Assembly (NCBI RefSeq): GCF_050920415.1
Contig: NZ_CP169309.1
DNA: 64,000 nucleotides
Source of the DNA: Escherichia coli
GTDB taxonomy: Bacteria; Pseudomonadota; Gammaproteobacteria; Enterobacterales; Enterobacteriaceae
Strand: one strand, 5' to 3'
Shown: one piece after another, positions 1 to 64,000 of the stretch
Layout: the number at the start of each line of letters is the position of its first letter
Position numbering within the stretch: position 1 is the stretch's first letter
Translations under genes and position numbers: made by a program
Notes under the pieces: model-generated
What the model saw: only the letters and a program-made list of their open reading frames with translations
Database searches by the model: none
What the model was told of the DNA's origin: nothing

Positions 1-69
1 TCCTGCTCCGGCACCTACCACTAACGCCAGCACGGCGCTGACCACGCCCGCCACCACGATTTTCTTCAT
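1..69 (-). CDS. N-terminal 23 codons of a membrane protein in the FliL/LafF position; rest lies outside the window
   Basis: Reverse complement of 1-69 reads ATG then MKKIVVAGVVSAVLALVVGAGAG (hydrophobic N-terminus), starting 7 nt downstream of the FliK-like stop. Identity is inferred from position only. Confidence 0.3.
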   Translation of the reverse strand, partial: MKKIVVAGVVSAVLALVVGAGAG

Positions 70-76
70 CTTGCCT

Positions 77-1141
77 TTACACTTTGATTAAAACGGATTC
101 GTTCTGTGGAAATTGAGGCGCATCGTCAAGAAGTAAGGCGGCACTCACCTCTTCCTGCTGATGGCCCGACTGTTGTTGCTGTTGCTGCGACTGCCCTTCG
201 GAGGAGACCTGTACGTTCACCTCCATAAAATTTTGCGCCGTCAGATGCTGGCGGAGATCGTCGCTAAACTGCTGTAACGCGCGACAAACCTCGCTTTGGT
301 TCGCGCCGAGGTGCACCGTCAGTTTGCCGTTGTCGAGTTGCACGGCGATCTCGAGCTTGCCAAGCGACGGCGGATCAAGACGTATCGTGGAGATCTGCTG
401 TTGTTTGTTGAGCTGAAAGTGGATCTGATCTTTCAGAAGCGTCGTCAGCTTTTCGCCCAGTTCGTCCATCGAAAGCGTGGCTGGTTTGGCGACAATCTCC
501 TGATGATCGCTGACCAGCTCCGGCGTCTTAACCTGCAACACGGCCCTCGCAATAACCGGCTCGCTGTCTGCTACTTTTTCCGTTTTACGCTCGACCTGCG
601 GGCGCGCGGTCACGCGGTTTGGCTCAGGTTTCGGACGAGCGGGCTGTGCCGATACGCGCGGCTGCGTCGGCGCAATGGCATGTAAATCTTCACTGGCGTA
701 AGTCGCCAGTCTGGCCTGCTGCTCCGGTTTCGCCTGTGGCAACTGGCCGACCAGCGCCTGCAACTGCGGCGGCAACGGCGTGGGCTCCTGCTGTTGCGTC
801 GGGTATTGTGGCGCGTTTTGCGCCACCGCTTTCGTCAAGTGCTGGATAACCGGCGATGTTGCGACATTTCGCGGCTGCGGCGTGTCCTGATGCGGCGCGG
901 CAGGTTGCGGAAGTAAGAGCGCCATTAGCGCCTGCATCGCCACCGGATCGTTCTCCTGCGGATGCGTCGCCTGTTGCTGGCTGGTTTTAGCGTTATGAAC
1001 GCGCTCTGCCACCGCGGCCACCGCCATTTTCGGCAGGGTAAACGCGGGCGCGTTTTCACCGCTCACCGACGGTAAAATATCCGCCTTCAACGACGCGGTT
1101 TCCGCAAGTGTTCCGAGCGTGGCAAGCAATGCCGGATTCAT
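77..1141 (-). CDS. lafE: Flagellar hook-length control protein, FliK-like (Flag-2 LafE position)
   Basis: 354 aa; Pro/Gln-rich central region and a C-terminal segment typical of FliK C-domains (…LDPPSLGKLEIAVQLDNGKLTVHLGA…), followed by a Gln-rich tail. Confidence 0.75.
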   Translation of the reverse strand: MNPALLATLGTLAETASLKADILPSVSGENAPAFTLPKMAVAAVAERVHNAKTSQQQATHPQENDPVAMQALMALLLPQPAAPHQDTPQPRNVATSPVIQHLTKAVAQNAPQYPTQQQEPTPLPPQLQALVGQLPQAKPEQQARLATYASEDLHAIAPTQPRVSAQPARPKPEPNRVTARPQVERKTEKVADSEPVIARAVLQVKTPELVSDHQEIVAKPATLSMDELGEKLTTLLKDQIHFQLNKQQQISTIRLDPPSLGKLEIAVQLDNGKLTVHLGANQSEVCRALQQFSDDLRQHLTAQNFMEVNVQVSSEGQSQQQQQQSGHQQEEVSAALLLDDAPQFPQNESVLIKV

Positions 1142-1449
1142 GACTTCTCCGATAATAAATTAACAATTGAGTAGGCCAGCACGCCTTCCTGATGGCGCTG
1201 ATGCTGTTCCATACGCGCCTTCAACACTTCTGCACGCTGCTCGCGCCGTTTAATCAGGGCATTAAACGCGCCGTACAATTGTGCTTTCACCGCACACAAC
1301 TGCGCCGCATCGGTTTCCGCCGCCGCGTAATCGTGAAACTGGCGCATCAATTGCTGATGCAGTGCCGGAAGGCGTCGCCAGCGTTGTTTATCCAGTGCCT
1401 CATTCATCGCCTCAACCAGCGCGAAAAGTTGCCTGCATTGTTTTTCCAT
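1138..1449 (-). CDS. lafD: Small helical flagellar export chaperone, FliT-like (LafD position)
   Basis: 103 aa helical protein between the FliS-like and FliK-like genes; stop/start overlaps the downstream gene. Assignment by synteny and size. Confidence 0.5.
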   Translation of the reverse strand: MEKQCRQLFALVEAMNEALDKQRWRRLPALHQQLMRQFHDYAAAETDAAQLCAVKAQLYGAFNALIKRREQRAEVLKARMEQHQRHQEGVLAYSIVNLLSEKS

Positions 1450-1453
1450 CGTC

Positions 1454-1846
1454 TTAACCCAGCTTGCCCGAAAGCCCTTCCCAGCCTTCGCGCAGGTTGC
1501 TTAAAATCAGCATCACTTCATCGATTTTCTCTGCCGACAGTTCGCCGCTGGCCTCATACAAGCGATACACACAGTGGTCATAGAGGCGTGAAAGGTTGAC
1601 CACCAGCTCGCCGCCGGTTTCAAATTCCAGCGAACTGGTGAGCGCATTGAGAATGTCGATGCATTTATTGATGCTCTGGGCTTTCTTCTCGAAACGCCGC
1701 CCTTCAATATGACTTTTGGCGCGTTCCAGCTCGTCCATCAGGCCAGAAAACAGCACCAGCACCAGTTCCAGAGGCGATGCCGCCGCTGTACGCGCCGCGA
1801 GATCGATCTCTTTATATTGCGAATAGCCATCCTGTACTTGGTACAT
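1454..1846 (-). CDS. lafC: Flagellin-specific chaperone FliS-like
   Basis: 130 aa; matches FliS family features (…SPLELVLVLFSGLMDELERAK…, …LSRLYDHCVYRL…) and lies directly downstream of the FliD-like gene. Confidence 0.85.
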   Translation of the reverse strand: MYQVQDGYSQYKEIDLAARTAAASPLELVLVLFSGLMDELERAKSHIEGRRFEKKAQSINKCIDILNALTSSLEFETGGELVVNLSRLYDHCVYRLYEASGELSAEKIDEVMLILSNLREGWEGLSGKLG

Positions 1847-1868
1847 CTTTAGGGATATTCCTTCTGAG

Positions 1869-3185
1869 TTACGCGAATGCCGCCATGCTGGCTTTCATGG
1901 TGTACACCTCAACCAGCGTGTTGGTGTACTCCTCCAGATAACGGTCGTAGTTGGCGTTATAGGTATCGGTAAGCTGATCGCCTTCGTCCTGAATTTTGCT
2001 CATCTGATCGTCAATGTTCTGCTGGCGCAGGGTGATGATGCCGTTGCTGGAGTCCGTGTAGGTGTTAATCAGATCGTCCATCTGTGCCACCATGCTGTTG
2101 TCGCCAACGAAAATAGAGGTCAGACCGTCAGGATTTTTCGCCATTTCGTCGTTGAACTGGTCGGAGTCAATCTGTAAGTGGCCGTGAGAATCAAGCGTGA
2201 TGCCATAGTCAACAATCGACACCCCGTTGTAGCTGGCATGGGCGATATCATCGAGCTGGTTCGCCAGTGAGCTGAGTCCGGCATCACCCGCAAATACCCC
2301 GGCGCTGGTACTGTCATCACCGTGGGTGGTCAATGAATCAACCGTATCAATCAAGGTGTTATAGGCATCAACAAAGGTCTGTACTTTCTCCTGGCTGGCG
2401 CTGGAATCTTCGCTGATGTTAAAGGTAGTGAGATCGCTGTCAGAATCGCTGACTTCGGTAAAAGTCATGGTGACGCCGGGGATCACATCATCAAAGGTGT
2501 TGCTGCTATTGGTGATGGCGGGCCCCGTGGCACTGCCGAGATGAATAATCGCGTCCTGAGCGGAGGAAACATCCGTAGCAACGGGCGCGCTGGCGCTGTC
2601 GTTGCTGGCATCATGCCCCGTTACGCTCACCGAAAACGCGCTCTGCGCCCCGGTGCTATCCGAGGTGAGCATAATGGTGGTGGTGCCATCGGTTTTTACC
2701 AGTGCCGCTGAAACGCCGGGGTTATCGTCAGAGTCGTTAATCGCATTCACCAGCTCGCTGGCGTCGATAAAACCGTCGCCGTCACCGTTCTGATCCGCCG
2801 CCGCCAGGTCGATATCCATGGTGCTGTCGCCCATCGTCAGCTCGAAGGTGCCGGTAGCGGAAAAGGCGTCGTCGCCCATACTGAACGTGGTCTGCTGCCC
2901 CTGCGCCAGTTGCTCAACGAAAAATGAGTAGCTTCCCGCCTGTGCCTGCGAGTTAGCGGAAACGGTCGCTGAGTCATTATTGCTGGTGGCGGCAAATGTT
3001 ACCGGGCCGTCGGTATCGCTGTTCAGCGCATCGACGGCACTTTGAAAGTCGCTCAACGCCGAGCTGAGCGTATCCAGGCCGCTGCTTTCGGCATCCAGCT
3101 CCGTTTGCTTCTCCTGCAAATTTGCCGCCTGAGTGGCGACATCCGCATAAGCGATTTCCTGGGCAATAGTTCTTGGGTTAATCAT
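1869..3185 (-). CDS. lafB: Flagellar filament cap protein FliD-like (HAP2)
   Basis: 438 aa; N-terminal coiled-coil, Ser/Thr/Asp-rich central region and C-terminal helical segment typical of FliD; sits between the flagellin and FliS-like genes. Confidence 0.85.
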   Translation of the reverse strand: MINPRTIAQEIAYADVATQAANLQEKQTELDAESSGLDTLSSALSDFQSAVDALNSDTDGPVTFAATSNNDSATVSANSQAQAGSYSFFVEQLAQGQQTTFSMGDDAFSATGTFELTMGDSTMDIDLAAADQNGDGDGFIDASELVNAINDSDDNPGVSAALVKTDGTTTIMLTSDSTGAQSAFSVSVTGHDASNDSASAPVATDVSSAQDAIIHLGSATGPAITNSSNTFDDVIPGVTMTFTEVSDSDSDLTTFNISEDSSASQEKVQTFVDAYNTLIDTVDSLTTHGDDSTSAGVFAGDAGLSSLANQLDDIAHASYNGVSIVDYGITLDSHGHLQIDSDQFNDEMAKNPDGLTSIFVGDNSMVAQMDDLINTYTDSSNGIITLRQQNIDDQMSKIQDEGDQLTDTYNANYDRYLEEYTNTLVEVYTMKASMAAFA

Positions 3186-3364
3186 TGATGACTCCGGTTA
3201 ACGATGTCAGGTTATTGGCAAAAGGCGTGCCAATATTTTTTATGTTAATAATCAATAATTTGAAAAATGGGCGGAAAGCGTGTTTCCGGTTCGGCGGAAA
3301 AGTGCCTGCCGCAAAAAGCACAACACCGCCCGCAGGCGGTATTGAGACTGATGACAAACGCAAC

Positions 3365-3466
3365 ACTGCCTGATGCGCTGCGCTTATCAGGCCTACAAGG
3401 TTTCTGCAATATATTGAATTTGCAATATTTTGTAGGCCGGATAAGGCGTTCACGCCGCATCCGGCA
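3365..3466. repeat. BIME: two inverted REP palindromes downstream of the flagellin gene
   Basis: gcctgatgcgctgcgcttatcaggcctac … gtaggccggataaggcgttcacgccgcatccggca; classic E. coli REP sequence. A near-identical pair with the same linker occurs at 24050-24152. Confidence 0.75.
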
Positions 3467-3474
3467 ATCCCGCA

Positions 3475-4389
3475 CTACTGCAGCAGGCTGGAAACCATGC
3501 TGGACATGCTGTTGGACTGTTTCAGCATGGTGATACCGGTCTGCATCAGCACCTGCTGTTTGGTCATGTTGGACGCTTCCGTCGCGTAGTCGGTATCCAT
3601 AATGTTGCCGATAGCGACTTCGGTGTTGTCCTGCATGCTGGTCAGGTTGTTGGCAGTGTCGTTCAGACGGTTAATAGACGCACCCAGCTTGGATTGGATC
3701 TGCGAAACATCATCCATCGCGGTAGAAATGCTGGTAATCATCTGGTTAGCTGAGCCAGACGCAGTCAGTTCAGTACCGCCAGACACGCCTGCGGTGCCCG
3801 TGGTGTCAGCCTGATCCGCACTAAAGGAGTTGCTGATAGCAGAAAGATCCGTCACCAGCGTGTTCAGTTGGCTTGAAATGTTCACGGTCATGGTATCGGA
3901 AGATTCCGCTCCCACCTGGAAAGTCACCGCGCTCTGGAACAGGCCGTCAGTACCGGTGTTGCTGGTGCCGGAAACACCGAACAGGTTGGTGCCGCCGTAA
4001 GTGGTGTTTTGCAGCATGTCAGACATCTGCTGGCCCAGTTCGTCGTATTCGTCCTGCATCGCCTGCAGGTCATCGTCGCTGTAGGTGCCGTTCGCTGCCT
4101 GAGTTGACAGGTCTTTCATACGACCCAGCACATCAGACATTTCGTCGAACATGCTGTCAGCGGTTTGCAGCATCGCCGTTGCATCATTAATGTTGCTCAG
4201 TGCCACCCCCATACCGCTGGACTGTGCAGTCAGACGGTTAGCAATCTGTTTGCCTGCGGCGTCATCGGCAGAAGAGTTAATCCGGTTACCTGTTGCCAGG
4301 CGTTCCATAGATGTAGACAAAGAAGAACTGCTTTTGCTGATTGCATTAACGGCGGCCATTGAGGCGTTATTGGTGTTAATAGATAACAT
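3475..4389 (-). CDS. lafA: Lateral flagellin
   Basis: Starts MLSINTNNASMAAVN… at the internal Met of the 330-aa ORF (304 aa from that Met); conserved flagellin N-terminus (…LATGNRINSSADDAAG…) and C-terminus (…TEASNMTKQQVLMQTGITML…). Confidence 0.9.
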   Translation of the reverse strand: MLSINTNNASMAAVNAISKSSSSLSTSMERLATGNRINSSADDAAGKQIANRLTAQSSGMGVALSNINDATAMLQTADSMFDEMSDVLGRMKDLSTQAANGTYSDDDLQAMQDEYDELGQQMSDMLQNTTYGGTNLFGVSGTSNTGTDGLFQSAVTFQVGAESSDTMTVNISSQLNTLVTDLSAISNSFSADQADTTGTAGVSGGTELTASGSANQMITSISTAMDDVSQIQSKLGASINRLNDTANNLTSMQDNTEVAIGNIMDTDYATEASNMTKQQVLMQTGITMLKQSNSMSSMVSSLLQ

Positions 4390-4874
4390 GATACTGCTCC
4401 TTGGGATTAATCGTTTTCGTTTCGATACCCTGTAAAAACGACACCTCAGGCGCAAACTTAAAATCACTATGAAAAAAATTTCGCCACGTATTATCCGATG
4501 CCACTTTTAGCTAAAAAAAGCAGAGGTTAAATTCAGATAAAAAGATTATTAGCAATATCTGCCACATGGCCAGGTATCAAAATATGTCTTTATCAATTGC
4601 TTGATATAGTTAAGATTGTCATCAATTAACGCGTTTTCTTCACAATGTACTGATGCCAAAATTTACATTGCGTTGCAAATAGTACACATTTGGCTATTGT
4701 ACCTGTCCTGTCATTTCGTTACATTCCCACGCCATATAGTGATTAAGAATAATCCTATTACCATAAAATATTAATTATCACGCAGAAAAATCATCTTCTC
4801 AGGGACGTATAAGACTGTGCTTTATGTAAAGCACTATCAGGAACCATTTATCCCTTGCTAAGGTAAACTCAACT

Positions 4875-5717
4875 ATGAGTATTATTATCAACAACTGGCG
4901 GATGGACCCGTCACTCAATGCCTTAATACATTGCGAAACGGGTGAAACACGTCGTCTCGGCGAATACCATTTTATTTTGCTGGAAACATTAGCAAAAAAT
5001 GCCGATGTGGTTTTATCGCGATCTTATTTATGTGCCGAAGTATGGAAGAACCGCATTGTCGGCGGTAACAGCCTGCCGACGGCGATCCATGCGTTGCGCG
5101 TTGCTATCGACGATGATGGCAAACAACAGAACATTATCAAAACCATCCCGAAAAAAGGTTACTTGTGCAATAAAGAGTATGTGTCTTTGCCGGAATCATC
5201 GCCTGCGGAAAAGCTGATGATTACCGACCAGGTACAGAAAACTGTGCCAGAAAAGATATCTTCGACAACACCGCCTTTACCTGGTAGAAAAAAATATAAA
5301 GAAATGATAGGGCTGGCGTTGAGCGCAGCTGTTATTTTTGTTGGCTCGACCGTGGGCTATTCACACTTGAAAAGTACACCTGACGCCCCGCAACTGGTAA
5401 AAGAGTCAATTAACAGTCCAAGAATAAAAATATTTCATTTAACTTCTGCTGGAGAAAATACTTCCGTACCGTTACTATCACAAACCCTCGCACCAGGAAA
5501 AGACAAACTCGATAATTTATTGTCAGCGCATAATATGACAATGACAACCTATTATAAATATGTTCGTAACCGACTGGAGAGTGATATTGTTCTGCGCAAC
5601 CAGTGCAATGGTAGCTGGCAATTAACCTTTAATGTGGAAGGCTGGCAGAACAGTGATATTAATAGCACGATGTATCAGAATTTAGAGAAGTTGTTAAATA
5701 CTGTGCAGAAGTGCTGA
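4875..5717 (+). CDS. lafZ: ToxR/CadC-like membrane-anchored winged-helix transcriptional regulator (LafZ position)
   Basis: 280 aa; N-terminal OmpR/PhoB-type winged-helix-like region, one hydrophobic span (…IGLALSAAVIFVGSTVGYSHL…), then a C-terminal domain; AT-rich upstream region. Confidence 0.55.
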   Translation: MSIIINNWRMDPSLNALIHCETGETRRLGEYHFILLETLAKNADVVLSRSYLCAEVWKNRIVGGNSLPTAIHALRVAIDDDGKQQNIIKTIPKKGYLCNKEYVSLPESSPAEKLMITDQVQKTVPEKISSTTPPLPGRKKYKEMIGLALSAAVIFVGSTVGYSHLKSTPDAPQLVKESINSPRIKIFHLTSAGENTSVPLLSQTLAPGKDKLDNLLSAHNMTMTTYYKYVRNRLESDIVLRNQCNGSWQLTFNVEGWQNSDINSTMYQNLEKLLNTVQKC

Positions 5718-5730
5718 TGAATACGAATAT

Positions 5731-5771
5731 ATGCCGGATGCGACGCTAAACGCGTCTTATCCGGCCTACCG
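5731..5771. repeat. REP element
   Basis: atgccggatgcgacgctaaacgcgtcttatccggcctacc; canonical REP palindrome. Confidence 0.7.
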
Positions 5772-5775
5772 ATAA

Positions 5776-6753
5776 TTACCCCAATAAATTCCTCACCGTC
5801 TGGCTGGAAATTCGCGCCTGACCGTTCACCGCCTGCAATAAAACCTGATAGTTATGATTGGCGCTGTCGAGCACACCGCCGAGATTTTCCGACGCCTGTA
5901 CCGCACTTTCTGTCTGCGGGAAGCGGGACATGCCGTCGATCAACTGGCGGGCCTTTTCCTGCTGCACAGCCATCTTCGCGCGCTGCTGATTAATGTTTTC
6001 TAACGTCTGAGAAATCCCCGCCCCGCCCTGTTGCAGGCTTTGAGCTAACCGCTCAGCCTCAGAGGGTTCGGCAAAGGTTTTTAGTGGCATAAACGCTGAT
6101 TTATCGCCATCGGTGCGCACGCTTAACGTGCGTTCAATGTCAGGCCACTGTTTTTCGGTGGTGGAGAAGCTGATGCCATCCGCTTGCTGATGCAGCTGCA
6201 CGCCTACGCGGCGCAGGGCGTTGGTCAGCCGTGTCTGGTACTGCCCGGCGTTATCATCCTCAGACAGCATCACCGCCGAAAGCTGGGTCTGCCGCCCGTC
6301 AGAAACGCTGAACATCCGCGTTCCCAGTGTGGGGTTGTTGACGAGATTCGCCAAATCCGGCGAGTGAAAGGTCACCCGCGCTTCCCCCTGCAACACCGGC
6401 TGCAACTGGCGGTCCACCGCGCCGCCGGAAAGTGCGGTGCGTTTGTCCAGCATCTGCGTGAGCGCCGTACTCTGCGCCTGCCCGCCCTTACGCAGGCTGT
6501 GACGATAATCGAGCAACTGCTGTTCCAGTTGCCCGAGATAGTGATCCGCCTGCTGCAAGGTGGTGAGCTGGTCGTTAAGCTGCACGCTGTAACGCTGCGG
6601 GCGAGTGGTAATCAGCGGCGAGGCCGGATATTCACTCGCCGTCGCCGGGAGCTTTTGCCGCACCGCCTGAGTGGGCGCAACGGTTGACGACGATACCGCA
6701 GCGCTATGCGCACCGCCGGTGGCGAGTGATGAAGATGTAAGTCCGACCTGCAT
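5776..6753 (-). CDS. lafW: Uncharacterised Flag-2 protein (LafW position)
   Basis: 325-aa ORF between the FlgL-like gene and the regulator; Gln/Leu/Ala-rich helical composition; no motif I can assign. Gene symbol is by position only. Confidence 0.45.
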   Translation of the reverse strand: MQVGLTSSSLATGGAHSAAVSSSTVAPTQAVRQKLPATASEYPASPLITTRPQRYSVQLNDQLTTLQQADHYLGQLEQQLLDYRHSLRKGGQAQSTALTQMLDKRTALSGGAVDRQLQPVLQGEARVTFHSPDLANLVNNPTLGTRMFSVSDGRQTQLSAVMLSEDDNAGQYQTRLTNALRRVGVQLHQQADGISFSTTEKQWPDIERTLSVRTDGDKSAFMPLKTFAEPSEAERLAQSLQQGGAGISQTLENINQQRAKMAVQQEKARQLIDGMSRFPQTESAVQASENLGGVLDSANHNYQVLLQAVNGQARISSQTVRNLLG

Positions 6754-6769
6754 ACTGTTCCTGAAAGAG

Positions 6770-7597
6770 TTAGAGAACGCTGAATAAATTCAACTCACTC
6801 ACTTTCGAGTAAGTCTTGAGGGTAGCTTCCATTGCCACTTCCAGTCCGGTAAAGGTGATCGACGCAGGGCCGTAATCGAGATCCTGCAATGAACCAATCA
6901 ACTCATCATTAGAGGTAGAGATATCGGTCTGCGCATCGCTCAGCATCGACATGGTGTTTTGTGTCTCGCCGAGCGACGCAATCGAGGCGTTGAGGTCGTC
7001 CGAGGCGGTGTCCACCACATTAACGGCGTTTTGAATATCGCTTTGTACCTGCGGATCTGCCGGGTCAACGTTAGGGTCTTGCAACTCCTGAGAGAGCGAA
7101 TTGAGCGTGTTGAGCACATCTAAATTACTTCCGAAGAAATCGCTCACCGCCACGTTGGTATCCACTTCAACGCCGTTCGACACCGTCGTCTGGCGATGGT
7201 CGCTGTTACCCTGATAGCTGTAGCTATCGGTCACGCCATCACCGTCATCGTCCAACGCCACAATCGGCGGCTGATCGTTGATGGTGCCGCCAAAGACGTA
7301 ATGCCCGTCTTCATCCTGATAGTTGAGCGCCGCCAGCAGGCTGTTGTTGACGCCATCGAGAATCGACTCCTGCTGGCTTAACCCCGCCGACGCAGAGTCA
7401 ATATTGCTTTGATACTGCTCAATCGCCGACTGCTGGCGGTTCAACTGAGTGATGCGTGTGGCGGCGATAGGATCATCCGATGGCTGCAAAATTTCCTTGC
7501 CGGTTGCCATCTGCTCGACCACGTGCGCCAGTTCGCCAGAAAGATTATTAAAACTTTGCGTCATCGAGACGTAGGTTTGTTGAGTGGTTACTCGCAT
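6770..7597 (-). CDS. lfgL: Hook-filament junction protein FlgL-like (HAP3)
   Basis: Start chosen at the internal ATG (MRVTTQQTYVSM…), which has a GGGAG Shine-Dalgarno upstream and a 14-nt gap after flgK; flagellin-like terminal helices. The ORF track start at 7621 is the alternative. Confidence 0.8.
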   Translation of the reverse strand: MRVTTQQTYVSMTQSFNNLSGELAHVVEQMATGKEILQPSDDPIAATRITQLNRQQSAIEQYQSNIDSASAGLSQQESILDGVNNSLLAALNYQDEDGHYVFGGTINDQPPIVALDDDGDGVTDSYSYQGNSDHRQTTVSNGVEVDTNVAVSDFFGSNLDVLNTLNSLSQELQDPNVDPADPQVQSDIQNAVNVVDTASDDLNASIASLGETQNTMSMLSDAQTDISTSNDELIGSLQDLDYGPASITFTGLEVAMEATLKTYSKVSELNLFSVL

Positions 7598-7611
7598 TTT
7601 CGCGCTCCCGC

Positions 7612-8988
7612 TTAGCTGCACATTTCCAGCACCGAATCGAAAATCTCGGCCCCGGCGGAAATGACTTTCAGATTGGCTTCATAAATTTGTTGATAGGTGA
7701 TCAGGTTCACCGCCTCTTCGTCCATGCTGACGCCGCTGACGCTGCTCTGCTGGTTTTGCGCCTCAGAATAGACATTGGACGCAGCGGTCACTTCGGTCTG
7801 GTTTTGCTGAGTGTAAATGCCGATATTGCTGATGATTGACGAGCACGCTTGCCCGACCGTCACGCTGCCGAGGTTGCCTATCTCCAACGGCTCAGTGGAG
7901 ATGTTGATCAGCGCCTGCAGGTTGTCGCTGTTGCCGCTTTCATCCGGCGAACTGGAGAACGCCAGTTCATCGGCGGTGATATCCGGGTTAACGGTCAGCG
8001 GGCCATCGGCATTACTGGCATCGTAAATAAACAGCGGCTCGCCGGGGTTACCGTTGAGATCGTAGCCCTGCGCCAGCTGGTTGTTGACCGCATCGGCAAA
8101 CTGCGACGCCATGCTGTTGATGGTGTCGGTCAGCGGCGTCAGCACGTCGTTTTGATAATCAAAAAGTGCGCCTAATGAACCGCCGGTGTCGGTGGTCATG
8201 GTCGAGGTCGTTCCGGCAAAGGTCAGTGTCATCGTTGGCGTGCCATCGGCGTTGGTTTCCAGCGCAATGGTCGAGCTTTGCTGCCCGCTCACCAGCGGCT
8301 GACCGTTTTGCAGGGTGACGTTGTAGTTGCCCTGGTCGTCGATATTGACCTGCACATCCATCATCCCGCTGAGTTCTTCCACCATCTGGTCGCGGGCATC
8401 GTACAGCGCAGAGGCGTTATCGCCGTTGGCTTCGGCCTGGGCGATTTGCTGGTTATAGCTGGCGATGCCGCTGGTGAGGGTGTTAATTTGCGACACCATC
8501 GCCTGCTGCTGGCTGATGATTTCCGTGCTTTGCGAGTCGATGTAATCGAGCGTGTTATCGATACGCAACGACAGCGCCCCGGCTTCGCTGATCACCTGCT
8601 CGCGCAGGGCAGAATCATCGGGGCTGGTGGTCGCTTCGTTGAGGGCCGCGAAAAAGTTATCGAACCCGCCGCTCAGGCTGCTGTTATCGTCGCTCAATAC
8701 CGCTTCCAGTTGCGTGAGATACCCTTGCTGGGTGTTGTAATAGCCGTAATCGCTGGCGGCATACCACACCTGATTCACCTGATACTGGTTGGAGACGCGA
8801 CGAATGCTGTCGACCTGCACACCGTTTCCGGCGCTGTTCGGCGAACCGCCGCTGGCACCGATGGTGCTGATCTCCGCCACCTGGCGGGTGTAGCCCGTGG
8901 TCATGGCGTTAGCGGTGTTTTGCGCCGTGACGTTCAGCTCCACCTGCGCCGTTGATGCGCCGCTGTAGCCGATGTTAATCATGTCCAT
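7612..8988 (-). CDS. lfgK: Hook-associated protein FlgK-like (HAP1)
   Basis: 458 aa; N-terminus MDMINIGYSGASTAQVELNVTAQNTANAMTTGY… and C-terminal …NLITYQQIYEANLKVI… are typical of FlgK. Confidence 0.85.
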   Translation of the reverse strand: MDMINIGYSGASTAQVELNVTAQNTANAMTTGYTRQVAEISTIGASGGSPNSAGNGVQVDSIRRVSNQYQVNQVWYAASDYGYYNTQQGYLTQLEAVLSDDNSSLSGGFDNFFAALNEATTSPDDSALREQVISEAGALSLRIDNTLDYIDSQSTEIISQQQAMVSQINTLTSGIASYNQQIAQAEANGDNASALYDARDQMVEELSGMMDVQVNIDDQGNYNVTLQNGQPLVSGQQSSTIALETNADGTPTMTLTFAGTTSTMTTDTGGSLGALFDYQNDVLTPLTDTINSMASQFADAVNNQLAQGYDLNGNPGEPLFIYDASNADGPLTVNPDITADELAFSSSPDESGNSDNLQALINISTEPLEIGNLGSVTVGQACSSIISNIGIYTQQNQTEVTAASNVYSEAQNQQSSVSGVSMDEEAVNLITYQQIYEANLKVISAGAEIFDSVLEMCS

Positions 8989-9070
8989 GTTGGATCCTTA
9001 CCGGTAAATCGTGCCGGATAAAAGCGGCGTGAAGTTGGGGATTCTTAAGTGGGAGGGGGTGCGCGCATTG

Positions 9071-9192
9071 CCCCCTCACCCTAACCCTCTCCCTGAGGGA
9101 GAGGGGACCGATCGAGCACGGTATTGAACAGGGTGCCGGTTTTCTCCCTCTCCCTGTGGGAGAGGGCCGGGGTGAGGGCATCAGCGCGCACC
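9071..9192 (+). repeat. Copy A of a ~120-bp composite palindromic intergenic repeat
   Basis: ccccctcaccctaaccctctccctgagggagagggg … ttttctccctctccctgtgggagagggccggggtgagggc; two hairpin modules. Nearly identical to copy B (11346-11470) and inverted copy C (21429-21545). Confidence 0.8.
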
Positions 9193-9197
9193 TCCCC

Positions 9198-9497
9198 TCA
9201 CCTATGCTTCGGCGACAACTGCTTCACAATCATCGCCGCAATCCCTATCCCGTGCTGCTGCGCCAGGGCGTTACACAACTCATCGTCATAAAATCCCTGC
9301 ATCATGCGCACCGAATCGCTGTTAAATGGGTTATCTTTCGAATCAAACAACTCGTTGGTTTTTCGCATCTCTTTGAGCATGTTGCGTAAAAAAATCGCCT
9401 CAAACTGTTCGGCGGCCTGCTTAATATCATTGGCCTGAACCTTCGGCCCCATTAACGCATCGCTGCCGTCAATCCCGCCGCTGGCGTTGACTTTCAT
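9198..9497 (-). CDS. lfgJ: Short FlgJ-like protein (rod-binding domain only; no muramidase domain)
   Basis: 99 aa; …IKQAAEQFEAIFLRNMLKEMRKT… matches the FlgJ N-terminal rod-binding motif. The ORF ends at 9198, so no glucosaminidase domain is encoded. Confidence 0.75.
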   Translation of the reverse strand: MKVNASGGIDGSDALMGPKVQANDIKQAAEQFEAIFLRNMLKEMRKTNELFDSKDNPFNSDSVRMMQGFYDDELCNALAQQHGIGIAAMIVKQLSPKHR

Positions 9498-10612
9498 CAG
9501 ATCACCTCCAGGTCGGCATCCAGCGCGCCCGCTTCATGCAGCGCCTGCAAAATCGACATAATGTCGTCCGGCGTTGCGCCTAAACTGTTCAGCGCATTGA
9601 CCAACGTTTTCAGGCTGCTCGATTCCGGCAAACTCACCACGCCCGGACGGGCATGATTCACCGCGATATTGCTCTGCGGCGTCACCGCCGTGCGCCCGCC
9701 AGCAAAGGCATTCGGCTGGCTGACGTTGCTGGTTTCGTTAATTGAGACGGTCAGGCTGCCGTGCGACACCGCCGCCGCGTGCAGCGCGATGCCATCGCCC
9801 ATCACCACCGTACCGGTACGCGAGTTAAACACCACGCGGGCGCGGATTTTCTCCGCCTGTACCTGCACATCATCCAGTTGCGACATAAACGCCACCCGCG
9901 CGCCGGGGCTGGTGGGCGCACGCACGGTGACGTTGGTGGAACTCTGCGCCGTGGCAATGCCGCCAAACGAGGCGTTGATCGCCGCCGCAATGTTGTTGGC
10001 GTCTTTAAACGACGGACGTTTCAGGTTAAGCGTGATGGTGTCGCCCATCTGAAAATCGCTGGGAATTTCGCGCTCCACCGTCGCGCCATTGGGGATTAAT
10101 CCGGCGGTCGGCGTATTAACCGTTACGCTCGAGCCGCTGGCCCCGGTGGCGTTCATCCCGCCCACCACCACGCTGCCCTGCGCCAGGGCATACACTTCGC
10201 CATCTGCGCCGTGCAACTGGGTCAGCAGCAAGGTGCCGCCGCGAATACTTTTGGCATCGCCAATCGACGAGACGGTGACATCAATGGTCTGCCCGCGCGA
10301 GTACATCGGCGGCAACGTGGCACTCACCGCCACCGCGGCGACGTTTTTCACCTTCGGGTCGATTTTATTTGGCAACTGCACGCCAAACTGGCGCAGCATA
10401 TTGGTGATGGTCTGGTTGGTGAATTTGACCTGGTTTTTATCGCCCGTACCGTCGAGGCCGACCACCAGGCTGTAGCCGACCAGTTGGTTTTCACGCACGC
10501 CCTGTACGTTGACCAGCGACTCCAGCGATTGCGCCAGCGCCACGCCGGGTAGCGCCAGGGTTACGGCTACCATCACCGTTTTTATCCAGTTTTGCATTGC
10601 ACTCTCCGGCAT
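9497..10612 (-). CDS. lfgI: Flagellar P-ring protein FlgI-like
   Basis: 371 aa with signal peptide (…[14 protein letters not shown]…); start ATG overlaps the flgH stop (TAATG coupling). Confidence 0.9.
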
Positions 10613-11277
10613 TAAATCGGGAACAGAGGATGGTTAAACAGCCGGGTCAGCCAGCCTGCGGCGTTGGCGTCACTTAACGCGCCACGTCCGGCATAGGAGA
10701 TACGGGCATCGGCGATCCGCTGGGAAGAAACCGAGTTGTCATTCTGGATATCGTCGGCGCGCACCAGGCCGCTTAAGCGGATGTACTCATCGCCCTGATT
10801 GAGGGTGAGCCATTTCTCGCCGCGAATTTCCAGGATGCCGTTGGGCTGCACCGCATGAACGGAAACGGTGATCTCCCCGCGCAGGCTGTTCTGCTGCTGG
10901 GAGGTGGCGCTGCCGTCAAAGTCGCGGTTGGCGTCGATGGAGCCGGAAAGGTTATTTTTGGTGTGACCAAATACCGTTGGCGCGGTAATATCGACGCTGT
11001 TGCTTTTGCCAAAGTTGGTTTTCGCCTGTTTGCTCGACTGGGTGGATTCTTCGAGGATCACTGTCAGAATATCGCCCACGCGGTAAGCCCGCCGATCGGC
11101 GGTTAGCGACCAGTTGTAGCCCGTTTCAAACAAGCCCCCGGCACGCCCGTCTGCCGGAGGCGGCGCTTCGGTTTTCGGTGGCGCAAAGTATGCGTCGTCT
11201 TTTTTGACCAGAATGGCCTGCGATTCACACCCGCTAAGCAGGGGAAGCAGCGCCACCAGCCAGAGATAATTTTTCAC
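10612..11277 (-). CDS. lfgH: Flagellar L-ring lipoprotein FlgH-like
   Basis: 221 aa; lipoprotein signal [17 protein letters not shown]; conserved FlgH core (…[13 protein letters not shown]…). Confidence 0.9.
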
Positions 11278-11345
11278 GTTCTGCCTGTTTAGTGTTGCAG
11301 GCCACGGGGGTGGCCGGTTGTTTGGTGGGTGCGGAGCTGTTTGTT

Positions 11346-11470
11346 CCCCCTCACCCTAACCCTCTCCCTCAAGGGAGAGGGGACTGACCTGTGCGCGTTG
11401 TTACATTGTGCACCGCTTTTCTCCCTCTCCCTGTGGGAGAGGGCCGGGGTGAGGGCATCAGGCCGCACCG
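11346..11470 (+). repeat. Copy B of the composite palindromic intergenic repeat
   Basis: ccccctcaccctaaccctctccctcaagggagagggg … ttttctccctctccctgtgggagagggccggggtgagggc; lies between the flgH start and flgG stop. Confidence 0.8.
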
Positions 11471-11481
11471 CCCTTAACGCC

Positions 11482-12267
11482 TTACAGCGTCTGACTGATG
11501 TACTGCAACATATCGTCCGCCGCCGAAACCATTTTGGCGTTCATCTCGTACGCGCGTTGCACCGTAATCATCGCCACCATTTCGTTGACGATATCCACGT
11601 TCGAGCCTTCGAGCGCATTGTCCTGCAAGGTGCCAAGCCCATCTTCGCCCGGTACGCCTTCGGTCGGCTGACCGCTGGCGGCGGTTTCCAGATAGAGGTT
11701 GTCGCCCTCGGCGGAAAGCCCCGCCGGGTTGGCGAAGTTCACCAGCGTCAGTTGCCCTAACTCGGTCACGTCGCTGTCGCCGGGTAAGATAGCCGTCACC
11801 GTACCGTCCTCACCAAACGCAACATTCGTCGCCCCCGCCGGAACGTCGATTTCCGGCTGCAATGGCAAGCCCTGCGAGTTGGTTAGCACGCCGTCGGCAT
11901 TCACCTGCAAATTGCCGTCGCGGGTATAGGCGATATCGCCGTTGGCCTTTTGCACCTGCAAAAACCCCTGCCCCATAATGGCGACATTCATCGCGTTGTC
12001 GGTGGTTTCGACGTTGCCTTCGGTAAAGGTTTTCTGAGTGCCGACAATGCGCACGCCGCTACCGAATTGCAGCCCGGTCGGCATGATGTTGTTCTGGTCG
12101 AGCATCGCGCCCGGCGCTTCCTGGGTCTGGTAGAACAGATCCTGAAACATCACCCGGTCGCGCTTGAAGCCGGTGGTGTTAACGTTGGCGATGTTGTTGG
12201 CAATCGCGCTCATTTCAGCATCCTGCGCCGAGAGGCCGGTTTTGCTGATCCATAATGCTGCGTTCAT
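11482..12267 (-). CDS. lfgG: Distal rod protein FlgG-like
   Basis: 261 aa; N-terminal …ALWISKTGLSAQDAEMSAIANNIANVNTTGFKRDR… and C-terminal …NVDIVNEMVAMITVQRAYEMNAK… rod-family motifs. Confidence 0.9.
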   Translation of the reverse strand: MNAALWISKTGLSAQDAEMSAIANNIANVNTTGFKRDRVMFQDLFYQTQEAPGAMLDQNNIMPTGLQFGSGVRIVGTQKTFTEGNVETTDNAMNVAIMGQGFLQVQKANGDIAYTRDGNLQVNADGVLTNSQGLPLQPEIDVPAGATNVAFGEDGTVTAILPGDSDVTELGQLTLVNFANPAGLSAEGDNLYLETAASGQPTEGVPGEDGLGTLQDNALEGSNVDIVNEMVAMITVQRAYEMNAKMVSAADDMLQYISQTL

Positions 12268-12293
12268 GGTGCTTTATTCCCTGATGTCTGTTA

Positions 12294-13031
12294 TCACGAG
12301 CCGCGCAATAAGCGGTTGCCCGCGTCGCTGATATCTTCGGCAGTTTTCATCATCTTGATCTGCGCTTCAAACTGGCGATTCATGGCGATGGACGACATCA
12401 TTTCGCTCACCGCCGAGACGTTGCTGCCTTCGAGAAAACCGCCGCTGACTTTGATGTTTTCATCGCGCTGGGCCGGAATGCCGTCGCTAGTCACCAGCAT
12501 CCCTTCAGGATTTTTCGCCAGGTTAGCGACAGGGATATCCACCAGCTTCAGGCGGTCGATATCCATCGTGGCGGTCACGTCGCCGTCATCGGGCGTCACC
12601 GAGAGCGTGCCGTCGCTGCCAAAAGAGGCGATGGCGTTCGGCGGCAGAATGATCGGGCCGTTATCCCCCAGCACCAGATTGCCGTCGATGGTCAGTTGCC
12701 CCTGATCGTTCTGCTGAATATTGCCGTTGCGGGTATAGACTTCGTTGCCGTTTTTATCCTGCACCGCAATGTAACCCGCCCCCTGAATCGCCACGTCCAG
12801 CGGGCGTTCGGTTTTCTCCGCCACACCCGTGCTGTCGTTCACGCCGCTGGCCCCTTCCTGCGCCATATAGCGCGTGTCGAAGCCGCCACCTTTCACCTTG
12901 TCGTTGGTCGCCATCGCCATATCGGCGCGAAAACCGTTGGTGTTGACGTTCGCCAGGTTGTTGGCGCTAATCTGCTGCTCATACAACGTCTGCGAAGCCC
13001 CGCTCAGGGCGGTATAAATCAGGCGATCCAT
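12294..13031 (-). CDS. lfgF: Proximal rod protein FlgF-like
   Basis: 245 aa; rod-family N- and C-terminal motifs (…NNLANVNTNGFRAD…, …NVSAVSEMMSSIAMNRQFEAQ…). Confidence 0.9.
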   Translation of the reverse strand: MDRLIYTALSGASQTLYEQQISANNLANVNTNGFRADMAMATNDKVKGGGFDTRYMAQEGASGVNDSTGVAEKTERPLDVAIQGAGYIAVQDKNGNEVYTRNGNIQQNDQGQLTIDGNLVLGDNGPIILPPNAIASFGSDGTLSVTPDDGDVTATMDIDRLKLVDIPVANLAKNPEGMLVTSDGIPAQRDENIKVSGGFLEGSNVSAVSEMMSSIAMNRQFEAQIKMMKTAEDISDAGNRLLRGS

Positions 13032-14233
13032 TACATTGCCTGGAACAGCGCGTCATCGAGCTGCGTGCTGGTGGCGATAACTTTGGTGTTGGCCTGATAG
13101 TTACGCTGGGCGGTCATCAGGTTAACCAGTTCGCTGGTGATATCGACGTTAGAGCTCTCAAGCGCTCCCGACGTGAGCGTGCCGCAGGTGCCGGAGCCGG
13201 GAACACCAATCAGTGGCGTGCCGGATTCCCCGGTTTGTACCCACGCGGTGCCGCTTACGGCTTGTAGGCCATCATCGTTAGGGAACGTCGCCAGCACTAC
13301 CTGCCCCTGCAACATGCGCTCGCCGTTGCTGTAGGTGGCGTAAACTTTGCCGTCGTCATCGACCTGCACACCGTTCTGAGTGGCAGAGGCGTAGCCATCG
13401 GCGGCGTTGGTGGTAACCGAGAAGTCAGAGCCGTATTGCGTACAGGTGGAGTAATCGACGGTCAAATCGATGGGCGCGGCGGCGTCGGTCTGAAACTCAA
13501 TGGTCTGCGGGGTGGTGGGCGAAGTCAGTTTTCCGGTATTCGGGTCGAAGGTTAAGGTCGTCGCCGGAACACCGGTCTGCTGCTGACCGTCGAAGGTGTA
13601 CTGCACTTCCCAGGTGTTATCGCTGGTTTTGGTGAAGTACTGGCATACCGAGTGTTCGTTACCTAATGAGTCATACACCGTGGTGGTGTAACTGTCGGTG
13701 TACGAACTGCTGTTGGTCGGATCGAACGGCACGGTAGTGCGGTCGATAGCGTCGTCGCTGGCATCGAGGTTGGCGGTAAAGGTCAGGCTGCTGCTGGCCT
13801 GCGCCGGGATATTGCCGGTTTTGATCTGGATATCCGTCACCGTACCGGTTTGCAAAGTGCCGCTGTCATCGACCGGATAGCCCTGCAAATAAGCGCCCGA
13901 GGCGTTGACGATATAGCCGTCTTTGTCCGTTTCAAACGATCCGGCGCGGGTATAAGAGATGTTGCCCGCGCTGTCGCACATCACAAAAAAGCCGTCGTCG
14001 TTAATCGCCAGATCCAGCGCATTACCGGTGGAGACCAGCGAACCGCCGCGCGAAATACTTTGCGCGGTGCCCGCCACGCTGACGCCCATTGCCTGGCTTC
14101 CGGCATACATGGCTGAAAACTGGGTAGTCATCGACTTATACCCCACCGTTCCGGCGTTAGCGATGTTGTTACTGATCCCGTCCAGCTGTTCGTTAACGGC
14201 ATTCAGCCCCGTTGCGGCAATTTCATAACTCAT
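13031..14233 (-). CDS. lfgE: Flagellar hook protein FlgE-like
   Basis: 400 aa; MSYEIAATGLNAVNEQLDGISNNIANAGTVGYK… and C-terminal …SNVDITSELVNLMTAQRNYQANTKVI…. Confidence 0.9.
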   Translation of the reverse strand: MSYEIAATGLNAVNEQLDGISNNIANAGTVGYKSMTTQFSAMYAGSQAMGVSVAGTAQSISRGGSLVSTGNALDLAINDDGFFVMCDSAGNISYTRAGSFETDKDGYIVNASGAYLQGYPVDDSGTLQTGTVTDIQIKTGNIPAQASSSLTFTANLDASDDAIDRTTVPFDPTNSSSYTDSYTTTVYDSLGNEHSVCQYFTKTSDNTWEVQYTFDGQQQTGVPATTLTFDPNTGKLTSPTTPQTIEFQTDAAAPIDLTVDYSTCTQYGSDFSVTTNAADGYASATQNGVQVDDDGKVYATYSNGERMLQGQVVLATFPNDDGLQAVSGTAWVQTGESGTPLIGVPGSGTCGTLTSGALESSNVDITSELVNLMTAQRNYQANTKVIATSTQLDDALFQAM

Positions 14234-14256
14234 TGTTTCTTCCTGTTAATTGATTC

Positions 14257-14970
14257 TTACGCCACATCACTGTCGGCATCGGGTACGCCAAACTGGCTAA
14301 TCATGGTGAACGGCACTTCGCCCACACCTGCAACGTTGAGCACCGGAGAGCTGCCGTCGAGCGGGATACGTACATCCTCCACTTCGCCGGAGACTTCAAT
14401 CGGTACCTCTTCTTCCCCGGTGTTGGTCACCACCGAAACGTCGTAATCACCCGGCGGGATGCCGTAATCCGCCGGATTAATCGAGAAATCAACCTGGCCT
14501 GGTCCAACCGACGAACTCCCTTCCGGGATCAGCGAGACGGTGTAGTCATCGCCCGCGGCATCGGTAAAGTGGAGTTCGGCGGTGGTACAGGCGTCGTCCA
14601 GTGTGGCGCGACCGTTAATGGTCTGGTCACTCACCTGCAAGGCGGTGGTCTGCACCATAATGTCGTCGCCCACCAGGTTGCCGAGCGCCATCACCTGAAT
14701 GTTGCTCATCAGCACCGCGTTGGTATTGGCCTGCACGCTCATCTCTTCCATCATCGCCACCTGCGCCATCGACGAAAGCTGGTCGATATATTCGGTGGCA
14801 TCGGTCGGGTCGGTCGGGTCCTGGTTTTGGATCTCGGCGACAAACAGCGTCAGAAAGGTATCAACGGGCGAGCTATCGCTGCTGCTTGTCGTGTCGCTGG
14901 CCGCCACAGTGTTGCTTTCCGCCGTGGCGGTCGGCTGCGGTGATTGCGCATTCAGCGCCAGGGTATTCAT
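14257..14970 (-). CDS. lfgD: Hook capping/assembly protein FlgD-like
   Basis: 237 aa; N-terminal …DTFLTLFVAEIQNQDPTDP… FlgD motif. Confidence 0.85.
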   Translation of the reverse strand: MNTLALNAQSPQPTATAESNTVAASDTTSSSDSSPVDTFLTLFVAEIQNQDPTDPTDATEYIDQLSSMAQVAMMEEMSVQANTNAVLMSNIQVMALGNLVGDDIMVQTTALQVSDQTINGRATLDDACTTAELHFTDAAGDDYTVSLIPEGSSSVGPGQVDFSINPADYGIPPGDYDVSVVTNTGEEEVPIEVSGEVEDVRIPLDGSSPVLNVAGVGEVPFTMISQFGVPDADSDVA

Positions 14971-15401
14971 CAGGCTTCTCCCAGTTTCAGCAGGCTTTGC
15001 TGCATACTTTTCACGTTGTTGAGCACATCGACGTTAGTTTCAAAATCGCGCGAAGCCGACATCATGTCCGCCATCTGTTCCACCACGTTGACATCGGGAT
15101 ACCAGACATCACCGTTGGCATCCGCCAGCGGCGAATGCGGTTCATAGCGTTTCACCGCCCCGCCGGTTTGCAGCACGTCCTGCACCTGCACGCTGGCACC
15201 GTCAATGGCATGGCGATGCGTTCCCGCCAGCAAGCTGTGGTGATAGACCGCCGCAAACACCGGGCTGCGCGCTTTATACGCCTGCGCCTCGCTGCCAGCG
15301 GGCGCATTGGCATTTGCCAGGTTACTGGCAACGGTATTCAGACGTAGCGTTTGCGCCGTCATCGCCGAGCCGGAAATCTGATAGATATCAGTAAATGACA
15401 T
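14970..15401 (-). CDS. lfgC: Proximal rod protein FlgC-like
   Basis: 143 aa; …LRLNTVASNLANANAP… and …NVDVLNNVKSMQQSLLKL…; reading frame intact. Confidence 0.9.
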   Translation of the reverse strand: MSFTDIYQISGSAMTAQTLRLNTVASNLANANAPAGSEAQAYKARSPVFAAVYHHSLLAGTHRHAIDGASVQVQDVLQTGGAVKRYEPHSPLADANGDVWYPDVNVVEQMADMMSASRDFETNVDVLNNVKSMQQSLLKLGEA

Positions 15402-15403
15402 GC

Positions 15404-15769
15404 TTATTTCCCTTCAATGGCCTCTCTGATGCCGCTGATTTGCAGATTCAGAAAGGTCAGACTGCTTTGATAATCCATACTATTTTGTGAAAACCGCGCC
15501 TGTTCGCTGTTCAGTTCCACGGTGTTACCATCTTCCGATGGCTGCATCGGTACGCGATACTGGACATCCACCGCCGCGTTATTTGCCCGTTGCATCTCCC
15601 TGGCAAAATCAATATCTTTAGCCTTGAAATTTGGCGTATCGACATTCGCCAGATTCGCAGTCAGTAGCTCGGTCCTCTCAAGACGTAACTTCACTGCCTG
15701 CGGATGTACTCCCAATGCTTGTTGAAAACTGATCCCCATTTCTTGCGCCACTCCCGCTTCAATCCGCAT
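15404..15769 (-). CDS. lfgB: Proximal rod protein FlgB-like
   Basis: …RTELLTANLANVDTPNFKAKDIDF… FlgB motif. Start uncertain: the longest ORF begins at 15769; an internal ATG at 15739 has a GGGAG upstream. Confidence 0.8.
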   Translation of the reverse strand: MRIEAGVAQEMGISFQQALGVHPQAVKLRLERTELLTANLANVDTPNFKAKDIDFAREMQRANNAAVDVQYRVPMQPSEDGNTVELNSEQARFSQNSMDYQSSLTFLNLQISGIREAIEGK

Positions 15770-15799
15770 ACGCTAAGCAATCGCTGTGCCAATTTTTAA

Positions 15800-16558
15800 G
15801 TGACTGATGAGAAAGGGTTTATGAGGTTTCAATTTTGCAGGCGGAAGTTGTATTTCCTCCTGGCGCTGGCCTTACCGGGCTACGCCGCCGTCCATCCCGT
15901 GCAACATAGCGCGCGGGAACAAATCAACGCCCAGGTGCTGAATGCCGCGAGCCAGCAGATTGAATCGCTGGCGCAACAGCGGCAGTGGCATGACTATCGC
16001 TACACCTTTAAGGTCTACATTCCCTCGCAGATTGCGACCGCCGCGCCCTGCGCTACGGCCCCCGGCGTCACGCTGACGTCGCCTGCGGAAATCGCTCTCA
16101 ACCGGATGAACTTCACCGTCAGTTGCCCGCAAAGCTGGCAGATGAACGTTGCGGTGCGCCCGGATGTTCTGGTGCCGGTGGTGATGGCGAAGTCACTGGT
16201 TGCCCGCGATACGCCGCTCACGGCAAATGATGTGGAGCTGAAGCCCTACAACGTCAGCGCCCAGCGGCGGGATGTGCTGATGGATCTCAATGAAGCGATT
16301 GGTTTAAGCAGCAAACATGCCCTGCAACCAGGCAGGCCGCTTACCAAAGAAGAACTGGTTTCGCCAGTGCTGATCGAGCGCGATCAGCCGGTGATGATTG
16401 TTTACCAGAGCGCGGGGATCACCGCCTCGATGCCCGGCGTGGCGCTGAAAAATGGTCGCAAAGGGGAAATGGTGAAAGTACGTAACGCCAGCAGCCAGCG
16501 GGTCATTAGCGCGATGGTGGCCGAAAGCGGCGTGGTGACAACGGTAAGCGCGGAGTAA
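15800..16558 (+). CDS. lfgA: P-ring assembly chaperone FlgA-like
   Basis: 252 aa with signal peptide (…LLALALPGYAAVHP…), divergent from flgB. Alternative start at 15821. Confidence 0.8.
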   Translation: MTDEKGFMRFQFCRRKLYFLLALALPGYAAVHPVQHSAREQINAQVLNAASQQIESLAQQRQWHDYRYTFKVYIPSQIATAAPCATAPGVTLTSPAEIALNRMNFTVSCPQSWQMNVAVRPDVLVPVVMAKSLVARDTPLTANDVELKPYNVSAQRRDVLMDLNEAIGLSSKHALQPGRPLTKEELVSPVLIERDQPVMIVYQSAGITASMPGVALKNGRKGEMVKVRNASSQRVISAMVAESGVVTTVSAE

Positions 16559-16704
16559 TTTGCTTCGATACCGCGTAGCATATGTATGACTATCTCCCAA
16601 TATTATGACTTTCTGACAAATTTCATCGTGTCTTTTGGATAATTATTGAGCACTCAATCACTACTGTTTAAATATCCAGATGGTAACTATTTCATCTGGG
16701 TCAA

Positions 16705-18171
16705 ATGAGTGATACTGTATCACCAATAAGACCTATGGGGGATGCTATGTCTGAATTTGAATTACTCGTGAAAGATCTTCTTTTAAAATCAGAAGAAGAC
16801 GAGAAAAAGCGACAAGAAAAAGATCGAGAATTAATTTCAAAGGTCCTTGAAATCTATGATCAAAAATATGTTGCAGAACTCTTACGAAAACTAGGAAAAA
16901 ATGAATGGAGCAGAGAAACACTTAACCGTTGGATAAATGGTAAGTGCAATCCTAAGCAATTAACTTCTGCGGAGGAAACTTTACTCCGCAAGATGCTTCC
17001 AGAACCTCCTGAACATCATCCTAACTACACATTTCGTTTTATTGATTTATTCGCAGGGATTGGTGGTATTCGTAAAGGTTTCGAAAACATTGGTGGACAG
17101 TGTGTTTTTACCAGCGAATGGAATAAAGAAGCGGTAAGAACCTACAAAGCTAATTGGTTTAATGATGAACTAAATCATAAATTTAATCTTGATATACGAG
17201 AAGTCACTTTAAGTGATAGAGATGATGTTTCCGAAGTAGAAGCCTATAATCATATAGACAAAAATATTCCAGATCATGATGTCCTTCTGGCCGGTTTTCC
17301 ATGTCAGCCCTTTAGTCTGGCTGGGGTAAGCAAGAAAAACTCTCTGGGGCGTGCACATGGTTTTGAATGTGAGGCACAAGGAACACTATTTTTTGATGTC
17401 GCTCGGATTATTAAATCAAAAAAACCAGCTATTTTTGTGCTTGAGAATGTGAAAAACCTTAAAAGTCATGATAAAGGTAAGACTTTTAAAGTCATCATGG
17501 AAACACTCGATGAATTAGGATATGAAGTCGCCGATGCTGGTGTTACTGGCTCAGATGATCCCAAAATTATAGATGGAAAACATTTTTTACCCCAACATCG
17601 TGAGCGTATAGTGTTGGTAGGATTTCGTAGAGATCTGAATATTCACAAGGATTTCACGTTACGAAACATTAACCGCTTTTACCCTCAAAACAGGCCAACA
17701 TTTGGTGAATTATTAGATCATGATGTTGACGATAAATATATTTTGACTCCAAGGTTATGGGAATATCTTTACAATTATGCAAAAAAACATGCAGCAAAAG
17801 GCAATGGGTTTGGTTTTGGTTTAGTGGATCCTAAAAATCCAGATAGTATCGCAAGGACTCTGTCTGCTCGTTATCATAAAGATGGCTCTGAAATATTGAT
17901 TGATCGTGGCTGGGATAAGGCTGTCGGTGAAATTGACTTTAGTAATCCAGCGAATCAAGAGCATCGTCCAAGAAGACTGACACCTCACGAATGTGCCAGG
18001 CTAATGGGTTTTGAAAAACCAGGGGGAAGACCTTTTAGAATACCTGTATCGGATACACAAGCCTATAGACAATTTGGGAACTCAGTTGTTGTTCCAGTAT
18101 TTGAAGCTGTAGCAAGATTACTAGAACCATATATACAAAAGGCAGTCAATATGCATATTATTAACGATTAA
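16705..18171 (+). CDS. DNA (cytosine-5)-methyltransferase, Dcm/M.EcoRII-like (predicted CCWGG specificity)
   Basis: C5-MTase motifs read directly: [11 protein letters not shown] (motif I), [11 protein letters not shown] (motif IV), ENVKNL (motif VI), [10 protein letters not shown] (motif X). Overall layout closely parallels E. coli Dcm as I recall it. AT-rich gene. Confidence 0.9.
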
Positions 18172-18193
18172 TAATAATTAATTTTCACTATTG

Positions 18194-18216
18194 TGAGGCC
18201 TTTTTATTAAAGGCCT
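18194..18216. terminator. Hairpin between the convergent methyltransferase and endonuclease genes (candidate bidirectional terminator)
   Basis: gaggccttt-ttatt-aaaggcctc: 9-bp perfect stem with 5-nt loop in an AT-rich spacer. Confidence 0.6.
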
Positions 18217-18257
18217 CTAAATATATAATCATGAGTTTTTACAAGTATGTTTTTATA

Positions 18258-19463
18258 TTATACAAAATCTTCATAAAGCGTTATTAACTGTGTAATAAAA
18301 CCATCTAATGTTAATATTTCCTCCCTGATTTCCTCCGGGTATTTTTTATGAAGAGGGGAAGGTACAACCAAGGTGACACCTTCAGCTCTCATTTCGTTAA
18401 ATTGAGCAACAGAGACACCCTCTTGCAAGGTAAACAAATATATCTTGTTGATTTTATTTGCTTCATTAAGCGCCTGTCGCCACCGATCCTTACATGTTGT
18501 TTTTACAGCAAGCATACGGAGTTTTTCTCTTGGAAAGTGATCATCATGGTAAGCTGCCGCTGATGGGAAAAGAAAATCGGGTTTCTTTTTTCCTTCAGTA
18601 ATACATTGAGTAGCAAAATGATGCAGTCCATGCTCAATAAAAATTTGCTCAAGATGTAGCTCCAGTGATTTCCCGGCTCGAGATTTTCTTCTATTACTAA
18701 CAGAGTTAGCCATAGCTATAAAATCATCTACAGAACCAAATCCTTGACGGATGATGTCCAGTACGTGAATTTCTTCAACCATTAGAAAGAGATCATATTC
18801 AATACGGCGGCGTTCTAAAAGTTGGTCATCTGGACTGGTTACGCCTGTTGGGTAATAACCTGCCGCATATTGGATAATATCTAAGCCAGAAGGAAAACTA
18901 TGTTTCCAGCTTTCCGGAATAACATATTCCTTTTGAGAGATTTTTGGCCTTGATGCGAGTACACCAAGTATTTCACTGGCAGGCCCAAACATTAAAGTTC
19001 CTGGAATGATCTCCCCAACAGCTGATTCCAGTACATCCTCTTCTTCTGGGCTTACACAAACCCATACATCAACACTTTTGCTGTCTCTCCCAGGCTCATG
19101 TTCAAACGCAAGCACAGACAAAGCACCTGTATTTTCCGGATCTTGTAGGGGACTGCCAGCCCCCCACCGAGTGATACGTTTTTCATTTCTTGTTTGCCCG
19201 AAATACTTATTATTGTAGTAAATAGCGCGAACCTCACTGTCTACACATTCATGAGAGGAATAAGTTGCGCGCAATAAAACCGAAGGATTTTTTTCTGACG
19301 TATGATCTATAGATGGGAAAAGTTCACCGACGATACCGGAAGGGATATATACCCCCACTTGATGCCCTCCTGTTGCACCAGTGTCGTTTGCTGAAAGACG
19401 TTTGATATAGAGATAATTGTTACCACCGACCTTATCAAGCAGCCAATCTTGTAATCCTGACAT
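18258..19463 (-). CDS. Type II restriction endonuclease, EcoRII-like
   Basis: 401 aa, convergent with the Dcm-like MTase. N-terminal …YIKRLSANDTGATGGHQVGVYIP… and overall length match my recollection of R.EcoRII (~400 aa, two-domain). Not verified by alignment. Confidence 0.75.
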   Translation of the reverse strand: MSGLQDWLLDKVGGNNYLYIKRLSANDTGATGGHQVGVYIPSGIVGELFPSIDHTSEKNPSVLLRATYSSHECVDSEVRAIYYNNKYFGQTRNEKRITRWGAGSPLQDPENTGALSVLAFEHEPGRDSKSVDVWVCVSPEEEDVLESAVGEIIPGTLMFGPASEILGVLASRPKISQKEYVIPESWKHSFPSGLDIIQYAAGYYPTGVTSPDDQLLERRRIEYDLFLMVEEIHVLDIIRQGFGSVDDFIAMANSVSNRRKSRAGKSLELHLEQIFIEHGLHHFATQCITEGKKKPDFLFPSAAAYHDDHFPREKLRMLAVKTTCKDRWRQALNEANKINKIYLFTLQEGVSVAQFNEMRAEGVTLVVPSPLHKKYPEEIREEILTLDGFITQLITLYEDFV

Positions 19464-19633
19464 AAGACATCCTTATTTTTGCATAGTATCCGATTCAGAT
19501 TTTTCCACATATCCATCAGAACGACCAGAACCAACATATCTGAACAAAAAGTAAATATGCGATAACGATTAAAGTTTTGCCGCCTGTTAACCGCTTTACC
19601 GGAGTAACCACCCAATACCGAGACGAGGTTGCG

Positions 19634-19912
19634 ATGAAAATCACCCCGACGATGCCAGGCAATCGCCCGACAGCCACAACGGCAGGCTCCAGCCAGCCGC
19701 GTAAAAGTACGGCGACCACCACCACGACGCTGAGTGCCGACGACATTACCCAGGCGGGATTGCAGTCTGCCCAGCAAACGCTGAACGACCAGCAAGAGAG
19801 CGATATCGACAGCGATAAAGTGGCGCAAATGCAGGCGATGCTGGCGTCCGGCAGCCTGCAAGTGGACACCGAACAGTTAGCCAGCGACATGCTGAGTTTT
19901 TTCCAGAACTAA
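19634..19912 (+). CDS. lfgM: Anti-sigma-28 factor FlgM-like
   Basis: Start at internal Met (MKITPTMPGN…), 92 aa; Thr/Ser-rich N-terminus and C-terminal …MQAMLASGSLQVDTEQLASDM… typical of FlgM. Confidence 0.8.
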   Translation: MKITPTMPGNRPTATTAGSSQPRKSTATTTTTLSADDITQAGLQSAQQTLNDQQESDIDSDKVAQMQAMLASGSLQVDTEQLASDMLSFFQN

Positions 19913-19924
19913 GAGGCCGATGAA

Positions 19925-20353
19925 GTGAGTATCCGGTTACAACAGGTGAAGGCGTTGTTGCAGGGCATTCGTGACGATGACGCGCTGTACGATTCCCTGC
20001 GCGAACTTCTCCAGCGTCAGCGGATCTGCATGATTCGCCGCGCCAGTGAAGAGTTGCTGGCGGTAAACGACGAGATAACGCAGCACTATGAGCAGTTGCA
20101 TGGACATAGCCATCAGCGCCATAGCCTGCTGAAAATGCTCGGTGTTAGCGTCAATCGTGACGGTCTGGCGCAGGTGTTTGCCTGGCTTCCGGCGGTACAA
20201 AAAGCGGCAGCACAACAGTTGTGGCAACGCCTGGAGCAAAAAACGGAACGCTGCAAAGCCTATAACGATAAAAACGGCGAGCTGTTGATTCGTCAGTATG
20301 AATTTATTCAGTCTTTTTTAGGCAGCGAAGCGGATTTTCTGTATCAGGAATAA
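19925..20353 (+). CDS. lfgN: Flagellar chaperone FlgN-like
   Basis: 142 aa helical protein directly downstream of flgM; GTG start; FlgN-like composition and position. Confidence 0.7.
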   Translation: MSIRLQQVKALLQGIRDDDALYDSLRELLQRQRICMIRRASEELLAVNDEITQHYEQLHGHSHQRHSLLKMLGVSVNRDGLAQVFAWLPAVQKAAAQQLWQRLEQKTERCKAYNDKNGELLIRQYEFIQSFLGSEADFLYQE

Positions 20354-20440
20354 CGCGAATACCTTCCCCATAGCGGAAACGGATTTTCCGCCTGATTTCC
20401 AATCCTTTGTTTTTGATTAAAAAAATTCCCGGCACGCTTA

Positions 20441-21409
20441 TTGCACATCCTGCACAGCATTAAAGACTGGAAGCCACCTATGAGTTTTATTGAATGTTAC
20501 GAACCGGAATATGCGCGCAATTTTATGGCGCAATATCCCGATTCGCCTTTATACGTCCGCAAGGTGTGGAAGAATGAGATTCGCCAGAGCCTGGCATTGA
20601 CCGATATTGCCAGTTGCAAAGCAGTGCTCAACAATGCCAGGGCCTTTGAATTACAGCTTACCTATCGCCCTGTGGAAGAAAATGCCGCAGCGCTATCTGC
20701 GCGCGATGCGATAGTAAACCAGATAATTTTGAGCACCCTCACGCTCCCGGATTTAACCCCAGAGCTTTCACTGTATGCCGTCGGGATTTTGCTCTCCCGC
20801 GCCAGTAAAATGCCGGGCAGAGACGGCGACACTCTCGCCCGGCTGACAGCACTGCCGCAGGCGCTGGCCGATCACGCACAAAAAGGCACGTTACAGGCAC
20901 AGTTCGCACAGCTACCGCCTGTGCCACAGCTGGCGCGCCAACTGGTGACGCTGCTCGGGAGTTTTGCGTTTGACTGGTCGATTCTGCCGAAAAGCCCGCG
21001 CAAAGCCTCACTGCCGTTGCAGGTTACCTTGCTGACGCTGCACGACGCCAACAGCGAAGCCCTGTTGCAGCAGCAGCTTCAGACACAGTGGCAAACTACC
21101 TGGCAACAGCATTTTGCCACCGCGCCGTGGATGATGCGTAACTGGCTAATTTACCGGGTTTATCACGATGTGATTGGCCAGGCAGACGGGGCGGATTATT
21201 TCCCGCTGGTGTGCGATTTTTACCTCATCCGCACGTTAATCAGTTTATGGACGCTGGATGATTCACCGCTGCGGCAGGAGGATATTTTCGCCCTCTTCGC
21301 GGTGTTTGAACGCTGGCGAACCAGTGAAAATGCCGTGCTGATTCGCCAGCAAATTCAGTCATTATGTGCCGCCGACCCGCTGCTTTCAGCGTTTTCGTTG
21401 CTGACGTGA
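20441..21409 (+). CDS. Hypothetical protein (GC-typical), function unknown
   Basis: 322-aa ORF downstream of flgN (alternative start 20480, MSFIECYEP…); no motif I can assign. Confidence 0.5.
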   Translation: MHILHSIKDWKPPMSFIECYEPEYARNFMAQYPDSPLYVRKVWKNEIRQSLALTDIASCKAVLNNARAFELQLTYRPVEENAAALSARDAIVNQIILSTLTLPDLTPELSLYAVGILLSRASKMPGRDGDTLARLTALPQALADHAQKGTLQAQFAQLPPVPQLARQLVTLLGSFAFDWSILPKSPRKASLPLQVTLLTLHDANSEALLQQQLQTQWQTTWQQHFATAPWMMRNWLIYRVYHDVIGQADGADYFPLVCDFYLIRTLISLWTLDDSPLRQEDIFALFAVFERWRTSENAVLIRQQIQSLCAADPLLSAFSLLT

Positions 21410-21428
21410 GTCGCTCTGTGCGCGCTTT

Positions 21429-21545
21429 GCCCTCACCCCGGCCCTCTCCCACAGGGAGAGGGAGAAACCCTGCGCCCAATTCAGCACCGCGCTCGATCGG
21501 TCCCCTCGCCCCTTCGGGGAGAGGGTTAGGGTGAGGGACATCAGC
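21429..21545 (-). repeat. Copy C (inverted) of the composite palindromic intergenic repeat
   Basis: gccctcaccccggccctctcccacagggagagggagaaa … ccttcggggagagggttagggtgaggg; reverse complement aligns with copies A and B. Confidence 0.8.
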
Positions 21546-21596
21546 GCGCGCATTCAGCACCTCCATCACATTCACCCACTAACTCACCCAAACACC

Positions 21597-24041
21597 ATGC
21601 CAACACCAAGCATCATCAAAACACTCGCCACCCACCGCGAAAAACCGTTCGTCAGCGTCGTCACGCCAACATGGAACCGCGGCGCATTCCTCCCGTACCT
21701 GCTCTATATGTACCGCTATCAGGACTACCCGGCAGACCGCCGCGAACTGGTCATCCTTGACGACTCGCCGCAAAGCCATCAACACATCATCGACCGCCTG
21801 ACCAATGGCACGCCGGAAGCCTTTAACATCCGCTACATCCATCACCCGGAAAAACTGCCGCTGGGAAAAAAACGCAATATGCTCAACGAACTGGCGAGCG
21901 GCGAATATATCCTCTGCATGGATGACGACGACTACTACCCGGCAGATAAAATCTCTTACACCATCGCCATGATGCAAAAACACCGGGCGCTGATCTCCGG
22001 TTCCGACCAGATCCCCATCTGGTACAGCCATATCAACCGCATCTTTCAAAGCCGCAGCTTTGGCCCGCGTAACATCCTCAACGGCACCTTTTGTTATCAC
22101 CGTAACTACCTGAAAAAGCACCGTTACAATGACGATTGCAATTTAGGCGAAGAGAAAAGTTTCACCGACAATTTCAGCGTAAACCCGCTGCAACTGCCCG
22201 GCGAGCGCACGATTTTGTGTATTTCGCATAGCCACAACACCTTTGATAAAGACTTTATTCTCGGGGCCAGCACGCCAGTAAACGCGGCGCTTACGGATAT
22301 CGTCACCGATCCGCTGCTCCGCAATGCTTATCTGAGTCTGCATAACGCCACGCATCACCAGGGGATCAACCATCAGGCGATCTATCAGATCGTTCTGCTG
22401 AATCTGGATAAACGCCCGGATCGTTTACGGCAGATCCGTGAAGAGCTGGCATTGCTGCATATTCCGCCTGAAAAAATTACCCGCCTTGCCGCCTGTGAAG
22501 ATGAAAACGGTCAACGGGGCCGCCGCCTGTCGCACTTGCAGGCGCTACGCCTGGCGCAACAGCACGGCTGGCAAAACTATCTGCTGCTGGAAGATGACGC
22601 GGTTATTCTCAAGCAGGAGAAACATATTCAGGTGCTGAACACGCTGCTGGCGAGCCTGGCGAAAATTCCCTGGCAGGTGATGATCCTCGGAGGCGAAATT
22701 TCGCAAGGAACAATGCTAAAAAGCCTGCCGGGGCTGGTGCACGCGCAGGACTGCCGCAAAGTGTGCGCTTATCTGGTGAACAGCCGGTACTACCCACAAC
22801 TGGCGCAGCAGATGAGTAACGATGAGCACTCGCTGGAAGACGGCTGGCAGCCACTGCTGCGTGCCGACAAATGGCTGGCCTGTTACCCGAGCCTTAGTTA
22901 TCAGCGACCGGGCTTTAGCGATATCGAGAAAAAAGCGACTGATAACATTAACCACTACTTCAATAAGTTACCCGTAGCCACCAAGCCATCTACATTACCT
23001 ATCGCCGACACCATCGGCTTTTTAATGGAAACCTCATTCCACTACGCGCTCTATCGCCCAATCATCACCGCTCTACAGGCGCAGGGGCAGAGCTGCACGC
23101 TGGTGATCAACGACCGCGTGTTTAAACCGTTTCTGGATGAAATGCTGGAGACGCTAAAAACCATCGACGATCCGCAGCTCAAAGGTATGCGCTTGTCTGA
23201 GATGCAGGCACACGGTCAGCGGGTGAAATGCCTGGTCAGCCCCTACCACACGCCCGCGCTCAATGGCCTGGCAGCGGTGAACATCCGCGCTATGTACGGC
23301 TTAGCCAAAGAAACGTGGAACCACGCCGACTGGAACCGTTTTTATCAGCGCATTTTGTGTTATAGCCACTACAGTCAGCAGGCGCTGGCGCATTTCGGCA
23401 GCGCAAAAGTGGTCGGCAATCCACGCTTCGACGCCTGGCATAACGGCACGTTCGACCGTGCGTTGCCGGAAAATATCCAACCAGATTACCGTAAACCTAC
23501 GGTGCTCTACGCCCCAACATTTGGCGCATTAAGCTCCCTGCCCCACTGGGCAGAAAAATTGGGCCGCTTAAGCGGTGATGTGAACCTGATTTGCAAACTG
23601 CACCACGGTACCTGCTCGCGCCCGGAAGAAGCCGCATCGCTGACCCTGGCACGCAGGCATTTAAAGCAGAGCACCGACTCCGCCCGTCACACGCTGGCGA
23701 TGCTGGCAAAAGCCGATTACGTGCTCACCGATAACAGCGGCTTTATTTTCGATGCTATCCACGTTGATAAGCGGGTGATCCTGCTCGACTTTCCGGGCAT
23801 GACGGAACTGCTCGACGGTGAGAAAAGTTATTCCACACCGGAGAGCGCCGACCAGCGAATCCGCGAAATATTACCGGTGGCTCATGATATGGCTGAGCTG
23901 CGTTACTTATTGTCAGAGGCGTTTGACTGGGGGGCGGTACAGGCGCGGCTTACGGAGATTCGCCATCACTATTGTGACGCGTTTATGGATGGCAAGGCGG
24001 GAGAACGGGCGGCGATGGTGGTTGTGGAGGCATTGGGGTAA
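21597..24041 (+). CDS. Large multidomain glycosyltransferase (GT2-like N-terminus, GT25-like centre, TagB/TagF-like C-terminus); candidate flagellin-modification enzyme
   Basis: N-terminus …VSVVTPTWNRGAFLPYLL…ILDDSP… (GT-A fold); central …LLNLDKRPDRL…LLEDDAVI… (GT25-like); C-terminus …YAPTFG…KLHH…VLTDNSGFIFDA… resembling CDP-glycerol glycerophosphotransferases. Start taken at ATG 21597; the ORF extends back to 21531 across repeat C. Confidence 0.65.
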   Translation: MPTPSIIKTLATHREKPFVSVVTPTWNRGAFLPYLLYMYRYQDYPADRRELVILDDSPQSHQHIIDRLTNGTPEAFNIRYIHHPEKLPLGKKRNMLNELASGEYILCMDDDDYYPADKISYTIAMMQKHRALISGSDQIPIWYSHINRIFQSRSFGPRNILNGTFCYHRNYLKKHRYNDDCNLGEEKSFTDNFSVNPLQLPGERTILCISHSHNTFDKDFILGASTPVNAALTDIVTDPLLRNAYLSLHNATHHQGINHQAIYQIVLLNLDKRPDRLRQIREELALLHIPPEKITRLAACEDENGQRGRRLSHLQALRLAQQHGWQNYLLLEDDAVILKQEKHIQVLNTLLASLAKIPWQVMILGGEISQGTMLKSLPGLVHAQDCRKVCAYLVNSRYYPQLAQQMSNDEHSLEDGWQPLLRADKWLACYPSLSYQRPGFSDIEKKATDNINHYFNKLPVATKPSTLPIADTIGFLMETSFHYALYRPIITALQAQGQSCTLVINDRVFKPFLDEMLETLKTIDDPQLKGMRLSEMQAHGQRVKCLVSPYHTPALNGLAAVNIRAMYGLAKETWNHADWNRFYQRILCYSHYSQQALAHFGSAKVVGNPRFDAWHNGTFDRALPENIQPDYRKPTVLYAPTFGALSSLPHWAEKLGRLSGDVNLICKLHHGTCSRPEEAASLTLARRHLKQSTDSARHTLAMLAKADYVLTDNSGFIFDAIHVDKRVILLDFPGMTELLDGEKSYSTPESADQRIREILPVAHDMAELRYLLSEAFDWGAVQARLTEIRHHYCDAFMDGKAGERAAMVVVEALG

Positions 24042-24049
24042 ACCGCAGA

Positions 24050-24152
<103 letters not shown>

Positions 24153-24367
24153 AACAGCGCACTTATCTACCCTTCGATTTTAAATACATCTCTTTATGGC
24201 TGGTGAATCGGTAAAGTCGTAGATTGTGGGGGAGCGATCTTTATGAATTCTGAAAAAACCCTGAATCTTGCTAAACATATTGCTTATCATAAATATAGGT
24301 TACACACTATAAAAATTACTGCGTAATTTAACATCTTGCCTAAAAATGATAGAGCGTAAACGATAAT

Positions 24368-25189
24368 ATGACTTCTGATAAAAAAGTAACTTCCGGTACG
24401 ACAAGCCAGAAACAAAACAACATTGTCACTCAAAAAATATCACGCCAGAAGGAATTGTTTCTATTATTTTGGGTTGATGAGTCCGATGATAGCCGACGTT
24501 CTATTTTTGAAGAAGCATGTCTGACGCGTTATTTCAATATCCTTTATTCCCCCGAGTATAAAAAAGAAACACAGATAGTTTATCATTTATCAATTAACAC
24601 ATTTAATCAAATCAAAGAAATATTAGAAATCTTTATAAACAAGAATGGAGGTAAAACTAAAGCAAAGGTTAAAGAAGTCAGTTTATTCTCACATGGGGGG
24701 CCAATTCATGGTCCTACAACCTCAAACTCTATAAATACACCTTCCGTGCCTAAATACCCACAACAAATGGACATATCCGGAGGATGGGATTCAATTGATT
24801 TTAACTGGTCAAACAATGCTATGTTTGTTATGTATGGTTGTCGCACTAGTTATGCAAGTGATGATTCAGGACAAGGTTTTGCCAGTAAATTATCCCTATT
24901 AGATAATTTTAAGGACGTGAATGTCTGGGGTCAAACAGAAAGTACTTATCCATCTTATTTCCCAGATATCAGGACAACGTCGATTATGAGGTCAATAAAT
25001 ATAGGTTGGTCTTTTTCACCAACATATATGGTTGCCAATTCTGAAGGTCAAGGATGGGATGCATTATTCCCGGATAATCGAAATCCATTAAAAGCTCTCC
25101 CTATGCAGTGTTATAATAATGGGACATTGATTTTAACCTGCGATCAAAGCAATTTTAATGATCACCGGAAGAATAAATCAAATGATTAG
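24368..25189 (+). CDS. Hypothetical protein with a caspase-like (clan CD peptidase-type) His…Cys dyad; AT-rich
   Basis: 273 aa; hydrophobic strand + SHG (VSLFSHGGP, His109) and, 49 residues later, hydrophobic strand + GC (AMFVMYGCRT, Cys158), the arrangement of caspase/CHAT-type catalytic dyads. Inferred by eye only. No signal peptide. Confidence 0.45.
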   Translation: MTSDKKVTSGTTSQKQNNIVTQKISRQKELFLLFWVDESDDSRRSIFEEACLTRYFNILYSPEYKKETQIVYHLSINTFNQIKEILEIFINKNGGKTKAKVKEVSLFSHGGPIHGPTTSNSINTPSVPKYPQQMDISGGWDSIDFNWSNNAMFVMYGCRTSYASDDSGQGFASKLSLLDNFKDVNVWGQTESTYPSYFPDIRTTSIMRSINIGWSFSPTYMVANSEGQGWDALFPDNRNPLKALPMQCYNNGTLILTCDQSNFNDHRKNKSND

Positions 25190-25721
25190 CATTGTATTGA
25201 GAAGCTTTATTTTATTATTCATAATAATAGTGTATCCGGATTATAATAAAAACCCACCTGCCTTTGAAGTATATGGGGAAAATGACATACTTAAGGATAT
25301 GGTTATTAATATGAAAACTTATAGATACCATAGTAAGGAAAACTCTTCCCCCACAGCTATAGTGCAAACCATCCTTTTTAAAGGAAATATACAGCAAGTT
25401 TTTGAAAGCAATGACATGGGTGGTGCGAGCTTCTTTTTTTCTTATAATAATAAGGTTGAAACGCTGGTAACAGACGCTTTCTTTTTAAATAAAAAATTAG
25501 ACAAACTGCATGATGCAAATATTTTTGAGGTTATAAAGCATAAGGAAAACATCGTTATTAGATATTACAAGTGCAAAATTGAATATATGCAAAGAGAAAA
25601 ATTTATCGAAATAGAGATATCAACAAACAAAAATAGTTATTTTAACAAGAATGGAATAAAACAAAAAGATACAAATAAATATAACACATATTTCTTCAAT
25701 TACTTTGAGTCTCAAAAATAA
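25158..25721 (+). CDS. Hypothetical small membrane-anchored protein, partner of the upstream gene; AT-rich
   Basis: 187 aa; N-terminal hydrophobic segment (ISIVLRSFILLFIIIVY), Lys/Asn-rich remainder; overlaps the upstream gene (alternative start 25182 gives an 8-nt overlap). Confidence 0.45.
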   Translation: MITGRINQMISIVLRSFILLFIIIVYPDYNKNPPAFEVYGENDILKDMVINMKTYRYHSKENSSPTAIVQTILFKGNIQQVFESNDMGGASFFFSYNNKVETLVTDAFFLNKKLDKLHDANIFEVIKHKENIVIRYYKCKIEYMQREKFIEIEISTNKNSYFNKNGIKQKDTNKYNTYFFNYFESQK

Positions 25722-25724
25722 ATT

Positions 25725-26129
25725 TTATTTTGTCATGCGCGCCCTCCTAATCACCTCAATAATCCCCGTCGTCGACACCGACGGCGTGCGGGGGAAATAG
25801 ACCACCTCACAAATATACGCGAAGCTATCAAACTTCCCTGCCCAGTCATCGCCCATCACCAAAACATCCGCACTGTACCCCCGCAGATATTCCGCTTTCT
25901 GCGCCAGCGATTCCTCGAGAAATACGCCATCCACGCACGCCAGCCCGGCGATAATCGCCATGCGGTCATCCTGAGGGTAAACCGGTGCCCTGCCCTTTTT
26001 GGCAATATTTAAGGCGTCGGACGACACGCCAACCAGCAGCCGTTCGCCCAGCGTGCGGGCGCGTTGTAAAAGGCGCAGATGACCGACATGAAACACATCG
26101 AAGGTGCCGAAGGTGATGACCGTTTTCAT
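25725..26129 (-). CDS. Cytidylyltransferase, TagD/glycerol-3-phosphate cytidylyltransferase-like
   Basis: Start at internal Met (MKTVITFGTFDVFHVGHLRLL…); HxGH nucleotidyltransferase motif; 134 aa; begins 3 nt after the fliJ stop. Confidence 0.75.
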   Translation of the reverse strand: MKTVITFGTFDVFHVGHLRLLQRARTLGERLLVGVSSDALNIAKKGRAPVYPQDDRMAIIAGLACVDGVFLEESLAQKAEYLRGYSADVLVMGDDWAGKFDSFAYICEVVYFPRTPSVSTTGIIEVIRRARMTK

Positions 26130-26131
26130 GG

Positions 26132-26566
26132 CTACTCCGCTAATTTGTGCCGTAGCCAGCACTGAACGGCGATGTCATCCACCGCTTTTTGCGCTTTCGC
26201 CGTGGCACTTTCTTGCTGCTCGCGGCGTTTGTCATCCAGCGTCAGGGCCACCACTTTCTCTTCGCATGCCGCCGCCGTCAGGTTTTTCTGCATTCGCGTA
26301 GCCTTGATGTTAGCCAGCGTTTTTTCCTGCTCCTGCCAGGCGATCACTTTGCGCAAGGTGCCTTTGTAGCCGCTGACGTTTTTCAGCGATTCCACCGACG
26401 CCGCCGCGCCCGCAGATGTTTTCTCCACCAGGTAGCCTAACGCTTTGATATTGTTGTCATAGCCCGCGCAAATCTGTTTTTGCTTTGCCAGCTCGACGGT
26501 TTTGTCTTTGACCGATTTATCCCGCAGGCGCTGCAATTGCGCGAGGGTGTCGATGATTTGTCGCAT
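26132..26566 (-). CDS. lfiJ: Flagellar export protein FliJ-like
   Basis: 144-aa coiled-coil protein immediately downstream of the FliI-like ATPase gene. Confidence 0.7.
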   Translation of the reverse strand: MRQIIDTLAQLQRLRDKSVKDKTVELAKQKQICAGYDNNIKALGYLVEKTSAGAAASVESLKNVSGYKGTLRKVIAWQEQEKTLANIKATRMQKNLTAAACEEKVVALTLDDKRREQQESATAKAQKAVDDIAVQCWLRHKLAE

Positions 26567-26568
26567 AG

Positions 26569-27906
26569 TTACTGTTCTGCCTTTTTGGCACCAGGAAAGA
26601 GGATTTGCAGGCGGCTTTGTACCAGTTCGAGGGAGGCGGGTTCGCGCATCTCCTGGCGTAAAAATCGCTCGATGGCCGGGAACATTTTCACCGCTTTGTC
26701 GACGCTGGCATCCGCGCCTGCCACGTAGCCACCGAGTGGGATCAGCGGTTTGATCTCCATATAGGCGGCGTAGTTTTGCTTTAACGCGCGAGCGGATTGC
26801 TGATGTTCCGGGCGGGTGACCTGGTTCATGCAGCGGCTGATCGACTGGCCGATATCGATGGCCGGATAGTGCCCCGCTTCCGCCAGTTTGCGGGTTAATA
26901 CGATATGCCCGTCCAGCACCGCGCGGGCGCAGTCGACGATGGGATCTTGCTGGTCGTCGCCTTCCGCCAGCACGGTGTAGATGGCAGTCATCGATCCCGC
27001 GCTTTCGCTGTTGCCTGCGCTTTCGACCAGTTTGGGGATCATGCCGAATGCCGACGGCGGATAGCCTTTGGTAGCGGGCGGTTCGCCAAGAGAGAGCGCA
27101 ATTTCACGCTGCGCCATCGCATAGCGGGTCAGGGAATCCACCAGCAGCAAAACGTGATGCCCGCGGTCGCGAAACCAGGCGGCGATGGAGTGACACAGTT
27201 CGGTGGCTTTCAGGCGCATCAGCGGCGATTCATCGGCGGGCGCGACGACGACGATAGACTTCGCCAGCCCGTCCGCGCCCAAGGAATGGTCGATAAACTC
27301 TTTCACTTCGCGCCCGCGTTCTCCTATCAGCCCAACCACCACAATATCGGCTTTAGTCTGGCGGGTGATCATCCCCAGCAGCACGCTTTTCCCGACGCCG
27401 CTACCCGCCATTAGCCCGACGCGCTGGCCTTTGCCGATGGTCAGCAGACCGTTGATCGCTTTCACACCCACGTCTAAGGGTTCGTCCACCGAACGGCGGG
27501 TTAAGGGATTGACCGAGGGCGGCAACGGCGGCAGAAGGTCGTTGCCGTTCAGGCGGCCTTTACCATCCAGCGGTTCGCCGAGGCCATTCACCACGCGGCC
27601 TAACCAGCTTTCGCCTATCAGGATGTCGTGGGCTTTTTCTTCCGGGAAGACACGCGCCCCCGCCATCAGGCCGACCGGCTGTTTAAACGGCATTAAATAG
27701 GTGATGTCACGATTAAAGCCCACGGCCTGCGCGTCAATTAGCGTGTGATTAGCGCTTTCGATGCGGCACAACTGCCCGGTCATTAATGGGCAGCCGACGC
27801 TCTCCAGCAGAATGCCGTTCAGGCGCACCAGCCGTCCGGCGACGCGAGCCAGCGGGATCGACTCCAGCGAACGCAGGGCGTTATCGAAAGCAGAAAAATC
27901 ACTCAC
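26569..27906 (-). CDS. lfiI: Flagellum-specific ATP synthase FliI-like
   Basis: 445 aa; Walker A (GLMAGSGVGKSVLLGMI) and F1/FliI-type ATPase core (…VLLLVDSLTRYAMAQREI…). Confidence 0.9.
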   Translation of the reverse strand: MSDFSAFDNALRSLESIPLARVAGRLVRLNGILLESVGCPLMTGQLCRIESANHTLIDAQAVGFNRDITYLMPFKQPVGLMAGARVFPEEKAHDILIGESWLGRVVNGLGEPLDGKGRLNGNDLLPPLPPSVNPLTRRSVDEPLDVGVKAINGLLTIGKGQRVGLMAGSGVGKSVLLGMITRQTKADIVVVGLIGERGREVKEFIDHSLGADGLAKSIVVVAPADESPLMRLKATELCHSIAAWFRDRGHHVLLLVDSLTRYAMAQREIALSLGEPPATKGYPPSAFGMIPKLVESAGNSESAGSMTAIYTVLAEGDDQQDPIVDCARAVLDGHIVLTRKLAEAGHYPAIDIGQSISRCMNQVTRPEHQQSARALKQNYAAYMEIKPLIPLGGYVAGADASVDKAVKMFPAIERFLRQEMREPASLELVQSRLQILFPGAKKAEQ

Positions 27907-28609
27907 TCTGCGTCTCCGGCGTCAGCGTCTCTTGCAGTGCGGTCATGCATTGTTCAAGGCGATGCTCGCAGCCGATGTCCAGTTCTGATTTATCGGTGAT
28001 CACCCGGCATTCCCCCGGCGGCAAATCCGGCGAAGGCGTCAGCCCCCATTCGCTGACCTTTTCCGGCACCGCGTCGCGCAGGCGGTTAAACTCTTCCGTG
28101 CTCAGCATCACTTGCAGGGTTTCCGGCATCGCCGGGAAGGCCGCCAGCGCCTCTTCCACCAGCGCCAGTAACTGCGTCGGTTGCAGCGCCAGTTCGCAGC
28201 GGATCACCTGGCGGGTGACTTTCTCCACCAGTTGCAGCAAATCTTCCCGCTGTTTACGTTCGATATGGGCGAGGAAGTCGTTCACTTTTCCAGTGATGGC
28301 TTCCAGCGGCTGCGCTGCCTCAACAAACTGCTTGCGCCCTTCCTGCTGCCCGGCGAGGCTGCCTTCGGTGTAGCCCTGACGTCGCCCCTCGGCAAAACCT
28401 TGCTGATGACCTTCGCTAAAGCCCTGCTCCTGACCCTCGGTCATGCCCTGAGCAAACCCTTTTTGCAGTCCTTCCTGAAAACCATCCATCAACTGGCGCT
28501 GGTAATCGGCGGCGCTAATGCTGGCAGTGAGCGGTTCTCCGGTCACCGCACGCTGACGCGGCGGGAAACGGTGCAGGCGATAGCGCCCGCGCAGTGTTTC
28601 AATGGTCAT
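27899..28609 (-). CDS. lfiH: Flagellar assembly protein FliH-like
   Basis: 236 aa; E/Q/G-rich repeat region (…GQEQGFSEGHQQGFAEGRRQGYTEG…) typical of FliH; overlaps the fliI start. Confidence 0.75.
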   Translation of the reverse strand: MTIETLRGRYRLHRFPPRQRAVTGEPLTASISAADYQRQLMDGFQEGLQKGFAQGMTEGQEQGFSEGHQQGFAEGRRQGYTEGSLAGQQEGRKQFVEAAQPLEAITGKVNDFLAHIERKQREDLLQLVEKVTRQVIRCELALQPTQLLALVEEALAAFPAMPETLQVMLSTEEFNRLRDAVPEKVSEWGLTPSPDLPPGECRVITDKSELDIGCEHRLEQCMTALQETLTPETQSE

Positions 28610-28612
28610 GGG

Positions 28613-29656
28613 TTACTCCGCCGTCTGTTCCGCAAAGAGCTGTAGCTGAAGTTCGCCCGCCTCTTCCAGTTCACGGGCGATACCCATGATTTCGCGGCGG
28701 ATCTGTTCGATACGGCTGACCGGCACCGGCCCCAGGCGCGCGGTAATTGCTTCCAGTTGCTGCACCTGACGTTTTGGCATCACCGCGTAAATGGAGCGAC
28801 GCAGCAGAGCTTCGGTGCCTTTCAGCGCCACCGCCCAGTCTTCCATTGGCACTTCGTCGAGCAGGCGACGGCGCACCTCTTCGTTCTGGCGGCTGAGAAT
28901 AAAGAAGTCGTACATCTCATCCTGGAGCTGCTCCAGCACGTCTTCGTCGCGCTCGCGCATCTGGTCGAGGATCACCTGCTGGTTTCCCTGGAAGCGGTTG
29001 ACAATATCCGCCGCCTGTTTGATGCCCTTCACCTTCGAGCCATGCTCTGAAAGCACCGACAGGCCGCGTTCGATCAGACGATCCAGTTCATCCACCACAT
29101 CGCGGTTGACGTCGTTGAGTTTTGCTACCCGGTAAAGAATTTCGTTTTGCACCGATTCGTTGAGATAAGAGAGCACCGCCGCCGAGATTTCCGGCGTCAG
29201 AAACGCGAGGAACACCGCCTGCAATTGCAGATGTTCTTCGGAGATCAGCATCGCCAGCTGGCGCGGTTCCACCCATTGCAGGCGCGCCATCCGCGAGCGG
29301 ATCTCATCGCCGTAGATGCCGTTGATCACGCTGCTGGCGATCTCGGTGCCCAACGCCTTGTTAAGAATGCCCTGCAACATGGAGCGCGACGCACCGTTGA
29401 TCCCGCTCTGTTCGCGGAACTCATCAAAGAAGTTATTGATCACCTTGCGCGCCATGCTGGTTTTGACGCCGGAAAGCCGCGCCATGTTTTCGCTCAGGCG
29501 CACTACTTCTTCGCGGCTGAGTTTTTGCATCACCGTTGCCGCTGCTTCTTCGCCCAGACACAGTAGCAGGATCGCCGCCTGTTCGAGGTAGCTGTTGCTC
29601 TTATTTATTGTCAATTCGCTCATTGCTGGTAATCCATTGTCTGAGAACTTCGGCAA
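28613..29656 (-). CDS. lfiG: Flagellar motor switch protein FliG-like
   Basis: 347 aa; FliG middle and C-terminal domain features (…MPKRQVQQLEAI…). Confidence 0.9.
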   Translation of the reverse strand: MPKFSDNGLPAMSELTINKSNSYLEQAAILLLCLGEEAAATVMQKLSREEVVRLSENMARLSGVKTSMARKVINNFFDEFREQSGINGASRSMLQGILNKALGTEIASSVINGIYGDEIRSRMARLQWVEPRQLAMLISEEHLQLQAVFLAFLTPEISAAVLSYLNESVQNEILYRVAKLNDVNRDVVDELDRLIERGLSVLSEHGSKVKGIKQAADIVNRFQGNQQVILDQMRERDEDVLEQLQDEMYDFFILSRQNEEVRRRLLDEVPMEDWAVALKGTEALLRRSIYAVMPKRQVQQLEAITARLGPVPVSRIEQIRREIMGIARELEEAGELQLQLFAEQTAE

Positions 29657-31247
29657 CGCGATCGGTGTCGCTCATGGCCAGTTTTTGCAGGAACTCGAGT
29701 TTCACTTCGAGGCCAGAACTCTGGGACGGCAGGCTGTCATCGCCAGGCAGCGACGGCAGGTCGACATTTTTACGCTCCTCTTCCGGCACGGCGATCCACG
29801 GTTCGCTGATGGCTTCCGGTTCTGGTGTGATAACCGGCGCACGTACCGCCGTCAGTCGTTTCATCAGCGGGCGCACCACAAAGAACAGCAGCAACAGGGC
29901 CAGCAGGCCGCAGCCAATCAGCCGCACCCACGCCAGTACGCTGTCATCTTTCCACAGTGGAATAACCGGTTCGACAGGCACCGCCTGCGGCACAAAGTTG
30001 AGCAGTGATAAGGTGAGATTGTCACCACGCTGGGCGTCGATTCCGGCGGCATTGTTCAGCAACGCGGTCAGTTGCGTGGTTTGCTCCGGCTTCCAGTTTT
30101 TCAGCGCCGGGGCGTTTTGATTGAGCACCACCGCCACGTTGAGGCGTTTCACCGCAAAGCCGGGATGCTGAATATGCTGGACGCTGCGGTCGTAAGAGTA
30201 GTCGCGCTTACTTTCGCTGTGTTTGGAAAGCGCTTCCGGCGAGCGGTTTTCTTCCGCACCGTTGGTCATCTGATTCGCTGCAATCGGCGGACGGTTACTG
30301 AGCGAACCGGGCACGCCCATCGCCACCTGATTGGTGTCGCTGTCCAGCACGCTCTCTTCGCGGTTGATTTTCGGCGCGTCACCGTAGTGTTCCTGGGTTT
30401 CGTCGATGGTGCTGAGGTCGAGATCCGGCATCACGCTGACGCGGTAATTCCCGCTGCCAACCAGCGAATCCAGTACGTTCGCCACGCTGGCACGGGTTTT
30501 GTCCTGAATGTCTTTGAGGATCTGATCGCGTTTACGGGTCGCGGCAGAAACCGCCTCGCCCGCGCCAATGCCGTCGGTCAGCAGATTTCCCGCCTGATCG
30601 ACGACGCTGACTTTGCTGGCCTGTAGCCCTGGAATACTGCCGGACACCAGATGCACAATGGCGTTCACCTGGTCCATATTCAGTTTCGCGCCGTAATGCA
30701 AGCGCACCACCACCGAGGCACTGTTTTGCGGCTCATCGCTGACCACAAACGAGCTTTCTTCGTTAAGCGCCAGATGCACCCGCGCGCTCTCCACCGCGTC
30801 CAGCGACATGATGCTCTGCGCCAGCTCCCCTTCGAGACTGCGTTTATAGCGCACGTTCTGCATGAACTGACTGCTGCCGAGCACTTCGTCTTTGTCCATC
30901 AGCTCGTAGCCGCTGGGCAATATCGCCTGCACGCCTTTGGCGGCAAGGGTCATGCGCGTTTTCGACAGTTCGTCTTCCGGCACCAGTATCTGCCCGCTTT
31001 GCGGGTCGATGCGGTAGGTGAGCTTTTCGCCGTCCAGCACGGTGACAATCTGCGACACGGGCAGATTTTCCTGGCGTCCGTAGAGCGAGACGTAGCCGCG
31101 ATTCCCCGTCCACAGCACGCTAACGATAATCGCCGTTGCCGCAACGGCAAGCCCCACTCCCGCCATCAACGCCCAGCGTTTGTTATCTGCGAGACGCAGT
31201 CGAAACGCCGGAAACGCCTGGGTTAACTTCTTTATTTGTGCATTCAT
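29601..31247 (-). CDS. lfiF: Flagellar MS-ring protein FliF-like
   Basis: 548 aa; N-terminal membrane anchor, conserved ring-building core and C-terminal membrane span; 3' end overlaps the fliG start. Confidence 0.9.
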   Translation of the reverse strand: MNAQIKKLTQAFPAFRLRLADNKRWALMAGVGLAVAATAIIVSVLWTGNRGYVSLYGRQENLPVSQIVTVLDGEKLTYRIDPQSGQILVPEDELSKTRMTLAAKGVQAILPSGYELMDKDEVLGSSQFMQNVRYKRSLEGELAQSIMSLDAVESARVHLALNEESSFVVSDEPQNSASVVVRLHYGAKLNMDQVNAIVHLVSGSIPGLQASKVSVVDQAGNLLTDGIGAGEAVSAATRKRDQILKDIQDKTRASVANVLDSLVGSGNYRVSVMPDLDLSTIDETQEHYGDAPKINREESVLDSDTNQVAMGVPGSLSNRPPIAANQMTNGAEENRSPEALSKHSESKRDYSYDRSVQHIQHPGFAVKRLNVAVVLNQNAPALKNWKPEQTTQLTALLNNAAGIDAQRGDNLTLSLLNFVPQAVPVEPVIPLWKDDSVLAWVRLIGCGLLALLLLFFVVRPLMKRLTAVRAPVITPEPEAISEPWIAVPEEERKNVDLPSLPGDDSLPSQSSGLEVKLEFLQKLAMSDTDRVAEVLRQWITSNERIDNK

Positions 31248-31251
31248 AGGG

Positions 31252-31593
31252 TTAGATCGACATACTCATCAGATCGTTAAATCCGGTGGCGATTTTGTTG
31301 CGCACCTGCACCAGCGCGGAGAAAGAAAGCGACGCCTGCTGGCTGGCGATCATCGCCCCGGCGAGGTCATCACTTTTGCCCGTGTCGACAGCCGTTTGCT
31401 GCTGCTCCGCCACCTGCTGGAACTGGTCAACGTGACCGAGCGCGCCGGACATAATGCGATTAAACGACACGTCCGGGTCGGTGGAACTGAAGGTCATGGC
31501 GGGTAGCACTGGCGCCTGGGCGTTGGCCTGCATCCGCTGCACGTCCTGCATAATTTGCGCCTGCATGGTGCTGTTGATTGTGGTAATGCTCAT
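31252..31593 (-). CDS. lfiE: Flagellar basal-body protein FliE-like
   Basis: 113 aa; C-terminal …ASQQASLSFSALVQVRNKIATGFNDLMSMSI typical of FliE. Confidence 0.8.
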   Translation of the reverse strand: MSITTINSTMQAQIMQDVQRMQANAQAPVLPAMTFSSTDPDVSFNRIMSGALGHVDQFQQVAEQQQTAVDTGKSDDLAGAMIASQQASLSFSALVQVRNKIATGFNDLMSMSI

Positions 31594-31607
31594 TTTTAAC
31601 TTCCGGG

Positions 31608-32594
31608 TCAGGAGAAAACTTCGATACCGTGCTTGCGCATGGAGGCCAGTCGATAGCGCAGGGCGCGCGGGGTAATGCCTAACAAGTCGGCGATTTTGCT
31701 GCGGTTGCCCTGATATTTACGCATCAGGTCGGCGATATATTGATACTGCGCGCTTCGTCCGTGCTGGCCTAAATCACCGGTTTCGGCAATGTGGACGGCG
31801 GGCTGAACAGGCCATTGCAGATCGCTGTGGTCTGCAATATCGGTGTCCGGCAGGCCTAATGCATCCGGGTAAATTACGCCGTCGCGATTTAAAATCATTC
31901 CCCGCTGAATGGCGTTTTCCAGTTGACGCACGTTACCGGGCCAGCGGTAATTAAGCAGCGCGCGGCGGGTGGATTCGGACAGGGTGATATTTTTCACCAG
32001 TACCGTTGAGTATTTTTTAATAAATGACTCTGCCAGCGGAATAATATCGTTCAGGCGTTCACGCAGTGGCGGCATGGTAATAGGGATAACCGCCAGACGA
32101 TAATAGAGATCTTCACGAAAACGTCCGGCGGCAACTTCCTGCTCCAGGTTTTTATTGGTGCAGGCAATCAGGCGAAAATTGAGTTTGATTTGTCGGTTGC
32201 TGCCTAATCGCTCAACCTGTTGTTCCTGCAACACGCATAATATTTTGGCCTGTAGCGCCAGCGGCATTTCACCAATTTCATCGAGTAATAAGGTGCCGTT
32301 ATTTGCCAGTTCCATTTTTCCTGGCACGCTGGCAATTGCGCCGGTAAATGCACCTTTGTCGTAGCCAAATAACGTCGATTCCAGCATATTTTCCGGGATC
32401 GCCGCGCAGTTCACGCCGATATAGGGCGCATTATCATTTTCACCAAAGGCTACGGTGTGAATATATTTCGCCACGCACTCTTTCCCCGCGCCGGTTTCGC
32501 CCTGAATCAGGACCGGCACGTTAAAGGCGGCGACACGCTTTGCCAGAGTAAAAGCGTTTATGCTGGAGGCGGCAGATGCAATAAGTTCAGACAT
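31608..32594 (-). CDS. lafK: Sigma-54-dependent transcriptional activator LafK-like (AAA+ domain plus C-terminal HTH; no N-terminal receiver domain)
   Basis: 328 aa; Walker A GETGAGKE, GAFTGA sigma-54 contact motif, Fis-type HTH at the C-terminus. An in-frame stop 25 codons upstream of the ATG excludes an N-terminal extension. Confidence 0.85.
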   Translation of the reverse strand: MSELIASAASSINAFTLAKRVAAFNVPVLIQGETGAGKECVAKYIHTVAFGENDNAPYIGVNCAAIPENMLESTLFGYDKGAFTGAIASVPGKMELANNGTLLLDEIGEMPLALQAKILCVLQEQQVERLGSNRQIKLNFRLIACTNKNLEQEVAAGRFREDLYYRLAVIPITMPPLRERLNDIIPLAESFIKKYSTVLVKNITLSESTRRALLNYRWPGNVRQLENAIQRGMILNRDGVIYPDALGLPDTDIADHSDLQWPVQPAVHIAETGDLGQHGRSAQYQYIADLMRKYQGNRSKIADLLGITPRALRYRLASMRKHGIEVFS

Positions 32595-32711
32595 AGGGTG
32601 AACAATATAAGTAGCGACAATAATCAGGATGTTCTGAAGCGTATCACCGGCGGGATTAACAAGTTTGAATTAAACGATAATAAAAATATTATTTCATTTT
32701 AAACAATGAGT

Positions 32712-32800
32712 TAGAGTCGTATGGCGGATAAGGTTTTTACGCCGCATCCGGCAATTGTGCACCGGTGCCTGATGCGACGCTGCGCGTCTTATCAGGCCTA
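32712..32800. repeat. BIME in the divergent lafK / fliM control region
   Basis: atggcggataaggtttttacgccgcatccggcaa … ggtgcctgatgcgacgctgcgcgtcttatcaggcctac. Confidence 0.7.
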
Positions 32801-32980
32801 CAGGGCGTGCAATGTTTTATGACGATGCCCGATATCTCACCCTTTAATAATTTAATTATTTTTTCACCCTATTAATAATTTGCCCCTTTCACGCCCCGTC
32901 TATTTAATACCTCACCTTGTGTCACTGCCGGAATTGCGTGCACAAAAACGCCCATACCATTACAGCAGAGAAAGTAAGCC

Positions 32981-33832
32981 ATGCTGAAGTACAGTAAAAC
33001 GCCAGGCATCTTTAAATTAGAAGGTAATCGGCTCGGACGCCCCTACCATCGCCTGCCGACCCTGTTTACGGGGAATTTTGACGTGATTGATTCGCATCTC
33101 GGCAGCTACTTTCTCAAAAAGCATCGCAGCAATATCACTTTAAAAAAGATTGGCTGCGAAATGGATATTATTAATAAAAACGCCGAGTTGATGGTTTCCC
33201 AAGTCGGGCATCTGGCATTTGATATCGATCGCTCCTTATTGTTAATGCTGCTGGGCAATTTTTATGGTCTGGAGTCTTCTCTTGAAGAGGCAAAAGCCCA
33301 TAATGGCCTGCCGACCAAAACCGAAACACGATTAAAGAACCGACTCGCGCTGGATATCTGCACGCTGATATTTAATCTGCAAACCTCCGGTATTGCGCTG
33401 AAATTAAAGCTGGACAGCAGCACGGTAATTACCCACTGGGCGTATCAATTAACCTTTACCCTCGCGGGCGATGAAGAGAGCCGTTTTCGTATTTTGCTCG
33501 ACGATGCCCACACCGATTTTATTTTAAATCTGATCCGCCACAGTGAGCACAGTAAACCGCAGCAGGTGGCGAAATCCGTCAACAAGCCGGCACTGATTAA
33601 AGAGATCATCCGCTCTCTGCCGTTGACCCTGAACGTCAAAATCGCCGAGCTGTCGATGAATGTTGCCGATCTGGCGCAGATAAAAGCCGGAGATATTTTA
33701 CCCATCTCGCTGGGAGAAACGTTCCCGGTGGCGATTGGGCAATCTGAATTATTTAGCGCCCTGATTGTGGAAGACAAAGACAAACTGTTTTTGTCGGAGC
33801 TGGCGGGCAAAAATGAGAATAGCCATGAGTAA
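32981..33832 (+). CDS. lfiM: Flagellar motor switch protein FliM-like
   Basis: 283 aa; C-terminal FliN-like SpoA region (…AGDILPISLGETFPVAIGQSELFSALIVEDKDKLFL…). Confidence 0.85.
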   Translation: MLKYSKTPGIFKLEGNRLGRPYHRLPTLFTGNFDVIDSHLGSYFLKKHRSNITLKKIGCEMDIINKNAELMVSQVGHLAFDIDRSLLLMLLGNFYGLESSLEEAKAHNGLPTKTETRLKNRLALDICTLIFNLQTSGIALKLKLDSSTVITHWAYQLTFTLAGDEESRFRILLDDAHTDFILNLIRHSEHSKPQQVAKSVNKPALIKEIIRSLPLTLNVKIAELSMNVADLAQIKAGDILPISLGETFPVAIGQSELFSALIVEDKDKLFLSELAGKNENSHE

Positions 33833-34196
33833 GCAAGAAGATATTTTAACCGGGGATTTTGGCCTCACCGATGACGTTGCGCCTGTCACGAAACCCGCCG
33901 ACGCCGACACGCTGGTCACTCGCCTGGAAGACCGCTTTTCCGACTCGATGACGCTGCTGAAACGCATTCCGGTGACCTTAACGCTGGAAGTGTCGTCGGT
34001 GGAAATCATGTTAGCCGACCTGCTGAACATCGACGACGACACGGTGATTGAGCTGGATAAACTCGCCGGGGAGCCACTGGATATCAAAGTGAACAATATC
34101 CTGCTGGGCAAAGCGGAAGTGGTAGTGGTCAACGAGAAGTACGGCCTGCGCGTGCTGGAGTTTAACACCCGCGATATCAACGACCTGGCACCATGA
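33813..34196 (+). CDS. lfiN: Flagellar motor switch protein FliN-like
   Basis: SpoA domain (…VTLTLEVSSVEIMLADLLNIDDDTVIELDKLAGEPLDIKVNNILLGKAEVVVVNEKYGLRV…). Start uncertain: 33813, 33825 or the ORF track's 33765. Confidence 0.8.
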   Translation: MRIAMSKQEDILTGDFGLTDDVAPVTKPADADTLVTRLEDRFSDSMTLLKRIPVTLTLEVSSVEIMLADLLNIDDDTVIELDKLAGEPLDIKVNNILLGKAEVVVVNEKYGLRVLEFNTRDINDLAP

Positions 34197-34945
34197 AACG
34201 CCGCGCTCAACTGACGCTGGGCCTGGCGCTGCTGGCGCTCGCGCCGCTGGCAATCGCCCAGGGCGGTGATATTGCGCTGCTTAACGTGGTCACTCATGGC
34301 AACACTCAGGAATACAGCGTCAAAATCCAGGTTCTGATTCTGATGACCCTCGTCGGTTTGTTGCCGACGATGGTGCTGATGATGACCTGCTTTACGCGCT
34401 TTATTATCGTGCTTTCACTACTGCGCCAGGCGCTGGGGCTGCAACAAACGCCGCCAAACCGCATTCTGATTGGCATTGCGCTCTCCCTCACCCTGCTGGT
34501 GATGCGCCCTGTCTGGCTGAATATTTACGACCACGCGGTGGTGCCGTTCGAAAACGATCAGATTACCCTGACCGATGCGCTAAGCACCGCCGCGACGCCG
34601 CTGAAACGCTTTATGCTGGCGCAGACCGACAAAAAAGCGATGGCGCAAATCATGACCATCGGTGGCGCGAAGGGCAATGCCGCCGACCAGGATCTCTCCA
34701 TCGTGGTGCCCGCCTATGTGCTGAGCGAGCTGAAAACCGCTTTCCAGATTGGCTTTATGATTTACATCCCGTTTCTGGTTATCGACCTGATTGTCGCCAG
34801 CGTATTGATGGCGATGGGGATGATGATGCTGTCGCCGCTGATCGTTTCGCTGCCGTTTAAACTGATGCTGTTTGTGCTGATCGACGGCTGGTCGCTGACC
34901 ATCGGCACGCTCACCACCAGCATTCGCGGGCTGGGGCTGGGCTGA
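34193..34945 (+). CDS. lfiP: Flagellar export apparatus protein FliP-like
   Basis: 250 aa; signal peptide and conserved FliP membrane core (…MTCFTRFIIVLSLLRQALG…); ATGA overlap with the fliN stop. Confidence 0.9.
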   Translation: MKRRAQLTLGLALLALAPLAIAQGGDIALLNVVTHGNTQEYSVKIQVLILMTLVGLLPTMVLMMTCFTRFIIVLSLLRQALGLQQTPPNRILIGIALSLTLLVMRPVWLNIYDHAVVPFENDQITLTDALSTAATPLKRFMLAQTDKKAMAQIMTIGGAKGNAADQDLSIVVPAYVLSELKTAFQIGFMIYIPFLVIDLIVASVLMAMGMMMLSPLIVSLPFKLMLFVLIDGWSLTIGTLTTSIRGLGLG

Positions 34946-34947
34946 TT

Positions 34948-35220
34948 ATGTTGACCGTAGACGTAGCCGCCGACATTGTCGCCAGCGGCATTAAAGTAGT
35001 GATTTTGCTGGTTTCGGTACTGGTGGTGCCAAGCCTGCTCGTTGGCCTGCTGGTGAGCGTGTTCCAGGCAGTGACGCAGATTAATGAGCAGACACTGAGC
35101 TTTTTACCGAGGCTGATTGTCACGCTGGTGGTGCTGGGGGTGTGCGGTAAATGGATGATTATCCAGTTGCATGATCTCTGCATTCATCTGTTTACCCAGG
35201 CCGCGTTGCTGGTGCATTAA
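34948..35220 (+). CDS. lfiQ: Flagellar export apparatus protein FliQ-like
   Basis: 90 aa, two hydrophobic helices (…FQAVTQINEQTLSFLPRLIV…). Confidence 0.85.
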   Translation: MLTVDVAADIVASGIKVVILLVSVLVVPSLLVGLLVSVFQAVTQINEQTLSFLPRLIVTLVVLGVCGKWMIIQLHDLCIHLFTQAALLVH

Positions 35221-35221
35221 G

Positions 35222-36004
35222 ATGCGCACAAGCGACGTTACGCAACTGATGGATCTGGCGCTGGGGCTGTGGTTTCCCTTCGTGCGCATTATGGCGTTTC
35301 TGCGCTATGTGCCGGTGCTGGATAACAGCGCCCTGACCGTGCGCGTGCGGATTATTTTGTCGCTGGCGCTGGCAATCATCATCACGCCGTTGATCCCCCA
35401 TCCCATTCCCCACGACCTGCTTTCGCTCAATAGCCTGATCCTGACGGTGGAGCAAATTTTATGGGGCATGTTATTCGGGCTGATTTTTCAGTTCCTGTTT
35501 CTGGCGCTACAGCTGGCCGGGCAAATTCTCTCGTTCAATATGGGGATGAGCATGGCGGTGATGAACGACCCGAGCAGCGGCGCATCGACCACCGTACTGG
35601 CGGAGCTAATCAACGTTTACGCGATCCTGCTGTTTTTTGCCATGGACGGGCATCTGCTGCTGGTGAGCGTGTTGTACAAGGGCTTCACCTACTGGCCGAT
35701 TGGCAACGCCCTGCATCCGCAAACCCTGCGCACCATCGCGCTGGCCTTTAGCTGGGTGCTGGCGTCGGCATCGCTGCTTGCGCTGCCGACCACTTTTATC
35801 ATGCTGATTGTGCAGGGCTGCTTTGGCCTGCTCAACCGCATTGCGCCGCCGCTGAATCTCTTTTCACTTGGCTTTCCCATCAACATGCTGGCAGGGCTGG
35901 TCTGTTTTGCCACCCTGCTCTACAACCTGCCGGATCACTATCTGCATCTGGCGAATTTTGTGTTGCAGCAGCTCGACGCGCTGAAAGGTCACTATGGCGG
36001 ATAG
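35222..36004 (+). CDS. lfiR: Flagellar export apparatus protein FliR-like
   Basis: Start taken at the ATG just after the fliQ stop (MRTSDVTQLMDLALGLWFPF…), 260 aa, polytopic membrane protein. Confidence 0.8.
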   Translation: MRTSDVTQLMDLALGLWFPFVRIMAFLRYVPVLDNSALTVRVRIILSLALAIIITPLIPHPIPHDLLSLNSLILTVEQILWGMLFGLIFQFLFLALQLAGQILSFNMGMSMAVMNDPSSGASTTVLAELINVYAILLFFAMDGHLLLVSVLYKGFTYWPIGNALHPQTLRTIALAFSWVLASASLLALPTTFIMLIVQGCFGLLNRIAPPLNLFSLGFPINMLAGLVCFATLLYNLPDHYLHLANFVLQQLDALKGHYGG

Positions 36005-37133
36005 CAGCAGCGAAGAAAAAACAGAGAAACCTTCGGCGCAAAAGCTGCGTAAAGCGCGTGAAGAGGGACAACTGCCGCGCTCGAAGGATATGGGGCTGGC
36101 GGCGAGCCTGTTTGCGGCGTTTGTGGTGATCTCCAGCAGCTTCCCGTGGTATGCCGATTTTGTACGCGAGAGTTTTATCAGCGTGCATCAGTACGCGCAG
36201 GAGATTAATAACCCGGACGTTATCGGCCAGTTTCTGCGCCATCACCTGTTAATTCTCGGCAAGTTTATTCTCACCTTGCTGCCGATGCCCGCCGCCGCAC
36301 TGCTCTCCTCACTGGTGCCTGGCGGCTGGCTGTTCTTGCCGAAAAAAATCCTCCCGGATTTCAGCAAAATCAGTCCGTTAAAAGGCATTGGACGGCTGTT
36401 CTCCAGTGAACATCTTGCGGAAACAGGCAAGATGACGGCGAAGTCGGTGGTGGTGCTGGTGATGCTGTGGATTAGCCTGCGCAATAACTTTGCCGCCTTT
36501 CTCGGCCTGCAGGCGCTGCCGTTCAAACTGGCGATGAATGAGGGTTTGTCGCTCTACGCCAGCGTGATGCGCAACTTTGTCATCCTGTTTATTTTCTTCG
36601 CGCTTATCGACGTGCCGCTGGCGAAAGCCCTGTTCACCAAAGGGCTGAAGATGACTAAGCAGGAGCTGAAAGAAGAGTACAAAAATCAGGAGGGCAAGCC
36701 GGAAGTGAAAGCGCGTGTGCGGCGGCTGCAACGGCAGCTGGCGATGGGGCAAATCCGCAAAGTGGTGCCGAAAGCCAACGTGGTGATCACCAACCCGACC
36801 CACTACGCCGTGGCGTTGCAGTATGACCAGTCGCGCGCCGCCGCGCCGTTTGTAGTGGCAAAAGGTACCGATGAAATCGCCCTCTATATTCGTCAGGTCG
36901 CCACTGAAAATCAGGTGGAAGTGGTCGAGTTCCCGCGGCTGGCGCGCTCGGTTTACTACACCACCCAGGTGAACCAACAAATTCCGTTTCAGCTTTACCG
37001 GGCCATCGCCCACGTTCTGACCTACGTCCTGCAAATGAAACACTGGCGCGAGGGCGCACAGCCGCGCCCGGCCCTGAACAGACATATTTCCATTCCCAAA
37101 GAGGTGCTTAAACTGGATGGCGAAAACAACTAA
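35994..37133 (+). CDS. lfhB: Flagellar export switch protein FlhB-like
   Basis: 379 aa; N-terminal …EKTEKPSAQKLRKAREEGQLPRSKD… and the autocleavage NPTH motif (…VVITNPTHYAVAL…). Confidence 0.9.
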   Translation: MADSSSEEKTEKPSAQKLRKAREEGQLPRSKDMGLAASLFAAFVVISSSFPWYADFVRESFISVHQYAQEINNPDVIGQFLRHHLLILGKFILTLLPMPAAALLSSLVPGGWLFLPKKILPDFSKISPLKGIGRLFSSEHLAETGKMTAKSVVVLVMLWISLRNNFAAFLGLQALPFKLAMNEGLSLYASVMRNFVILFIFFALIDVPLAKALFTKGLKMTKQELKEEYKNQEGKPEVKARVRRLQRQLAMGQIRKVVPKANVVITNPTHYAVALQYDQSRAAAPFVVAKGTDEIALYIRQVATENQVEVVEFPRLARSVYYTTQVNQQIPFQLYRAIAHVLTYVLQMKHWREGAQPRPALNRHISIPKEVLKLDGENN

Positions 37134-39210
37134 ATCGTTCCTCGCGCTGCTGCGCGGCGGTAATCTCGGCGTACCGCTGGTGATCCTGTGTATTCTGGCG
37201 ATGGTTATTCTGCCGCTGCCACCTGCGCTGCTGGATATTCTGTTCACCTTCAACATTGTGCTGGCGGTGATGGTGCTGCTGGTGGCGGTGTCGGCGAAAC
37301 GACCGCTGGAATTCAGCCTGTTCCCGACCATTTTGCTGATCACCACCTTAATGCGCCTGACGCTCAACGTTGCTTCTACGCGCGTGGTGCTGCTGCACGG
37401 GCATCTCGGCGCGGGCGCGGCGGGTAAGGTGATTGAGTCGTTTGGTCAGGTGGTGATTGGCGGCAACTTTGTCGTCGGTTTCGTGGTGTTTATCATCCTG
37501 ATGATCATCAACTTTATCGTCGTCACCAAAGGGGCCGAGCGTATTTCCGAGGTTTCTGCCCGCTTTACCCTGGACGCGATGCCCGGCAAACAGATGGCGA
37601 TTGACGCCGATCTTAACGCCGGGTTGATCAACCAGGCGCAGGCGCAGACCCGCCGCAAAGATGTTGCCAGCGAGGCCGATTTCTACGGCGCAATGGACGG
37701 GGCATCGAAATTTGTGCGCGGGGATGCCATCGCCGGGATGATGATTCTGGCGATCAACCTGATTGGCGGCGTTTGTATCGGGATCTTCAAATACAACCTG
37801 AGCGCCAATGCCGCCTTCCAGCAGTATGTCCTGATGACCATTGGTGACGGGCTGGTAGCGCAGATCCCTTCCCTGCTGCTCTCTACCGCGGCAGCGATTA
37901 TCGTCACCCGCGTCAGCGACAACGGCGATATCGCCCATGATGTGCGCCACCAGCTGCTGGCAAGCCCGTCGGTGCTCTACACCGCCACCGGGATTATGTT
38001 CGTGCTGGCGGTGGTGCCGGGAATGCCGCACTTCCCGTTCCTGATGTTCAGCGCCCTGCTTGGTTTTACCGGCTGGCGAATGAGCAAACGCCCGCAGGCG
38101 GCGGAGGCGGAAGAGAAAAGCCTCGAAACGCTGACCCGCACCATCACCGAAACCAGCGAGCAACAGGTCAGTTGGGAAACCATTCCGCTGATCGAGCCCA
38201 TTAGTTTAAGCCTCGGTTACAAGCTGGTGGCGCTGGTGGACAAAGCGCAGGGTAATCCGCTCACCCAGCGGATTCGCGGCGTGCGGCAGGTGATTTCCGA
38301 CGGCAACGGCGTGCTGCTGCCGGAGATCCGCATTCGGGAAAATTTCCGCCTCAAGCCCAGCCAGTACGCCATTTTCATCAACGGCATTAAGGCTGATGAA
38401 GCGGATATTCCGGCGGATAAGCTGATGGCTCTGCCCTCCAGCGAAACCTACGGCGAGATTGACGGCGTGCTGGGGAACGACCCGGCGTATGGGATGCCGG
38501 TGACCTGGATTCAGCCCGCGCAGAAGGCGAAGGCGCTGAATATGGGGTATCAGGTGATCGACAGCGCCAGCGTAATTGCCACACATGTGAATAAGATTGT
38601 GCGCAGCTATATTCCTGATTTGTTTAACTATGACGATATTACTCAGCTGCATAACCGTTTGTCGTCGATGGCACCGCGCCTGGCGGAGGATTTGAGTGCG
38701 GCGCTGAATTACAGCCAGTTGCTGAAAGTGTACCGGGCACTGCTGACCGAAGGCGTTTCCCTGCGCGATATCGTCACCATCGCCACCGTGCTGGTCGCCA
38801 GTAGTACCGTCACCAAAGATCATATTCTGCTGGCGGCCGATGTGCGCCTGGCACTGCGGCGCAGCATTACCCATCCGTTCGTTCGCAAGCAGGAGCTGAC
38901 GGTGTATACGCTGAATAATGAGCTGGAAAACCTGCTGACCAACGTGGTGAATCAGGCGCAACAGGCTGGCAAAGTGATGCTCGATAGCGTGCCGGTGGAC
39001 CCGAATATGCTCAACCAGTTCCAGAACACGATGCCGCAGGTGAAGGAGCAGATGAAAGCCGCAGGTAAAGACCCGGTGCTGCTGGTGCCGCCGCAGCTGC
39101 GCCCATTGCTGGCGCGTTATGCGAAGTTGTTTGCGCCGGGGTTGCATGTGCTGTCGTATAACGAAGTGCCGGACGAGCTGGAGTTGAAGATTATGGGGGC
39201 GTTGAGTTGA
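37117..39210 (+). CDS. lfhA: Flagellar export gate protein FlhA-like
   Basis: 697 aa; conserved N-terminal membrane domain (…FPTILLITTLMRLTLNVASTR…) and large cytoplasmic C-terminal domain. Confidence 0.9.
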   Translation: MAKTTKSFLALLRGGNLGVPLVILCILAMVILPLPPALLDILFTFNIVLAVMVLLVAVSAKRPLEFSLFPTILLITTLMRLTLNVASTRVVLLHGHLGAGAAGKVIESFGQVVIGGNFVVGFVVFIILMIINFIVVTKGAERISEVSARFTLDAMPGKQMAIDADLNAGLINQAQAQTRRKDVASEADFYGAMDGASKFVRGDAIAGMMILAINLIGGVCIGIFKYNLSANAAFQQYVLMTIGDGLVAQIPSLLLSTAAAIIVTRVSDNGDIAHDVRHQLLASPSVLYTATGIMFVLAVVPGMPHFPFLMFSALLGFTGWRMSKRPQAAEAEEKSLETLTRTITETSEQQVSWETIPLIEPISLSLGYKLVALVDKAQGNPLTQRIRGVRQVISDGNGVLLPEIRIRENFRLKPSQYAIFINGIKADEADIPADKLMALPSSETYGEIDGVLGNDPAYGMPVTWIQPAQKAKALNMGYQVIDSASVIATHVNKIVRSYIPDLFNYDDITQLHNRLSSMAPRLAEDLSAALNYSQLLKVYRALLTEGVSLRDIVTIATVLVASSTVTKDHILLAADVRLALRRSITHPFVRKQELTVYTLNNELENLLTNVVNQAQQAGKVMLDSVPVDPNMLNQFQNTMPQVKEQMKAAGKDPVLLVPPQLRPLLARYAKLFAPGLHVLSYNEVPDELELKIMGALS

Positions 39211-39241
39211 TTGAGGATTCTTTTCCATACTTTGCAGCACC

Positions 39242-39302
39242 TGACACCATTAATTGACGTCACACTGCAAAGAGACTACGATGACACCATACAATGACGT
39301 CA
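39242..39302 (+). promoter_or_regulatory. Two direct copies of a 21-bp palindrome-containing motif plus a sigma-70-like promoter upstream of the HicA-like gene (candidate operator)
   Basis: tgacaccattaattgacgtca (39242-39262) and tgacaccatacaatgacgtca (39282-39302), each with TGACGTCA; -35 TTGACG at 39254-39259 and -10-like TACGAT at 39277-39282 (17-bp spacer). The second copy overlaps the -10 and ORF start. Confidence 0.45.
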
Positions 39303-39593
39303 TGGATTGATAGTATGATTAAGGTCAGCGCGCTAGGCTCTCGTCATAGAAAAACATTCGACGATGTAATGACGGAGCCGCCAAAATCTGGAATTAAATG
39401 GGATGATGTTGTTGCTCTCATTAAAGCGGTGGGTGGATCAATAAAAAATAACAACGGCTCCAGACGAAAATTTCAGATTGGAACGACCAAATTCAGCACA
39501 CATGAGCCGCATCCAAAGAATGTGATGGATAAAGGCGCAGTAGCAGGTCTTAAGGAGTGGTTTGTTAACTGTGTAGGGGTAGATTATGAATAA
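39294..39593 (+). CDS. HicA-like toxin (mRNA interferase family), putative
   Basis: 99-aa ORF (alternative start 39315); C-terminal half (…NGSRRKFQIGTTKFSTHEPHPKNVMDKGAVAGLKEW…) resembles the HicA pattern as I recall it; 8-nt overlap with the downstream gene. Confidence 0.45.
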   Translation: MTSWIDSMIKVSALGSRHRKTFDDVMTEPPKSGIKWDDVVALIKAVGGSIKNNNGSRRKFQIGTTKFSTHEPHPKNVMDKGAVAGLKEWFVNCVGVDYE

Positions 39594-39942
39594 AGCATCG
39601 AACATTATCACAATTAAAGGTCAACCAGCCGCAGTGACATTTGAAGCCGATATCAACGCATTTCGCGGCAAGTTCCTCAATGTAAACGGTTATTGTGACT
39701 TTGTAGCCACAAGTATTGAGGCATTATATCGTGAAGGCGAAAGCGCTCTGGATGAGTGGATGGCGGATTGTGAAGAGGACGGTATTGCCCCTTTTCGTGA
39801 AGAAGAAGAGCAAAAACGCCTGACGCTTCGTGTGCCGCATCACATCGATTCGCGGCTGACCATCGTCGCCAGACAACATTCCATTTCAAAAAACCAGCTC
39901 ATTATTGATGTCTTAGAACGTGAGTTTTCAGCCCAGATGTAA
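39586..39942 (+). CDS. HicB-like antitoxin with C-terminal ribbon-helix-helix, putative
   Basis: 118 aa; N-terminal HicB/UPF0150-like region and C-terminal RHH-like segment (…KRLTLRVPHHIDSRLTIVARQHSISKNQLIIDVLEREF…). Confidence 0.55.
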   Translation: MNKASNIITIKGQPAAVTFEADINAFRGKFLNVNGYCDFVATSIEALYREGESALDEWMADCEEDGIAPFREEEEQKRLTLRVPHHIDSRLTIVARQHSISKNQLIIDVLEREFSAQM

Positions 39943-39998
39943 ACAGGTCGGATGCCGCGTGGCATCCGACCTGTTGCCAGTTCGTCAATATTACCCAT

Positions 39999-40757
39999 TT
40001 ACAAAATCGTCTCTTCCGTCAAAATCCGCCGCGCGCCTAAAAAATGATCCTGCCAGAAAGGTTCAGCTAACCGACTTACCCGAATGGTTTCCCCGGTGCG
40101 CGGCGACTCGATAAACTGACCGTCTCCCAGATACACGCCCATATGGTCGGCAATCTCGCGGCTGTGAATATGGAAAAACAGCAAATCTCCCCGGCGCAGG
40201 TCGTTATTTGCCACAATGGTTGCCCGACGGTAGTGATACATCTCATTGGCCGTGCGCGGGAGTTTCGCCTCGAGGATCTTGTTGTAGGCATAAAAAACCA
40301 ACCCGCTACAGTCGAAGCCTTGATCGGGTCGCGTGCCACCCCAGACGTATGGCTTGCCAAGCTGCTGCTCCAGACGGTGAATCGCCACTTCGGTGATATT
40401 ATGCAGGTGGTTACTGCTGAGGAAATGATTGTTTTCCGCCAGCGCCTGCCAGCGTCTGTCACTCGCCTTGAGCGGCGCAGGAAACCATTCTGGATGCTGT
40501 TTTATCTGTTCGCGGTTGTGTTGCCGCAGTGCCCTTCTGCTTTCGGCATTGCCTTCCACAATATAGCTGGCCTGCTTTTTCAGATGAATTTGGTACTGTT
40601 TTAATAAACGCGCACGGTTTTGCATCCGCTGGCGGGCGGCGTAGCTGAAAGAGATATGTGATGTGGTGGCGCTGGCGAGTAAAGGGAGCAAAACGCATAA
40701 CGAAAACACGCCTGGATGCAGAAATCTGCCGAGCAAGAACGAAGACATGAAGGACAT
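39999..40757 (-). CDS. yafL: NlpC/P60-family lipoprotein peptidase YafL
   Basis: 252 aa; signal sequence and NlpC/P60 catalytic Cys motif (…GFDCSGLVFYAY…) with downstream His. Alternative start 40748. Confidence 0.8.
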   Translation of the reverse strand: MSFMSSFLLGRFLHPGVFSLCVLLPLLASATTSHISFSYAARQRMQNRARLLKQYQIHLKKQASYIVEGNAESRRALRQHNREQIKQHPEWFPAPLKASDRRWQALAENNHFLSSNHLHNITEVAIHRLEQQLGKPYVWGGTRPDQGFDCSGLVFYAYNKILEAKLPRTANEMYHYRRATIVANNDLRRGDLLFFHIHSREIADHMGVYLGDGQFIESPRTGETIRVSRLAEPFWQDHFLGARRILTEETIL

Positions 40758-41048
40758 AAACCGGCTGAATGAAGGTGAGAATTTTAAAAGACCGGAGGAG
40801 TAAACGGGATTATTAATTGCTTATTTGCATATTACTATTGAGGTTTCATAATCTTAGGAAATAAATGATACATGCGCTTTTCGGACTAATGAAAACTGCC
40901 CTTGTGCTAAATTTGTAAACCCTGCGCCGACAGGCTTGCGTAAAACTCTTTTGGTGATAATGTGAGCCTTCCAAATCCAGACTATTCCGATTTGGGATCC
41001 ATTTTGCCGTCCTGGCGTGTGTAACCGTTTTATCAAGGAATAAGCAGT

Positions 41049-41789
41049 ATGCGTAAAATCGCATTAATTCTTGCGATGTTGTTGATCCCGTGCGTTTCGT
41101 TTGCCGGTTTGCTGGGCAGCAGTAGCTCGACCACGCCAGTGAGCAAAGAGTATAAGCAGCAGTTGATGGGATCCCCTGTCTACATCCAGATCTTCAAGGA
41201 AGAACGTACGCTCGATCTCTACGTCAAAATGGGCGAGCAATATCAGCTGCTCGACAGTTATAAAATCTGTAAATATTCCGGCGGCTTAGGGCCAAAACAG
41301 CGTCAGGGCGATTTCAAAAGCCCGGAAGGGTTTTATAGCGTCCAGCGTAATCAGTTAAAACCAGACAGCCGTTACTACAAAGCGATTAATATTGGTTTCC
41401 CCAATGCCTATGACCGTGCGCATGGTTATGAAGGGAAATACCTGATGATCCACGGCGATTGTGTTTCCATCGGCTGCTACGCAATGACCAATCAAGGTAT
41501 TGATGAGATCTTCCAGTTCGTTACTGGTGCGCTGGTGTTTGGTCAGCCGAGCGTGCAAGTGAGTATTTACCCGTTCCGCATGACCGACGCCAATATGAAG
41601 CGCCATAAATATTCCAACTTTAAGGACTTCTGGGAGCAACTGAAGCCGGGTTACGACTACTTTGAACAGACCCGTAAGCCACCGACCGTTTCTGTGGTCA
41701 ATGGCCGTTACGTGGTCAGCAAGCCGTTAAGCCACGAAGTTGTGCAGCCACAACTGGCATCAAACTACACGCTCCCCGAGGCAAAATAA
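41049..41789 (+). CDS. yafK: L,D-transpeptidase-fold periplasmic protein YafK
   Basis: 246 aa; signal peptide and YkuD-like domain (…[18 protein letters not shown]…). Confidence 0.85.
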
Positions 41790-42527
41790 GCGCCATTCGC
41801 CTGGCATAATCTTTTGCCAGGTTTCATTGCCCGTCAGCGGCTGTGTCGCAATCACCGTGACCACATCATTCGGTGTGGTCTGCGAGCTGAAGTCGATTTC
41901 CACATCCTGATCCAGCAACGTTGCCACGCCAAACGGCGCGCGGCGGGTGATCCAGTGTAAATTAGTCGAGCAATACGCCATTACATAGCGCCCGTCAGAA
42001 AGCAGCATGTTGAAAACGCCCTTCTGCCGCAGTTCATCCGCCAGTGAGGCGATATATTTAAACACTGCCGCCATGTTGCCCGGTGTGCGTGGGTAACGCT
42101 GCGTTAATTTATGCAGCAGCCAGCAAAAGGCTTTTTCGCTGTCGGTTTCACCTACCGGGCGGAAGTTGCCGGTTTCCAGTGACTTGTACCCCGTCAGTTG
42201 CCCGTTATGGGCATAAGTCCAGTTGCGTCCCCATAACTCGCGGGTAAACGGATGAGTATTTTCCAGTGCCACCTCGCCCCGATTCGCCTGGCGAATATGA
42301 GCAATTACCGAGCAGGATTTGATTGGATAGTCCTGGACCAGTTTAGCGATAGGGGAATTAAAGCTGGGTTGCGGATCTTTAAATGTGCGACAGCCTTTAC
42401 CTTCGTAAAAGGTAATGCCCCAGCCATCTTTATGTGGCCCGGTTCCACCACCACGCTGCACCAGACCGGTGAAACTAAAGCAGATATCGGTAGGGACGTT
42501 AGCGCTCATCCCGAGCAATTCGCACAT
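41760..42527 (-). CDS. yafJ: Class II glutamine amidotransferase-like protein YafJ
   Basis: Starts [10 protein letters not shown]… (Cys2 nucleophile typical of class II GATase), 255 aa; convergent 30-nt overlap with yafK. Confidence 0.85.
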
Positions 42528-42589
42528 GGGTAACCTCCACAACAGCGGGAGCGCATGGCCCCCGGCGAAGATTGATTTAAGAATTTTCA

Positions 42590-42729
42590 GGTCGGATGCA
42601 GCGTGAACGCATTATTCGGCCTACGGTTCGGGTACAGATTTGTAGGCATGATAAGACGCGTCAGCGTCGCATCAGGCATCAGCGCACAAGTGCCGGATGC
42701 GGCGTAAACGCCTTATCCAGCCTACGCCA
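42590..42729. repeat. BIME with three REP palindromes
   Basis: gtcggatgcagcgtgaacgcattattcggcctac … gtaggcatgataagacgcgtcagcgtcgcatcaggca … gccggatgcggcgtaaacgccttatccagcctac. Confidence 0.75.
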
Positions 42730-42732
42730 GAC

Positions 42733-43311
42733 TTACTTAACCATCTCTTTTTCAATTAACTGGATCAGGATATGGATCACTTTAATGTGGATCTCCTGAA
42801 TGCGGTCGGCATAACCAAAGTGCGGAACGCGAATTTCGATATCCGCCGCGCCAGCCATTTTGCCGCCGTCTTTACCCGTCAGGGTGATCACTTTCATCCC
42901 CTTCTCACGCGCCGCCGAGATCGCTTTGATCACGTTTGCAGAGTTACCAGAGGTGGAGATCCCCAGCAATACATCGCCTTCGCGACCTACCGCTTCAACG
43001 TAGCGGGAGAAAATATCATTGAAACCGAAATCATTACCGACGCAGGAAATATGACTAACGTCAGAAATAGCAATCGCCGGATAGCCCGGACGGTTTTCAC
43101 GGTAGCGCCCCGTCAACTCTTCGGCAAAGTGCATGGCGTCGCAATGGGAACCGCCATTACCGCAGGAAAGCACCTTACCACCGGCTTTAAAGCTATCTGC
43201 TAACAGGACCGCCGCGCGCTGAATGGCGTGAATATTGGCGTCATCTTTTAAAAAGTTAGCCAGCGTTTCCGCCGCTTCGTTCAGTTCGTTACGAATAAGA
43301 TCCTGGTACAT
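42733..43311 (-). CDS. gmhA: Sedoheptulose-7-phosphate isomerase GmhA
   Basis: Starts [10 protein letters not shown]…, 192 aa; SIS-domain motifs (…[17 protein letters not shown]…, …[11 protein letters not shown]…). Confidence 0.9.
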
Positions 43312-43550
43312 GAGGATATCCTTCAGCATAAATGTAATAGACAAAATGCAGTGTACCGGATACCGCCAAAAGCGAGAAGTACGGGCAGGTGCGATGACCA
43401 GGACTTTTTGACCTGAAGTGCGGATAAAAACAGCAACAATGTGAGCTTTGTTGTAATTATATTGTAAACACATTGCTAAATGTTTTTACATCCACTACAA
43501 CCATATCATCACAAGTGGTCAGACCTCCTACAAGTAAGGGGCTTTTCGTT

Positions 43551-45995
43551 ATGATGATTTTGAGTATTCTCGCTACGGTTGTCCTGCTCGGCGCGTTGTT
43601 CTATCACCGCGTGAGCTTATTTATCAGCAGTCTGATTTTGCTCGCCTGGACAGCCGCCCTCGGCGTCGCTGGTCTGTGGTCGGCGTGGGTACTGGTGCCT
43701 CTGGCCATTATCCTCGTACCGTTTAACTTTGCGCCTATGCGTAAGTCGATGATTTCTGCGCCGGTATTTCGTGGATTCCGTAAGGTGATGCCACCGATGT
43801 CACGCACTGAAAAAGAAGCGATTGATGCAGGCACTACCTGGTGGGAAGGCGACTTGTTCCAGGGTAAGCCGGACTGGAAAAAGCTGCATAACTATCCGCA
43901 GCCGCGCCTGACCGCAGAAGAGCAAGCGTTTCTCGACGGCCCGGTAGAAGAAGCCTGCCGGATGGCGAATGATTTCCAGATTACTCATGAGCTGGCTGAT
44001 TTGCCGCCGGAGCTGTGGGCGTACCTTAAAGAGCATCGCTTCTTCGCGATGATCATCAAAAAAGAGTACGGCGGGCTGGAGTTCTCGGCTTATGCCCAAT
44101 CTCGTGTGCTGCAAAAACTCTCCGGCGTGAGCGGGATCCTGGCGATTACCGTCGGCGTGCCGAACTCATTAGGCCCGGGCGAGCTGCTGCAACATTACGG
44201 CACTGACGAGCAGAAAAATCACTATCTGCCGCGTCTGGCGCGTGGTCAGGAGCTCCCTTGCTTTGCACTGACCAGCCCGGAAGCGGGTTCCGATGCGGGC
44301 GCGATTCCGGATACCGGGATTGTCTGCATGGGTGAATGGCAGGGCCAGCAGGTGCTGGGGATGCGACTGACCTGGAACAAACGCTACATTACGCTCGCGC
44401 CAATTGCGACCGTGCTTGGGCTGGCGTTTAAACTTTCCGACCCGGAAAAACTGCTGGGTGGCGCAGAAGATTTAGGCATTACCTGTGCACTTATCCCGAC
44501 CACCACGCCAGGCGTGGAAATTGGTCGTCGCCACTTCCCGCTGAACGTACCGTTCCAGAACGGACCGACGCGAGGTAAAGATGTCTTCGTACCGATCGAC
44601 TACATTATCGGCGGACCAAAAATGGCCGGGCAAGGCTGGCGGATGCTGGTGGAGTGTCTCTCCGTGGGCCGCGGCATCACCCTACCTTCCAACTCAACCG
44701 GCGGCGTGAAATCGGTAGCACTGGCAACGGGCGCGTATGCGCACATTCGCCGTCAGTTCAAAATCTCTATCGGTAAGATGGAAGGGATTGAAGAGCCGCT
44801 GGCGCGTATTGCCGGTAATGCCTACGTGATGGATGCTGCGGCATCGCTGATTACCTACGGCATTATGCTCGGTGAAAAACCTGCCGTGCTGTCGGCTATC
44901 GTTAAGTATCACTGTACCCACCGCGGGCAGCAGTCGATTATTGATGCGATGGATATCACCGGGGGCAAAGGCATTATGCTCGGGCAAAGCAACTTCCTGG
45001 CCCGTGCTTACCAGGGCGCACCGATTGCCATCACCGTTGAAGGGGCCAACATTCTGACCCGCAGCATGATGATCTTCGGTCAGGGAGCGATTCGTTGCCA
45101 TCCGTACGTGCTGGAAGAGATGGAAGCGGCGAAGAACAATGACGTTAACGCATTCGATAAACTGCTATTCAAACATATCGGCCACGTCTGCAGTAACAAA
45201 GTTCGCAGCTTCTGGCTGGGCCTGACGCGCGGTTTAACCAGCAGCACACCAACCGGCGATGCCACTAAACGTTATTATCAGCACCTGAACCGCCTGAGTG
45301 CCAACCTCGCCCTGCTTTCTGATGTGTCGATGGCGGTGTTGGGCGGCAGCCTGAAACGTCGCGAACGCATCTCGGCACGTCTGGGGGATATTTTAAGCCA
45401 GCTTTACCTCGCCTCTGCCGTTCTGAAGCGTTATGACGACGAAGGCCGTAATGAAGCCGATCTGCCGCTGGTGCACTGGGGCGTACAGGATGCGCTGTAT
45501 CAGGCTGAACAGGCGATGGATGATTTACTGCAAAACTTCCCGAACCGCGTGGTTGCCGGGCTGCTGAATGTGGTGATCTTCCCGACCGGACGCCATTATC
45601 TGGCACCGTCTGACAAGCTGGATCATAAGGTGGCGAAGATTTTACAAGTGCCTAACGCCACCCGTTCACGTATTGGTCGCGGTCAGTACCTGACGCCGAG
45701 CGAGCATAACCCGGTTGGTTTACTGGAAGAGGCGCTGGTGGATGTGATTGCCGCCGACCCAATTCATCAGCGGATCTGTAAAGATCTGGGTAAAAACCTG
45801 CCGTTTACCCGTCTGGATGAACTGGCGCATAACGCGCTGGCGAAGGGGCTGATTGATAAAGATGAAGCCGCTATTCTGGTGAAAGCTGAAGAGAGTCGTC
45901 TGCGCAGTATTAACGTTGATGACTTTGATCCGGAAGAGCTGGCGACGAAGCCGGTAAAGTTGCCGGAGAAAGTGCGGAAAGTTGAAGCCGCGTAA
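43551..45995 (+). CDS. fadE: Acyl-CoA dehydrogenase FadE
   Basis: Starts [13 protein letters not shown]… (814 aa); N-terminal membrane segment and acyl-CoA dehydrogenase core. Confidence 0.9.
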
Positions 45996-46004
45996 TTGAA
46001 TAAC

Positions 46005-46029
46005 GGAGCCGAAAGGCTCCGTTTCTTTA
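46005..46029. terminator. Rho-independent terminator hairpin between convergent fadE and ivy
   Basis: cggagcc-gaaa-ggctccg stem-loop followed by tttcttta. Confidence 0.7.
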
Positions 46030-46037
46030 TCCGCTAA

Positions 46038-46511
46038 TTATTTAAAATTAAAGCCATCCGGATGGTTTTCCAGGCTGCCGGTCAACGCCGCGAATAGCAC
46101 CGTTTTACCATCAATCGAAAGCGCATCATTCACATTCAACCAGGTGAGTTTCTCTTGCGAGGTTTTCTCATCAATGGTCGAGAACAGCCCCGTCATCTGA
46201 TTAGATTTCTCGGACCACATCACAGCGATACGTTGCGAGCCACAGTCATGCGGTTTGCACGCGCTCATCACCTGATACGTCTCATCTCCCAATGTCACGG
46301 TTTGTGCGGGGGTATAAGTACCGCCTTTCATCACCCAGGCTGGCAGCTTATGCCCTTGCACCATCTGACTAAATGCAGCGTTGGTGGTTTCGCCCTTTGC
46401 AAGGCTGCTAATGGTTAAATCATCCTGCGCCATTGCACTGGTGGCGATGACCAGAGCGGCGACTGTTGTTATTGCCTTAAACATCATTCCTCCCGAGCTT
46501 ATCCTGCCCAT
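46038..46511 (-). CDS. ivy: Inhibitor of vertebrate lysozyme Ivy
   Basis: 157 aa; signal peptide (…ALVIATSAMAQ) and the CKPHDC loop motif characteristic of Ivy. Confidence 0.85.
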   Translation of the reverse strand: MGRISSGGMMFKAITTVAALVIATSAMAQDDLTISSLAKGETTNAAFSQMVQGHKLPAWVMKGGTYTPAQTVTLGDETYQVMSACKPHDCGSQRIAVMWSEKSNQMTGLFSTIDEKTSQEKLTWLNVNDALSIDGKTVLFAALTGSLENHPDGFNFK

Positions 46512-46664
46512 GTTATTAACCTCCTAAAGCCTGGCGACAACACGATAATTTGCAAATCAGATATTTCCAATATCAGCATTTGTTATCAATTTATTCTGCG
46601 CTAAGGCAACTGCCTGATAAGGTGTTAAAGTTATAAAACCCTTCGCATAAAGGAGTTGTACACC

Positions 46665-47435
46665 GTGCCTGGTTTGAAGATTACGCTTTTGCAGCAACCA
46701 CTGGTGTGGATGGATGGTCTTGCCAACCTGCGCCATTTTGATCGTCAACTGGAAGGTATTACCGGGCGCGATGTGATCGTTCTACCGGAGATGTTTACCA
46801 GCGGCTTTGCCATGGAAGCGGCAGCTTCGTCGCTAGCACAAGATGACGTAGTGAACTGGATGACAGCTAAAGCGCAGCAGTGCAATGCGCTGATTGCAGG
46901 CAGTGTTGCATTACAAACGGAGTCTGGTTCGGTTAACCGCTTTTTGCTGGTTGAGCCGGGCGGCACGGTACATTTTTATGATAAGCGTCATCTGTTCCGA
47001 ATGGCAGATGAGCATCTGCATTATAAAGCGGGCAATGCGCGAGTGATTGTGGAATGGCGCGGCTGGCGTATTTTGCCGCTGGTGTGCTACGACCTGCGTT
47101 TTCCGGTGTGGTCGCGCAATCTCAACGATTATGACCTCGCCATCTACGTCGCCAACTGGCCTGCCCCACGCTCTCTGCACTGGCAGGCATTGCTGACAGC
47201 CCGCGCGATTGAGAATCAGGCGTATGTGGCGGGATGCAATCGCGTCGGCAGCGATGGCAACGGCTGCCATTATCGCGGTGACAGCCGGGTGATTAATCCA
47301 CAGGGCGAGATTATCGCTACTGCCGACGCGCATCAGGCAACGCGCATTGATGCGGAGCTGTCGATGGCGGTGTTAAGGGAATATCGCGAAAAGTTTCCGG
47401 CATGGCGGGATGCGGATGAGTTTAGGTTGTGGTGA
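46665..47435 (+). CDS. yafV: Nitrilase-superfamily omega-amidase YafV
   Basis: GTG start 9 nt after an AGGAG Shine-Dalgarno (256 aa); C-N hydrolase motifs (…VLPEMF…, …RKRHLF…, …VCYDLRFP…). Confidence 0.85.
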
Positions 47436-47464
47436 GTGGGGGTTGTGTTTAGGGCCGGGGAGAG

Positions 47465-47700
47465 TTGGGGTATGACTACGAAAGCCCGCTCTCCTGCGAC
47501 CACTTTTATCATAGGAGTGTGGAAGTGCTTTTCCATCAATCGCGATGACGTCTTTGTCATCTGAAGAATGACATTCACGCATCCGGTTAATAAAGCATTC
47601 GTGAAATTATACTGAACGGATACAAGACATAACTCTAATTATGGTGCCGTGAACAGGATTACCATTTTCAAAATTACGATATTATTTGCAGTAATTATGT
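47465..47700 (-). mobile_element. Degenerate ISAs1-family (H-repeat) transposase remnant abutting the yafV 3' end
   Basis: About 80% nucleotide similarity by eye to 49396-49620; minus-strand translation …[26 protein letters not shown]… matches the transposase fragment at 49323-49781. Confidence 0.5.
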
Positions 47701-47706
47701 TATTAA

Positions 47707-48219
47707 TCATTGTGATATTTCCATCTCTGTGATTAATACCGGATACGCATTTAATTGCAGAGTTTGCACGAAATTATCGCAGATAACTGGCAATAACAAT
47801 AACCCATCAGCCCGCTGCTGTAATACCTCCATTCGTTCTACTGATTCAACATTAACAACCAAACCAAGGGCATTTAGCGATTTAAGGATCTCCAGATGTT
47901 CACTCATCCAGCGCAGAGAAAAAGGATCATCACCAATTATAAAAACAGGCCCCCAGCCGGTTAATAACTGGCGTTTCATTACGGAACCAGGATGAAGTCG
48001 AGTACATATTACAGGAAATACCCCCTGTTGCGATGGTTCCGATGATGTGGATAATTCAGAAATATTTTCCATTGTTAGTGAAGAATTAACATCCATTAAT
48101 AATGGTGAAACAACCTCACTTTCCTTGCTAGTAATGGCTGCACTAATCTGAGAGGAAAATAACAATATTATTACGTATAAACTCATTTTTAACATAACAA
48201 ATTCAATCCGTTTATTCAT
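47707..48219 (-). CDS. Hypothetical secreted/membrane protein, AT-rich
   Basis: 170-aa ORF with N-terminal hydrophobic signal-like segment (MSLYVIILLFSSQISAA); no assignable motif. Confidence 0.45.
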   Translation of the reverse strand: MNKRIEFVMLKMSLYVIILLFSSQISAAITSKESEVVSPLLMDVNSSLTMENISELSTSSEPSQQGVFPVICTRLHPGSVMKRQLLTGWGPVFIIGDDPFSLRWMSEHLEILKSLNALGLVVNVESVERMEVLQQRADGLLLLPVICDNFVQTLQLNAYPVLITEMEISQ

Positions 48220-48285
48220 GTTATAGAATAATGATGCTATAAATCATCATTAATGTTCAATTATTTAATCACACAGTTTAAAAAA

Positions 48286-48789
48286 TCATTGACCAATGTG
48301 AATTGGCAATGTACCACTCAAGTTAAAATCACTGAATATTTTATCAATTTCTCTTGCAGTTTCTATATATTTAACCTCTTTCGTACTTGCATTATAAATA
48401 GCCCAAGCCTCGGGATGGGATGTTCCACCAAACCTTACAAAAAAACTTGATTTCATATTATTATATAAATTAACATCAGGAAAAGGATCTTCTCCAAAAT
48501 TAGTAGTATTGAATAATGAAAGTTCGTATCGCTTAGAAAATTCTATTGGTAGGATAGCTTCACTGCCATCAATAGCATTCATCCAGAGTTTGTTACCATT
48601 ATATTCCAACAATAATCTCTGTTTTGCATGTGTTTTATCTCGTTCTTTAACGACAGCGAATACCTTTTTAACAACCTGCTGTGCGGATGGTCCTATTGTA
48701 TTACCAAAAGATGGCAACCCGATTTTGCCATAAACACTCTCCTGAATGAAATAAATATCCGTTTTATCGGCCTCGACAATATCTACCAT
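48286..48789 (-). CDS. Hypothetical cytoplasmic protein, AT-rich
   Basis: 167-aa ORF; no signal peptide; no assignable motif. Confidence 0.45.
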   Translation of the reverse strand: MVDIVEADKTDIYFIQESVYGKIGLPSFGNTIGPSAQQVVKKVFAVVKERDKTHAKQRLLLEYNGNKLWMNAIDGSEAILPIEFSKRYELSLFNTTNFGEDPFPDVNLYNNMKSSFFVRFGGTSHPEAWAIYNASTKEVKYIETAREIDKIFSDFNLSGTLPIHIGQ

Positions 48790-49101
48790 TTATCCCTCCA
48801 AACAAGACCTGACTCCAGGACAAGAGCATAGTGTGTAGTAAACACATCATGCTCTTGCCCTGACCATTGAAATAACAACTTTCGTTTGTTTACTGTACGC
48901 TGTCTAAATAGCTGCGTGGAATAAAGTTGCACTTTTTATCATCCCTTGTAGAGCAAGATTACGAAAGCCCGCCCCCGCAAGGGCTGACGCGAGGTAGTCT
49001 CTGTCCGCAGCTGCTTTTCACATCTTACATCTTGCCCCTGCCTTGAGTATCTTATCTTTCGTTAAAATATTAATAGCGATCTTCCGTATCCCTGAAAATA
49101 A

Positions 49102-49781
49102 TTATGCTGCATTTCCTCTTCTTATTTTGAAGTCGTCTTTATTCATTACCACTTCCAGATGCCAGTGCAATTTATTCTCCACTTGCCAGTGATTTCGGTT
49201 CGCTGTGGCGAACTTCTCTGCGGTTAAATCAGCAGAAATGCTATAATATCTGACCGTCATTTCGGGATTTTTCTTTTGTTCTGCTATTATTGAGCGAAAT
49301 GAGACTGCCATGCATAATTTCTTCAGCCCTTTCCATTCAAACGTAAAATCAATAAATTCATCAGAGACATGCAAACAATATGAAGACGGATTTTAATGAC
49401 ATAAGTTGCTCCCTTGTGACGAGTTTTATCATAAGAGTGCCGGAGCGTTTTTCCATCAATTGCAATGACGTCTTTATCATCTGAAGAATGACATTCACGC
49501 ATCCGGTTAATAAAGCATTCGTGAAATTTTGCAGGACTGATACATGATACAACTCTGGCAATAGTATCGTGAACAGGAATACCATTTTCAAAATCACCAT
49601 ATTGCTTCAAAAAATCGAGATGAGTTTCCCCGAAATCCTCTATATCTTCCCAGCCTTCTGCACCCGAAATAACGGCGCAAATAGTCAACAGTAGAATATC
49701 CGATAATTTATGCTCCACTTTCCAGGCTTGTCTGTAATCGGGGATAATAGAAATATGTTCCATCAATTTTTTAAGTTCCAT
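49102..49781 (-). pseudogene. ISAs1-family (H-repeat-associated) transposase, internally deleted/frameshifted
   Basis: N-terminal 152 aa ([51 protein letters not shown]…) and a separate 90-aa C-terminal piece (…[30 protein letters not shown]) lie in different frames; the catalytic middle is missing. Confidence 0.7.
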
Positions 49782-49904
49782 TTTGTTCTCCTTAATTATG
49801 TAAGGAGTATTTGATCATGTATAAGCAATAAAAAACAGCTTCAGGTAATGAGGAATATCTCAATTTTTAAACATAAAATGCGAATTATTTAGTACAAAAA
49901 AGCA

Positions 49905-51796
49905 GCGTTAAGTGAGTAGGCCACCGGAACCTCCCCGACAGCCTCTCGCAGAACCGTACGTGAAACTCTCGCTTCATACGGCTCCCGTCAGGCAAACGCG
50001 CTTCCTGGTCCTGCTTTCCAGTGGGCAAACAACTCCGGCTTCTCTTTTGACAGCCTTTCCATTAGCTGACACGCCTTCGTCTTTCTATACCGCAGGGTTT
50101 TATATTTCTTTCTCGCCCACGCAATCAGCGTCAGATTAATATATCTGCATACTTTCTTCATCGCTGATTTGTGGTATCTCGCGTAATAATTCAGCCACCC
50201 CGATATTATCGGATTCAGCCACTTCGCAATATCTTCGAGACTCATCTCCACCCTGCGTCTGATCCACAGTTTCCTGAGTTTTCCAATCATGCCTTTCTGC
50301 GCACGGTTACTCGCCGCCGGGCTGAAACTCGTAAAGAGGTTTCCCCGCCGGTGGTTACGTGCTCTTCGCGCTCTGAACGTATACCCCAGAAAATCAAACT
50401 GCACTGTTTCATGGTTCGCCTGTCGTTCGCTGTCTTTGCAGTAAACTACTTTCGTTTTCTCCGGATGTAATTCCAGTCCACATTCCTGAAAACGTTTTGC
50501 CAGCTTATTCAGTAATTCCTCTGCCTGTTGTTTACTGCCACAATGAATTAATCCATCATCTGCATAACGGCACAGGGAATTTCCGGATAATGTAACGTCA
50601 GCCATTTATCAAACACATAGTGCAGAAATAAATTCGCCAGTACCGGGCTGATGACTCCACCCTGTGGCGTACCTTTATTTCTTTCCTTCAGTGTTCCATC
50701 CGGCATCTGCACCGGCGCTGTCAGCCACCGGCGAATAGACAGTCTTACCCATTTATCCGCACAATGTTTATCTACTGCCCTGAGTAATAAATCGTGGGAG
50801 ATATTATCGAATAACCCTTTAATATCAAACTCAAGACACCAGTCGTATTGCCAGCAACGTTTTCTGGTGACTGCTATTGCATCCAGCGCTGATTTTCCAT
50901 GCCGGTATCCGTATGAATCATTCAGGAAATAACGCTCCACTAATGGTTCAAACGTTACCAGCACCGTCATCTGCGCTATTCGATCGCTTACTGTCGGTAT
51001 TCCTAAAAGTCTTTTGCTGCCATCCTTCTTCGGAATTTCCACCGCACGCACTGGCGGCGGCATCCAGCTTCCCGACGATAACCTGTTCCAGATTTTGTAC
51101 AGATTTCCTTTCAGATCCCGCTCAAAATCTTTCAGCGTCTGGTTATCCACTCCGGCAGCTCCGGCATTCGCCTTTATCCGCCGGTACGCTTCCACCACAT
51201 GCAATTTACTGACCTGAAACGGTTTTGTCTGTTCACACACAGCCTCCTCCTGCCTACAGTTGGGCTGTGATGCAGACTGCCCGACGCTGTCCCTTCGCTC
51301 CACGTTCATTACAAACGCTTCCTCACTACTACGAACAGCTCTGCCCCGGTTTCGCACATCGATACTCTCATACTCATAATTTCGGTTATTTGTATTTCTC
51401 TCTTGAAATTGCGACGACCGGTTCCCGTAGTTCCTGCAAAGAGCCTGATACAGCGTCATGCCTGCTATACACCGGACACCATTCACGCAGCATTCGGAAT
51501 TCACCCGTAAATTAATCCCGGCGGTATCACGAAACCTCCGGTTTTGATGTCACTTAGGACTAACGACGTTTCAACACAGGTTCGGGTTTACTCATCTCAC
51601 TGTATCTCACATAGGATCAGATCTCGTCTGATCGTTCCCCCTGCGCTCACTACCATGGCTCTTTACCACAGCAGCCGGGGTTGTTTGGGACCGACTTCCG
51701 ACAGCAGATCCCGGTGGGCCTGCCACCATCTCTTCACAAGCTTATGCTTATTACATGCAAAACGTCCCGTTTTGCATCTTTGTGCCTACGGCACAC
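49905..51796 (-). mobile_element. Bacterial group II intron (about 1.9 kb)
   Basis: 5' end GTGTG on the minus strand (complement of cacac at 51792-51796); RT/maturase ORF; domain V-like hairpin gagccgtatgaagcgagagtttcacgtacggttc (complement of 49951-49984) just after the ORF stop. 3' boundary is approximate. Confidence 0.65.
49988..51309 (-). pseudogene. Group II intron reverse transcriptase/maturase, frameshifted
   Basis: RT motifs (…GIPTVSDRIAQ…, …TPQGGVISPVLANLFLHYVFD…) in ORF 50548-51504; YADD and maturase domain X (…GWLNYYARY…) in ORF 49988-50605. The two parts are in different frames. Confidence 0.7.
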
Positions 51797-51843
51797 GATG
51801 ATCTTTCCCTGATTACTTGACCTTTCCCTGGGAGTACAGAGTG

Positions 51844-51893
51844 AAGTTTCCGGCATGGCGGGATGCGGATGGGTTTGAACTGGGGTGATTAGG
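51844..51893 (+). repeat. Duplicate of the yafV 3' terminus (direct repeat of 47381-47432)
   Basis: aagtttccggcatggcgggatgcggatg identical in both copies (28 bp), with decaying similarity over the next ~20 bp; second copy would encode …[14 protein letters not shown]. Confidence 0.7.
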
Positions 51894-51942
51894 CACTACA
51901 TGTCTACATTTTCCCGGTCTCCAACCCCTCAATCTTATAAAC

Positions 51943-54042
51943 TTAACCTCGGCTCACCGTTTTCGATTCCATCCAATAAATGACCCGGTTGGATGTGGGC
52001 TGATCGCCAACAACTTTGCCATCTGCAGAGATTAGCTTCAGCTCTTTATTAGCCTCATCACCGAAGTAAATCATGCGGTAGCGAAAATAACCGCCCCAGG
52101 GTTCGCGTCCACCCAGCGAACTTTGCATAAACCAGGCGCGGGAGTCGTGAACCTGGTCATCATAGAGAGCCAGTAATTCAGCGCAGGGCTGAGTTCGCGT
52201 TCGCGTTCCCGTTCCCAGTGAATCAATAAAAAATTGTGGATAGAGTCCGTTTCCCATAGCCTTAATTTGTTGATATTCCTTTGCTTCATCATCGCCATTA
52301 ATCAGATACACCGGATATTTAGGAATGACATCCACAAGAATCTGAATGGCTTTCTCCGTGACGCTGCCGTTAATATCGCGCGTCCATCCTTTATAATCGC
52401 TCTGAAATTCTCGGGCTGCCTCTCGCAATTGGTACTGAGCGTTCGTCGGGTCAAGGATAGGTATGCCCTGATTACTTTCATCAAGTGTGCCATTGCCTTT
52501 CTGCGTGTTCGCCCGCTCTTTTTCGATATTTTCCATTTGTTCTTCGCGCGCTTGGGCCTCTTTATCAAGTCCATCTTTATCCAGCTGTGGCGCCTTAATA
52601 TAAAAAGGTTGCACAAGAAGGCTGTTGTTCGCATAGCGACCGATACGCCAGGCGGTGATCCAGCCGATCTGATCGCTAATTGCGCTTTCAAGAACCTGGG
52701 CAAGTTGATAGGGGTGATAACCTTCCCTCGTATCAATCATTTCTTCTGTACCCTGCAAGGTGGTGTTCAGCAGCGTTTGTCGCCAGATGTTGAAGCGTTT
52801 TGTTAATGAATTAGCAATCGTAAATTCCTTTACGCTAGAAGGACTCATAATTCGCAGAGGCGACACACCTTTTATTAATGGAGTAACAAATTTAGAATAA
52901 ACAGCAAGTGGTGCTCCTGAATCAAATGCAGCAAGATACATATCATGCAGGGCTATCTGAGAAAGAATTTCGCCTGAGTCACCACAGGACTTCCCCTGAT
53001 CGCGAACGGGATAGCCACCACCGACATCAGAGTGCATCCCCGGATAGATAACTTCCTCTGCATATAAAGGATAATTGCCTTCAGGACGACGGATTGAATC
53101 CAGCGGAAAGCACAACCGCTGTTCATGCGCAGCGACGAAGTGGCGGCAGCATTTAATCAGGCCGGGAAACTGCGTCTCATCAGGGAGTTGCTGAGTACTA
53201 TCGGCCCATCCCATATGACCGGCTGCGCCCGGTAAAACATGCGCCGCCCCCACAGAAGCTACGGTATCCAGCAGCCCCAAAAACTCAATACTGACAGCTA
53301 AACCGGCCAGCATCACCTGTTGCCTCTGCGGGCAAGCTAACTGAGTCAACCAGTTAACAAAAGTTCGTGCTTCCGCTGCGCCACGGGAAAATCCGTAGAT
53401 AAACAGCCTTACGTTTAGCAGGCGCGGACTAGCTTGTTCTAACTGTCCCTGTAATTTTTCCAGGTAGGGGTTAATCACATTGCGACGATTCACTTCACCA
53501 GTCATCGGCCAAGGAGCACGCATAAGAGGAATGTGCTCTTTTGCCACCTTCTCATTCAGTCCATTTTGGGTTGGGTCAATAGCATAGCTAAGGGCATCCA
53601 CGAGACGTAATAATGCCCAATTAATTCGGTCTTCACCACCGGTGGCAAATTCCAGTCCGCTGTTGCTGTAATCCATTTCACCTATCTTGGGAAATGGTGT
53701 GCCTACACCAGGTATGTAATAGGAAAAATACCCAGCATTACGGTCTTTAATACTTGCGTGGAATAATTTCGCAATATTGGTTGGATGAGAGGCTTTTGTG
53801 TCATTATATTCATTATTATTTGTACCATCAAAAAACAGACTAATATGCAGACTTTGACTACATGTAAAGCCAATTCTAAATCCAGCCTGTTTACTACAGT
53901 TGGTTTTGTGCTCCTCTGTTTTATTGATTTGTTTCAGGTAGTTCGCGTTTACCTGCGCTTCAGATAATATTAATCGCCCATCTTCAGGGAACACCGGGGG
54001 GGCATAACACGGAAAAGCCAGACCACTTATTTCGCTGGACAT
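51943..54042 (-). CDS. tle1: Type VI secretion phospholipase effector, Tle1-family (DUF2235 alpha/beta hydrolase)
   Basis: Start at internal Met (MSSEISGL…), 699 aa; N-terminal …LFFDGTNNN… motif and GxSxG nucleophile elbow (IYGFSRGAAEA) characteristic of Tle1/DUF2235. Confidence 0.75.
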   Translation of the reverse strand: MSSEISGLAFPCYAPPVFPEDGRLILSEAQVNANYLKQINKTEEHKTNCSKQAGFRIGFTCSQSLHISLFFDGTNNNEYNDTKASHPTNIAKLFHASIKDRNAGYFSYYIPGVGTPFPKIGEMDYSNSGLEFATGGEDRINWALLRLVDALSYAIDPTQNGLNEKVAKEHIPLMRAPWPMTGEVNRRNVINPYLEKLQGQLEQASPRLLNVRLFIYGFSRGAAEARTFVNWLTQLACPQRQQVMLAGLAVSIEFLGLLDTVASVGAAHVLPGAAGHMGWADSTQQLPDETQFPGLIKCCRHFVAAHEQRLCFPLDSIRRPEGNYPLYAEEVIYPGMHSDVGGGYPVRDQGKSCGDSGEILSQIALHDMYLAAFDSGAPLAVYSKFVTPLIKGVSPLRIMSPSSVKEFTIANSLTKRFNIWRQTLLNTTLQGTEEMIDTREGYHPYQLAQVLESAISDQIGWITAWRIGRYANNSLLVQPFYIKAPQLDKDGLDKEAQAREEQMENIEKERANTQKGNGTLDESNQGIPILDPTNAQYQLREAAREFQSDYKGWTRDINGSVTEKAIQILVDVIPKYPVYLINGDDEAKEYQQIKAMGNGLYPQFFIDSLGTGTRTRTQPCAELLALYDDQVHDSRAWFMQSSLGGREPWGGYFRYRMIYFGDEANKELKLISADGKVVGDQPTSNRVIYWMESKTVSRG

Positions 54043-54584
54043 GTTGCAGGTTCCTTCATCTCGCGGGGTTCTTTGATAGGATAATTTGGTGTACCATATT
54101 TCTGGCAGACGGTTGTCACTTTTATCTGATTGCACGATAGAAAATGAACGGTCAGGCCACAAAGCTCAGCATCGTATTCCGGGATATCAACAATTACTTT
54201 ATATTTTTGATAATTTGCAGCATGTTTAGCATACGCATCTTCTTCATAGCCAAAACCTTCTTTTTTCATTGCAATAGGTTCAAGGGGGTTCGGGTCTACT
54301 TCCCACTCAATCCGGGCCTTTAATCCCACACGCCACTTATCTGGCAGCATAACGCAACAATATCCTCCACCGTCCCCGAATGGAGAAATATTTGGCCCAC
54401 CGTAACCATTGATGTGTAAATAATTTATAGCCTTATCCGTATGATTTATCCCATTAATATCCACAGCAGTGTAATCTCTGCTATTTTTTGCCATTGAACA
54501 GCCTGATACTGCAAATAAAATCATTAGAGAATAACATTTGAAAATCGCTCTCATACTGATACTTTTCCTTATTTCGCTGGACAT
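54027..54584 (-). CDS. Lipoprotein, putative Tle1 immunity protein (Tli-like), tandem copy 3
   Basis: 185 aa; lipobox (…LFAVSGCSMA…); paralogous to the two upstream copies, with a divergent central segment. Confidence 0.7.
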   Translation of the reverse strand: MSSEIRKSISMRAIFKCYSLMILFAVSGCSMAKNSRDYTAVDINGINHTDKAINYLHINGYGGPNISPFGDGGGYCCVMLPDKWRVGLKARIEWEVDPNPLEPIAMKKEGFGYEEDAYAKHAANYQKYKVIVDIPEYDAELCGLTVHFLSCNQIKVTTVCQKYGTPNYPIKEPREMKEPATCPAK

Positions 54585-55123
54585 GTTGCAGGTTCCTTCA
54601 TCTCACGGGGTTCTTTGATGGGATAATTCGGTGTGCCATAACCCTCGCAGACGGTTGTCACTTTTATCTGATCGCATGGCAGAAAATGTACGGTCAGGCC
54701 ACAACGTTCAGCGCCGTATTCCGGGATATCAACAATTGTTGAATATTTTCTAAAACTGTTTAGCGCAACTTTCTTCCATGCTTCAAATTTCTCCCTGTCC
54801 ACATAACCTGGAGGCAGAGGAGCTGTATTTGGATCAACCTCCCACTCAACCCGGGCTTTTAATCCAGAATGCCACTTATCTGGCAACATAACACAACAAT
54901 ATCCTCCACCGTCCCCGAATGGAGCAATATTTGGACCACCGTAACCATTGATGTGTAAATAATTTATAGCCTTATTCGTATGATTTATCCCGTTAATATC
55001 TCCAGCAGTGTAATCACCGCTATTTCTCGCCATTGAACAGCCTGATACTGCAAATAAAATCATTAGAGAATAACATTTGAAAATCGCTCTCATACTTATA
55101 CTTTTCCTTATTTTGATGGACAT
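54569..55123 (-). CDS. Lipoprotein, putative Tle1 immunity protein (Tli-like), tandem copy 2
   Basis: 184 aa; lipobox; near-identical N- and C-terminal thirds to copies 1 and 3. Confidence 0.7.
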   Translation of the reverse strand: MSIKIRKSISMRAIFKCYSLMILFAVSGCSMARNSGDYTAGDINGINHTNKAINYLHINGYGGPNIAPFGDGGGYCCVMLPDKWHSGLKARVEWEVDPNTAPLPPGYVDREKFEAWKKVALNSFRKYSTIVDIPEYGAERCGLTVHFLPCDQIKVTTVCEGYGTPNYPIKEPREMKEPATCPAK

Positions 55124-55662
55124 GTTGCTGGTTCCTTCATCTCGCGGGGTTCTTTGATGGGATAATTTGGTGTACCATATTTCTGGCAGACGGTTGTCAC
55201 TTTAATCTGATTACACGTTAGAAAATGAATCGTCAGGCCACAAAGCTCAGCATCATATTCCGGGATATCAACAATTGTTGAATATTTTCTAAAACTGTTT
55301 AGCGCAACTTTCTTCCATGCTTCAAATTTCTCCCTGTCCTTATTGCCTGGAGGCAGAGGAGCTGTATTTGGATCAACCTCCCACTCGACCCGGGCTTTTA
55401 ATCCAGAATGCCACTTATCTGGCAGCATAACGCAACAATATCCTCCACCGTCCCCGAATGGACCAATATTTGGTCCGCCGTAACCATTGATGTGTATATA
55501 ATTTATAGCCTTATCCGTATGATTTATCCCGTTAATATCCACAGCAGTGTAATCACCGCTATTTTTCGCCATTGAACAGCCTGATACAACAAATAAAACA
55601 ATTAGAGAATAACATTTGAAAATCGCTCTCATACTTATACTTTTCCTTATTTTTCTGGACAT
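55108..55662 (-). CDS. Lipoprotein, putative Tle1 immunity protein (Tli-like), tandem copy 1
   Basis: 184 aa; lipobox (…LFVVSGCSMA…); 16-nt overlaps link the three copies head-to-tail. Confidence 0.7.
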   Translation of the reverse strand: MSRKIRKSISMRAIFKCYSLIVLFVVSGCSMAKNSGDYTAVDINGINHTDKAINYIHINGYGGPNIGPFGDGGGYCCVMLPDKWHSGLKARVEWEVDPNTAPLPPGNKDREKFEAWKKVALNSFRKYSTIVDIPEYDAELCGLTIHFLTCNQIKVTTVCQKYGTPNYPIKEPREMKEPATCPSK

Positions 55663-55975
55663 GTTGCAGGTTCTTTTACTTTGAGAGATTTTAATTGATG
55701 GGTGTTATTTCTACGACAACAAAGTTTTGACAAAGAAGCAAATAAAATGCATATCTTTTGATTGTCACACATTGGAATATCGACAGAGCATTGATGATAT
55801 TACGCAAAATATATTGCAGCCAAGTGAACTGACATTACGATCGAACACAAATGCAACATGATGGATACTACCATTACATGTCGAGCTTGATTTTCCGCTT
55901 ATTTTACGATTATCTCTTGATATTAACAGCTACGGACTTTTAAACAGATAAATCTCCCCGTACATCACTACAATA

Positions 55976-56740
55976 TTATCCTTCGAAGTCCCGCAAAGCT
56001 CCAAAATATTTCGCGTCATTGGCCCTGAAAGCAATATCAAGACAGTGGGCAAAATAGCTTTCCTGACTGAGTTCACTGACTGCTTTTTCCTTCATCAGGG
56101 CTTCAGCGTCGCAGATACAGCCCATCAATCCCACCTGTACATCATCCACCCGATTCATCTCCGGGTTGTCAGTAAGCCTGCGTTCTGGTGAAAAACTTCC
56201 TGATTTCCAGTTAATCTCTCCATCACGGTCTAACCAGCTCCAGAACAACGCAATATCAGTAAATGTCGCCTGCTGCTCGTTGGTCAAAACATGTGTGAAC
56301 AGCAAAGGGAACACCCGATTATCATAGTAACGCAGCAATCCGGTCTGTTCTTCCCACTGAACCTGTGACAATACCTGAAGATGCCGCCCCAGCAGGTCGA
56401 ATGTAAGAGGGGATATCAACAAAGTAAGACGCGGCGTATCAGCAAATGACGCCATCAGTTGCGCCAGAAATTTGCGATGACTACTGAGCGCAAAGTACAG
56501 GCGTAACACTACAGGGGAATACTCCATCGTCTCAGCTTCAGGCGTTCCTTCAAACAGGGCATACCAGTGAATGGCTGGCGACAGATGAAGCATATCATTT
56601 TGCAAAGGTTGGTCTGTTCCAGCCTGGTCAACAAGCACATCTATGTAATCCAAACCAGCGGCAGAACAGAATGATTCAGTCTGCTTCAGCCAGATAATAT
56701 ATTTGTCTTGATCGGTAGCGTGTGGCGATACTGTTATCAT
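55976..56740 (-). CDS. DUF4123-like type VI effector adaptor/chaperone, putative
   Basis: 254 aa, directly downstream of vgrG; …LLRYYDNRVFPLLF… resembles the DUF4123 (R/Y)FYDPRV signature as I recall it. Confidence 0.5.
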   Translation of the reverse strand: MITVSPHATDQDKYIIWLKQTESFCSAAGLDYIDVLVDQAGTDQPLQNDMLHLSPAIHWYALFEGTPEAETMEYSPVVLRLYFALSSHRKFLAQLMASFADTPRLTLLISPLTFDLLGRHLQVLSQVQWEEQTGLLRYYDNRVFPLLFTHVLTNEQQATFTDIALFWSWLDRDGEINWKSGSFSPERRLTDNPEMNRVDDVQVGLMGCICDAEALMKEKAVSELSQESYFAHCLDIAFRANDAKYFGALRDFEG

Positions 56741-56752
56741 TGTCTTTCTCCC

Positions 56753-57447
56753 TTATCCACGAGGCGCAAAAGCGGCGGCGGCTTCCTGCGCCCTTTTCAG
56801 GCACTCCTTACACACCGATTTTTCTGGTGCTTCCTCATCCTCATCGTTGTTATCATTCTGATCGGACGACGCATTACTGTCATTTTGCTCAGCCGCTAAA
56901 CTTTTATCATCTGCCAGCGCTTTCAAAACCGCCGGTTGTAGCGTCGGCACCGGCGTTCCCGGACTACCGCCGCTATTGAGATTGATTTTCGGCCCGACGA
57001 TGTCCACGCCCCCTGAATGGATGACCACAAACGAACCACCCACCTTCAGGGTGATTTTACCGCCACTCTCCAGTACGATTTCATCCCGGACCTTCATTCC
57101 CAGCGCACCGGTAATCTTCCTCGCCAGGTCGCCCTTCACCTCCAGACTGTGCTTTCCCTCCACCAGACTGATATGGTTCCCCGTCGTCTTATGCTCCTGC
57201 TTCCCTTCCACCGTCACTTTACGGTCGTTTCTGACATACAGGCCGTCATCGTGACTCACGCTCACCGTCCGGTCATTCGTCACCTTCAGCGTCTGGTCAT
57301 TACGTACCGTTATGCGCCGGTCGTTCGCCACCGTGATACTCTGGTCGTGGCCCCCTTCTTTTCTGGTGCCGACCTCAACCGTCTGCCCCTTCACCACCCT
57401 TATCTTCTGGTCGTTACCGATGGTCTCCGTATGGTCATGCTTCACGT
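56753..57447 (-). pseudogene. vgrG: vgrG, C-terminal part (gene interrupted by an IS21-family insertion)
   Basis: 230-aa frame with VgrG beta-helical repeats (…ITVANDRRITVRNDQTLKVTNDRTVSVSHDD…); in frame with the N-terminal part once the IS and one target-site duplication copy are removed. Confidence 0.8.
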
Positions 57448-57547
57448 GTCAGCGCCAATGATATAAGACAGTAATTCACCATTTGGATTGTCCGCTCCAC
57501 CCAACATGTTGTTTCCTTAAGGTTCCTACACCACAAAGGGAACACTC

Positions 57548-58718
57548 ATGCTGAGCAGAGAGGACTTTTACATGATAAAGCAAATGCGCCAGCAAGGTGC
57601 GTATATTGTTGATATTGCCACTCAGGTTGGTTGCTCTGAGCGGACTGTCAGACGGTACCTGAAATACCCGGAACCTCCGGCCAGAAAAACACGCCACAAA
57701 ATGGCCAAACTCAAGCCGTTCATGGACTATATCGACATGCGTCTGGCTGAGAATGTCTGGAACGGCGAGGTCATCCTGGCGGAAATCAAAGCGATGGGTT
57801 ATACCGGTGGCCGTTCCATGTTGCGTTACTACATCCAGCCCAAACGTAAGATGCGGCCATCGAAGAAAACGGTTCGCTTCGAAACTCAGCCCGGTTACCA
57901 GCTACAGCATGACTGGGGAGAAGTTGAGGCTGAGGTTGCCGGGCAACGATGCAGGGTTAACTTCGCGGTTAATACGCTGGGGTTCTCACGTCGCTTCCAT
58001 GTCTTCGCGGCACCAAAGCAGGATGCTGAACATACCTATGAGTCACTGGTCCGCGCCTTTCGCTACTTCGGCGGCAGCGTGAAAACCGTGCTGGTCGATA
58101 ACCAGAAAGCCGCAGTGCTGAAAAATAACAACGGGAAGGTGGTGTTCAACTCCGGGTTCCTGCTGCTGGCCAATCACTATGGCTTCCTGCCACGGGCCTG
58201 CCGTCCACGAAGGGCCAGAACCAAAGGTAAGGTGGAACGGATGGTGAAATACCTCAAGGAAAACTTCTTCGTCCGGTACCGCCGGTTCGACAGCTTCGCC
58301 CATGTTAATCAGCTACTGGAGCAGTGGATGGCTGACGTTGCCGACAGGCGGGAACTTCGCCAGTTCAGGCAGACACCGGAACAGCGCTTCACGCAGGAAC
58401 AGGTGCATCTGCAGGCGCTGCCAGGTACGGACTTCGATACCAGCTACTTCGATATCCGTCATGTCTCCTGGGATGGCTATATCGAGGTTGGCGGGAACCG
58501 TTACAGCGTGCCGGAAAGCCTGTGTGGCCAGCCGGTATCAATACGGATCTCGCTGGATGATGAACTGCGATTTACAGTAATGAGCAACAGGTAGCATCGC
58601 ACCGTCTCTGTTCGGCTGTATACGGCTGGCAGACCGTGCCGGAGCATCACGCCCCACTCTGGCAGCAGGTCAGTCAGGTGGAACACAGGCCGTTGAGTGC
58701 CTATGAGGAGCTGTTGTG

Positions 58719-58719
<1 letters not shown>
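57548..58719 (+). pseudogene. istA: IS21-family transposase istA, frameshifted near the 3' end
   Basis: 348-aa ORF ends at 58594; the expected C-terminus (…WQTVPEHHAPLWQQVSQVEHRPLSAYEELL*) continues in another frame and ends at the TGA overlapping the istB start. Confidence 0.75.
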
Positions 58720-59512
<793 letters not shown>

Positions 59513-59569
59513 TGACCAATAGCGGACATTAAAAATGGCGAAAAACGGCCAATAATCTTGGCGTTGACA

Positions 59570-61111
59570 CACGTCCGTCGTCCGGTCGTTAAGCACCTCC
59601 GTGTCCATGTTCTTCTGCGCGTGGATATACACCTGCTCACTGTCCGTCGCATCCTCGAAACGCAGTTCATTAAAGCCGCTTCCTTTATAGGTCTTCGAGC
59701 GGATGGTCATCTGCGTCCGCGTGCCCGGTAAATCCCCCGGTGAACGGTTGTCTTCATGGTAGGTCCGCCCCGTCACAATGGGCTGGTCCGGGTCGCCGTT
59801 CAGAAAGTCCACTATCACTTCCTGACCCACACGCGGTATCGCCAGATTGCCGAACCCCGGTCCCGCCCATGCCTGCGACACCCGTATCCAGCATGAACTC
59901 TCCTCCGTCATCCCGTGATAACGGTCCCAGTGAAACTTCACCCGTACCCGGCCATGTTCGTCGCAGAATATCTCCTCGCCCTTCGGCCCGGTCACGATGG
60001 CACTCTGCGGGCCGTCCACCTTCGGCTTCGGCAGCGGCGCGTGACGCCACGTCCTGTCCGCCGGTATCACCTCAAACTGATTGCTCAGCGTCGTTCCCTC
60101 GCCGTGACTCCCGTGCAGCGCCTGCGGCTGTTCTCCCCGCAGTGTGCTTCCCACAACCTGCCATTCCCGGTTCAGCGTCCCTGAGGGATGGCCCGTCAGC
60201 CGGAACCGCGTTCCCGGCCACAGTCGCGCCGTGTTACACACCCCGCTCGCCGTCTCCGCCCCGTTCCGCCACCCTTCCGTCTGGTAACGCGCAAAGTCCT
60301 GGCCGTGCTGCTCATCCTTGAAACGCCCCGGATAATCAAATATCTCGTACTGCGTTCCCTGCCCGTTCAGGCTCTCCCCGGCATGGCTGTAGTACCCCGG
60401 CCACCCCGGCGTTTTGAACATATAATCCTGCGTCTCCACCGACGCCACGCTTATCTGCGCACGGTAACGAAACTCGCTGATGTACTCCGTCGTTCCCCCG
60501 GTCGTCGTGTCCGGGTTAAACGCCAGCGCCCCCATTCCCGTCAGCCCCGCCACGTCATCACACACCGCCAGCTTCTGTTCCGGCCCTTCCTGACTGCAGC
60601 GCTCATAAAAGAAGATACCTTCCTCCGCCCACAGCCGGGTCAGGAACGCCAGGTCGCTCTCCCCGTACTGCACGCAGAACTCCCGCGCCGGGTGCGCCTC
60701 ATAGAACAGCGGCATCCACGCCGTCACCCCGTTCTCTTCAAGAAGCTGTGCTGATATCGTCTGAATGTCCTGCTGCTGGAAGATACGGAAGTTCTGCCGT
60801 AACCCTGCCCGCCACAGCGGCGGGCTGATGCTCAGGGAATAACGCATCTGCCAGTCGTTGTTCTCACCGAGCTGCACCTCCGTCACGATACCGCTGACGT
60901 AACGCTGTGCAGTGTCGCCCTGCCAGACCGTCAGCAGCGCGCTTTTCTCCAGAAAATCCTCCGCCGTCAGGTCAGACAGTCCGCTGGCGATATCCACATC
61001 CAGGATGAACGGTGTGCAGTGGTGCTGGTACAGACGGAAGCTCACCACTGCCGTCGCCATCTCCACAATACCGTCCACCGACAGCGTGAAACGTAATCCT
61101 TCTGAGGACAT
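59570..61111 (-). pseudogene. vgrG: vgrG, N-terminal part (gp27/gp5-like spike domains), interrupted by the IS21-family element
   Basis: N-terminal 514 aa with VgrG features (MSSEGLRFTLSV…, …YIHAQKNMDTEVLNDRTTDV); the 561-aa ORF runs on into IS-derived sequence. Confidence 0.85.
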
Positions 61112-61327
61112 ATGACCTCCCTTGATTCACTTACAGAACACTGGTTGTCTACTGACCATGCAGCAGAGGGTGCCAGTACAGCGTTACGCTCATATTCAGG
61201 TACGCTACCGCCCGGGTTCCCGGCATCCACCATCTCCCTCATGAAAGCGTAACTCCTTACTGACACTCATTTTTTACACGTACAAAAACAACATCCTGCA
61301 CTAAGGCAGGATGTTGTTGACTCAGAT

Positions 61328-61846
61328 TTATGCTTCCAGCGGTGCACGCCAGTCATCGGCACCAGAAGTACCGGATTTGATGTGCTCCCACTCAACCTTA
61401 CGGTAGGCCAGTGATACTGCGAGCAATTGCGTAAACTCACGCTGTGCAGGGTCCTGGCAGTGCGGCATATGCAGGTTCATGTCCACAATCGTCGCGTCAG
61501 TAAGACGTGTGGTGAAGTAGTGCTCCTGCTTGCCTTCAACAGAGGTACGCCACCAGTGCAGCTCCACTTTCGGCAGCATTTCACCGGAGGCCAGCGCGTT
61601 GTACAGCAGCGGAACGGCTTTGTTCAGCGCCACGGTGAAAATGAACGGTTTGTGAGCACGCTGCCCGGAAGGCTGACCAGACTGCGGATCGGTTGGAACA
61701 GTAACGTTATGCAGAAACTCCTGCACCAGCATTTCATCTTCGTGTCCCTGCACGTAGATATTGCCGACAGAATCTGCGGTGAAAGCACCGGCAGTGATGT
61801 TCCCCTGGGTCTGACCTGTAATTGAAATGTAACATGGGGTTGGCAT
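61328..61846 (-). CDS. hcp: Type VI secretion tube protein Hcp
   Basis: 172 aa; N-terminus MPTPCYISITGQTQG… and overall size typical of Hcp. Confidence 0.9.
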   Translation of the reverse strand: MPTPCYISITGQTQGNITAGAFTADSVGNIYVQGHEDEMLVQEFLHNVTVPTDPQSGQPSGQRAHKPFIFTVALNKAVPLLYNALASGEMLPKVELHWWRTSVEGKQEHYFTTRLTDATIVDMNLHMPHCQDPAQREFTQLLAVSLAYRKVEWEHIKSGTSGADDWRAPLEA

Positions 61847-62547
61847 TTATGAACTCCTTGTGAAATTATCAACTGCTGTTTTACGAACAACCCGTCGTTA
61901 ATCCCCGACAGGTTAGAGTGTGATGCGGCTCACATCAGGAACCACACCCTTTTCTTTATTCGAGTTACAGGCACACGTAATTAGCACCTACCGAAAAACT
62001 CTTTTATGGTGTTTAAATATATTTTTAGTCAATTTCAGAACACGGTCACATAAGCTAAAAATATATCAACATCAACAGTAGAATTATCCATAACGTATCC
62101 TTACCCCCATAAAAACCTACAATTTCGTCAAAAATCAATTATTACAACACTTACTTCACCATCGTTCCGGCACGCAATTAAGATATTCCTTAAAGAAATT
62201 TCTTATGATGTATTGCTAGCAATTAATTAATTTATAAAACCATACATAAAACTTATTAATCAATTTAATAAACACATATAAATCAATATGTTATGGCGCT
62301 TTATTGGCCGTAAAATTATATTCGCCAAGTCTATAAATACCAAATTGATTTCACTATCATGTATTAATAATGAAGGATACATCTCTTTCAAAAATATAAA
62401 TAGTTCTTTTAATATTTTATTTCACGAGTAGAATACCGATCACAACAGAAGGAAGGTTACATTATCTAACTGCCACTGAAACGGTATTGTCGGTATTTGT
62501 ATGCAGTACGAAAATGCTGTGCTCATGGCCTGAACGGGAACATTTTT

Positions 62548-63051
62548 ATGAGCAAAATGAACAACAATGGCGGCAGTGTCGCGCCGAAAGAAAGAATCAG
62601 CGTTCGGTATACACCAAAAGTTGATGGGGTGGCTGCTGATATCGAATTGCCGCTGAATTTATTGATCACCGGCAATCTGAAAGGGAAACCAGATAACACG
62701 CCGTTGGATGAGCGAACTGCCATTGCTATCAACCGCTATAACCTCAACGCAGTCATTTCAGAAGCTGACATTGAACGGGAGTTTGTTGTTCCGGCTGAAC
62801 TCAGTGACGCACCCAATGAGCAAATGTACGTCAACCTGAAAGTCAAATCTATGGATGACCTTTCTCCTGACCATATTGCCAGCCAGGTACCAGAAATAAA
62901 ACGTCTGCTCGAATTGCGTGAAGCCCTGGTCGCACTTAAGTCTCCACTAGGCAATATTCCGGCCTTCCGCGCACAACTTCAGGCGCTACTGGAAAACGAA
63001 GACAGCCGCGAGCAGCTGATCCAGGAACTGGGTATCGCCGTTCAGAAATAA
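62548..63051 (+). CDS. tssB: Type VI secretion sheath small subunit TssB (VipA-like)
   Basis: Start at internal Met (MSKMNNNGG…), 167 aa; conserved TssB core (…ELPLNLLITGNL…). Confidence 0.85.
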   Translation: MSKMNNNGGSVAPKERISVRYTPKVDGVAADIELPLNLLITGNLKGKPDNTPLDERTAIAINRYNLNAVISEADIEREFVVPAELSDAPNEQMYVNLKVKSMDDLSPDHIASQVPEIKRLLELREALVALKSPLGNIPAFRAQLQALLENEDSREQLIQELGIAVQK

Positions 63052-63073
63052 TTTTCACAGAAGGATATTCAGT

Positions 63074-64000
63074 ATGTCAGTAAAGGAAGAAATTGCTCCC
63101 GTCAGCGCGTCTCAAACCGCCGCGCCCCCATCTCTGCTTGATGAAATCATGGCGCAAACCCGCGTCCAGCCTAAATCAGAAAGCTACGATATCACCCGCC
63201 AGGGCGTGAGCGCCTTTATTGCCGCCATGTTACAGGGCGACAGTAGCGCTGAACCTATCAATATCCTGGCCGTTGACGCCATGATTGCTGATATTGATGC
63301 CCGAACCAGCAGGCAGATGGATGCCATTATTCATGCCCCGGAGTTTCAGGAACTGGAATCCCTGCTGCGCTCGCTGAAGCTGCTGGTTGAACGCGCGGAT
63401 ACACGGGAAAACATCAAAGTCCATTTCCTGAATGTCACTCAGGAAGAACTGCTGGATGATTTCGAATTTGCACCTGAAATCACGCAGTCTGCGTATTACA
63501 AGCATGTATATTCAAGCGGTTACGGACAATTTGGCGGTGAGCCAGTGGCGGCGGTAATCGGCAACTTTGCCTTTAAGAACACCACGCCGAATATGAAGTT
63601 GCTGAAATATATCAGCCAGGTCAGTGCGATGGCGCACAGCCCGTTCCTCTCATCAGTATCATCCGAATTTTTCGGTCTGGACTCATGGACAGAGCTACCA
63701 GGGATCAAAGAACCAGGAGCCATCTTTGAAGGCCCGGCCTATTCCCGCTGGCGTGCCTTGCGTGAATCTGAAGATTCACGCTACCTGGGGCTGACTGCCC
63801 CCCGGTTCCTGCTGCGTCACCCTTACTCGCCAGATGAGAACCCAGCCAGGACCTTCCGTTACCATGAAGACGTCAGCCAGAGTCACGAGTCTTATTTGTG
63901 GGGGAACACCTCGTTTTTACTAGCTGCGAACCTGGCTGAAAGTTTTGCTAAATATCGCTGGTGTCCCAATATCATTGGCCCTTCCAGCGGCGGCGCAGTC
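63074..64000 (+). CDS. tssC: Type VI secretion sheath large subunit TssC (VipB-like), 3'-truncated by window end
   Basis: ATG at 63074 after a GGA-rich Shine-Dalgarno; translation MSVKEEIAPVSASQ…AVIGNFAFKNTTPNMKLLKYISQVSAMAHSPF… is typical of TssC; the frame stays open to the window end. Confidence 0.85.
   Translation, partial: MSVKEEIAPVSASQTAAPPSLLDEIMAQTRVQPKSESYDITRQGVSAFIAAMLQGDSSAEPINILAVDAMIADIDARTSRQMDAIIHAPEFQELESLLRSLKLLVERADTRENIKVHFLNVTQEELLDDFEFAPEITQSAYYKHVYSSGYGQFGGEPVAAVIGNFAFKNTTPNMKLLKYISQVSAMAHSPFLSSVSSEFFGLDSWTELPGIKEPGAIFEGPAYSRWRALRESEDSRYLGLTAPRFLLRHPYSPDENPARTFRYHEDVSQSHESYLWGNTSFLLAANLAESFAKYRWCPNIIGPSSGGAV

Follow-up and report, generated by a model that had tools for sequence, protein, structure and literature searches.

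We report here that the 3' end of the core gene yafV occurs twice in a 64,000-nt stretch of Escherichia coli DNA (the window), and that the second copy is likely the fossil of a foreign yafV of Pseudocitrobacter type. Comparison of sequences suggests that this gene end was imported together with a type VI (T6SS) Tle1 cassette and severed by an insertion sequence (IS). In the following, copy 1 denotes the end of the resident, intact yafV and copy 2 the relic some 4.4 kb further on.

The yafV repeat

A repeat search of the window aligned 47377-47440 with 51830-51893 at a constant offset of 4453, with 78% identity across the 64 nt. This bears out an earlier sequence-only reading of this DNA, which had described a duplicated yafV 3' end with a perfect core of 28 bp; the intervals given there, 47381-47432 and 51844-51893, capture the same repeat but are shifted against each other by some 10 nt. 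The copies are direct repeats 4.45 kb apart. When copy 1 is aligned with copy 2 (47377-47435 versus 51830-51888), 47 of the 59 nt are identical, including the perfect 28-nt core AAGTTTCCGGCATGGCGGGATGCGGATG. Searching the window for the core gave two sites, 47391-47418 and 51844-51871, and no further ones with up to three mismatches allowed; 100 shuffles gave a chance expectation of 0. Comparison of the 18-residue tails of both copies further revealed that the yafV frame and stop codon are preserved in copy 2, the resident tail being of the E. coli type (...DADEFRLW*).

The repeat is specific to yafV and marks the point where core genes give way to the type VI island, as had been proposed. No E. 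coli genome has the copy-2 sequence at more than two sites, these being yafV itself and the relic next to Tle1; unrelated loci never carry it, which speaks against a common mobile-element end. The core, which codes for KFPAWRDAD, is a stretch of yafV conserved across genera and no recombination site; it resembles other 30-nt yafV stretches common to E. coli and Pseudocitrobacter faecalis. The features of the locus are listed in Table 1.

Table 1. Features of the yafV end, the segment between its two copies and the adjoining cassette (window positions).
Feature	Position	Strand	Evidence
Resident E. coli yafV (2-oxoglutaramate amidase), intact	46665..47435	+	RefSeq annotation of identical strain MFDS1022581; ORF list
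Copy 1, last 59 nt of resident yafV	47377..47435	+	Repeat search
ISAs1-family remnant A	47465..47687	-	Alignment to ISAs1 reference; annotated partial ISAs1 transposase
Orphan PFL_4695/DUF2859 integrating-conjugative-element (ICE) gene, relic	47707..48219	-	NCBIfam TIGR03765 2.1e-35; Pfam PF11072 2e-28
Hypothetical 167-aa gene, same scaffold	48286..48789	-	ORF list; Pfam/NCBIfam scans
ISAs1 element B, pseudogene	48960..49910	-	NF033564 8e-36 and PF13808 1.3e-32 (transposase, 49323-49781); PF01609 (49102-49374); reference alignment
Group II intron, 1,886 nt	49911..51796	-	Rfam RF00029 62.8 bits; RF01999 93.1 bits; RVT_1, GIIM
ISAs1 left terminus, 15 nt (51797-51811), then second partial left terminus, 19 nt (51812-51830)	51797..51830	-	Uninterrupted IS-end comparison
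Copy 2, remnant of a Pseudocitrobacter-type yafV (its last 58-59 nt); stop codon 51886-51888	51830..51888	+	Sequence comparison
Remainder of putatively imported block	51889..57447	-	Annotation, domain scans, FGI 57 comparison

The segment between the copies

Both ISAs1 fragments that the sequence-only reading had placed beside the repeats do exist. However, the fragment at 49102-49781 stops short of copy 2, from which it is separated by the IS 5' region, a group II intron absent from that reading and a split IS left terminus. It is this terminus that reaches copy 2, the last base of its second, partial version abutting or overlapping the relic. Copy 1 sits 29 nt from remnant A. Both remnant A and element B align to the ISAs1 reference, a full-length copy excised from strain TUM3755. 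Remnant A consists of the right-end terminus fused to reference positions 800-1000 and is ~81% identical to the reference. A and B are different elements, only 84% identical to each other. Neither is intact: A keeps ~230 nt, while B lacks 312 nt internally (junction 49393/49394), is frameshifted and has its left terminus split by the intron, to whose insertion point its body extends. No target-site duplication was found around element B, whose two flanks do not match each other, and the yafV repeat was itself rejected as an IS target-site duplication, given its 59 nt at 80% identity. ISAs1 copies or remnants were seen 3' of yafV in every E. coli locus that was opened.

The region of the PFL_4695/DUF2859 gene is of low GC content (34-39% in the GC profile), with no integrase near this gene, and the Pfam and NCBIfam scans gave no family match for the 167-aa gene. 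Comparison with uninterrupted IS ends places the insertion point of the group II intron at 15 nt from the left end of ISAs1. The 5' end of the intron reads GTGTG, and the two ribozyme models cover domains 1-4 (RF01999) and domains V/VI (RF00029, at 49911-49986). The RT/maturase ORF is intact in MFDS1022581 (440 aa); here, relative to that genome, the loss of 1 nt at 50574 interrupts it immediately ahead of the YADD motif, for which either a genuine mutation or a sequencing error may be responsible. A literature search for such an intron in H-repeat elements returned nothing specific.

Donor-type relatives of copy 2 and its cassette

Copy 2 is identical to yafV of FGI 57 at 56 of 59 nt, with the same affinity to P. 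faecalis yafV, compared with 47 of 59 nt for copy 1. FGI 57 is represented by an isolate genome, CP003938 (PMC3587947), in which an intact yafV (256 aa) with a copy-2-type tail is followed by a 54-nt spacer and then by Tle1. The homology between the window and FGI 57 begins at 51830, precisely at the IS terminus, and runs 5.6 kb rightward into the Tle1 cassette. Beyond copy 2, this block contains the 54-nt spacer, a Tle1 phospholipase effector (51943-54162), three DUF3304 genes, a DUF4123 adaptor and a 3' fragment of vgrG. Identity to FGI 57 is 90.4% overall across 51830-57447 and reaches 93-99% across most of Tle1 and DUF4123; outside the block it is 80-83% in fadE/ivy/yafV, 78% in the vgrG 5' part and hcp, and 70% in tssBC. 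Within the block identity is uneven, being 68-81% in a portion of Tle1 and across the DUF3304 paralogues, and this patchiness indicates that FGI 57 is related to the donor but distinct from it. In strain NC101, identity drops from ~99% to ~80% within vgrG, which gives the right breakpoint.

The same layout of intact yafV, copy-2-type tail, spacer and Tle1 was also found on a fungus-garden metagenome contig and on a Logan contig. The metagenome contig (AGFS01075944) was considered as a possible chimera joined at the conserved core, and this was rejected because CP003938 and the separate Logan contig share its layout. Among ~100,000 species-representative genomes, the tail WRDADGFELG* was found in one, that of P. 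faecalis, where aspV directly follows yafV and the site is empty. At the amino-acid level this tail recurs in three more YafV database clusters, whose proteins are ~92% identical to that of P. faecalis and whose contigs are likewise free of the island. The donor label is based on the 59 nt and on their contiguity in FGI 57, and fine-scale donor assignment is weakened by the unusually high conservation of the 3' 130 nt of yafV between E. coli and P. faecalis.

Could the transfer have run the other way? The cassette and the copy-2 tail might be old in Escherichia, with Pseudocitrobacter as the recipient; in that case the arrival of the present yafV end and the ISAs1 scaffold would have displaced the ancestral E. 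coli yafV end, now seen as copy 2. The first and last 70 nt of yafV in P. faecalis DSM 27453 are indeed nearer E. coli (0.96/0.90) than the sister lineage (0.89/0.77), hinting at cross-genus exchange at this locus, and most Enterobacteriaceae YafV proteins end in ...LG, which would make the ...RLW tail of E. coli the derived state. Nevertheless, we regard this direction as unlikely. DSM 27453, although free of the island, matches FGI 57 at every nucleotide of the tail; the Pseudocitrobacter sister lineage shares the amino-acid tail with different codons, as expected if the tail was inherited vertically within the genus; and every E. coli yafV but one chimera has the copy-1 tail.

Distribution among E. 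coli genomes

Copy 2 was carried by 70-72 of 5,426 complete E. coli genomes (~1.3%), including the colitis model strain NC101, with no more than 5% variation among its carriers; six of these genomes were inspected in detail. The scaffold (ISAs1 remnant, PFL_4695/DUF2859 gene, hypothetical gene, ISAs1) was present in 541 of the 5,426, mostly without copy 2. Such a disparity is at odds with the earlier suggestion that recombination at the yafV terminus had assembled the segment. Nor did a yafV-yafV exchange make the junction: the type of copy 2 is foreign and its edge coincides exactly with an ISAs1 terminus, which points to the IS as the agent. The type VI cluster, placed beside core genes by that recombination in the earlier reading, occupies its usual locus between aspV and yafV (PMC2941450; PMC2907695). 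A tRNA scan of the window found none, so aspV would lie beyond position 64,000.

A copy-2 tail on an intact yafV was seen in a single genome of the 5,426, ChlosBP-23-1. Its yafV is a chimera with the crossover inside the core, the scaffold is lost and the Tle1 cassette is present; it is best read as a deletion derivative. Recombination between yafV ends does occur, but it deletes and does not assemble. Strain AH20K059 has the same scaffold and element B with a different cassette beside a homologous vgrG, and no copy 2. We rejected the possibility that it is an NC101-type locus with an IS-adjacent deletion; the two loci have vgrG alone in common, and the cassettes are thus true alternatives.

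These data also bear on whether the copies are attL and attR of an integrative element that targets the yafV 3' end and supplies a replacement end, the core being the crossover site. Such an element could account for a perfect 28-nt core with diverged arms, for the frame and stop codon kept in copy 2 and for an ICE-family gene between the copies. However, Pfam and NCBIfam scans found no integrase or recombinase among the ORFs of 47436-51830, which are ISAs1 fragments, the DUF2859/PFL_4695 gene, one matchless ORF and the intron RT/maturase. The scaffold-less genomes (K-12-like L018, TUM3755 and SCU-102) carry the copy-1 tail and not the predicted hybrid, and where the segment is present copy 2 is mostly missing. 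The homology of copy 2 stops at the IS terminus on one side and extends 5.6 kb into the Tle1 cassette on the other, as in FGI 57, and the core is mere conserved coding sequence common to P. faecalis. We rejected this model, which we consider very improbable, on the lack of a recombinase, the wrong tail at empty sites and a homology that ends at an IS terminus.

Least credible of all is a local duplication of the resident yafV end (as an IS target or in tandem) that diverged in place: the copies are direct repeats and ISAs1 sequence adjoins each, but ISAs1 target duplications are only ~10 nt, the 20% divergence is far above E. coli variation (copy 2 itself varying so little), the differences are partly synonymous with a tail typical of other Enterobacteriaceae (...F.LG), the two IS remnants differ, and copy 2 is of the donor allele type, whose intact arrangement contradicts such an origin.

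Origin of copy 2

We return to a foreign, Pseudocitrobacter-type origin of copy 2. In a Pseudocitrobacter-like donor, the type VI cluster would likewise have stood between yafV and aspV, with Tle1 54 nt from an intact yafV. A fragment of the donor's DNA, from within yafV through Tle1, the DUF3304 genes and DUF4123 to the 3' part of vgrG, may then have entered the E. coli lineage and displaced the previous effector cassette. The right join would have formed by homologous recombination inside vgrG. That the left join falls exactly at the terminal inverted repeat of an ISAs1 element suggests one of two IS routes: either ISAs1 interrupted the foreign yafV, 58 nt short of the stop codon, and ISAs1-ISAs1 recombination followed, or a resident IS end attacked the incoming DNA directly. 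An intermediate with ISAs1 in the foreign yafV and the upstream half retained was not found, and the IS step is therefore inferred. The choice of route and the order of events likewise go beyond what the sequences show, namely the anatomy of the locus, the intact arrangement in donor-type genomes, the contrast in identity, the spread among E. coli genomes and the deletion derivative. The upstream part of the foreign yafV would have been lost, whereas the resident yafV, the old ISAs1 remnant and the ICE-relic scaffold were presumably retained, which would explain why two yafV ends now lie ~4.4 kb apart. Later, in this strain's lineage, a second ISAs1 end may have been added, the group II intron may have homed into the IS terminus, and IS21 may have entered vgrG.

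Implications

Copy 2 is an informative but ordinary gene-transfer scar. The 59-nt relic acts as a provenance tag, suggesting that the Tle1 phospholipase effector/immunity cassette came from a Pseudocitrobacter-like bacterium which held it at the same yafV-aspV locus; it would also fix the direction of transfer. The locus likewise points to ISAs1 ends as breakpoints for swaps of T6SS cassettes, and a conserved stretch of 28 nt suffices for a subsequent deletion in which a chimeric gene is rebuilt. It is doubtful, though conceivable, that the yafV ends are a working recombination pair, in which a crossover in the core removes the scaffold and, as in ChlosBP-23-1, leaves YafV ending in foreign residues (...DADGFELG). 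If such crossovers recur in NC101-type populations, they would be a source of standing variation at the island edge. Known mechanisms are left unchanged; the value of the locus is as a clean, datable example for studies of genome evolution and T6SS effectors. Hitch-hiking pieces of donor core genes might systematically trace the genera that supply T6SS effector cassettes to E. coli.

Comparison with known systems

Our literature search for yafV together with aspV and T6SS found nothing specific. The closest parallel is the exchange of vgrG-linked T6SS effector/immunity cassettes, as in E. coli T6SS-1/LF82 PAI I and Salmonella SPI-6, which takes place at the same locus beside aspV (PMC2941450; PMC2907695). 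As in those systems, alternative cassettes stand 3' of a homologous vgrG (Tle1-DUF3304-DUF4123 here, a PAAR-like/DUF2169 module in AH20K059), and the right breakpoint lies inside vgrG. In contrast to them, the cassette described here has brought along 59 nt of a core gene that flanked it in the donor, and on the left it is bounded by an ISAs1 terminus instead of homologous sequence.

Displaced gene-end pseudogenes are also produced by site-specific integration, as with icd/icdC at e14 and phage 21. There, too, the intact gene is followed within a few kb by a diverged, in-frame copy of its 3' end, and the two copies have a conserved core in common. However, the yafV locus lacks an integrase, genomes without the insert lack the predicted hybrid end, and copy 2 stands between an IS terminus and an imported cassette with which it is continuous.

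Finally, elements of the ISAs1 family (H-repeat/ISEc1) are found near E. coli Rhs/T6SS effector loci, and the elements seen here fit this pattern in lying 3' of yafV, bordering Rhs/T6SS effector genes, and in having transposase fragments that match NF033564. What sets this locus apart is that two distinct, decayed copies frame an ICE relic, and that one terminus, which houses a group II intron, appears to be the breakpoint of an inter-genus transfer.

Results

The window has the gene order fadE, ivy, yafV and then a T6SS island, whose usual place is between yafV and tRNA-aspV (PMC2941450; PMC2907695), and across 46600-52600 it differs from E. coli strain MFDS1022581 by one base. The sequence-only reading had claimed that the 3' end of yafV is repeated here. 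Indeed, a repeat search of the window aligned 47377-47440 with 51830-51893 without gaps at 78% identity. The two ends, copy 1 (the last 59 nt of the resident yafV, 47377-47435) and copy 2 (a second yafV end, 51830-51888), have a perfectly matching 28-nt core that occurs exactly twice in 64 kb with up to three mismatches permitted and never in 100 shuffles, confirming the claim. Copy 2 retains the yafV frame, its stop (51886-51888) being in register with that of copy 1 (47433-47435). The core is no more than conserved coding sequence: it encodes KFPAWRDAD and has the same nucleotides in E. coli and Pseudocitrobacter faecalis, between which other yafV stretches of about 30 nt are identical too. 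Further out, an Rfam naRNA4 match (nucleoid-associated ncRNA, REP-type; 76 bits) lies on the minus strand at 42645-42722, upstream of gmhA/lpcA, and the MFDS1022581 locus carries on its yafL side, upstream of the window region (1-12600), a full second flagellar (Flag-2-like) cluster (fliE-I, fliM-R, flhA/B).

The repeated 50 bp is not a mobile-element end found at unrelated loci. A 148-nt probe matched at most two places in any of 5,426 complete E. coli genomes, namely yafV itself and the copy adjacent to the phospholipase effector gene Tle1, which excludes this origin for copy 2. The Tle1-adjacent copy was present in 72 genomes, at full length in 70.

What, then, is the source of copy 2? Copy 2 has a tail ending in DADGFELG-stop, the E. 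coli yafV one in DADEFRLW-stop. When one genome from each of about 100,000 species was scanned in codon-degenerate form, the copy-2 tail turned up once, in P. faecalis DSM 27453, where aspV directly follows yafV and the site is thus empty. An identical amino-acid tail, in other codons, ends three YafV database clusters that share about 92% identity with P. faecalis YafV; their contigs show no island either. A second degenerate scan, built to leave out the IS-truncated form, matched one metagenome contig, in which an intact yafV (95% identical to the P. faecalis gene and 81% to that of E. coli) precedes the spacer and Tle1 gene known from the window. A chimeric assembly was ruled out, since the complete genome CP003938 and an independent Logan contig encode the identical YafV protein; all three have the order fadE-ivy-yafV-Tle1. 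CP003938, which belongs to Enterobacteriaceae bacterium FGI 57 of a leaf-cutter-ant fungus garden (PMC3587947), continues after Tle1 with DUF3304-DUF3304-DUF4123-VgrG-Hcp-TssBC. Copy 2 is identical to FGI 57 at 56 of 59 positions, versus 47 of 59 for copy 1. As a separate observation, the 5'- and 3'-terminal 70 nt of the P. faecalis DSM 27453 yafV (9912-10682 of its locus) are nearer E. coli (0.96/0.90) than a sister Pseudocitrobacter-like lineage (0.89/0.77), with the reverse pattern in the middle; either mosaic exchange here or strong constraint acting locally could account for this, and some cross-genus exchange at the locus is hinted at.

The homology to FGI 57 starts at 51830, exactly at an ISAs1 terminus. 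From there to 57447 identity is 90.4% overall and 93-99% across most of Tle1 and DUF4123 (flanking genes in the table); in strain NC101, whose vgrG is uninterrupted, it drops from about 99% to about 80% within vgrG. Within the cassette, 54027-55662 contains a tandem array of three DUF3304 paralogues that are likely immunity genes for Tle1 (FGI 57 has two), and vgrG is split by an IS21-family element (about 57450-59500) that leaves a 3' fragment at 56753-57445.

Features between the two yafV ends, and identity of neighbouring genes to FGI 57
Feature	Coordinates	Strand	Identity to FGI 57	Remark
ISAs1 remnant A	47465-47687	minus		right-end terminus fused to internal piece
Orphan PFL_4695/DUF2859 integrating-conjugative-element (ICE) gene	47707-48219			in low-GC stretch
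167-aa gene	48286-48789			in low-GC stretch; family match absent
ISAs1 element B	48960-49910			without 312 nt
Group II intron	49911-51796	minus		1,886 nt; inserted 15 nt from element B left terminus
Rest of element B left terminus	51797-51811			15 nt
Second, partial ISAs1 terminus	51812-51830			19 nt
fadE, ivy, yafV			80-83%	
vgrG 5' part and hcp			78%	
tssB/C			70%	

Between the copies lies a scaffold of ISAs1 remnant A, 29 nt beyond the yafV stop, two genes in a stretch of 34-39% GC, and ISAs1 element B. With only 84% identity to each other, remnants A and B are different elements. Copy 2 begins directly after the 19-nt partial terminus. It is this IS terminus that touches copy 2; the second ISAs1 fragment named in the earlier proposal lies about 2 kb away. 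The segment 47707-48789, framed by the two remnants and conserved in 541 E. coli genomes, probably represents what is left of an element formerly integrated at aspV. The ISAs1 left terminus is double (15 nt + 19 nt) in the window (51797-51830) and in NC101 (about 6970-7018 of its locus). NC101 is without the intron, and GTGTACTCCT there replaces the window's AGCAGCGTTA plus intron; this 10-mer includes an 8-nt inverted match to GGAGTACA at the start of copy 2.

The group II intron had been absent from the sequence-only description. It is full length in 83 of the 5,426 genomes, occupying the ISAs1 site of the window in 3, and appears to home to the IS terminus, because a roughly 200-nt 5' fragment of it adjoins ISAs1 termini in about 2,200 genomes. 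At 50574 one base is deleted relative to MFDS1022581 (CACCAGG to CACAGG), frameshifting the intron RT just before its YADD motif; either a true mutation or a sequencing error may account for this.

The complete scaffold occurs in 541 genomes and part of it in 758; copy 2 with Tle1 occurs in only 70. Strain AH20K059 has the scaffold with the same deleted element B and, right of the IS terminus, a different PAAR-like/DUF2169 cassette beside a 94%-identical vgrG; the effector cassettes are thus alternatives, exchanged between element B and vgrG. LP5-1 has kept copy 2 and lost the T6SS via IS1, and PapRG-04-4 has IS100 within element B. In ChlosBP-23-1 (NZ_CP048603; 6288-7130 of its locus), a genome without the ISAs1/ICE scaffold, a single yafV changes at the core from E. 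coli type to copy-2 type, with Tle1 directly after. This gene is the product of a crossover, inside the core, between copy 1 and copy 2, so the two ends did recombine in nature; it is a derivative rather than the ancestral import, since its right arm carries GAA, as copy 2 does in E. coli, and not GAG.

Discussion

We propose that a Pseudocitrobacter-like donor carried the Tle1 cassette at the same locus, and that, in an E. coli lineage, a donor fragment reaching from inside yafV to the 3' part of vgrG took the place of the resident one. Homology in vgrG would have formed the right join and an ISAs1 end the left, the remainder of the foreign yafV being lost; either the IS had first entered that gene in an intermediate host, or a resident IS end seized the DNA as it arrived. 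What was observed directly is the anatomy, the donor-type arrangement, the difference in identity and the spread among genomes; the order of events, and the choice between the two IS routes, we infer.

Transfer in the reverse direction is unlikely: the tail of the island-free P. faecalis equals that of FGI 57 nucleotide for nucleotide, and the sister lineage encodes that tail in other codons. Three findings contradict an att-site duplication: no recombinase lies between the copies, yafV has the copy-1 tail in genomes that lack the segment, and the homology stops at the IS terminus. Likewise, copy 2 is of the donor allele type, which contradicts an in-place duplication of the resident yafV end. 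The duplicated yafV end beside the type VI island stands as first described, and its interpretation is partly supported. The junction is a new, well-resolved case of a known type of scar, in which a relic gene fragment lies at an IS-bounded T6SS effector cassette of horizontal origin.

Follow-up and report, generated by a model that had tools for sequence, protein, structure and literature searches.

The genes of Ssp4, Ssp6 and Tfe1, cargo effectors of type VI secretion systems (T6SS), are located mostly away from T6SS genes (PMC6889166, PMC6617251). The immunity protein Sip4 presents four transmembrane helices (TMH) (bioRxiv 10.1101/2024.11.27.625605). The other known family that concerns this work is DUF2859/TIGR03765, whose typical members are encoded in MPF_G conjugation modules, directly after the lytic transglycosylase gene and before traD. 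In PAPI-1-type islands and integrative conjugative elements (ICEs) the DUF2859 gene borders a cargo hotspot and is treated as a marker of the ICE backbone (PMC12629846). This was the sole mention of the family that we found in the literature, with no report of it as an immunity family, and the literature on DUF2859/PFL_4695, on the WP accessions given below, on yafV together with T6SS and on DUF805 together with T6SS gave no functional study.

The window analyzed here is the whole stretch of 64,000 nucleotides from the chromosome of Escherichia coli (GCF_050920415.1, NZ_CP169309.1), and its positions 47400–49400 are 100% identical to strain MFDS1022581 (NZ_CP169399.1). An earlier note on this DNA had described two AT-rich genes, of 170 and 167 aa, lying head to tail on the minus strand with transposase fragments on both sides. 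Both ORFs were found in that arrangement, separated by a gap of 66–90 nt, and pieces of ISAs1 flank them. The GC content of the interval is 35.0%, versus 51.6% in the window and 53.9% in the adjoining fadE-yafV core genes. The features are the following.

47487–47687, minus strand: left ISAs1 piece, an internal fragment of the transposase found by blastn, 200 bp, 80% identical to ISAs1 positions 297–497
47707–48219, minus strand: ORF170 (WP_001355139.1), 170 aa, or 162 aa from the probable start at 48195; candidate periplasmic immunity protein
48286–48789, minus strand: ORF167 (WP_000227715.1-type), 167 aa, 18.9 kDa, pI 5.6; candidate small T6SS cargo effector
48794–48799, minus strand: Shine-Dalgarno GGAGGG of ORF167, read from the sequence, 4 nt 5′ of the ATG at 48789
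48916–49903, minus strand: right ISAs1 pseudogene, upstream of ORF167, found by blastn against the intact copy of E. whittamii

Starting at the core genome, the genes come in the order fadE, ivy, yafV, the ISAs1 fragment, ORF170, ORF167, the ISAs1 pseudogene and a group II intron (ltrA). Past ltrA runs a T6SS effector array with a Tle1-like lipase, three DUF3304 genes, DUF4123 and VgrG pieces, then IS21, after which the array goes on with VgrG, an M23 peptidase, PAAR and Tae4; beyond it there is a T6SS-1 core that is complete, with tssA-M, two copies of hcp, three of vgrG and two PAAR genes. The pair occupies the far end of the T6SS-1 island, which lies between aspV and yafV, and the region is strongly mosaic, with ISAs1, IS1, IS2, IS21, IS630 and the group II intron. 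PGAP calls ORF167 and ORF170 as CDS in hundreds of genomes. They are real genes and not chance ORFs, because the pairwise dN/dS among four diverged versions, 0.19–0.31 for ORF167 and 0.28–0.59 for ORF170, indicates purifying selection.

Two further observations were made in the window. The ltrA maturase gene (49988–51504) is split in two frames, giving ORFs of 205 and 318 aa, with an indel near 50574, and NZ_CP169399.1, nearly identical otherwise, has it intact at 440 aa, one SNP (33591) and that indel being the differences; the split is either a true frameshift or a sequencing error. Upstream of yafL, at about 33400–39950, there is an apparently intact Flag-2 (lateral flagellar) block with fliM/N-like, fliP, fliQ, fliR, flhB and flhA genes, of which K-12 keeps mere remnants, and with it a hicAB toxin-antitoxin pair.

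The left ISAs1 fragment begins about 20 nt past the stop of ORF170 and abuts the 3′ region of yafV; its PGAP label is "ISAs1 family transposase, partial, internal stop." The right copy is nearly full, with an internal deletion of about 312 bp, and is labeled "frameshifted; internal stop." Both pieces span the same part of the transposase and therefore correspond to two IS copies, not to one copy split by insertion. A composite ISAs1 transposon was considered and rejected, since the left copy is a short internal fragment and the right one is internally deleted, and also since Superficieibacter has the pair but no ISAs1, and another E. coli lineage has just one ISAs1, downstream of it. Because the pair is kept across genera with or without ISAs1, the module predates these copies and is independent of them.

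In K-12 the same locus between aspV and yafV is occupied by yafT-ykfM-yafU-yafF only, with no T6SS island, no ORF167 and no ORF170. The earlier note had suggested that the two genes might be K-12 genes near yafF, with yafU and ykfM named for comparison, and for these two it did not hold: blastp of both ORFs against YkfM (159 aa) and YafU (112 aa) gave best E values of 0.57–0.91, and neither protein found a tblastn match anywhere in the window. These two K-12 genes encode unrelated membrane proteins that are absent from the window. K-12 yafF is a C-terminal fragment of ISAs1 with a tblastn match of 74% at 49146–48964, inside the right ISAs1 copy, and both are remnants of the same kind of element.

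The 170-aa protein had been left with no family, and profile searches supplied one. By its scores ORF170 is clearly a bona fide member of DUF2859/TIGR03765 (PFL_4695 family integrating conjugative element protein), with 120.6 bits in NCBIfam TIGR03765 over model positions 1–105 of 105 (cut-off 59.75) and 99.5 bits in Pfam DUF2859 (PF11072; E 2e-28, cut-off 25). Its start is probably Met9 (48195), the one used by PGAP. The signal-like N-terminus that had been noted corresponds, from Met9, to a Sec-type signal, MLKMSLYVIILLFSSQISA followed by AITS, with predicted cleavage between I-S-A and A; this predicted SPase I site is kept in 3/3 lineages, diverged versions included. An S/T-rich linker and the C-terminal DUF2859/TIGR03765 domain come after the signal peptide, and an N-terminal export signal followed by a C-terminal domain is the layout that ORF170 shares with the DUF2859 protein of plasmid pEB102. 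Sequence and profile searches of the PDB gave nothing significant for ORF170, there is no solved structure for the DUF2859 family, and no match was found in PADLOC or PHROGs.

The closest relatives of ORF170 outside Escherichia are 41–44% identical over the C-terminal 110 residues and are found on MPF_G conjugative plasmids. One of them, the DUF2859 protein of the conjugative plasmid pEB102 (44% identity over 111 aa), is encoded in the order PilL-N, DUF2275, TIGR03759, lytic transglycosylase, DUF2859, restriction endonuclease, TraD and TIGR03747. Unlike these typical members, ORF170 has ORF167 as its partner and stands apart from conjugation genes: in the annotation, neither an ICE nor a T4SS gene occurs over about 14 kb toward the core genome and about 45 kb toward the T6SS. 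It also carries the lineage-specific Cys72 and Cys147, which are invariant in the Escherichia/Superficieibacter proteins, absent from the ICE-type protein of pEB102, and would fit a periplasmic disulfide.

For ORF167 neither a signal peptide nor a hydrophobic segment is predicted, in line with the cytoplasmic protein described before, and its Shine-Dalgarno is strong. No match was found in Pfam, NCBIfam, PADLOC, PHROGs or the PDB by sequence and profile searches. A word-indexed search of 5.8 billion proteins returned eight clusters only, all from Escherichia or metagenomes, among which were two diverged full-length variants with 68% and 60% identity. An exhaustive HMM search of 1.84 billion representatives retrieved 42 proteins at E ≤ 1e-3, a family of ~190-aa proteins that are all named "hypothetical protein" in the databases and of which 0/28 match Pfam or NCBIfam. 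The family has an N-terminal motif, Y-x-I-x-E-x-I-x-x-K-x-G-L-P...G-P-S-x-x-Q, and a C-terminal one, G-x-D-P-x-P-x-x-x-L-Y...F...G-G-x-x-x-P-T-A-x-A-x-Y. The best-conserved polar residues are E17 (82%), D101 and Y109 (98%), and Y132 (88%), the C-terminal values being inflated because sampling was motif-based.

Modeling with AlphaFold (AF2) on a 3-sequence alignment gave a pLDDT of 43, and the model used was that from the 43-sequence alignment (pLDDT 86.9, pTM 0.81). It is predicted to be beta-rich, with three very long strands (7–22, 32–49 and 57–74), more strands and a C-terminal helix. Foldseek gave no fold match in the PDB or BFVD, and no activity can be named for ORF167 because this confident model matches no toxin or enzyme fold. 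The long strands, together with a homologue at the usual place of hcp, had suggested a divergent Hcp, which was rejected by the fold searches. Alone in the family, the E. coli-type subfamily does not have the insert of ~30 residues that tips the beta2-beta3 hairpin, besides being acidic (pI 5.6, versus a basic ~9.2 in the other family lineages); taking into account the missing insert and this acidity, its activity may have been lost or changed.

A second E. coli lineage (OU349849.1) has the pair too, again at the yafV locus, and there the ORF167-like gene is directly upstream of the DUF2859 gene, preceded by TIGR02270-like and thioredoxin-like genes and followed downstream by a nearly intact ISAs1. 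The arrangement in E. whittamii is that of the window, but with the upstream ISAs1 intact. In Superficieibacter, assigned by the exact match of a flanking GntR protein, the order is the end of VgrG, DUF4123, a 538-aa protein, a 313-aa secreted protein, PAAR, 0.9 kb and the pair, without ISAs1. Identities to the second E. coli lineage and to Superficieibacter are 68% and 60% for ORF167, and 74% and 48% for ORF170. In E. coli, E. whittamii and Superficieibacter alike the pair closes an array of T6SS effector genes, with or without ISAs1, so the module is tied to such array ends in two genera. Its distribution is patchy (541–757/5426 E. coli genomes); about 10–14% of the complete E. coli genomes, NC101 among them, carry the pair or its remnants. 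Decayed versions, with a frameshifted or truncated DUF2859 gene or with IS1 or IS630 insertions, occur in many E. coli lineages.

Some of these strains deserve separate mention. The DUF2859 gene is 1 nt shorter in Nissle 1917, ABU 83972 and M8, which are B2-type, and in APEC strains, and it is annotated only as a fragment, in the three B2-type strains as a 66-aa "PFL_4695 family" product. Strain M8 has an IS630 remnant in place of ORF167, and HTH regulators with a type I secretion/adhesin locus in place of the T6SS island. The plasmid pCP127 of E. coli EC93 (NZ_CP061330.1, 39900–52384), typed as IncFIB, carries the chromosomal genes dpaA-yafJ-lpcA-fadE-ivy-yafV and a truncated DUF2859 gene, which is either a plasmid capture of chromosome or a misassembly; NZ_CP010208.1 is similar. 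Ahead of the pair, the other E. coli lineage and E. whittamii encode a 327-aa protein, the TIGR02270-like protein of ~411 aa (87 bits, below the cut-off) and the thioredoxin-like protein, which is cytoplasmic with a WCxxC motif; this set may be another T6SS accessory or effector set, lost from the window.

Loci of the wider ORF167 family were collected by scanning GTDB species representatives and metagenomes with a degenerate DNA motif, plus earlier look-ups; the 59 loci obtained, grouped into 18 lineages at 60% identity, are biased by the scan toward members with G-x-D-P-x-P...L-Y...F...G-G. The enterobacterial genera represented are Enterobacter, Lelliottia, Serratia, Morganella, Pantoea, Erwinia, Brenneria, Rosenbergiella and, by a fragment, Salmonella, and further carriers are Pseudomonas, Burkholderia and uncultured soil bacteria. 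In 11-12/18 lineages the next gene encodes a protein of 135–171 aa with four predicted transmembrane helices (4-TM), overlapping by 4 nt in some loci and placed upstream in one lineage; these partners are weakly homologous to one another. A gene for a DUF805 membrane protein is usually third, after the 4-TM gene. The resulting orphan module (~194-aa family protein, ~150-aa 4-TM protein, DUF805), whose three products all carry the annotation "hypothetical," was seen in Enterobacter, Serratia, Morganella, Pantoea, Brenneria, Erwinia and soil bacteria, at sites such as ytfP-ppa (Enterobacter), can-hpt (Morganella), after katG (Serratia) and gyrA-ubiG (Pantoea). As these housekeeping-gene sites differ across genera, the three-gene modules are taken to be horizontally acquired accessory genes. 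PADLOC and PHROGs gave no match for the remote homologues or their partners.

Co-occurrence with type VI clusters is seen in part of the family: T6SS genes lie in the available flanks of 3/18 lineages, and the other 15/18 have none. In one linked lineage the remote homologue lies 15 bp after an orphan hcp; in another it is found 89 bp after tssC in a core cluster, followed by the 4-TM partner and small exported ORFs; the third is Escherichia/Superficieibacter. The DUF2859 partner is confined to this last lineage among the 18, and there the switch of partner coincides with the absence of the ~30-residue insert.

Three observations on individual loci can be added. In the metagenomic tssC-linked core cluster the family gene occupies the usual place of hcp after tssB/tssC, with no hcp in the 16.6 kb seen, and about nine small ORFs (4-TM, signal-peptide/lipoprotein-like, 126-aa and 275-aa) precede ImpE and tssE, which looks like a dense effector/immunity array. 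The 90%-identity cluster of the Serratia member groups the 193-aa protein with the unrelated 4-TM protein of 149 aa encoded next to it, which is presumably an artefact of clustering and may come from an assembly where the two genes were called as one. In Salmonella Senftenberg NCTC10384 a 119-aa fragment of the family (36% identity) is beside sseK1 on "plasmid 4" (NZ_LN868946.1), which also holds thiCEFSGH and rpoBC and looks like chromosomal sequence.

The explanation that we favor, and to which we give about even chances, is that ORF167 is a small Hcp-type T6SS cargo effector and ORF170 a periplasmic immunity protein recruited from a conjugative-element family. Together the two genes would make up a single operon-like module at the far end of the T6SS-1 island. 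ORF167 would be made in the cytoplasm without a signal peptide, loaded into the Hcp tube's lumen, which its 19 kDa would fit, and so fired into neighboring bacteria. In the producer and its kin, ORF170 would be exported by Sec to the periplasm, there to bind and neutralize incoming ORF167, and its recruitment would be from the DUF2859 proteins encoded beside a lytic transglycosylase in MPF_G conjugative elements. Since ORF170 is predicted to be periplasmic, ORF167 would act on the cell envelope from the periplasmic side, and, judging from the 4-TM partners found elsewhere in the family, its activity is most likely membrane- or envelope-directed and non-cytoplasmic. The support for this candidate pair is its genomic context, from which we infer secretion, toxicity, immunity and a periplasmic site of action.

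Several facts speak for an effector and its immunity protein. The pair is kept together and co-diverges, with both genes under purifying selection; it has the same position at the ends of effector arrays in the window and in Superficieibacter; remote homologues adjoin the orphan hcp and tssC; and the patchy distribution with genus-variable insertion sites is as expected for accessory competition genes. A family gene followed by a 4-TM gene has the usual layout of an envelope-acting effector and its immunity gene, Sip4 being an example, and the predicted lack of a signal peptide in ORF167 and the conserved SPase I site predicted in ORF170 are consistent with the two roles. Against this, T6SS genes flank only three of the 18 lineages and most members are orphan three-gene modules, whose conserved third gene (DUF805) is unexplained by a simple pair; the confident model of ORF167 matches no toxin or enzyme fold; the E. 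coli subfamily is atypical, acidic and insert-less; no report describes DUF2859 as an immunity family; and decayed copies are found in many E. coli lineages. The orphan effector or immunity role raised by the earlier note thus gains from the context (array ends in three species, homologues at hcp and tssC) and is weakened by the location of most members away from T6SS genes.

The distribution of the family admits a different reading, which we consider unlikely though worth serious attention: the wider family and its membrane partners would be a T6SS-independent module, from which the E. coli pair derived, its adjacency to T6SS being incidental because the aspV-yafV locus is a recombination hotspot. 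Such a module could be a toxin/immunity or stress module acting by another route, or a three-component envelope function made of a soluble beta-rich protein, a 4-TM protein and a DUF805 protein. The 15/18 lineages with no T6SS gene in their flanks, the conservation of the three genes between housekeeping genes from Enterobacter to soil metagenomes and the high mosaicism of the aspV-yafV region are in its favor. However, three independent lineages adjoin hcp, tssC or PAAR, which is unlikely by chance when T6SS genes make up ~1% of a genome, and neither PADLOC nor PHROGs gave a match. Ssp4, Ssp6 and Tfe1 are also mostly encoded away from T6SS genes (PMC6889166, PMC6617251).

It is quite improbable, in our estimation, that the pair is a decaying ICE remnant, a backbone DUF2859 gene with one cargo gene stranded by ISAs1 rearrangements and with no present function. 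ORF170 does genuinely belong to TIGR03765, the DUF2859 gene borders a cargo hotspot in PAPI-1-type ICEs (PMC12629846), and AT-richness, flanking IS pieces and partial decay in many strains mark the region; but no other ICE or T4SS gene is near ORF170, unlike the context in pEB102, and the nearest ICE-type DUF2859 proteins are just 41–44% identical to it. Among the family loci examined none of the ORF167 relatives is in an ICE context, and both genes are under purifying selection and paired across genera with or without ISAs1. Arrays of orphan immunity genes are common at the ends of T6SS clusters, and the position of the pair at the end of an effector/immunity array, with an E. coli-type ORF167 that is small, acidic and without the family insert, would suit two orphan immunity genes, one cytoplasmic and one periplasmic, directed against effectors of other strains, neither being a toxin. 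This we regard as very improbable: ORF167 homologues hold the effector position, upstream of a membrane partner, in other lineages, and ORF167 and ORF170 co-diverge as a cognate pair.

If the effector explanation is right, the pair is a new family in a known kind of system, with an unusual immunity protein from a conjugation family, and once confirmed it would add an effector family to the T6SS-1 arsenal of E. coli and, through the partnership with ORF167, give a first clue to what DUF2859 proteins do. The activity of ORF167 could also be new, because its predicted fold matches nothing solved. In a bolder version, to which we attach a rather low probability, ORF167 would found a new-fold family of T6SS envelope effectors across Enterobacterales, Pseudomonas, Burkholderia and soil bacteria, and DUF2859 would be a periplasmic binder or inhibitor co-opted by E. 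coli as the effector lost the beta2-beta3 insert and the 4-TM partner. Were this co-option true, it would give the first functional handle on DUF2859, a protein that a large class of ICEs has in common, and would exemplify protective proteins passing between conjugation and T6SS systems. If the effector pair is not confirmed, the locus would be a tidy case of accessory genes stranded in an IS-rich hotspot.

The comparison with the known cargo effectors was made by description. The Serratia member of the ORF167 family (193 aa, 21.9 kDa) was considered as a possible Ssp3/Tfe1, Ssp4, Ssp5 or Ssp6 and is probably none of the four, as size, partner and locus disagree by description. Ssp6 homologues have 214–239 aa with a 67-aa Sip6 of two TMH, and the ORF167 family differs from them in length, partner and locus; the published list of Ssp6 species includes neither E. 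coli nor Morganella. By the same descriptive comparison Ssp4 is a 35.5 kDa all-alpha protein, in contrast with the beta-rich, unmatched fold predicted for ORF167, Tfe1 (Ssp3) has 183 aa with its immunity gene upstream, and Ssp5 has 29.4 kDa and acts in the cytoplasm. The general plan is nevertheless that of the Ssp4-Sip4 and Ssp6-Sip6 pairs of Serratia marcescens: a protein of ~19–22 kDa lacking a signal peptide is encoded first and a small membrane or periplasmic protein next, the genes often overlapping by 4 nt, in patchy and mostly orphan modules of which a minority lie beside hcp or in T6SS clusters.

Follow-up and report, generated by a model that had tools for sequence, protein, structure and literature searches.

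A copy of the group II intron E.c.I9 in the left inverted repeat of an ISAs1/H-repeat remnant of Escherichia coli, recorded with a one-base frameshift in its maturase gene

A group II intron inside an ISAs1 end

The window analyzed here is a 64,000-nucleotide stretch of the E. coli contig NZ_CP169309.1 (assembly GCF_050920415.1), and its features at this locus are collected in Table 1. Read along the minus strand, tle1 is followed in the same orientation by the outer part of an ISAs1 left inverted repeat, by an element of 1886 nt, and by the rest of the insertion sequence (IS). The tle1 gene is context and not a part of the element; a terminator-like site, sought on the minus strand from tle1 to the intron, was not found.

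The 1886-nt element is a complete group II intron with all the described features present. The initial annotation had proposed such an intron from a 5' GUGUG, a reverse transcriptase (RT)/maturase ORF, and a domain V-like hairpin right after the ORF stop, and each of these was recovered here together with covariance matches to domains I–IV and V/VI. The intron starts with GUGUGCC from position 51796, of which GUGUG (51796–51792) agrees with the conserved GUGYG and is identical across all copies examined. RF01999 (group-II-D1D4-2) matched 51727–51610 over its full-length model (1–118) with 93.1 bits (gathering score 36, E 1e-17), and RF00029 (domains V/VI) matched 49986–49911 with 62.8 bits (gathering score 40, E 5e-10), both above their gathering scores. 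Domain V begins 4 nt past the ORF stop codon (49990–49988); in the predicted fold, its 2-nt bulge is CG and its GAGA loop fits GNRA. Folding the 5' 507 nt as a single sequence by minimum free energy gave no recognizable domain I, and this fold was left unused.

Table 1. Features of the intron locus, in positions of the window
Feature	Position	Strand	Basis or remark
tle1, T6SS phospholipase effector gene	51943..54042	-	699 aa from ATG 54042
5' exon, outer 15 nt of ISAs1 left inverted repeat (CAGGGAAAGATCATC)	51797..51811	-	ISEc1/ISAs1 end comparison
Group II intron, copy of E.c.I9	49911..51796	-	Rfam at both ends and ISAs1-end comparison
Domain I segment, Rfam group-II-D1D4-2	51610..51727	-	93.1 bits
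Tentative EBS2 (UCCU)	51556..51559	-	complements exon -14..-11 (AGGG), 4 bp
EBS1 hairpin CCGGAGG-UUUCGUGAUA-CCGCCGG	51518..51541	-	homology to E.c.I2-like intron hairpin
N-terminal fragment, 253 aa, RT fingers and part of palm	50548..51309	-	premature stop, ends ...HYPEIPCAVMQMMD
Frameshift site, CCC-TGG-TGC to CCC-TG-TGC	50572..50573	-	one G of GG lost
C-terminal frame CRYADDG...	49988..50571	-	YADD, thumb/X maturase domain, short C-terminal tail
Domain V, 34-nt hairpin	49951..49984	-	AGC triad, 2-nt bulge, GAGA tetraloop (fold and RF00029)
Domain VI	49914..49949	-	bulged branch-point A at 49917, 7 nt from 3' end
3' exon, rest of host ISAs1/H-rpt	49020..49910	-	NF033564 on ORF 49781-49323; end coordinate approximate

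We set the intron boundaries by comparing uninterrupted with intron-bearing ISAs1 ends. The 3' end had been placed at 49905; the Rfam alignment and the uninterrupted ends move it to 49911 (...CUCACU). The insertion lies between nt 15 and nt 16 of the left inverted repeat, and the interrupted end reads CAGGGAAAGATCAYS/intron/TAACGCTGC... (slashes mark junctions here and below). Uninterrupted ISEc1/ISAs1 copies start with the corresponding 15 nt, CAGGGAAAGATCACG/TAACGC, and the uninterrupted end CAGGGAAAGATCACG/TAACGCTGC occurs in thousands of genomes. At locus L011, the exons of the intron rejoin exactly into ISEc1 sequence, a precise empty-site match; the left and right ISAs1 repeats, CAGGGAAAGAT(C/T)ACG..., were compared at locus L003. 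The 3' exon comprises the inner left repeat, TAACGCTGC..., and then the transposase gene, in which NF033564 (ISAs1 transposase) matched a 152-aa ORF (49781–49323) with E 8e-36. The host ISAs1 copy is a decayed remnant, since its transposase gene is frameshifted and 3'-truncated in the window; in the sister genome, this gene is annotated "frameshifted; internal stop". The initial annotation had put the element in non-coding DNA, with tle1 on one side and an ISAs1 fragment on the other: tle1 does adjoin it, but the intron is inside the ISAs1 left repeat itself.

Identity and relatives of the intron

With a probability of about 0.97, the element is a full-length copy of E.c.I9 at its usual target in ISAs1/H-repeat. 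It is not new: E.c.I9 is an already catalogued mobile group II intron of E. coli, and the position after nt 15 of the left repeat is its known homing site (PMC3522654). The name was given to the ATCC 8739 copy by Leclercq and Cordaux (2012) (PMC3522654, text and Table S2), who list E.c.I9 under "D" and "in a Rhs region", describe its target as a Rhs-associated IS (ISEc1-5) at a position other than that of E.c.I2, and report 193-bp and 159-bp fragments elsewhere. We independently reproduced both fragment lengths, and we take the listing as class D from the "D" column of that table. A literature search for "H-rpt" with group II intron was without result; the name E.c.I9 comes from PMC3522654.

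Over its full length of 1886 nt, the window intron has 96.3% identity with the ATCC 8739 copy and 70 differences from it (69 substitutions and one missing G); intact copies measure 1887 nt. The two share the ends GUGUGCC...CUCACU, a 440-aa RT and maturase protein lacking an endonuclease domain, and an insertion after nt 15 of the ISAs1/H-rpt left repeat in a Rhs/T6SS effector region. They differ in the EBS1 loop (UUUCGUGAUA in the window and CAUGAUGAUA in ATCC 8739, with two nearby changes too), in the 3' exon of the host IS end (TAACGC versus AGAAGT), and in locus (tle1 versus RhsE-ydcC), and the ORF deletion belongs to the window copy. Closer still is the copy at locus L002, from which the window intron differs solely by the missing G.

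E.c.I2, likewise listed under class D (PMC3522654), was represented in our comparison by the E.c.I2-like intron of strain CB209 (locus L003). This 1891-nt intron is housed in the same ISAs1/H-rpt family and is ~71%–75% identical to E.c.I9, with a matching 5' GUGUGCC, a matching ...CUCAC(C/U) 3' end, and a homologous EBS1 hairpin. Its insertion site, however, is in the transposase ORF (CGTCTGGACG/TGGTAATG) instead of the inverted repeat, and it has CGUCCAG as EBS1. E.c.I2 has been grouped with RmInt1 because its first intron base pairs with the penultimate one in an unusual way (PMC8283771, Table 1), and the penultimate base of E.c.I9 is likewise C, not A. RmInt1 (Sr.me.I1) of Sinorhizobium meliloti, the studied model of endonuclease-less class D introns, was likened to E.c.I9 by description: it too encodes an RT and maturase without an endonuclease domain and homes into an insertion sequence. 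More distant are the solved group II intron RTs, namely GsI-IIC RT (6ar1), the RT/maturase 7uim, the maturase RT 6me0, and LtrA (5g2x). These are homologous to the window protein over the RT and thumb/X (E 4e-42 to 2e-28), a match that speaks for family membership only.

The intron-encoded protein and the missing G

The ORF is placed between the domain I–III region and domain V, that is, in domain IV. As recorded in the window, it is split into two frames between the HYPEIP and YADD motifs, as the initial annotation had stated, and we could trace the split to one missing G at 50573. The intact allele reads CCCTGGTGC and the deletion allele CCCTGTGC; the lost base falls in the PWCRYADD stretch, three codons ahead of YADD. 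For the N-terminal fragment, we used the start codon annotated for the intact ltrA in NZ_CP169399.1. The repaired ORF matched Pfam RVT_1 (5e-41) and GIIM (3e-13, residues 339–410 of the repaired protein) as well as NCBIfam TIGR04416 (427 bits against a cut-off of 300), in agreement with the RT/maturase first proposed. A Pfam search past GIIM found no domain, hence no endonuclease (HNH), and the protein ends ~30 aa later. Intact copies encode a 440-aa protein, WP_001100279.1. The 90% cluster of this protein is headed by an RHS core protein, which we dismissed as a clustering artefact and not a fusion because the RHS core and the intron protein have no similarity.

Could the RT instead belong to a retron or a defence RT (DRT), with the RNA matches fortuitous? 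Weak NCBIfam matches to Drt3a, Drt2, and retron RTs point that way, but their scores stay below the respective cut-offs (Drt3a 77 versus 200, Drt2 60 versus 390, retron St85 57 versus 235), whereas TIGR04416 clears its own. Each end of the element is also matched exactly by one of two independent intron covariance models, and the element is precisely missing from uninterrupted ISAs1 ends. We consider that these observations refute a retron or DRT origin and give it practically no credence. Only marginally more credible is a real frameshift that ribosomes overcome by programmed -1 frameshifting at AUU-CCC-UGU. Read from the sequence, ribosomes slipping by -1 after CCC would regain the downstream frame and yield a full-length protein (...IPLCRYADD...). 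We rejected this because there is no slippery site, an X-XXY-YYZ heptamer being absent; moreover, all 92 other copies have a plain uninterrupted ORF with the extra G, and the sister copy with the deletion is annotated as a pseudogene.

Whether the G is missing from the DNA or only from its consensus is a closer question, and we lean slightly toward a genuine loss of 1 nt (GG to G at 50573). Among the copies at the tle1 locus, only that of the window lacks the base: the G is present at 7 loci from 6 other assemblies, and nothing else separates the window from assemblies L019 and L020 over 9.3 kb. This speaks for a consensus or assembly error, for example in long-read basecalling at a Dcm-methylated CCTGG, to which we assign somewhat less than an even chance; the true copy would then be intact, encode the 440-aa WP_001100279.1, and be potentially autonomous. 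Systematic consensus errors of long reads are known to occur at CCWGG motifs. Because the missing base lies within a Dcm CCTGG motif, and CCWGG covers just 1.2% of window positions, the error is a serious alternative. Against it, both occurrences of the deletion allele are in a single lineage, and the remaining 92 of 93 copies in 83 complete genomes do not have it; many of the assemblies that hold these 92 places are presumably long-read ones, and 11 genomes keep the G in an otherwise identical 91-bp context.

The second occurrence is in the sister genome MFDS1022581, a genome of 99.97% identity that carries E.c.I9 at 3 places. Its copy at the ybfD/phrB locus, a different one from that in the window, has the identical deletion and is annotated "frameshifted" by NCBI, i.e., as a pseudogene. 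A site-specific technical error would produce just this recurrence, and the exact truncated 253-aa product is recorded from one contig only (MFDS1022581) among ~15 billion proteins. Both occurrences belong to one clonal lineage, however, and inheritance or gene conversion fits too. Gene conversion would need a very short tract, as 3 SNPs in the intron, the closest at a distance of 124 nt, set the sister frameshifted copy apart from the window copy. MFDS1022581 is also weakened as a witness because its tle1 has a probable homopolymer error (C6 versus C7), a further point for the error. The window assembly itself does not look error-prone, since it has one or two indels on its side in 58 kb compared with the sister genome, at most one of them (TA, 57800–57801) besides the missing G. 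Taken as a genuine deletion, the lesion is very recent judging by its sequence, as nothing else sets the copy apart from intact ones.

The proposal that the element is probably immobile unless complemented thus holds in that the copy, as recorded, does not make its own protein; it depends, though, on one base that is possibly a consensus error.

Exon pairing, mobility, and distribution

We assigned the EBS1 loop by homology to the E.c.I2-like intron (L003), whose loop, CGUCCAG, pairs without a mismatch over 7 nt with the 5' exon of that intron, CUGGACG; between E.c.I9 and that intron, the EBS1 stem has undergone a compensatory G:C to A:U change. The EBS1 of the window intron, CGUGAU (51531–51526), pairs perfectly with AUCACG of ISEc1-type ends, as found at L011 and L006. 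The 5' exon of the window has AUCAUC as IBS1 and AGGG as candidate IBS2, and AUCAUC forms 4 Watson–Crick pairs with EBS1, a G.U at -2, and a C x C mismatch at -1. This mispairing of EBS1 with the 5' exon at -1 and -2 is a second defect that was absent from the initial annotation and should reduce splicing further.

The EBS2 is tentative. We read UCCU by eye from the alignment, in which the corresponding columns of the E.c.I2-like intron, CCAG, complement exon positions -14..-11 of that intron (CUGG); the automated complementarity scan did not report UCCU. That scan, of domain I against exon -22..-7, returned scattered 5–6-nt matches only and no firm EBS2 or EBS3, and no tie to IBS3 was found for positions 245 and 247, where the two E.c.I9 variants diverge.

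These variants are distinguished by their EBS1, CGUGAU or GAUGAU. The former complements ...AUCACG/UAACGC and the latter ...AUCAUC/AGAAGU, which are two subtypes of E. coli H-rpt/ISAs1 left ends. The "wrong" 5' exon was present in the window, at L002 and L007, and in all three variant-B copies examined, and a matched exon at L011 and L006 only. Homing into a rare ...ATCATC/TAACGC end was considered and rejected: no uninterrupted end of this kind was found in 5426 complete genomes, where the best full-length matches were 72/74.

By analogy with endonuclease-less introns such as RmInt1, the intron would be co-transcribed with the IS or the tle1 region, and its splicing would be assisted by the maturase. 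RmInt1-type introns reverse splice at replication forks and take their primer from nascent DNA. On this model, the E.c.I9 lariat–protein particle would recognize ISAs1 left ends via EBS1/IBS1 pairing (CGUGAU with AUCACG), to which a short EBS2/IBS2 pairing probably contributes, and would then reverse splice into the DNA and be copied by the RT from a replication-fork primer. In the window copy as recorded, the deletion would cut the protein before YADD and part it from the maturase domain. Because of this truncation, efficient splicing and movement of the copy would be expected to require protein provided in trans by another E.c.I9 copy.

Full-length E.c.I9 is present in ~1.5% of complete E. 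coli genomes, and 193-nt 5' stubs of the intron in ~47%. From the distribution of matched and mismatched 5' exons it is conceivable, although we think it unlikely, that the 1.9-kb copies and the 193-nt stubs serve as portable homology, through which recombination swaps the DNA upstream of H-rpt elements. If this were true, Rhs/T6SS effector-immunity modules would be swapped, and the intron would be a driver of effector shuffling and not a passive passenger.

Beyond correct annotation, the importance of the finding is slight. An apt annotation would be E.c.I9 in the left inverted repeat of an ISAs1/H-rpt remnant, with an ltrA pseudogene (or a possible sequencing error). A pseudogene should not be called from a one-base frameshift in CCWGG, in a repeat copy without other differences, until that frameshift has been verified. 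Overall, the locus illustrates the dynamics of decay and extinction that earlier work described in group II introns of enterobacteria.

Boundaries and insertion site of the intron

An Rfam scan of the whole window returned two intron matches, one at each end of the reported interval and both above their gathering thresholds, confirming that a group II intron lies on the minus strand, as the initial annotation had proposed. The intron begins at 51796, where the minus strand reads ...CAGGGAAAGATCATC/GUGUGCCGUAGG... (5' exon/intron start). Its 3' end had been put at 49905, which is 6 nt too far: the end of the Rfam alignment places it at 49911 (...CUCACU), as does homology with an E.c.I2-like intron that ends ...CUCACC, one base past 'CAC', and whose empty site CGTCTGGACG/TGGTAATG is found in the same locus (L003, strain CB209). 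With the end at 49911, moreover, rejoining the exons leaves no extra T. The domain V-like hairpin noted right after the ORF stop was recovered as well, with domain V starting 4 nt past the stop codon, and the predicted domain V has the textbook form.

Features of the window discussed in the text
Feature	Position	Strand	Details
RF01999 (group-II-D1D4-2)	51727-51610	minus	93.1 bits, gathering 36, E 1e-17, full model
RF00029 (domain V/VI)	49986-49911	minus	62.8 bits, gathering 40
Domain V	49984-49951	minus	34 nt, AGC triad, 2-nt bulge, GAGA loop (fold of 49990-49911)
Domain VI	49917	minus	position is that of the bulged A, 7 nt from intron end (same fold of 49990-49911)
EBS2 candidate	51559-51556		UCCU
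Partial ISAs1 left-end-like motif	51830-51818	minus	CAGGGAAAGGTCA
33-bp sequence	51876-51844	minus	just downstream of tle1 stop
Repeat of 33-bp sequence	~47425-47393	minus	32/33
tle1 5' end	53996-54042	minus	C7 run
TA insertion	57800-57801		2 nt, in IS21 istA
Flag-2 lateral-flagella cluster	~1-40000		lafA, flgB-L, fliE-R, flhAB
naRNA4 (REP/BIME-derived nucleoid-associated RNA) + ES036 sRNA	42645-42722; 32722-32798; 3389-3431	minus; plus; minus	Rfam; unrelated to intron

The intron had been assigned to non-coding DNA between tle1, a T6SS phospholipase effector gene, and an ISAs1 fragment; it actually lies within the ISAs1 left inverted repeat. The uninterrupted ISEc1/ISAs1 left end is CAGGGAAAGATCACGTAACGCTGCTTTTTTGTAC (loci L004 and L003), and the right end is an imperfect inverted repeat, CAGGGAAAGATTACGAAAGCC. 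In the window, the left end is split into CAGGGAAAGATCATC and TAACGCTGCTTTTTTGTAC on either side of the intron, and joining the two exons of strain 2017-02-2CC (L011) restores the exact ISEc1 sequence. Judging from these sequences, we thus place the insertion after nt 15 of the left repeat, codirectional with the transposase. The site within this mobile element is precisely empty elsewhere. The transposase gene of the host IS is frameshifted and 3'-truncated, and this IS is dead. Upstream, tle1 lies 146 nt from the intron in the same orientation, and we found no terminator-like site between the two, making read-through transcription from tle1 into the intron plausible. The tle1-intron-ISAs1 layout occurs in at least four other assemblies; in a second layout, the intron is downstream of a VgrG-pyocin effector, beside ybfD/phrB.

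A gap of 6 nt separates the partial left-end-like motif from the 15-nt 5' exon downstream, and FDAARGOS_1059 has a similar tandem, CAGGGAAAGATCA-CAGGGAAAGATCATCG, before its 193-nt intron stub; such tandem motifs suggest repeated IS insertions or rearrangements at these ends. The second site of the 33-bp repeat adjoins the yafV end, beside a second ISAs1 fragment, and the two sites may represent a junction that was duplicated and now flanks the intron/ISAs1/two-gene segment.

The intron-encoded protein and its missing base

With one base restored, the ORF matched Pfam RVT_1 (5e-41) and GIIM (3e-13) as well as NCBIfam TIGR04416, 'group II intron reverse transcriptase/maturase' (427 bits; cut-off, 300). 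No Pfam domain followed GIIM, and the protein thus lacks an endonuclease domain. The nearest solved structures are group II intron RTs (GsI-IIC RT, the RT/maturase of 7uim, and LtrA); a retron or DRT identity was rejected, the NCBIfam models scoring far below their cut-offs. The 90%-identity cluster of the intact intron protein (P0016) is headed by a 1406-aa RHS core protein (P0017) without similarity to it, a clustering artefact that probably stems from chained partial gene calls across Rhs-intron junctions.

The nearest complete genome, E. coli MFDS1022581 (NZ_CP169399.1; 99.97% identity over ~58 kb of the window), carries an intact 440-aa ltrA (WP_001100279.1) at the same locus, and a base-by-base comparison gave 1 difference in 2.7 kb. 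Where the intact copy has ATT CCC TGG TGC CGT TAT GCA GAT GAT (I P W C R Y A D D), the window copy has ATT CCC TG- TGC, one G of GG being absent next to 50573. The RT is thus split exactly where the initial annotation had it, between HYPEIP and YADD. The frameshifted product is a 253-aa N-terminal piece ending ...HYPEIPCAVMQMMD at the stop, and the YADD motif and the entire maturase domain fall in the other frame. As recorded, the window copy makes neither a complete RT nor a maturase. On that reading it would be non-autonomous, a passenger that needs an intact E.c.I9 copy at another genomic locus for its rescue; of the three copies in the sister genome MFDS1022581, at least one is intact.

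We favor a real mutation as the source of the missing G, with a probability of about 0.55. The same deletion is present in a second copy of MFDS1022581 (ybfD/phrB locus, annotated 'frameshifted') and in 0 of the other 92 places carrying the segment, placing both occurrences in one lineage, and the window shows almost no further indels relative to its relatives. These observations count against a sequencing or consensus artefact, which we nevertheless hold to be a serious contender at a little under even odds. Seven tle1-locus copies from six other assemblies carry the G, and its absence is the sole difference in 9.3 kb between the window and loci L019 and L020. The missing base falls inside CCTGG; Dcm motifs, a classic site of residual long-read consensus errors, make up only 1.2% of window positions. 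An artefact is further favored by the 3 intron SNPs separating the two frameshifted copies, the closest at a distance of 124 nt, which would call for a very short gene-conversion tract, by a probable homopolymer error in tle1 of the sister assembly (C6 versus C7), and by the recording of the exact truncated protein from one contig only. Restoration of the protein by programmed frameshifting is very unlikely, since the site lacks a slippery heptamer and the ORF is plain in every other copy.

Target recognition and predicted mobility

Intron positions 256-279 form a hairpin whose loop varies between relatives. The E.c.I2-like loop, CGUCCAG, is the perfect complement of its own 5' exon, CUGGACG, and its stem has A:U in place of a G:C pair of E.c.I9, a compensatory change, which marks this as the EBS1 loop. 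The window has variant A, with loop UUUCGUGAUA (also in L002, L007, L010, L011, and L006) and EBS1 CGUGAU, which pairs perfectly with AUCACG, the ISEc1-type exon of L011 and L006. In the window, L002, and L007, the exon is AUCAUC, giving a C x C mismatch at splice-site position -1 and G.U at -2; 5' splice-site pairing in the window copy is predicted to be weakened. None of 5426 genomes had an uninterrupted ISAs1 end ...ATCATC/TAACGC, suggesting that the mismatch arose after insertion or by recombination. Variant B (ATCC 8739 (L009), L012, and L014) has loop CAUGAUGAUA and carries exon AUCACG; its GAUGAU would fit the other of the two ISAs1 left-end subtypes, ...AUCAUC/AGAAGU. The differences between the two variants fall within intron positions 245-272 and, besides the loop, include positions 245 and 247. 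L011 and L006 alone combine an exon with its fitting EBS1; L010 has a mismatch at -1, and the window and ATCC 8739 lineages show 'crossed' combinations. The EBS2 candidate would form 4 bp with exon positions -14 to -11 (AGGG), its one support being a CCAG/CUGG pair at the homologous place in the E.c.I2-like intron, as seen in the alignment.

The window element comprises the components of a mobile group II intron, RNA as well as protein. By analogy with RmInt1-type endonuclease-less introns, the maturase would promote splicing after transcription, and the lariat-protein particle would use EBS1, and probably also EBS2, to pair with the single-stranded DNA of ISAs1 left ends at a replication fork, reverse-splice into it, and have the intron copied by the RT. 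The E.c.I2-like intron (L003 4086-5976; 1891 nt; ~71-75% identical to E.c.I9) breaks the ISAs1 transposase ORF at CGTCTGGACG/TGGTAATG, whereas E.c.I9 occupies the left inverted repeat; the EBS1 of the E.c.I2-like intron fits its own exon perfectly. In L003, an intact ISEc1 lies directly downstream of the E.c.I2-like intron.

Distribution and genomic surroundings

The intron is 96.3% identical to the E. coli ATCC 8739 copy (70 differences in 1886 nt), which Leclercq and Cordaux (2012; PMC3522654) named E.c.I9; they describe E.c.I2 and E.c.I9 as introns that 'specifically target Rsh IS (= ISEc1-5)' and 'Rsh IS at another position', and list E.c.I9 under 'D' together with fragments of 193 and 159 bp. 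We reached these fragment lengths independently. In FDAARGOS_1059 (L001 2501-2735, rhsE-ydcC locus), sequence corresponding to window 51811-51604 occurs upstream of ydcC and breaks off at exactly intron nt 193. The first 193 nt as query matched 2563 of 5426 complete E. coli genomes (~47%), with matches ending at 193 and 159; these stubs directly precede a complete ISAs1 left end, and RefSeq annotates nothing over them. Full-length copies are rare: a 91-bp ORF segment occurs in 93 places in 83 genomes, and some copies are broken by IS1 or IS3 or have an internal stop.

Most of the window is the Flag-2 cluster; between flgA and flgM it is interrupted by a gene pair for a DNA cytosine methyltransferase and a type II restriction endonuclease, and a HicAB toxin-antitoxin pair comes after flhA, all as assigned from the near-identical sister genome's annotation. 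With its C7 run, tle1 of the window retains a 699-aa product that starts at ATG, like tle1 in L017 and L019; with C6, the MFDS1022581 gene has its annotated start at a later GVG (684-688 aa), reflecting either a homopolymer error in that assembly or a phase-variable length. The TA insertion is relative to MFDS1022581, where istA is annotated as frameshifted.

Earlier publications already cover the element, including its class, IS target, and tendency to break down into stubs; the window adds one more copy, whose lesion is private, possibly spurious, and a single base. Mild novelty is confined to the occurrence of two EBS1 variants and of crossed pairings of exon and EBS1; these hint that intron copies and stubs might serve as recombination substrates at Rhs/T6SS effector loci, a reading that we consider improbable.

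Follow-up and report, generated by a model that had tools for sequence, protein, structure and literature searches.

We found on the minus strand of the window, a 64,000-nucleotide stretch of Escherichia coli DNA, what is very probably (about 0.88) a T6SS cargo-effector unit of the Pseudomonas/Klebsiella type, with the gene order (hcp)-vgrG-tla1-tli1 x3-tle1. The combination of Tle1, an adaptor and three immunity lipoprotein genes is of an ordinary, already catalogued E. coli T6SS toxin/antidote kind. Judged by their sequences, the tli1 copies are mosaics in which a 5' part, a central cassette of ~100 nt and a 3' part assort independently, and the array is a clear natural case of segmental mosaicism and copy-number change.

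Gene content and integrity of the module

The following features were identified in and next to the module.

61328..61846, minus strand: hcp, the TssD tube protein gene that opens the hcp-vgrG-effector operon; NCBIfam TIGR03344, 209 bits (cut-off 58.9)
59570..61111, minus strand: 5' part of vgrG, about 513 codons, cut off by an IS; TIGR03361, 582 bits
57447..59569, plus strand: IS21-family element in vgrG (istA frameshifted, istB); from the annotation of a near-identical RefSeq record and the junction sequences
56753..57446, minus strand: vgrG 3' fragment, C-terminal domain; in RefSeq a partial gp5-domain protein
55976..56740, minus strand: tla1, DUF4123 adaptor/chaperone for Tle1; NCBIfam NF053803 Tla1 equivalog, 222.2 bits against a cut-off of 200
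55108..55662, minus strand: tli1 copy A, lipoprotein of 184 aa, alpha cassette; NF053804 Tli1a_fam, 206.8 bits against a cut-off of 110
54569..55123, minus strand: tli1 copy B, lipoprotein of 184 aa, alpha cassette; Tli1a_fam, 211.9 bits, and Pfam DUF3304
54027..54584, minus strand: tli1 copy C, lipoprotein of 185 aa, beta cassette, N1-type 5' part; Tli1a_fam, 209.2 bits, and segment identities
51943..54042, minus strand: tle1, Tle1-family phospholipase effector of 699 aa; Pfam PF09994 and PF22137, match to PDB 4O5P
53996..54002, minus strand: poly-C tract, C7 and in frame here, 40 nt into tle1; from comparison with relatives
49901..51796, minus strand: group II intron, outside the module; Rfam RF01999, 93 bits, and RF00029, 63 bits

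The initial annotation had described three tandem lipoprotein paralogs of about 185 aa, linked by 16-nt overlaps and lying between an adaptor and a DUF2235/GxSxG phospholipase gene. This arrangement was borne out: the ORFs are of 184, 184 and 185 aa, are all on the minus strand and lie between tla1 (56740-55976) and tle1 (54042-51943), and successive tli1 genes overlap by 16 nt (ATGTCCAnnnAAATAA), the same junction also making the start of tle1. Together with the Tli1a_fam scores, a match to DUF3304 (PF11745; E=2e-29) identified the lipoproteins as Tli1 of the DUF3304 type, and the three above-cut-off Tli1a_fam matches ruled out an unrelated family. Set beside characterised pairs, the locus encodes a Tle1-family effector (4O5P) and Tli1-type (DUF3304/Tli1a_fam) lipoproteins.

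The tle1 product contains both domains of the family, with the catalytic PF09994 split over two matches (E=8e-14 and 4e-8) and the C-terminal, membrane-anchoring PF22137 matched at E=1.5e-56, and it aligns with P. aeruginosa Tle1 (PDB 4O5P) over residues 12-680 (E=3e-120). Its motifs GFSRG at residues 217-221 (Ser219), LDTVA (Asp259) and HSDVGGG (His337) each have an identical, aligned counterpart in P. aeruginosa Tle1, and Ser219/Asp259/His337 form the putative catalytic triad set by these motifs. The linkage expected of the family was also observed, hcp, vgrG, tla1 and the three tli1 copies lying directly upstream of tle1 on the same strand. A 739-aa ORF starting from TTG 54162 was rejected as tle1; ATG 54042 (699 aa) is used in most related E. 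coli records. This ATG is out of frame in some relatives, in which the poly-C tract is C6 (MFDS1022581 and 33F4) or C8 (STEC299). The group II intron sits 146 nt downstream of the tle1 stop, at a site where MS1170 has no intron, and its ltrA is frameshifted in the window by a 1-nt deletion at 50574 relative to MFDS1022581. This RefSeq sequence is the closest record; over 18 kb it differs from the window by 7 mismatches and by 5 indel events that amount to 6 indel bases, and it parts from the window sequence upstream of 61127.

The cognate vgrG is split by the IS21-family element, which has the ends TGTCA...TGACA and a 4-bp target duplication, CGTG. On one side of it, hcp and the 5' part of vgrG align to the intact MS1170 locus (L006) over its nt 1-2297, ending at 59571 in the window; this span comprises hcp and the first ~1,540 nt of the MS1170 vgrG (CDS 757-2988). 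On the other side, the 3' fragment aligns to the same locus from nt 2294 to the end of vgrG (2988), as part of a 95% match that continues into tla1, whose start is 13 nt past the vgrG stop, between vgrG and the effector, as for the Tla1/DUF4123 adaptors to which its product belongs. The 3' fragment is the part expected to dock Tla1/Tle1. Since the cognate vgrG is split, delivery of Tle1 by its own spike is doubtful, and we infer that Tle1 is probably not delivered in this way in this strain, the immunity genes being still intact. In A30, 33F4, PapRG-04-4, FDAARGOS_943 and FDAARGOS_944, a 345-nt remnant is all that is left of vgrG. The module is thus often severed from a working vgrG, so that immunity may outlive the weapon. 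A scan of 51700-57500 for promoters and terminators, which covers the 313-nt tla1-tli1 spacer, gave a result no better than that for shuffles.

Near-identical E. coli loci in RefSeq (N96 and others) are already labelled tla1, tli1a (x3) and Tle1-like effector. The module is present in about 70 of the 5,426 complete E. coli genomes (about 1.3%), NC101 and M-17 among them, and the median number of tli1 copies is three; of the 5,426, 68 have tli1 and 70-71 have tle1. Our literature search found no published description of this E. coli module; the same arrangement is already in print for Klebsiella (PMC5649205), Pseudomonas (PMC13133936) and Burkholderia (PMC4868534). The importance of the locus beyond correct annotation is little, curated HMMs already naming its parts.

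Mosaic structure and copy number of tli1

The tli1 repeat is far beyond chance: its three units share about 90% of their nucleotides over about 480 nt. Start-to-start spacing of the direct repeats is 539/539 nt in the 5' part and 542/539 nt in the 3' part. Tandem Repeats Finder, run with a maximum period of 500, did not detect the array because the 539-nt unit exceeds this longest period.

Near-identical N- and C-terminal thirds around a differing central segment had been proposed for the three paralogs. Of the two central peptides quoted in support, copy B contains YVDREKFEAWKKVALNSFRKYS and copy C contains MKKEGFGYEEDAYAKHAANYQKYK. The central segment does differ in copy C (12/35), but copies A and B share one cassette (29/31 identical), and protein identity outside the cassette is 89-91%, which is high yet not near-identical. 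Across strains, the central segment is one of three discrete cassettes (alpha, beta and gamma) with 31-63% mutual nucleotide identity, and each type is 96-99% conserved; the cassettes occur together with two N-terminal types and two C-terminal variants. The cassette of copy C is 98-99% identical to that of copies whose 5' part matches only 60%. From these comparisons, copy C is a gene-conversion product, in which an old beta cassette was kept inside otherwise homogenised flanks. Partial gene conversion, acting on a paralog that was older and far more divergent, best accounts for its central-only divergence, which does not look like targeted diversification.

The number of tli1 copies across E. 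coli strains is 1, 2 or 3, and on the sequence pattern the array expands and contracts via unequal recombination between the 539-bp repeats. At each repeat junction a stop codon lies together with the ATG of the following gene, and this holds for the tle1 ATG as well. The first tli1 copy is frameshifted in the most frequent E. coli arrangement, so that some copies may be dispensable.

Possible roles of the three copies

By analogy with characterised homologues, Tle1 would be a Ser-Asp-His phospholipase that is loaded by the DUF4123 adaptor Tla1 on the C-terminal end of the VgrG spike and fired into the periplasm of neighbours, where membrane phospholipids would be broken down. The three Tli1 would be periplasm-facing outer-membrane lipoproteins (VSGC, Ser at +2) with a disulfide-rich beta-sandwich, and would neutralise incoming or self Tle1 by binding it. 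A lipobox (…LFAVSGC, Cys29, Ser at +2; regex and inspection) is present in all three copies, each of which is thus predicted to have a lipoprotein signal without an inner-membrane retention signal; the start chosen by PGAP (Met1 or Met11) is not uniform across them. All three are intact ORFs with intact lipoboxes and Cys pattern, and six Cys residues other than that of the lipobox are invariant across 79 homologues. An AF2 model of copy C (pLDDT 84.8) showed a beta-sandwich with an N-terminal helix at residues 3-27, and the central cassette forms a well-ordered loop plus helix in it (pLDDT 95-97). According to the models, the hairpin just before the cassette is probably the counterpart of the element through which the P. 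aeruginosa Tli1a model mainly contacts Tle1. A PDB sequence search with Tli1 gave no match at E<=1, and a Foldseek search of the PDB with the AF2 Tli1 model was likewise empty at E<=0.001, which leaves no solved relative from which an interface could be taken.

At slightly less than even odds, the tli1 copies are redundant products of unequal crossing-over, serving dosage or being neutral, homogenised and decaying at the edges, with cassette differences that have no function. Consistent with this, close relatives differ in copy number from 1 to 3, the first copy of the most common arrangement is a frameshifted pseudogene and another copy is disrupted by IS1, while tli1b of PAO1 was proposed as a pseudogene (PMC13133936). 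Flanks were homogenised to 86-100% while the old cassette persists, and DUF3304 occurs in 13 places on an Enterobacter plasmid and in four 94%-identical copies in Klebsiella (PMC5649205). However, neutral redundancy would be expected to leave more decay, whereas each of the three cassettes is well conserved across strains and the three window copies are all intact.

The initial annotation had favoured protection against several Tle1 variants. We consider it unlikely that the three copies diverged to neutralise different variants, one being cognate and the others directed against competitors' alleles, with the cassette as specificity determinant. The discreteness of the three cassettes, 31-63% identical between types yet 96-99% within them, argues that selection maintains each. 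The cassette also forms its ordered loop and helix directly after the probable Tle1-contacting hairpin (AF2; P. aeruginosa Tli1a model). E. coli Tle1 is itself mosaic, with variable patches at residues 83-108, 155-170 and 376-415, the last of which aligns with P. aeruginosa Tle1 438-446, a modelled Tli1a contact. In V. cholerae, two Tli proteins that are 80% identical give unequal protection, according to the work as cited in PMC13133936. Against this, we observed no pairing of cassette with Tle1 allele across 12 E. coli loci, in which any of the three types can be the sole intact tli1 beside an apparently intact tle1. The 83-108 allele 'PGHP..TTYQNAEEQ' lies beside gamma only in A30, alpha only in FEX669 and beta only in PapRG-04-4. 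The Tle1 proteins of MS1170 and FEX669 are 99.9% identical, with and without a beta copy. A tie of the 83-108 allele to gamma that seemed to hold in the first seven loci was broken by five more, among them PapRG-04-4 (beta only) and 2017-02-2CC (alpha, beta, beta). With tli1 in 68 and tle1 in 70-71 genomes, the counts and listed rows gave no hint that E. coli strains lacking tle1 carry orphan tli1 arrays. Moreover, copies A and B here have the same cassette, and the published P. aeruginosa interface is mainly a conserved loop and not the cassette, as far as an approximate mapping can place it. Should specificity lie in the cassette type, these strains would be a ready panel for mapping Tle1-Tli1 recognition.

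Less likely still, the array would be a recombination-driven immunity workshop, in which gene conversion within arrays and between strains shuffles segments into new Tli1 specificities that track the equally mosaic Tle1 patches 83-108, 155-170 and 376-415, and the poly-C tract switches the toxin, but not the immunity, on and off.

The Tli of E. cloacae is an ankyrin-repeat protein and is not known to belong to DUF3304, which counts against a second, intracellular role of Tli1. Such a role, in which a cytosolic form made from a Met31 start after the lipobox Cys would activate or stabilise Tle1 before export, is very improbable: Met31 is invariant in the three copies here but missing in N2-type E. 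coli copies (…SGCSAANYDDY), and the precedent is limited to E. cloacae, where a cytosolic, unrelated Tli is needed to activate Tle (bioRxiv 10.1101/2023.03.28.534661; PMC11470151).

Comparison with known Tle1/Tli1 systems

The PAO1 island vgrG4a-tla1-tli1b-tli1a-tle1 (PA3294-PA3290) encodes a Tli1a that is an outer-membrane lipoprotein binding Tle1, and a Tla1 that bridges Tle1 to VgrG4a (PMC13133936). The module in the window has the same order and the same four families (VgrG, DUF4123 Tla1, a multicopy DUF3304 lipoprotein Tli1, and DUF2235 Tle1), and in each system Tli1 is predicted to fold as a beta-sandwich. In contrast, Tle1 is 699 aa long in E. coli and 884 aa in PAO1, and three intact tli1 genes stand against one functional copy and one proposed pseudogene. 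Junctions with a 16-nt overlap and mosaic cassettes are features described for the present locus and not for the PAO1 island, and vgrG is IS-disrupted in this strain. Co-production of P. aeruginosa Tli1a failed to rescue E. coli from periplasmic Tle1 (PMC13133936), so that the case for protection in P. aeruginosa is built on binding and genetics.

For K. pneumoniae HS11286, which has four tandem tli1KP upstream of tle1KP, experiments demonstrated both immunity and T6SS-dependent killing (PMC5649205), and in Klebsiella no domain is more abundant downstream of vgrG than DUF3304 (PMC12469244). As in HS11286, the window has, inside a T6SS cluster and immediately upstream of a DUF2235 tle1, a tandem array of immunity lipoprotein genes that closely resemble one another. 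However, genes annotated as Tli1-KP are about 37-40% identical to the window copies, being of the same Pfam family but of a different named subfamily, and the window copies matched the Tli1a_fam model only (E<=0.01). Moreover, a uniform identity of 94% is reported among the HS11286 copies, and no divergent cassette is mentioned for them.

By its description, Tle1BT/Tli1BT of B. thailandensis (BTH_I2698/I2699) is also a tle1 with several adjoining immunity paralogs, and deletion of BTH_I2699-2703 serves there as an 'immunity mutant' (PMC4868534). A difference from the window is the presence of a second tle1 paralog in the Burkholderia locus.

The Sci-1 Tle1-Tli1 pair of EAEC 17-2/042 (Flaugnatti et al. 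2016; PDB 6SJL) comes from the same species and the same DUF2235 GxSxG superfamily, and EAEC Tli1 is an outer-membrane lipoprotein, as is predicted for Tli1 of the window. Nevertheless, the two belong to different sub-lineages, similarity to 6SJL covering only 137 residues (E=2.5e-7). EAEC Tli1 is a DUF2931 protein encoded downstream of tle1, whereas the window Tli1 are DUF3304 proteins encoded upstream, and EAEC Tle1 binds the VgrG TTR domain directly, without the DUF4123 adaptor (PMC13133936) that is present here. With its upstream DUF3304 immunity genes and its adaptor, the module is not of the EAEC type, and E. coli has a second, PA/KP-type Tle1 system that is separate from the well-studied EAEC Tle1/Tli1.

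Gene order and family assignment of the tla1-tli1-tle1 locus

An ORF listing of 46-64 kb, together with inspection of the sequence, revealed a single string of genes, all in the same direction on the minus strand, with three lipoprotein genes (copies A, B and C) between an adaptor gene and the phospholipase effector gene.

Genes of the string, from the ORF listing (vgrG also from the sequence; tle1 start from its junction with copy C)
61846-61328, minus strand: hcp
between hcp and tla1, minus strand: vgrG, split by an insertion element
56740-55976, minus strand: 254-aa gene (tla1)
55662-55108, minus strand: copy A, lipoprotein of 184 aa
55123-54569, minus strand: copy B, lipoprotein of 184 aa
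54584-54027, minus strand: copy C, lipoprotein of 185 aa
54042-51943, minus strand: large effector ORF (tle1), 699 aa

Each lipoprotein gene overlaps the next by exactly 16 nt (ATGTCCAnnnAAATAA), and the same overlap forms the junction of copy C and tle1, where it holds the copy C stop and the effector ATG. We thus placed the start of tle1 at 54042, which gives 699 aa, and rejected the TTG further upstream from which the mechanical ORF begins. A repeat search found three copies spaced by 539 nt; this array went undetected by Tandem Repeats Finder only because its period limit (500) is below the 539-nt unit. ORFs, overlaps and repeats thus confirm the initial annotation in describing three tandem immunity-like lipoprotein genes before a Tle1-family effector. 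The spacer from tla1 to the first tli1 (55663-55975, 313 nt) is AT-rich. Its length is kept in most E. coli loci examined; in 2017-02-2CC, A32 and STEC299, the first annotated tli1 lies about 467-573 nt from tla1. Two weak sigma-70-like matches in the spacer are not above chance.

The assignment to Tle1 phospholipases and an immunity-lipoprotein family was also correct. In NCBIfam, the three lipoproteins matched "Tli1a family immunity protein" (207-212 bits; cut-off, 110) and the 254-aa product matched "toxin Tle1 chaperone Tla1" (222 bits; cut-off, 200). Pfam placed DUF3304 in the lipoproteins and a Tle1-like catalytic domain and Tle1-like C-terminal domain in the effector. Moreover, effector residues 12-680 align with the crystallised P. 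aeruginosa Tle1 (4O5P; E=3e-120), with the GFSRG, DTVA and HSDVGGG motifs kept between the two; the GxSxG motif claimed for the effector is GFSRG, at residues 217-221. RefSeq names near-identical E. coli loci "tla1", "tli1a (x3)" and "T6SS phospholipase effector Tle1-like". In all three lipoproteins, a basic N-region and a hydrophobic stretch come before the lipobox VSGC (Cys29), with Ser at +2, so the Tli1 copies are predicted to be outer-membrane lipoproteins by the E. coli sorting rule. Six more cysteines beyond the lipobox are invariant in an alignment of 79 homologues, which agrees with a disulfide-bonded periplasmic domain. An AlphaFold2 model of Tli1 (pLDDT 84.8) is a beta-sandwich; no solved structural relative was found for the model or the sequence.

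The flanking genes yafV, ivy and fadE and the 99.93% identity of an 18-kb stretch to E. coli MFDS1022581 indicate that the window is chromosomal and from E. coli. Upstream of the start of vgrG, from 61127 to 64000, the window no longer matches this closest RefSeq relative. There, MFDS1022581 carries a second vgrG, a Tae4 amidase, PAAR and an M23-like peptidase, and the window carries hcp and then a divergently transcribed tssB-like gene (62497-63051). Downstream of the tle1 stop by 146 nt lies a group II intron (49901-51796, minus strand), with D1-D4 at 51610-51727 and D5/D6 at 49911-49986 (Rfam) and ltrA between them. The intron is not present at the same site in MS1170, and its ltrA, which lacks 1 nt at 50574 compared with MFDS1022581, is split into two ORFs. 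Two low-GC ORFs occupy the interval from the T6SS locus to yafV, flanked by decayed transposase fragments of the ISAs1 family (49102-49781 and about 47487-47682): 47707-48219 belongs to the PFL_4695 integrating-conjugative-element protein family, and 48286-48789 has no family match. Two sharp GC dips were observed at 17000-19000 and 24000-26000 (0.37-0.38 versus about 0.55-0.59 around).

Disruption of vgrG and distribution of the module in E. coli

Alignment to the intact MS1170 locus placed a 2,123-bp IS21-family element (57447-59569) inside vgrG, which it splits at about codon 513; the element has ends TGTCA…TGACA, a 4-bp target duplication (CGTG), a frameshifted istA, and istB. The spike gene meant to carry Tle1 is thus broken, and its product is unlikely to deliver Tle1 in this strain, with immunity retained. 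Compared to MS1170, hcp and the vgrG 5' part (59571-61863) are only 84% identical, whereas the vgrG 3' end and tla1 (55941-57447) are 95% identical. Moreover, in A30, 33F4, PapRG-04-4, FDAARGOS_943 and FDAARGOS_944, only a 345-nt vgrG 3' remnant accompanies tla1-tli1-tle1, behind a different vgrG-M35 peptidase module. From this identity contrast and the five remnants, the exchange unit seems to be the vgrG C-terminus with adaptor, immunities and effector, recombining as a cassette.

The 4.8-kb module matched 70 of 5,426 complete E. coli genomes, always on the chromosome. In the same set, tli1 alone was found in 68 genomes at 179 places (median and maximum, 3) and tle1 in 71 genomes (70 at >=90% identity). 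As the tli1 and tle1 counts agree, nothing among the 5,426 genomes points to orphan tli1 arrays in tle1-less E. coli. Three tli1 copies are usual (e.g., NC101, M-17, NGF1 and MS1170); FDAARGOS_944 and FEX669 have two, and A30, 33F4 and PapRG-04-4 have one. Among the loci examined, frameshifts are common in the first copy, and IS1 interrupts one copy.

In the window, tle1 is intact. Its poly-C tract (53996-54002, minus strand) lies 40 nt into the gene, in codons 14-16, and is C7 and in frame, as in most E. coli loci. MFDS1022581 and 33F4 have C6 and STEC299 has C8, and both versions frameshift tle1 just past the ATG. Either homopolymer errors in long reads or slipped-strand switching of the toxin on and off could explain this length variation.

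Mosaic tli1 genes and their relation to Tle1 variants

The initial annotation described paralogs with near-identical outer parts and a differing centre, and both peptides that it quoted are present in the protein alignment. The outer parts are indeed similar, although identity outside the central cassette is 89-91%, and the divergent centre applies to copy C (12/35 identical per segment) but not between A and B, which have a common cassette (29/31). Across 12 loci, tli1 genes are mosaics: the N-terminal part is of type N1 (MRAIFKCYSL…) or N2 (MNITKVVKGCLVL…), the central cassette is alpha (…DREKFEAWKKVALNSFRKYS), beta (…MKKEGFGYEEDAYAKHAANYQKYK) or gamma (…DWDKYQAWEKKLKESYIQHT), and the C-terminal part comes in two variants. 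Each cassette type is 96-99% conserved between strains. We thus consider the cassettes discrete old alleles and reject the notion of a hypervariable region.

Copy C is a recombinant, since its beta cassette is 98-99% nucleotide identical to those of MS1170 copy 3, 33F4 and FDAARGOS_944 copy 2, but the 5' parts of the same genes are only 60% identical to its own. The copy C 5' part has 91-92% nucleotide identity to copies A and B. In an ancient N2/beta paralog that had strongly diverged, N1-type sequence replaced the 5' part and left the beta cassette as an island; judged by these identities, the "central-only" divergence of copy C is the footprint of a partial gene conversion. The beta cassette resembles the family consensus (A.HKA.YQ.HS.IV) in the homologue alignment. 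In the AlphaFold2 model, the cassette forms a well-ordered loop (98-114) and a short helix (115-122), directly preceded by a conserved beta-hairpin (71-97). By approximate mapping of domain coordinates, this hairpin would roughly correspond to the "prominent loop 69-92" of P. aeruginosa Tli1a, which makes most contacts in the Tle1-Tli1a model (PMC13133936).

Redundancy with ongoing duplication, conversion and decay accounts for these data at least as well as the functional extrapolation of the initial annotation, that the copies would protect against several Tle1 variants. E. coli Tle1 proteins are mutually 91-100% identical, with variable patches clustered at 83-108, 155-170 and 376-415. The best point for Tle1-Tli1 co-evolution is that patch 376-415 aligns with P. 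aeruginosa Tle1 438-446, a modelled Tli1a contact (PMC13133936). However, no cassette-Tle1 allele pairing was observed in the 12 loci: the 83-108 allele "PGHP…TTYQNAEEQ" occurs with gamma as the only copy in A30, alpha as the only intact copy in FEX669 and beta as the only copy in PapRG-04-4, and Tle1 is 99.9% identical between MS1170, which has a beta copy, and FEX669, which does not. A correlation of gamma with a Tle1 allele, apparent in the first seven loci, was lost after five more were added. Protection against several variants is thus open but unsupported; the extrapolation is unproven, and the comparative data do not favour it. As all single-copy loci lie behind a truncated vgrG remnant, the pressure from self-intoxication may be lower at these loci.

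Comparison with known Tle1/Tli1 systems

The module is distinct from the EAEC Sci-1 Tle1/Tli1 system of E. coli. In EAEC Sci-1, a DUF2931 lipoprotein is encoded downstream of tle1, whereas the window has DUF3304 proteins upstream; direct docking of Tle1 on the VgrG TTR domain is an EAEC feature; and window Tle1 matches the EAEC structure 6SJL over only 137 residues (E=2.5e-7). We found no published description of the P. aeruginosa/K. pneumoniae-type module in E. coli, and it was thus not classed as already known.

Its architecture is nevertheless of a known kind, given published and annotated precedents. K. pneumoniae has four tandem tli1 genes upstream of tle1, and for this system immunity and T6SS-dependent killing were demonstrated (PMC5649205). 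The P. aeruginosa PAO1 island has the order vgrG4a-tla1-tli1b-tli1a-tle1, in which Tla1 bridges Tle1 and the VgrG4a C-terminus, Tli1a is a Tle1-binding outer-membrane lipoprotein modelled, like window Tli1, as a beta-sandwich, and tli1b is a proposed pseudogene (PMC13133936). B. thailandensis has tli1 with adjacent immunity paralogs (PMC4868534), and DUF3304 is the commonest domain downstream of vgrG in Klebsiella (PMC12469244). Homology searches found a Tle1 relative together with two or three DUF3304 proteins on Kluyvera, Pantoea, Enterobacter, Hafnia and metagenome contigs. A tblastn search with copy C pointed to NZ_CP074178.1, a 71-kb plasmid of Enterobacter asburiae, and to NZ_CP074172.1, with 13 separate DUF3304 places on one plasmid, an immunity array much larger than the three window copies. 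Thus, the module is a routine, HMM-named T6SS unit of published architecture, only mildly new as a second Tle1 lineage in E. coli with clear segmental mosaicism of its immunity array.
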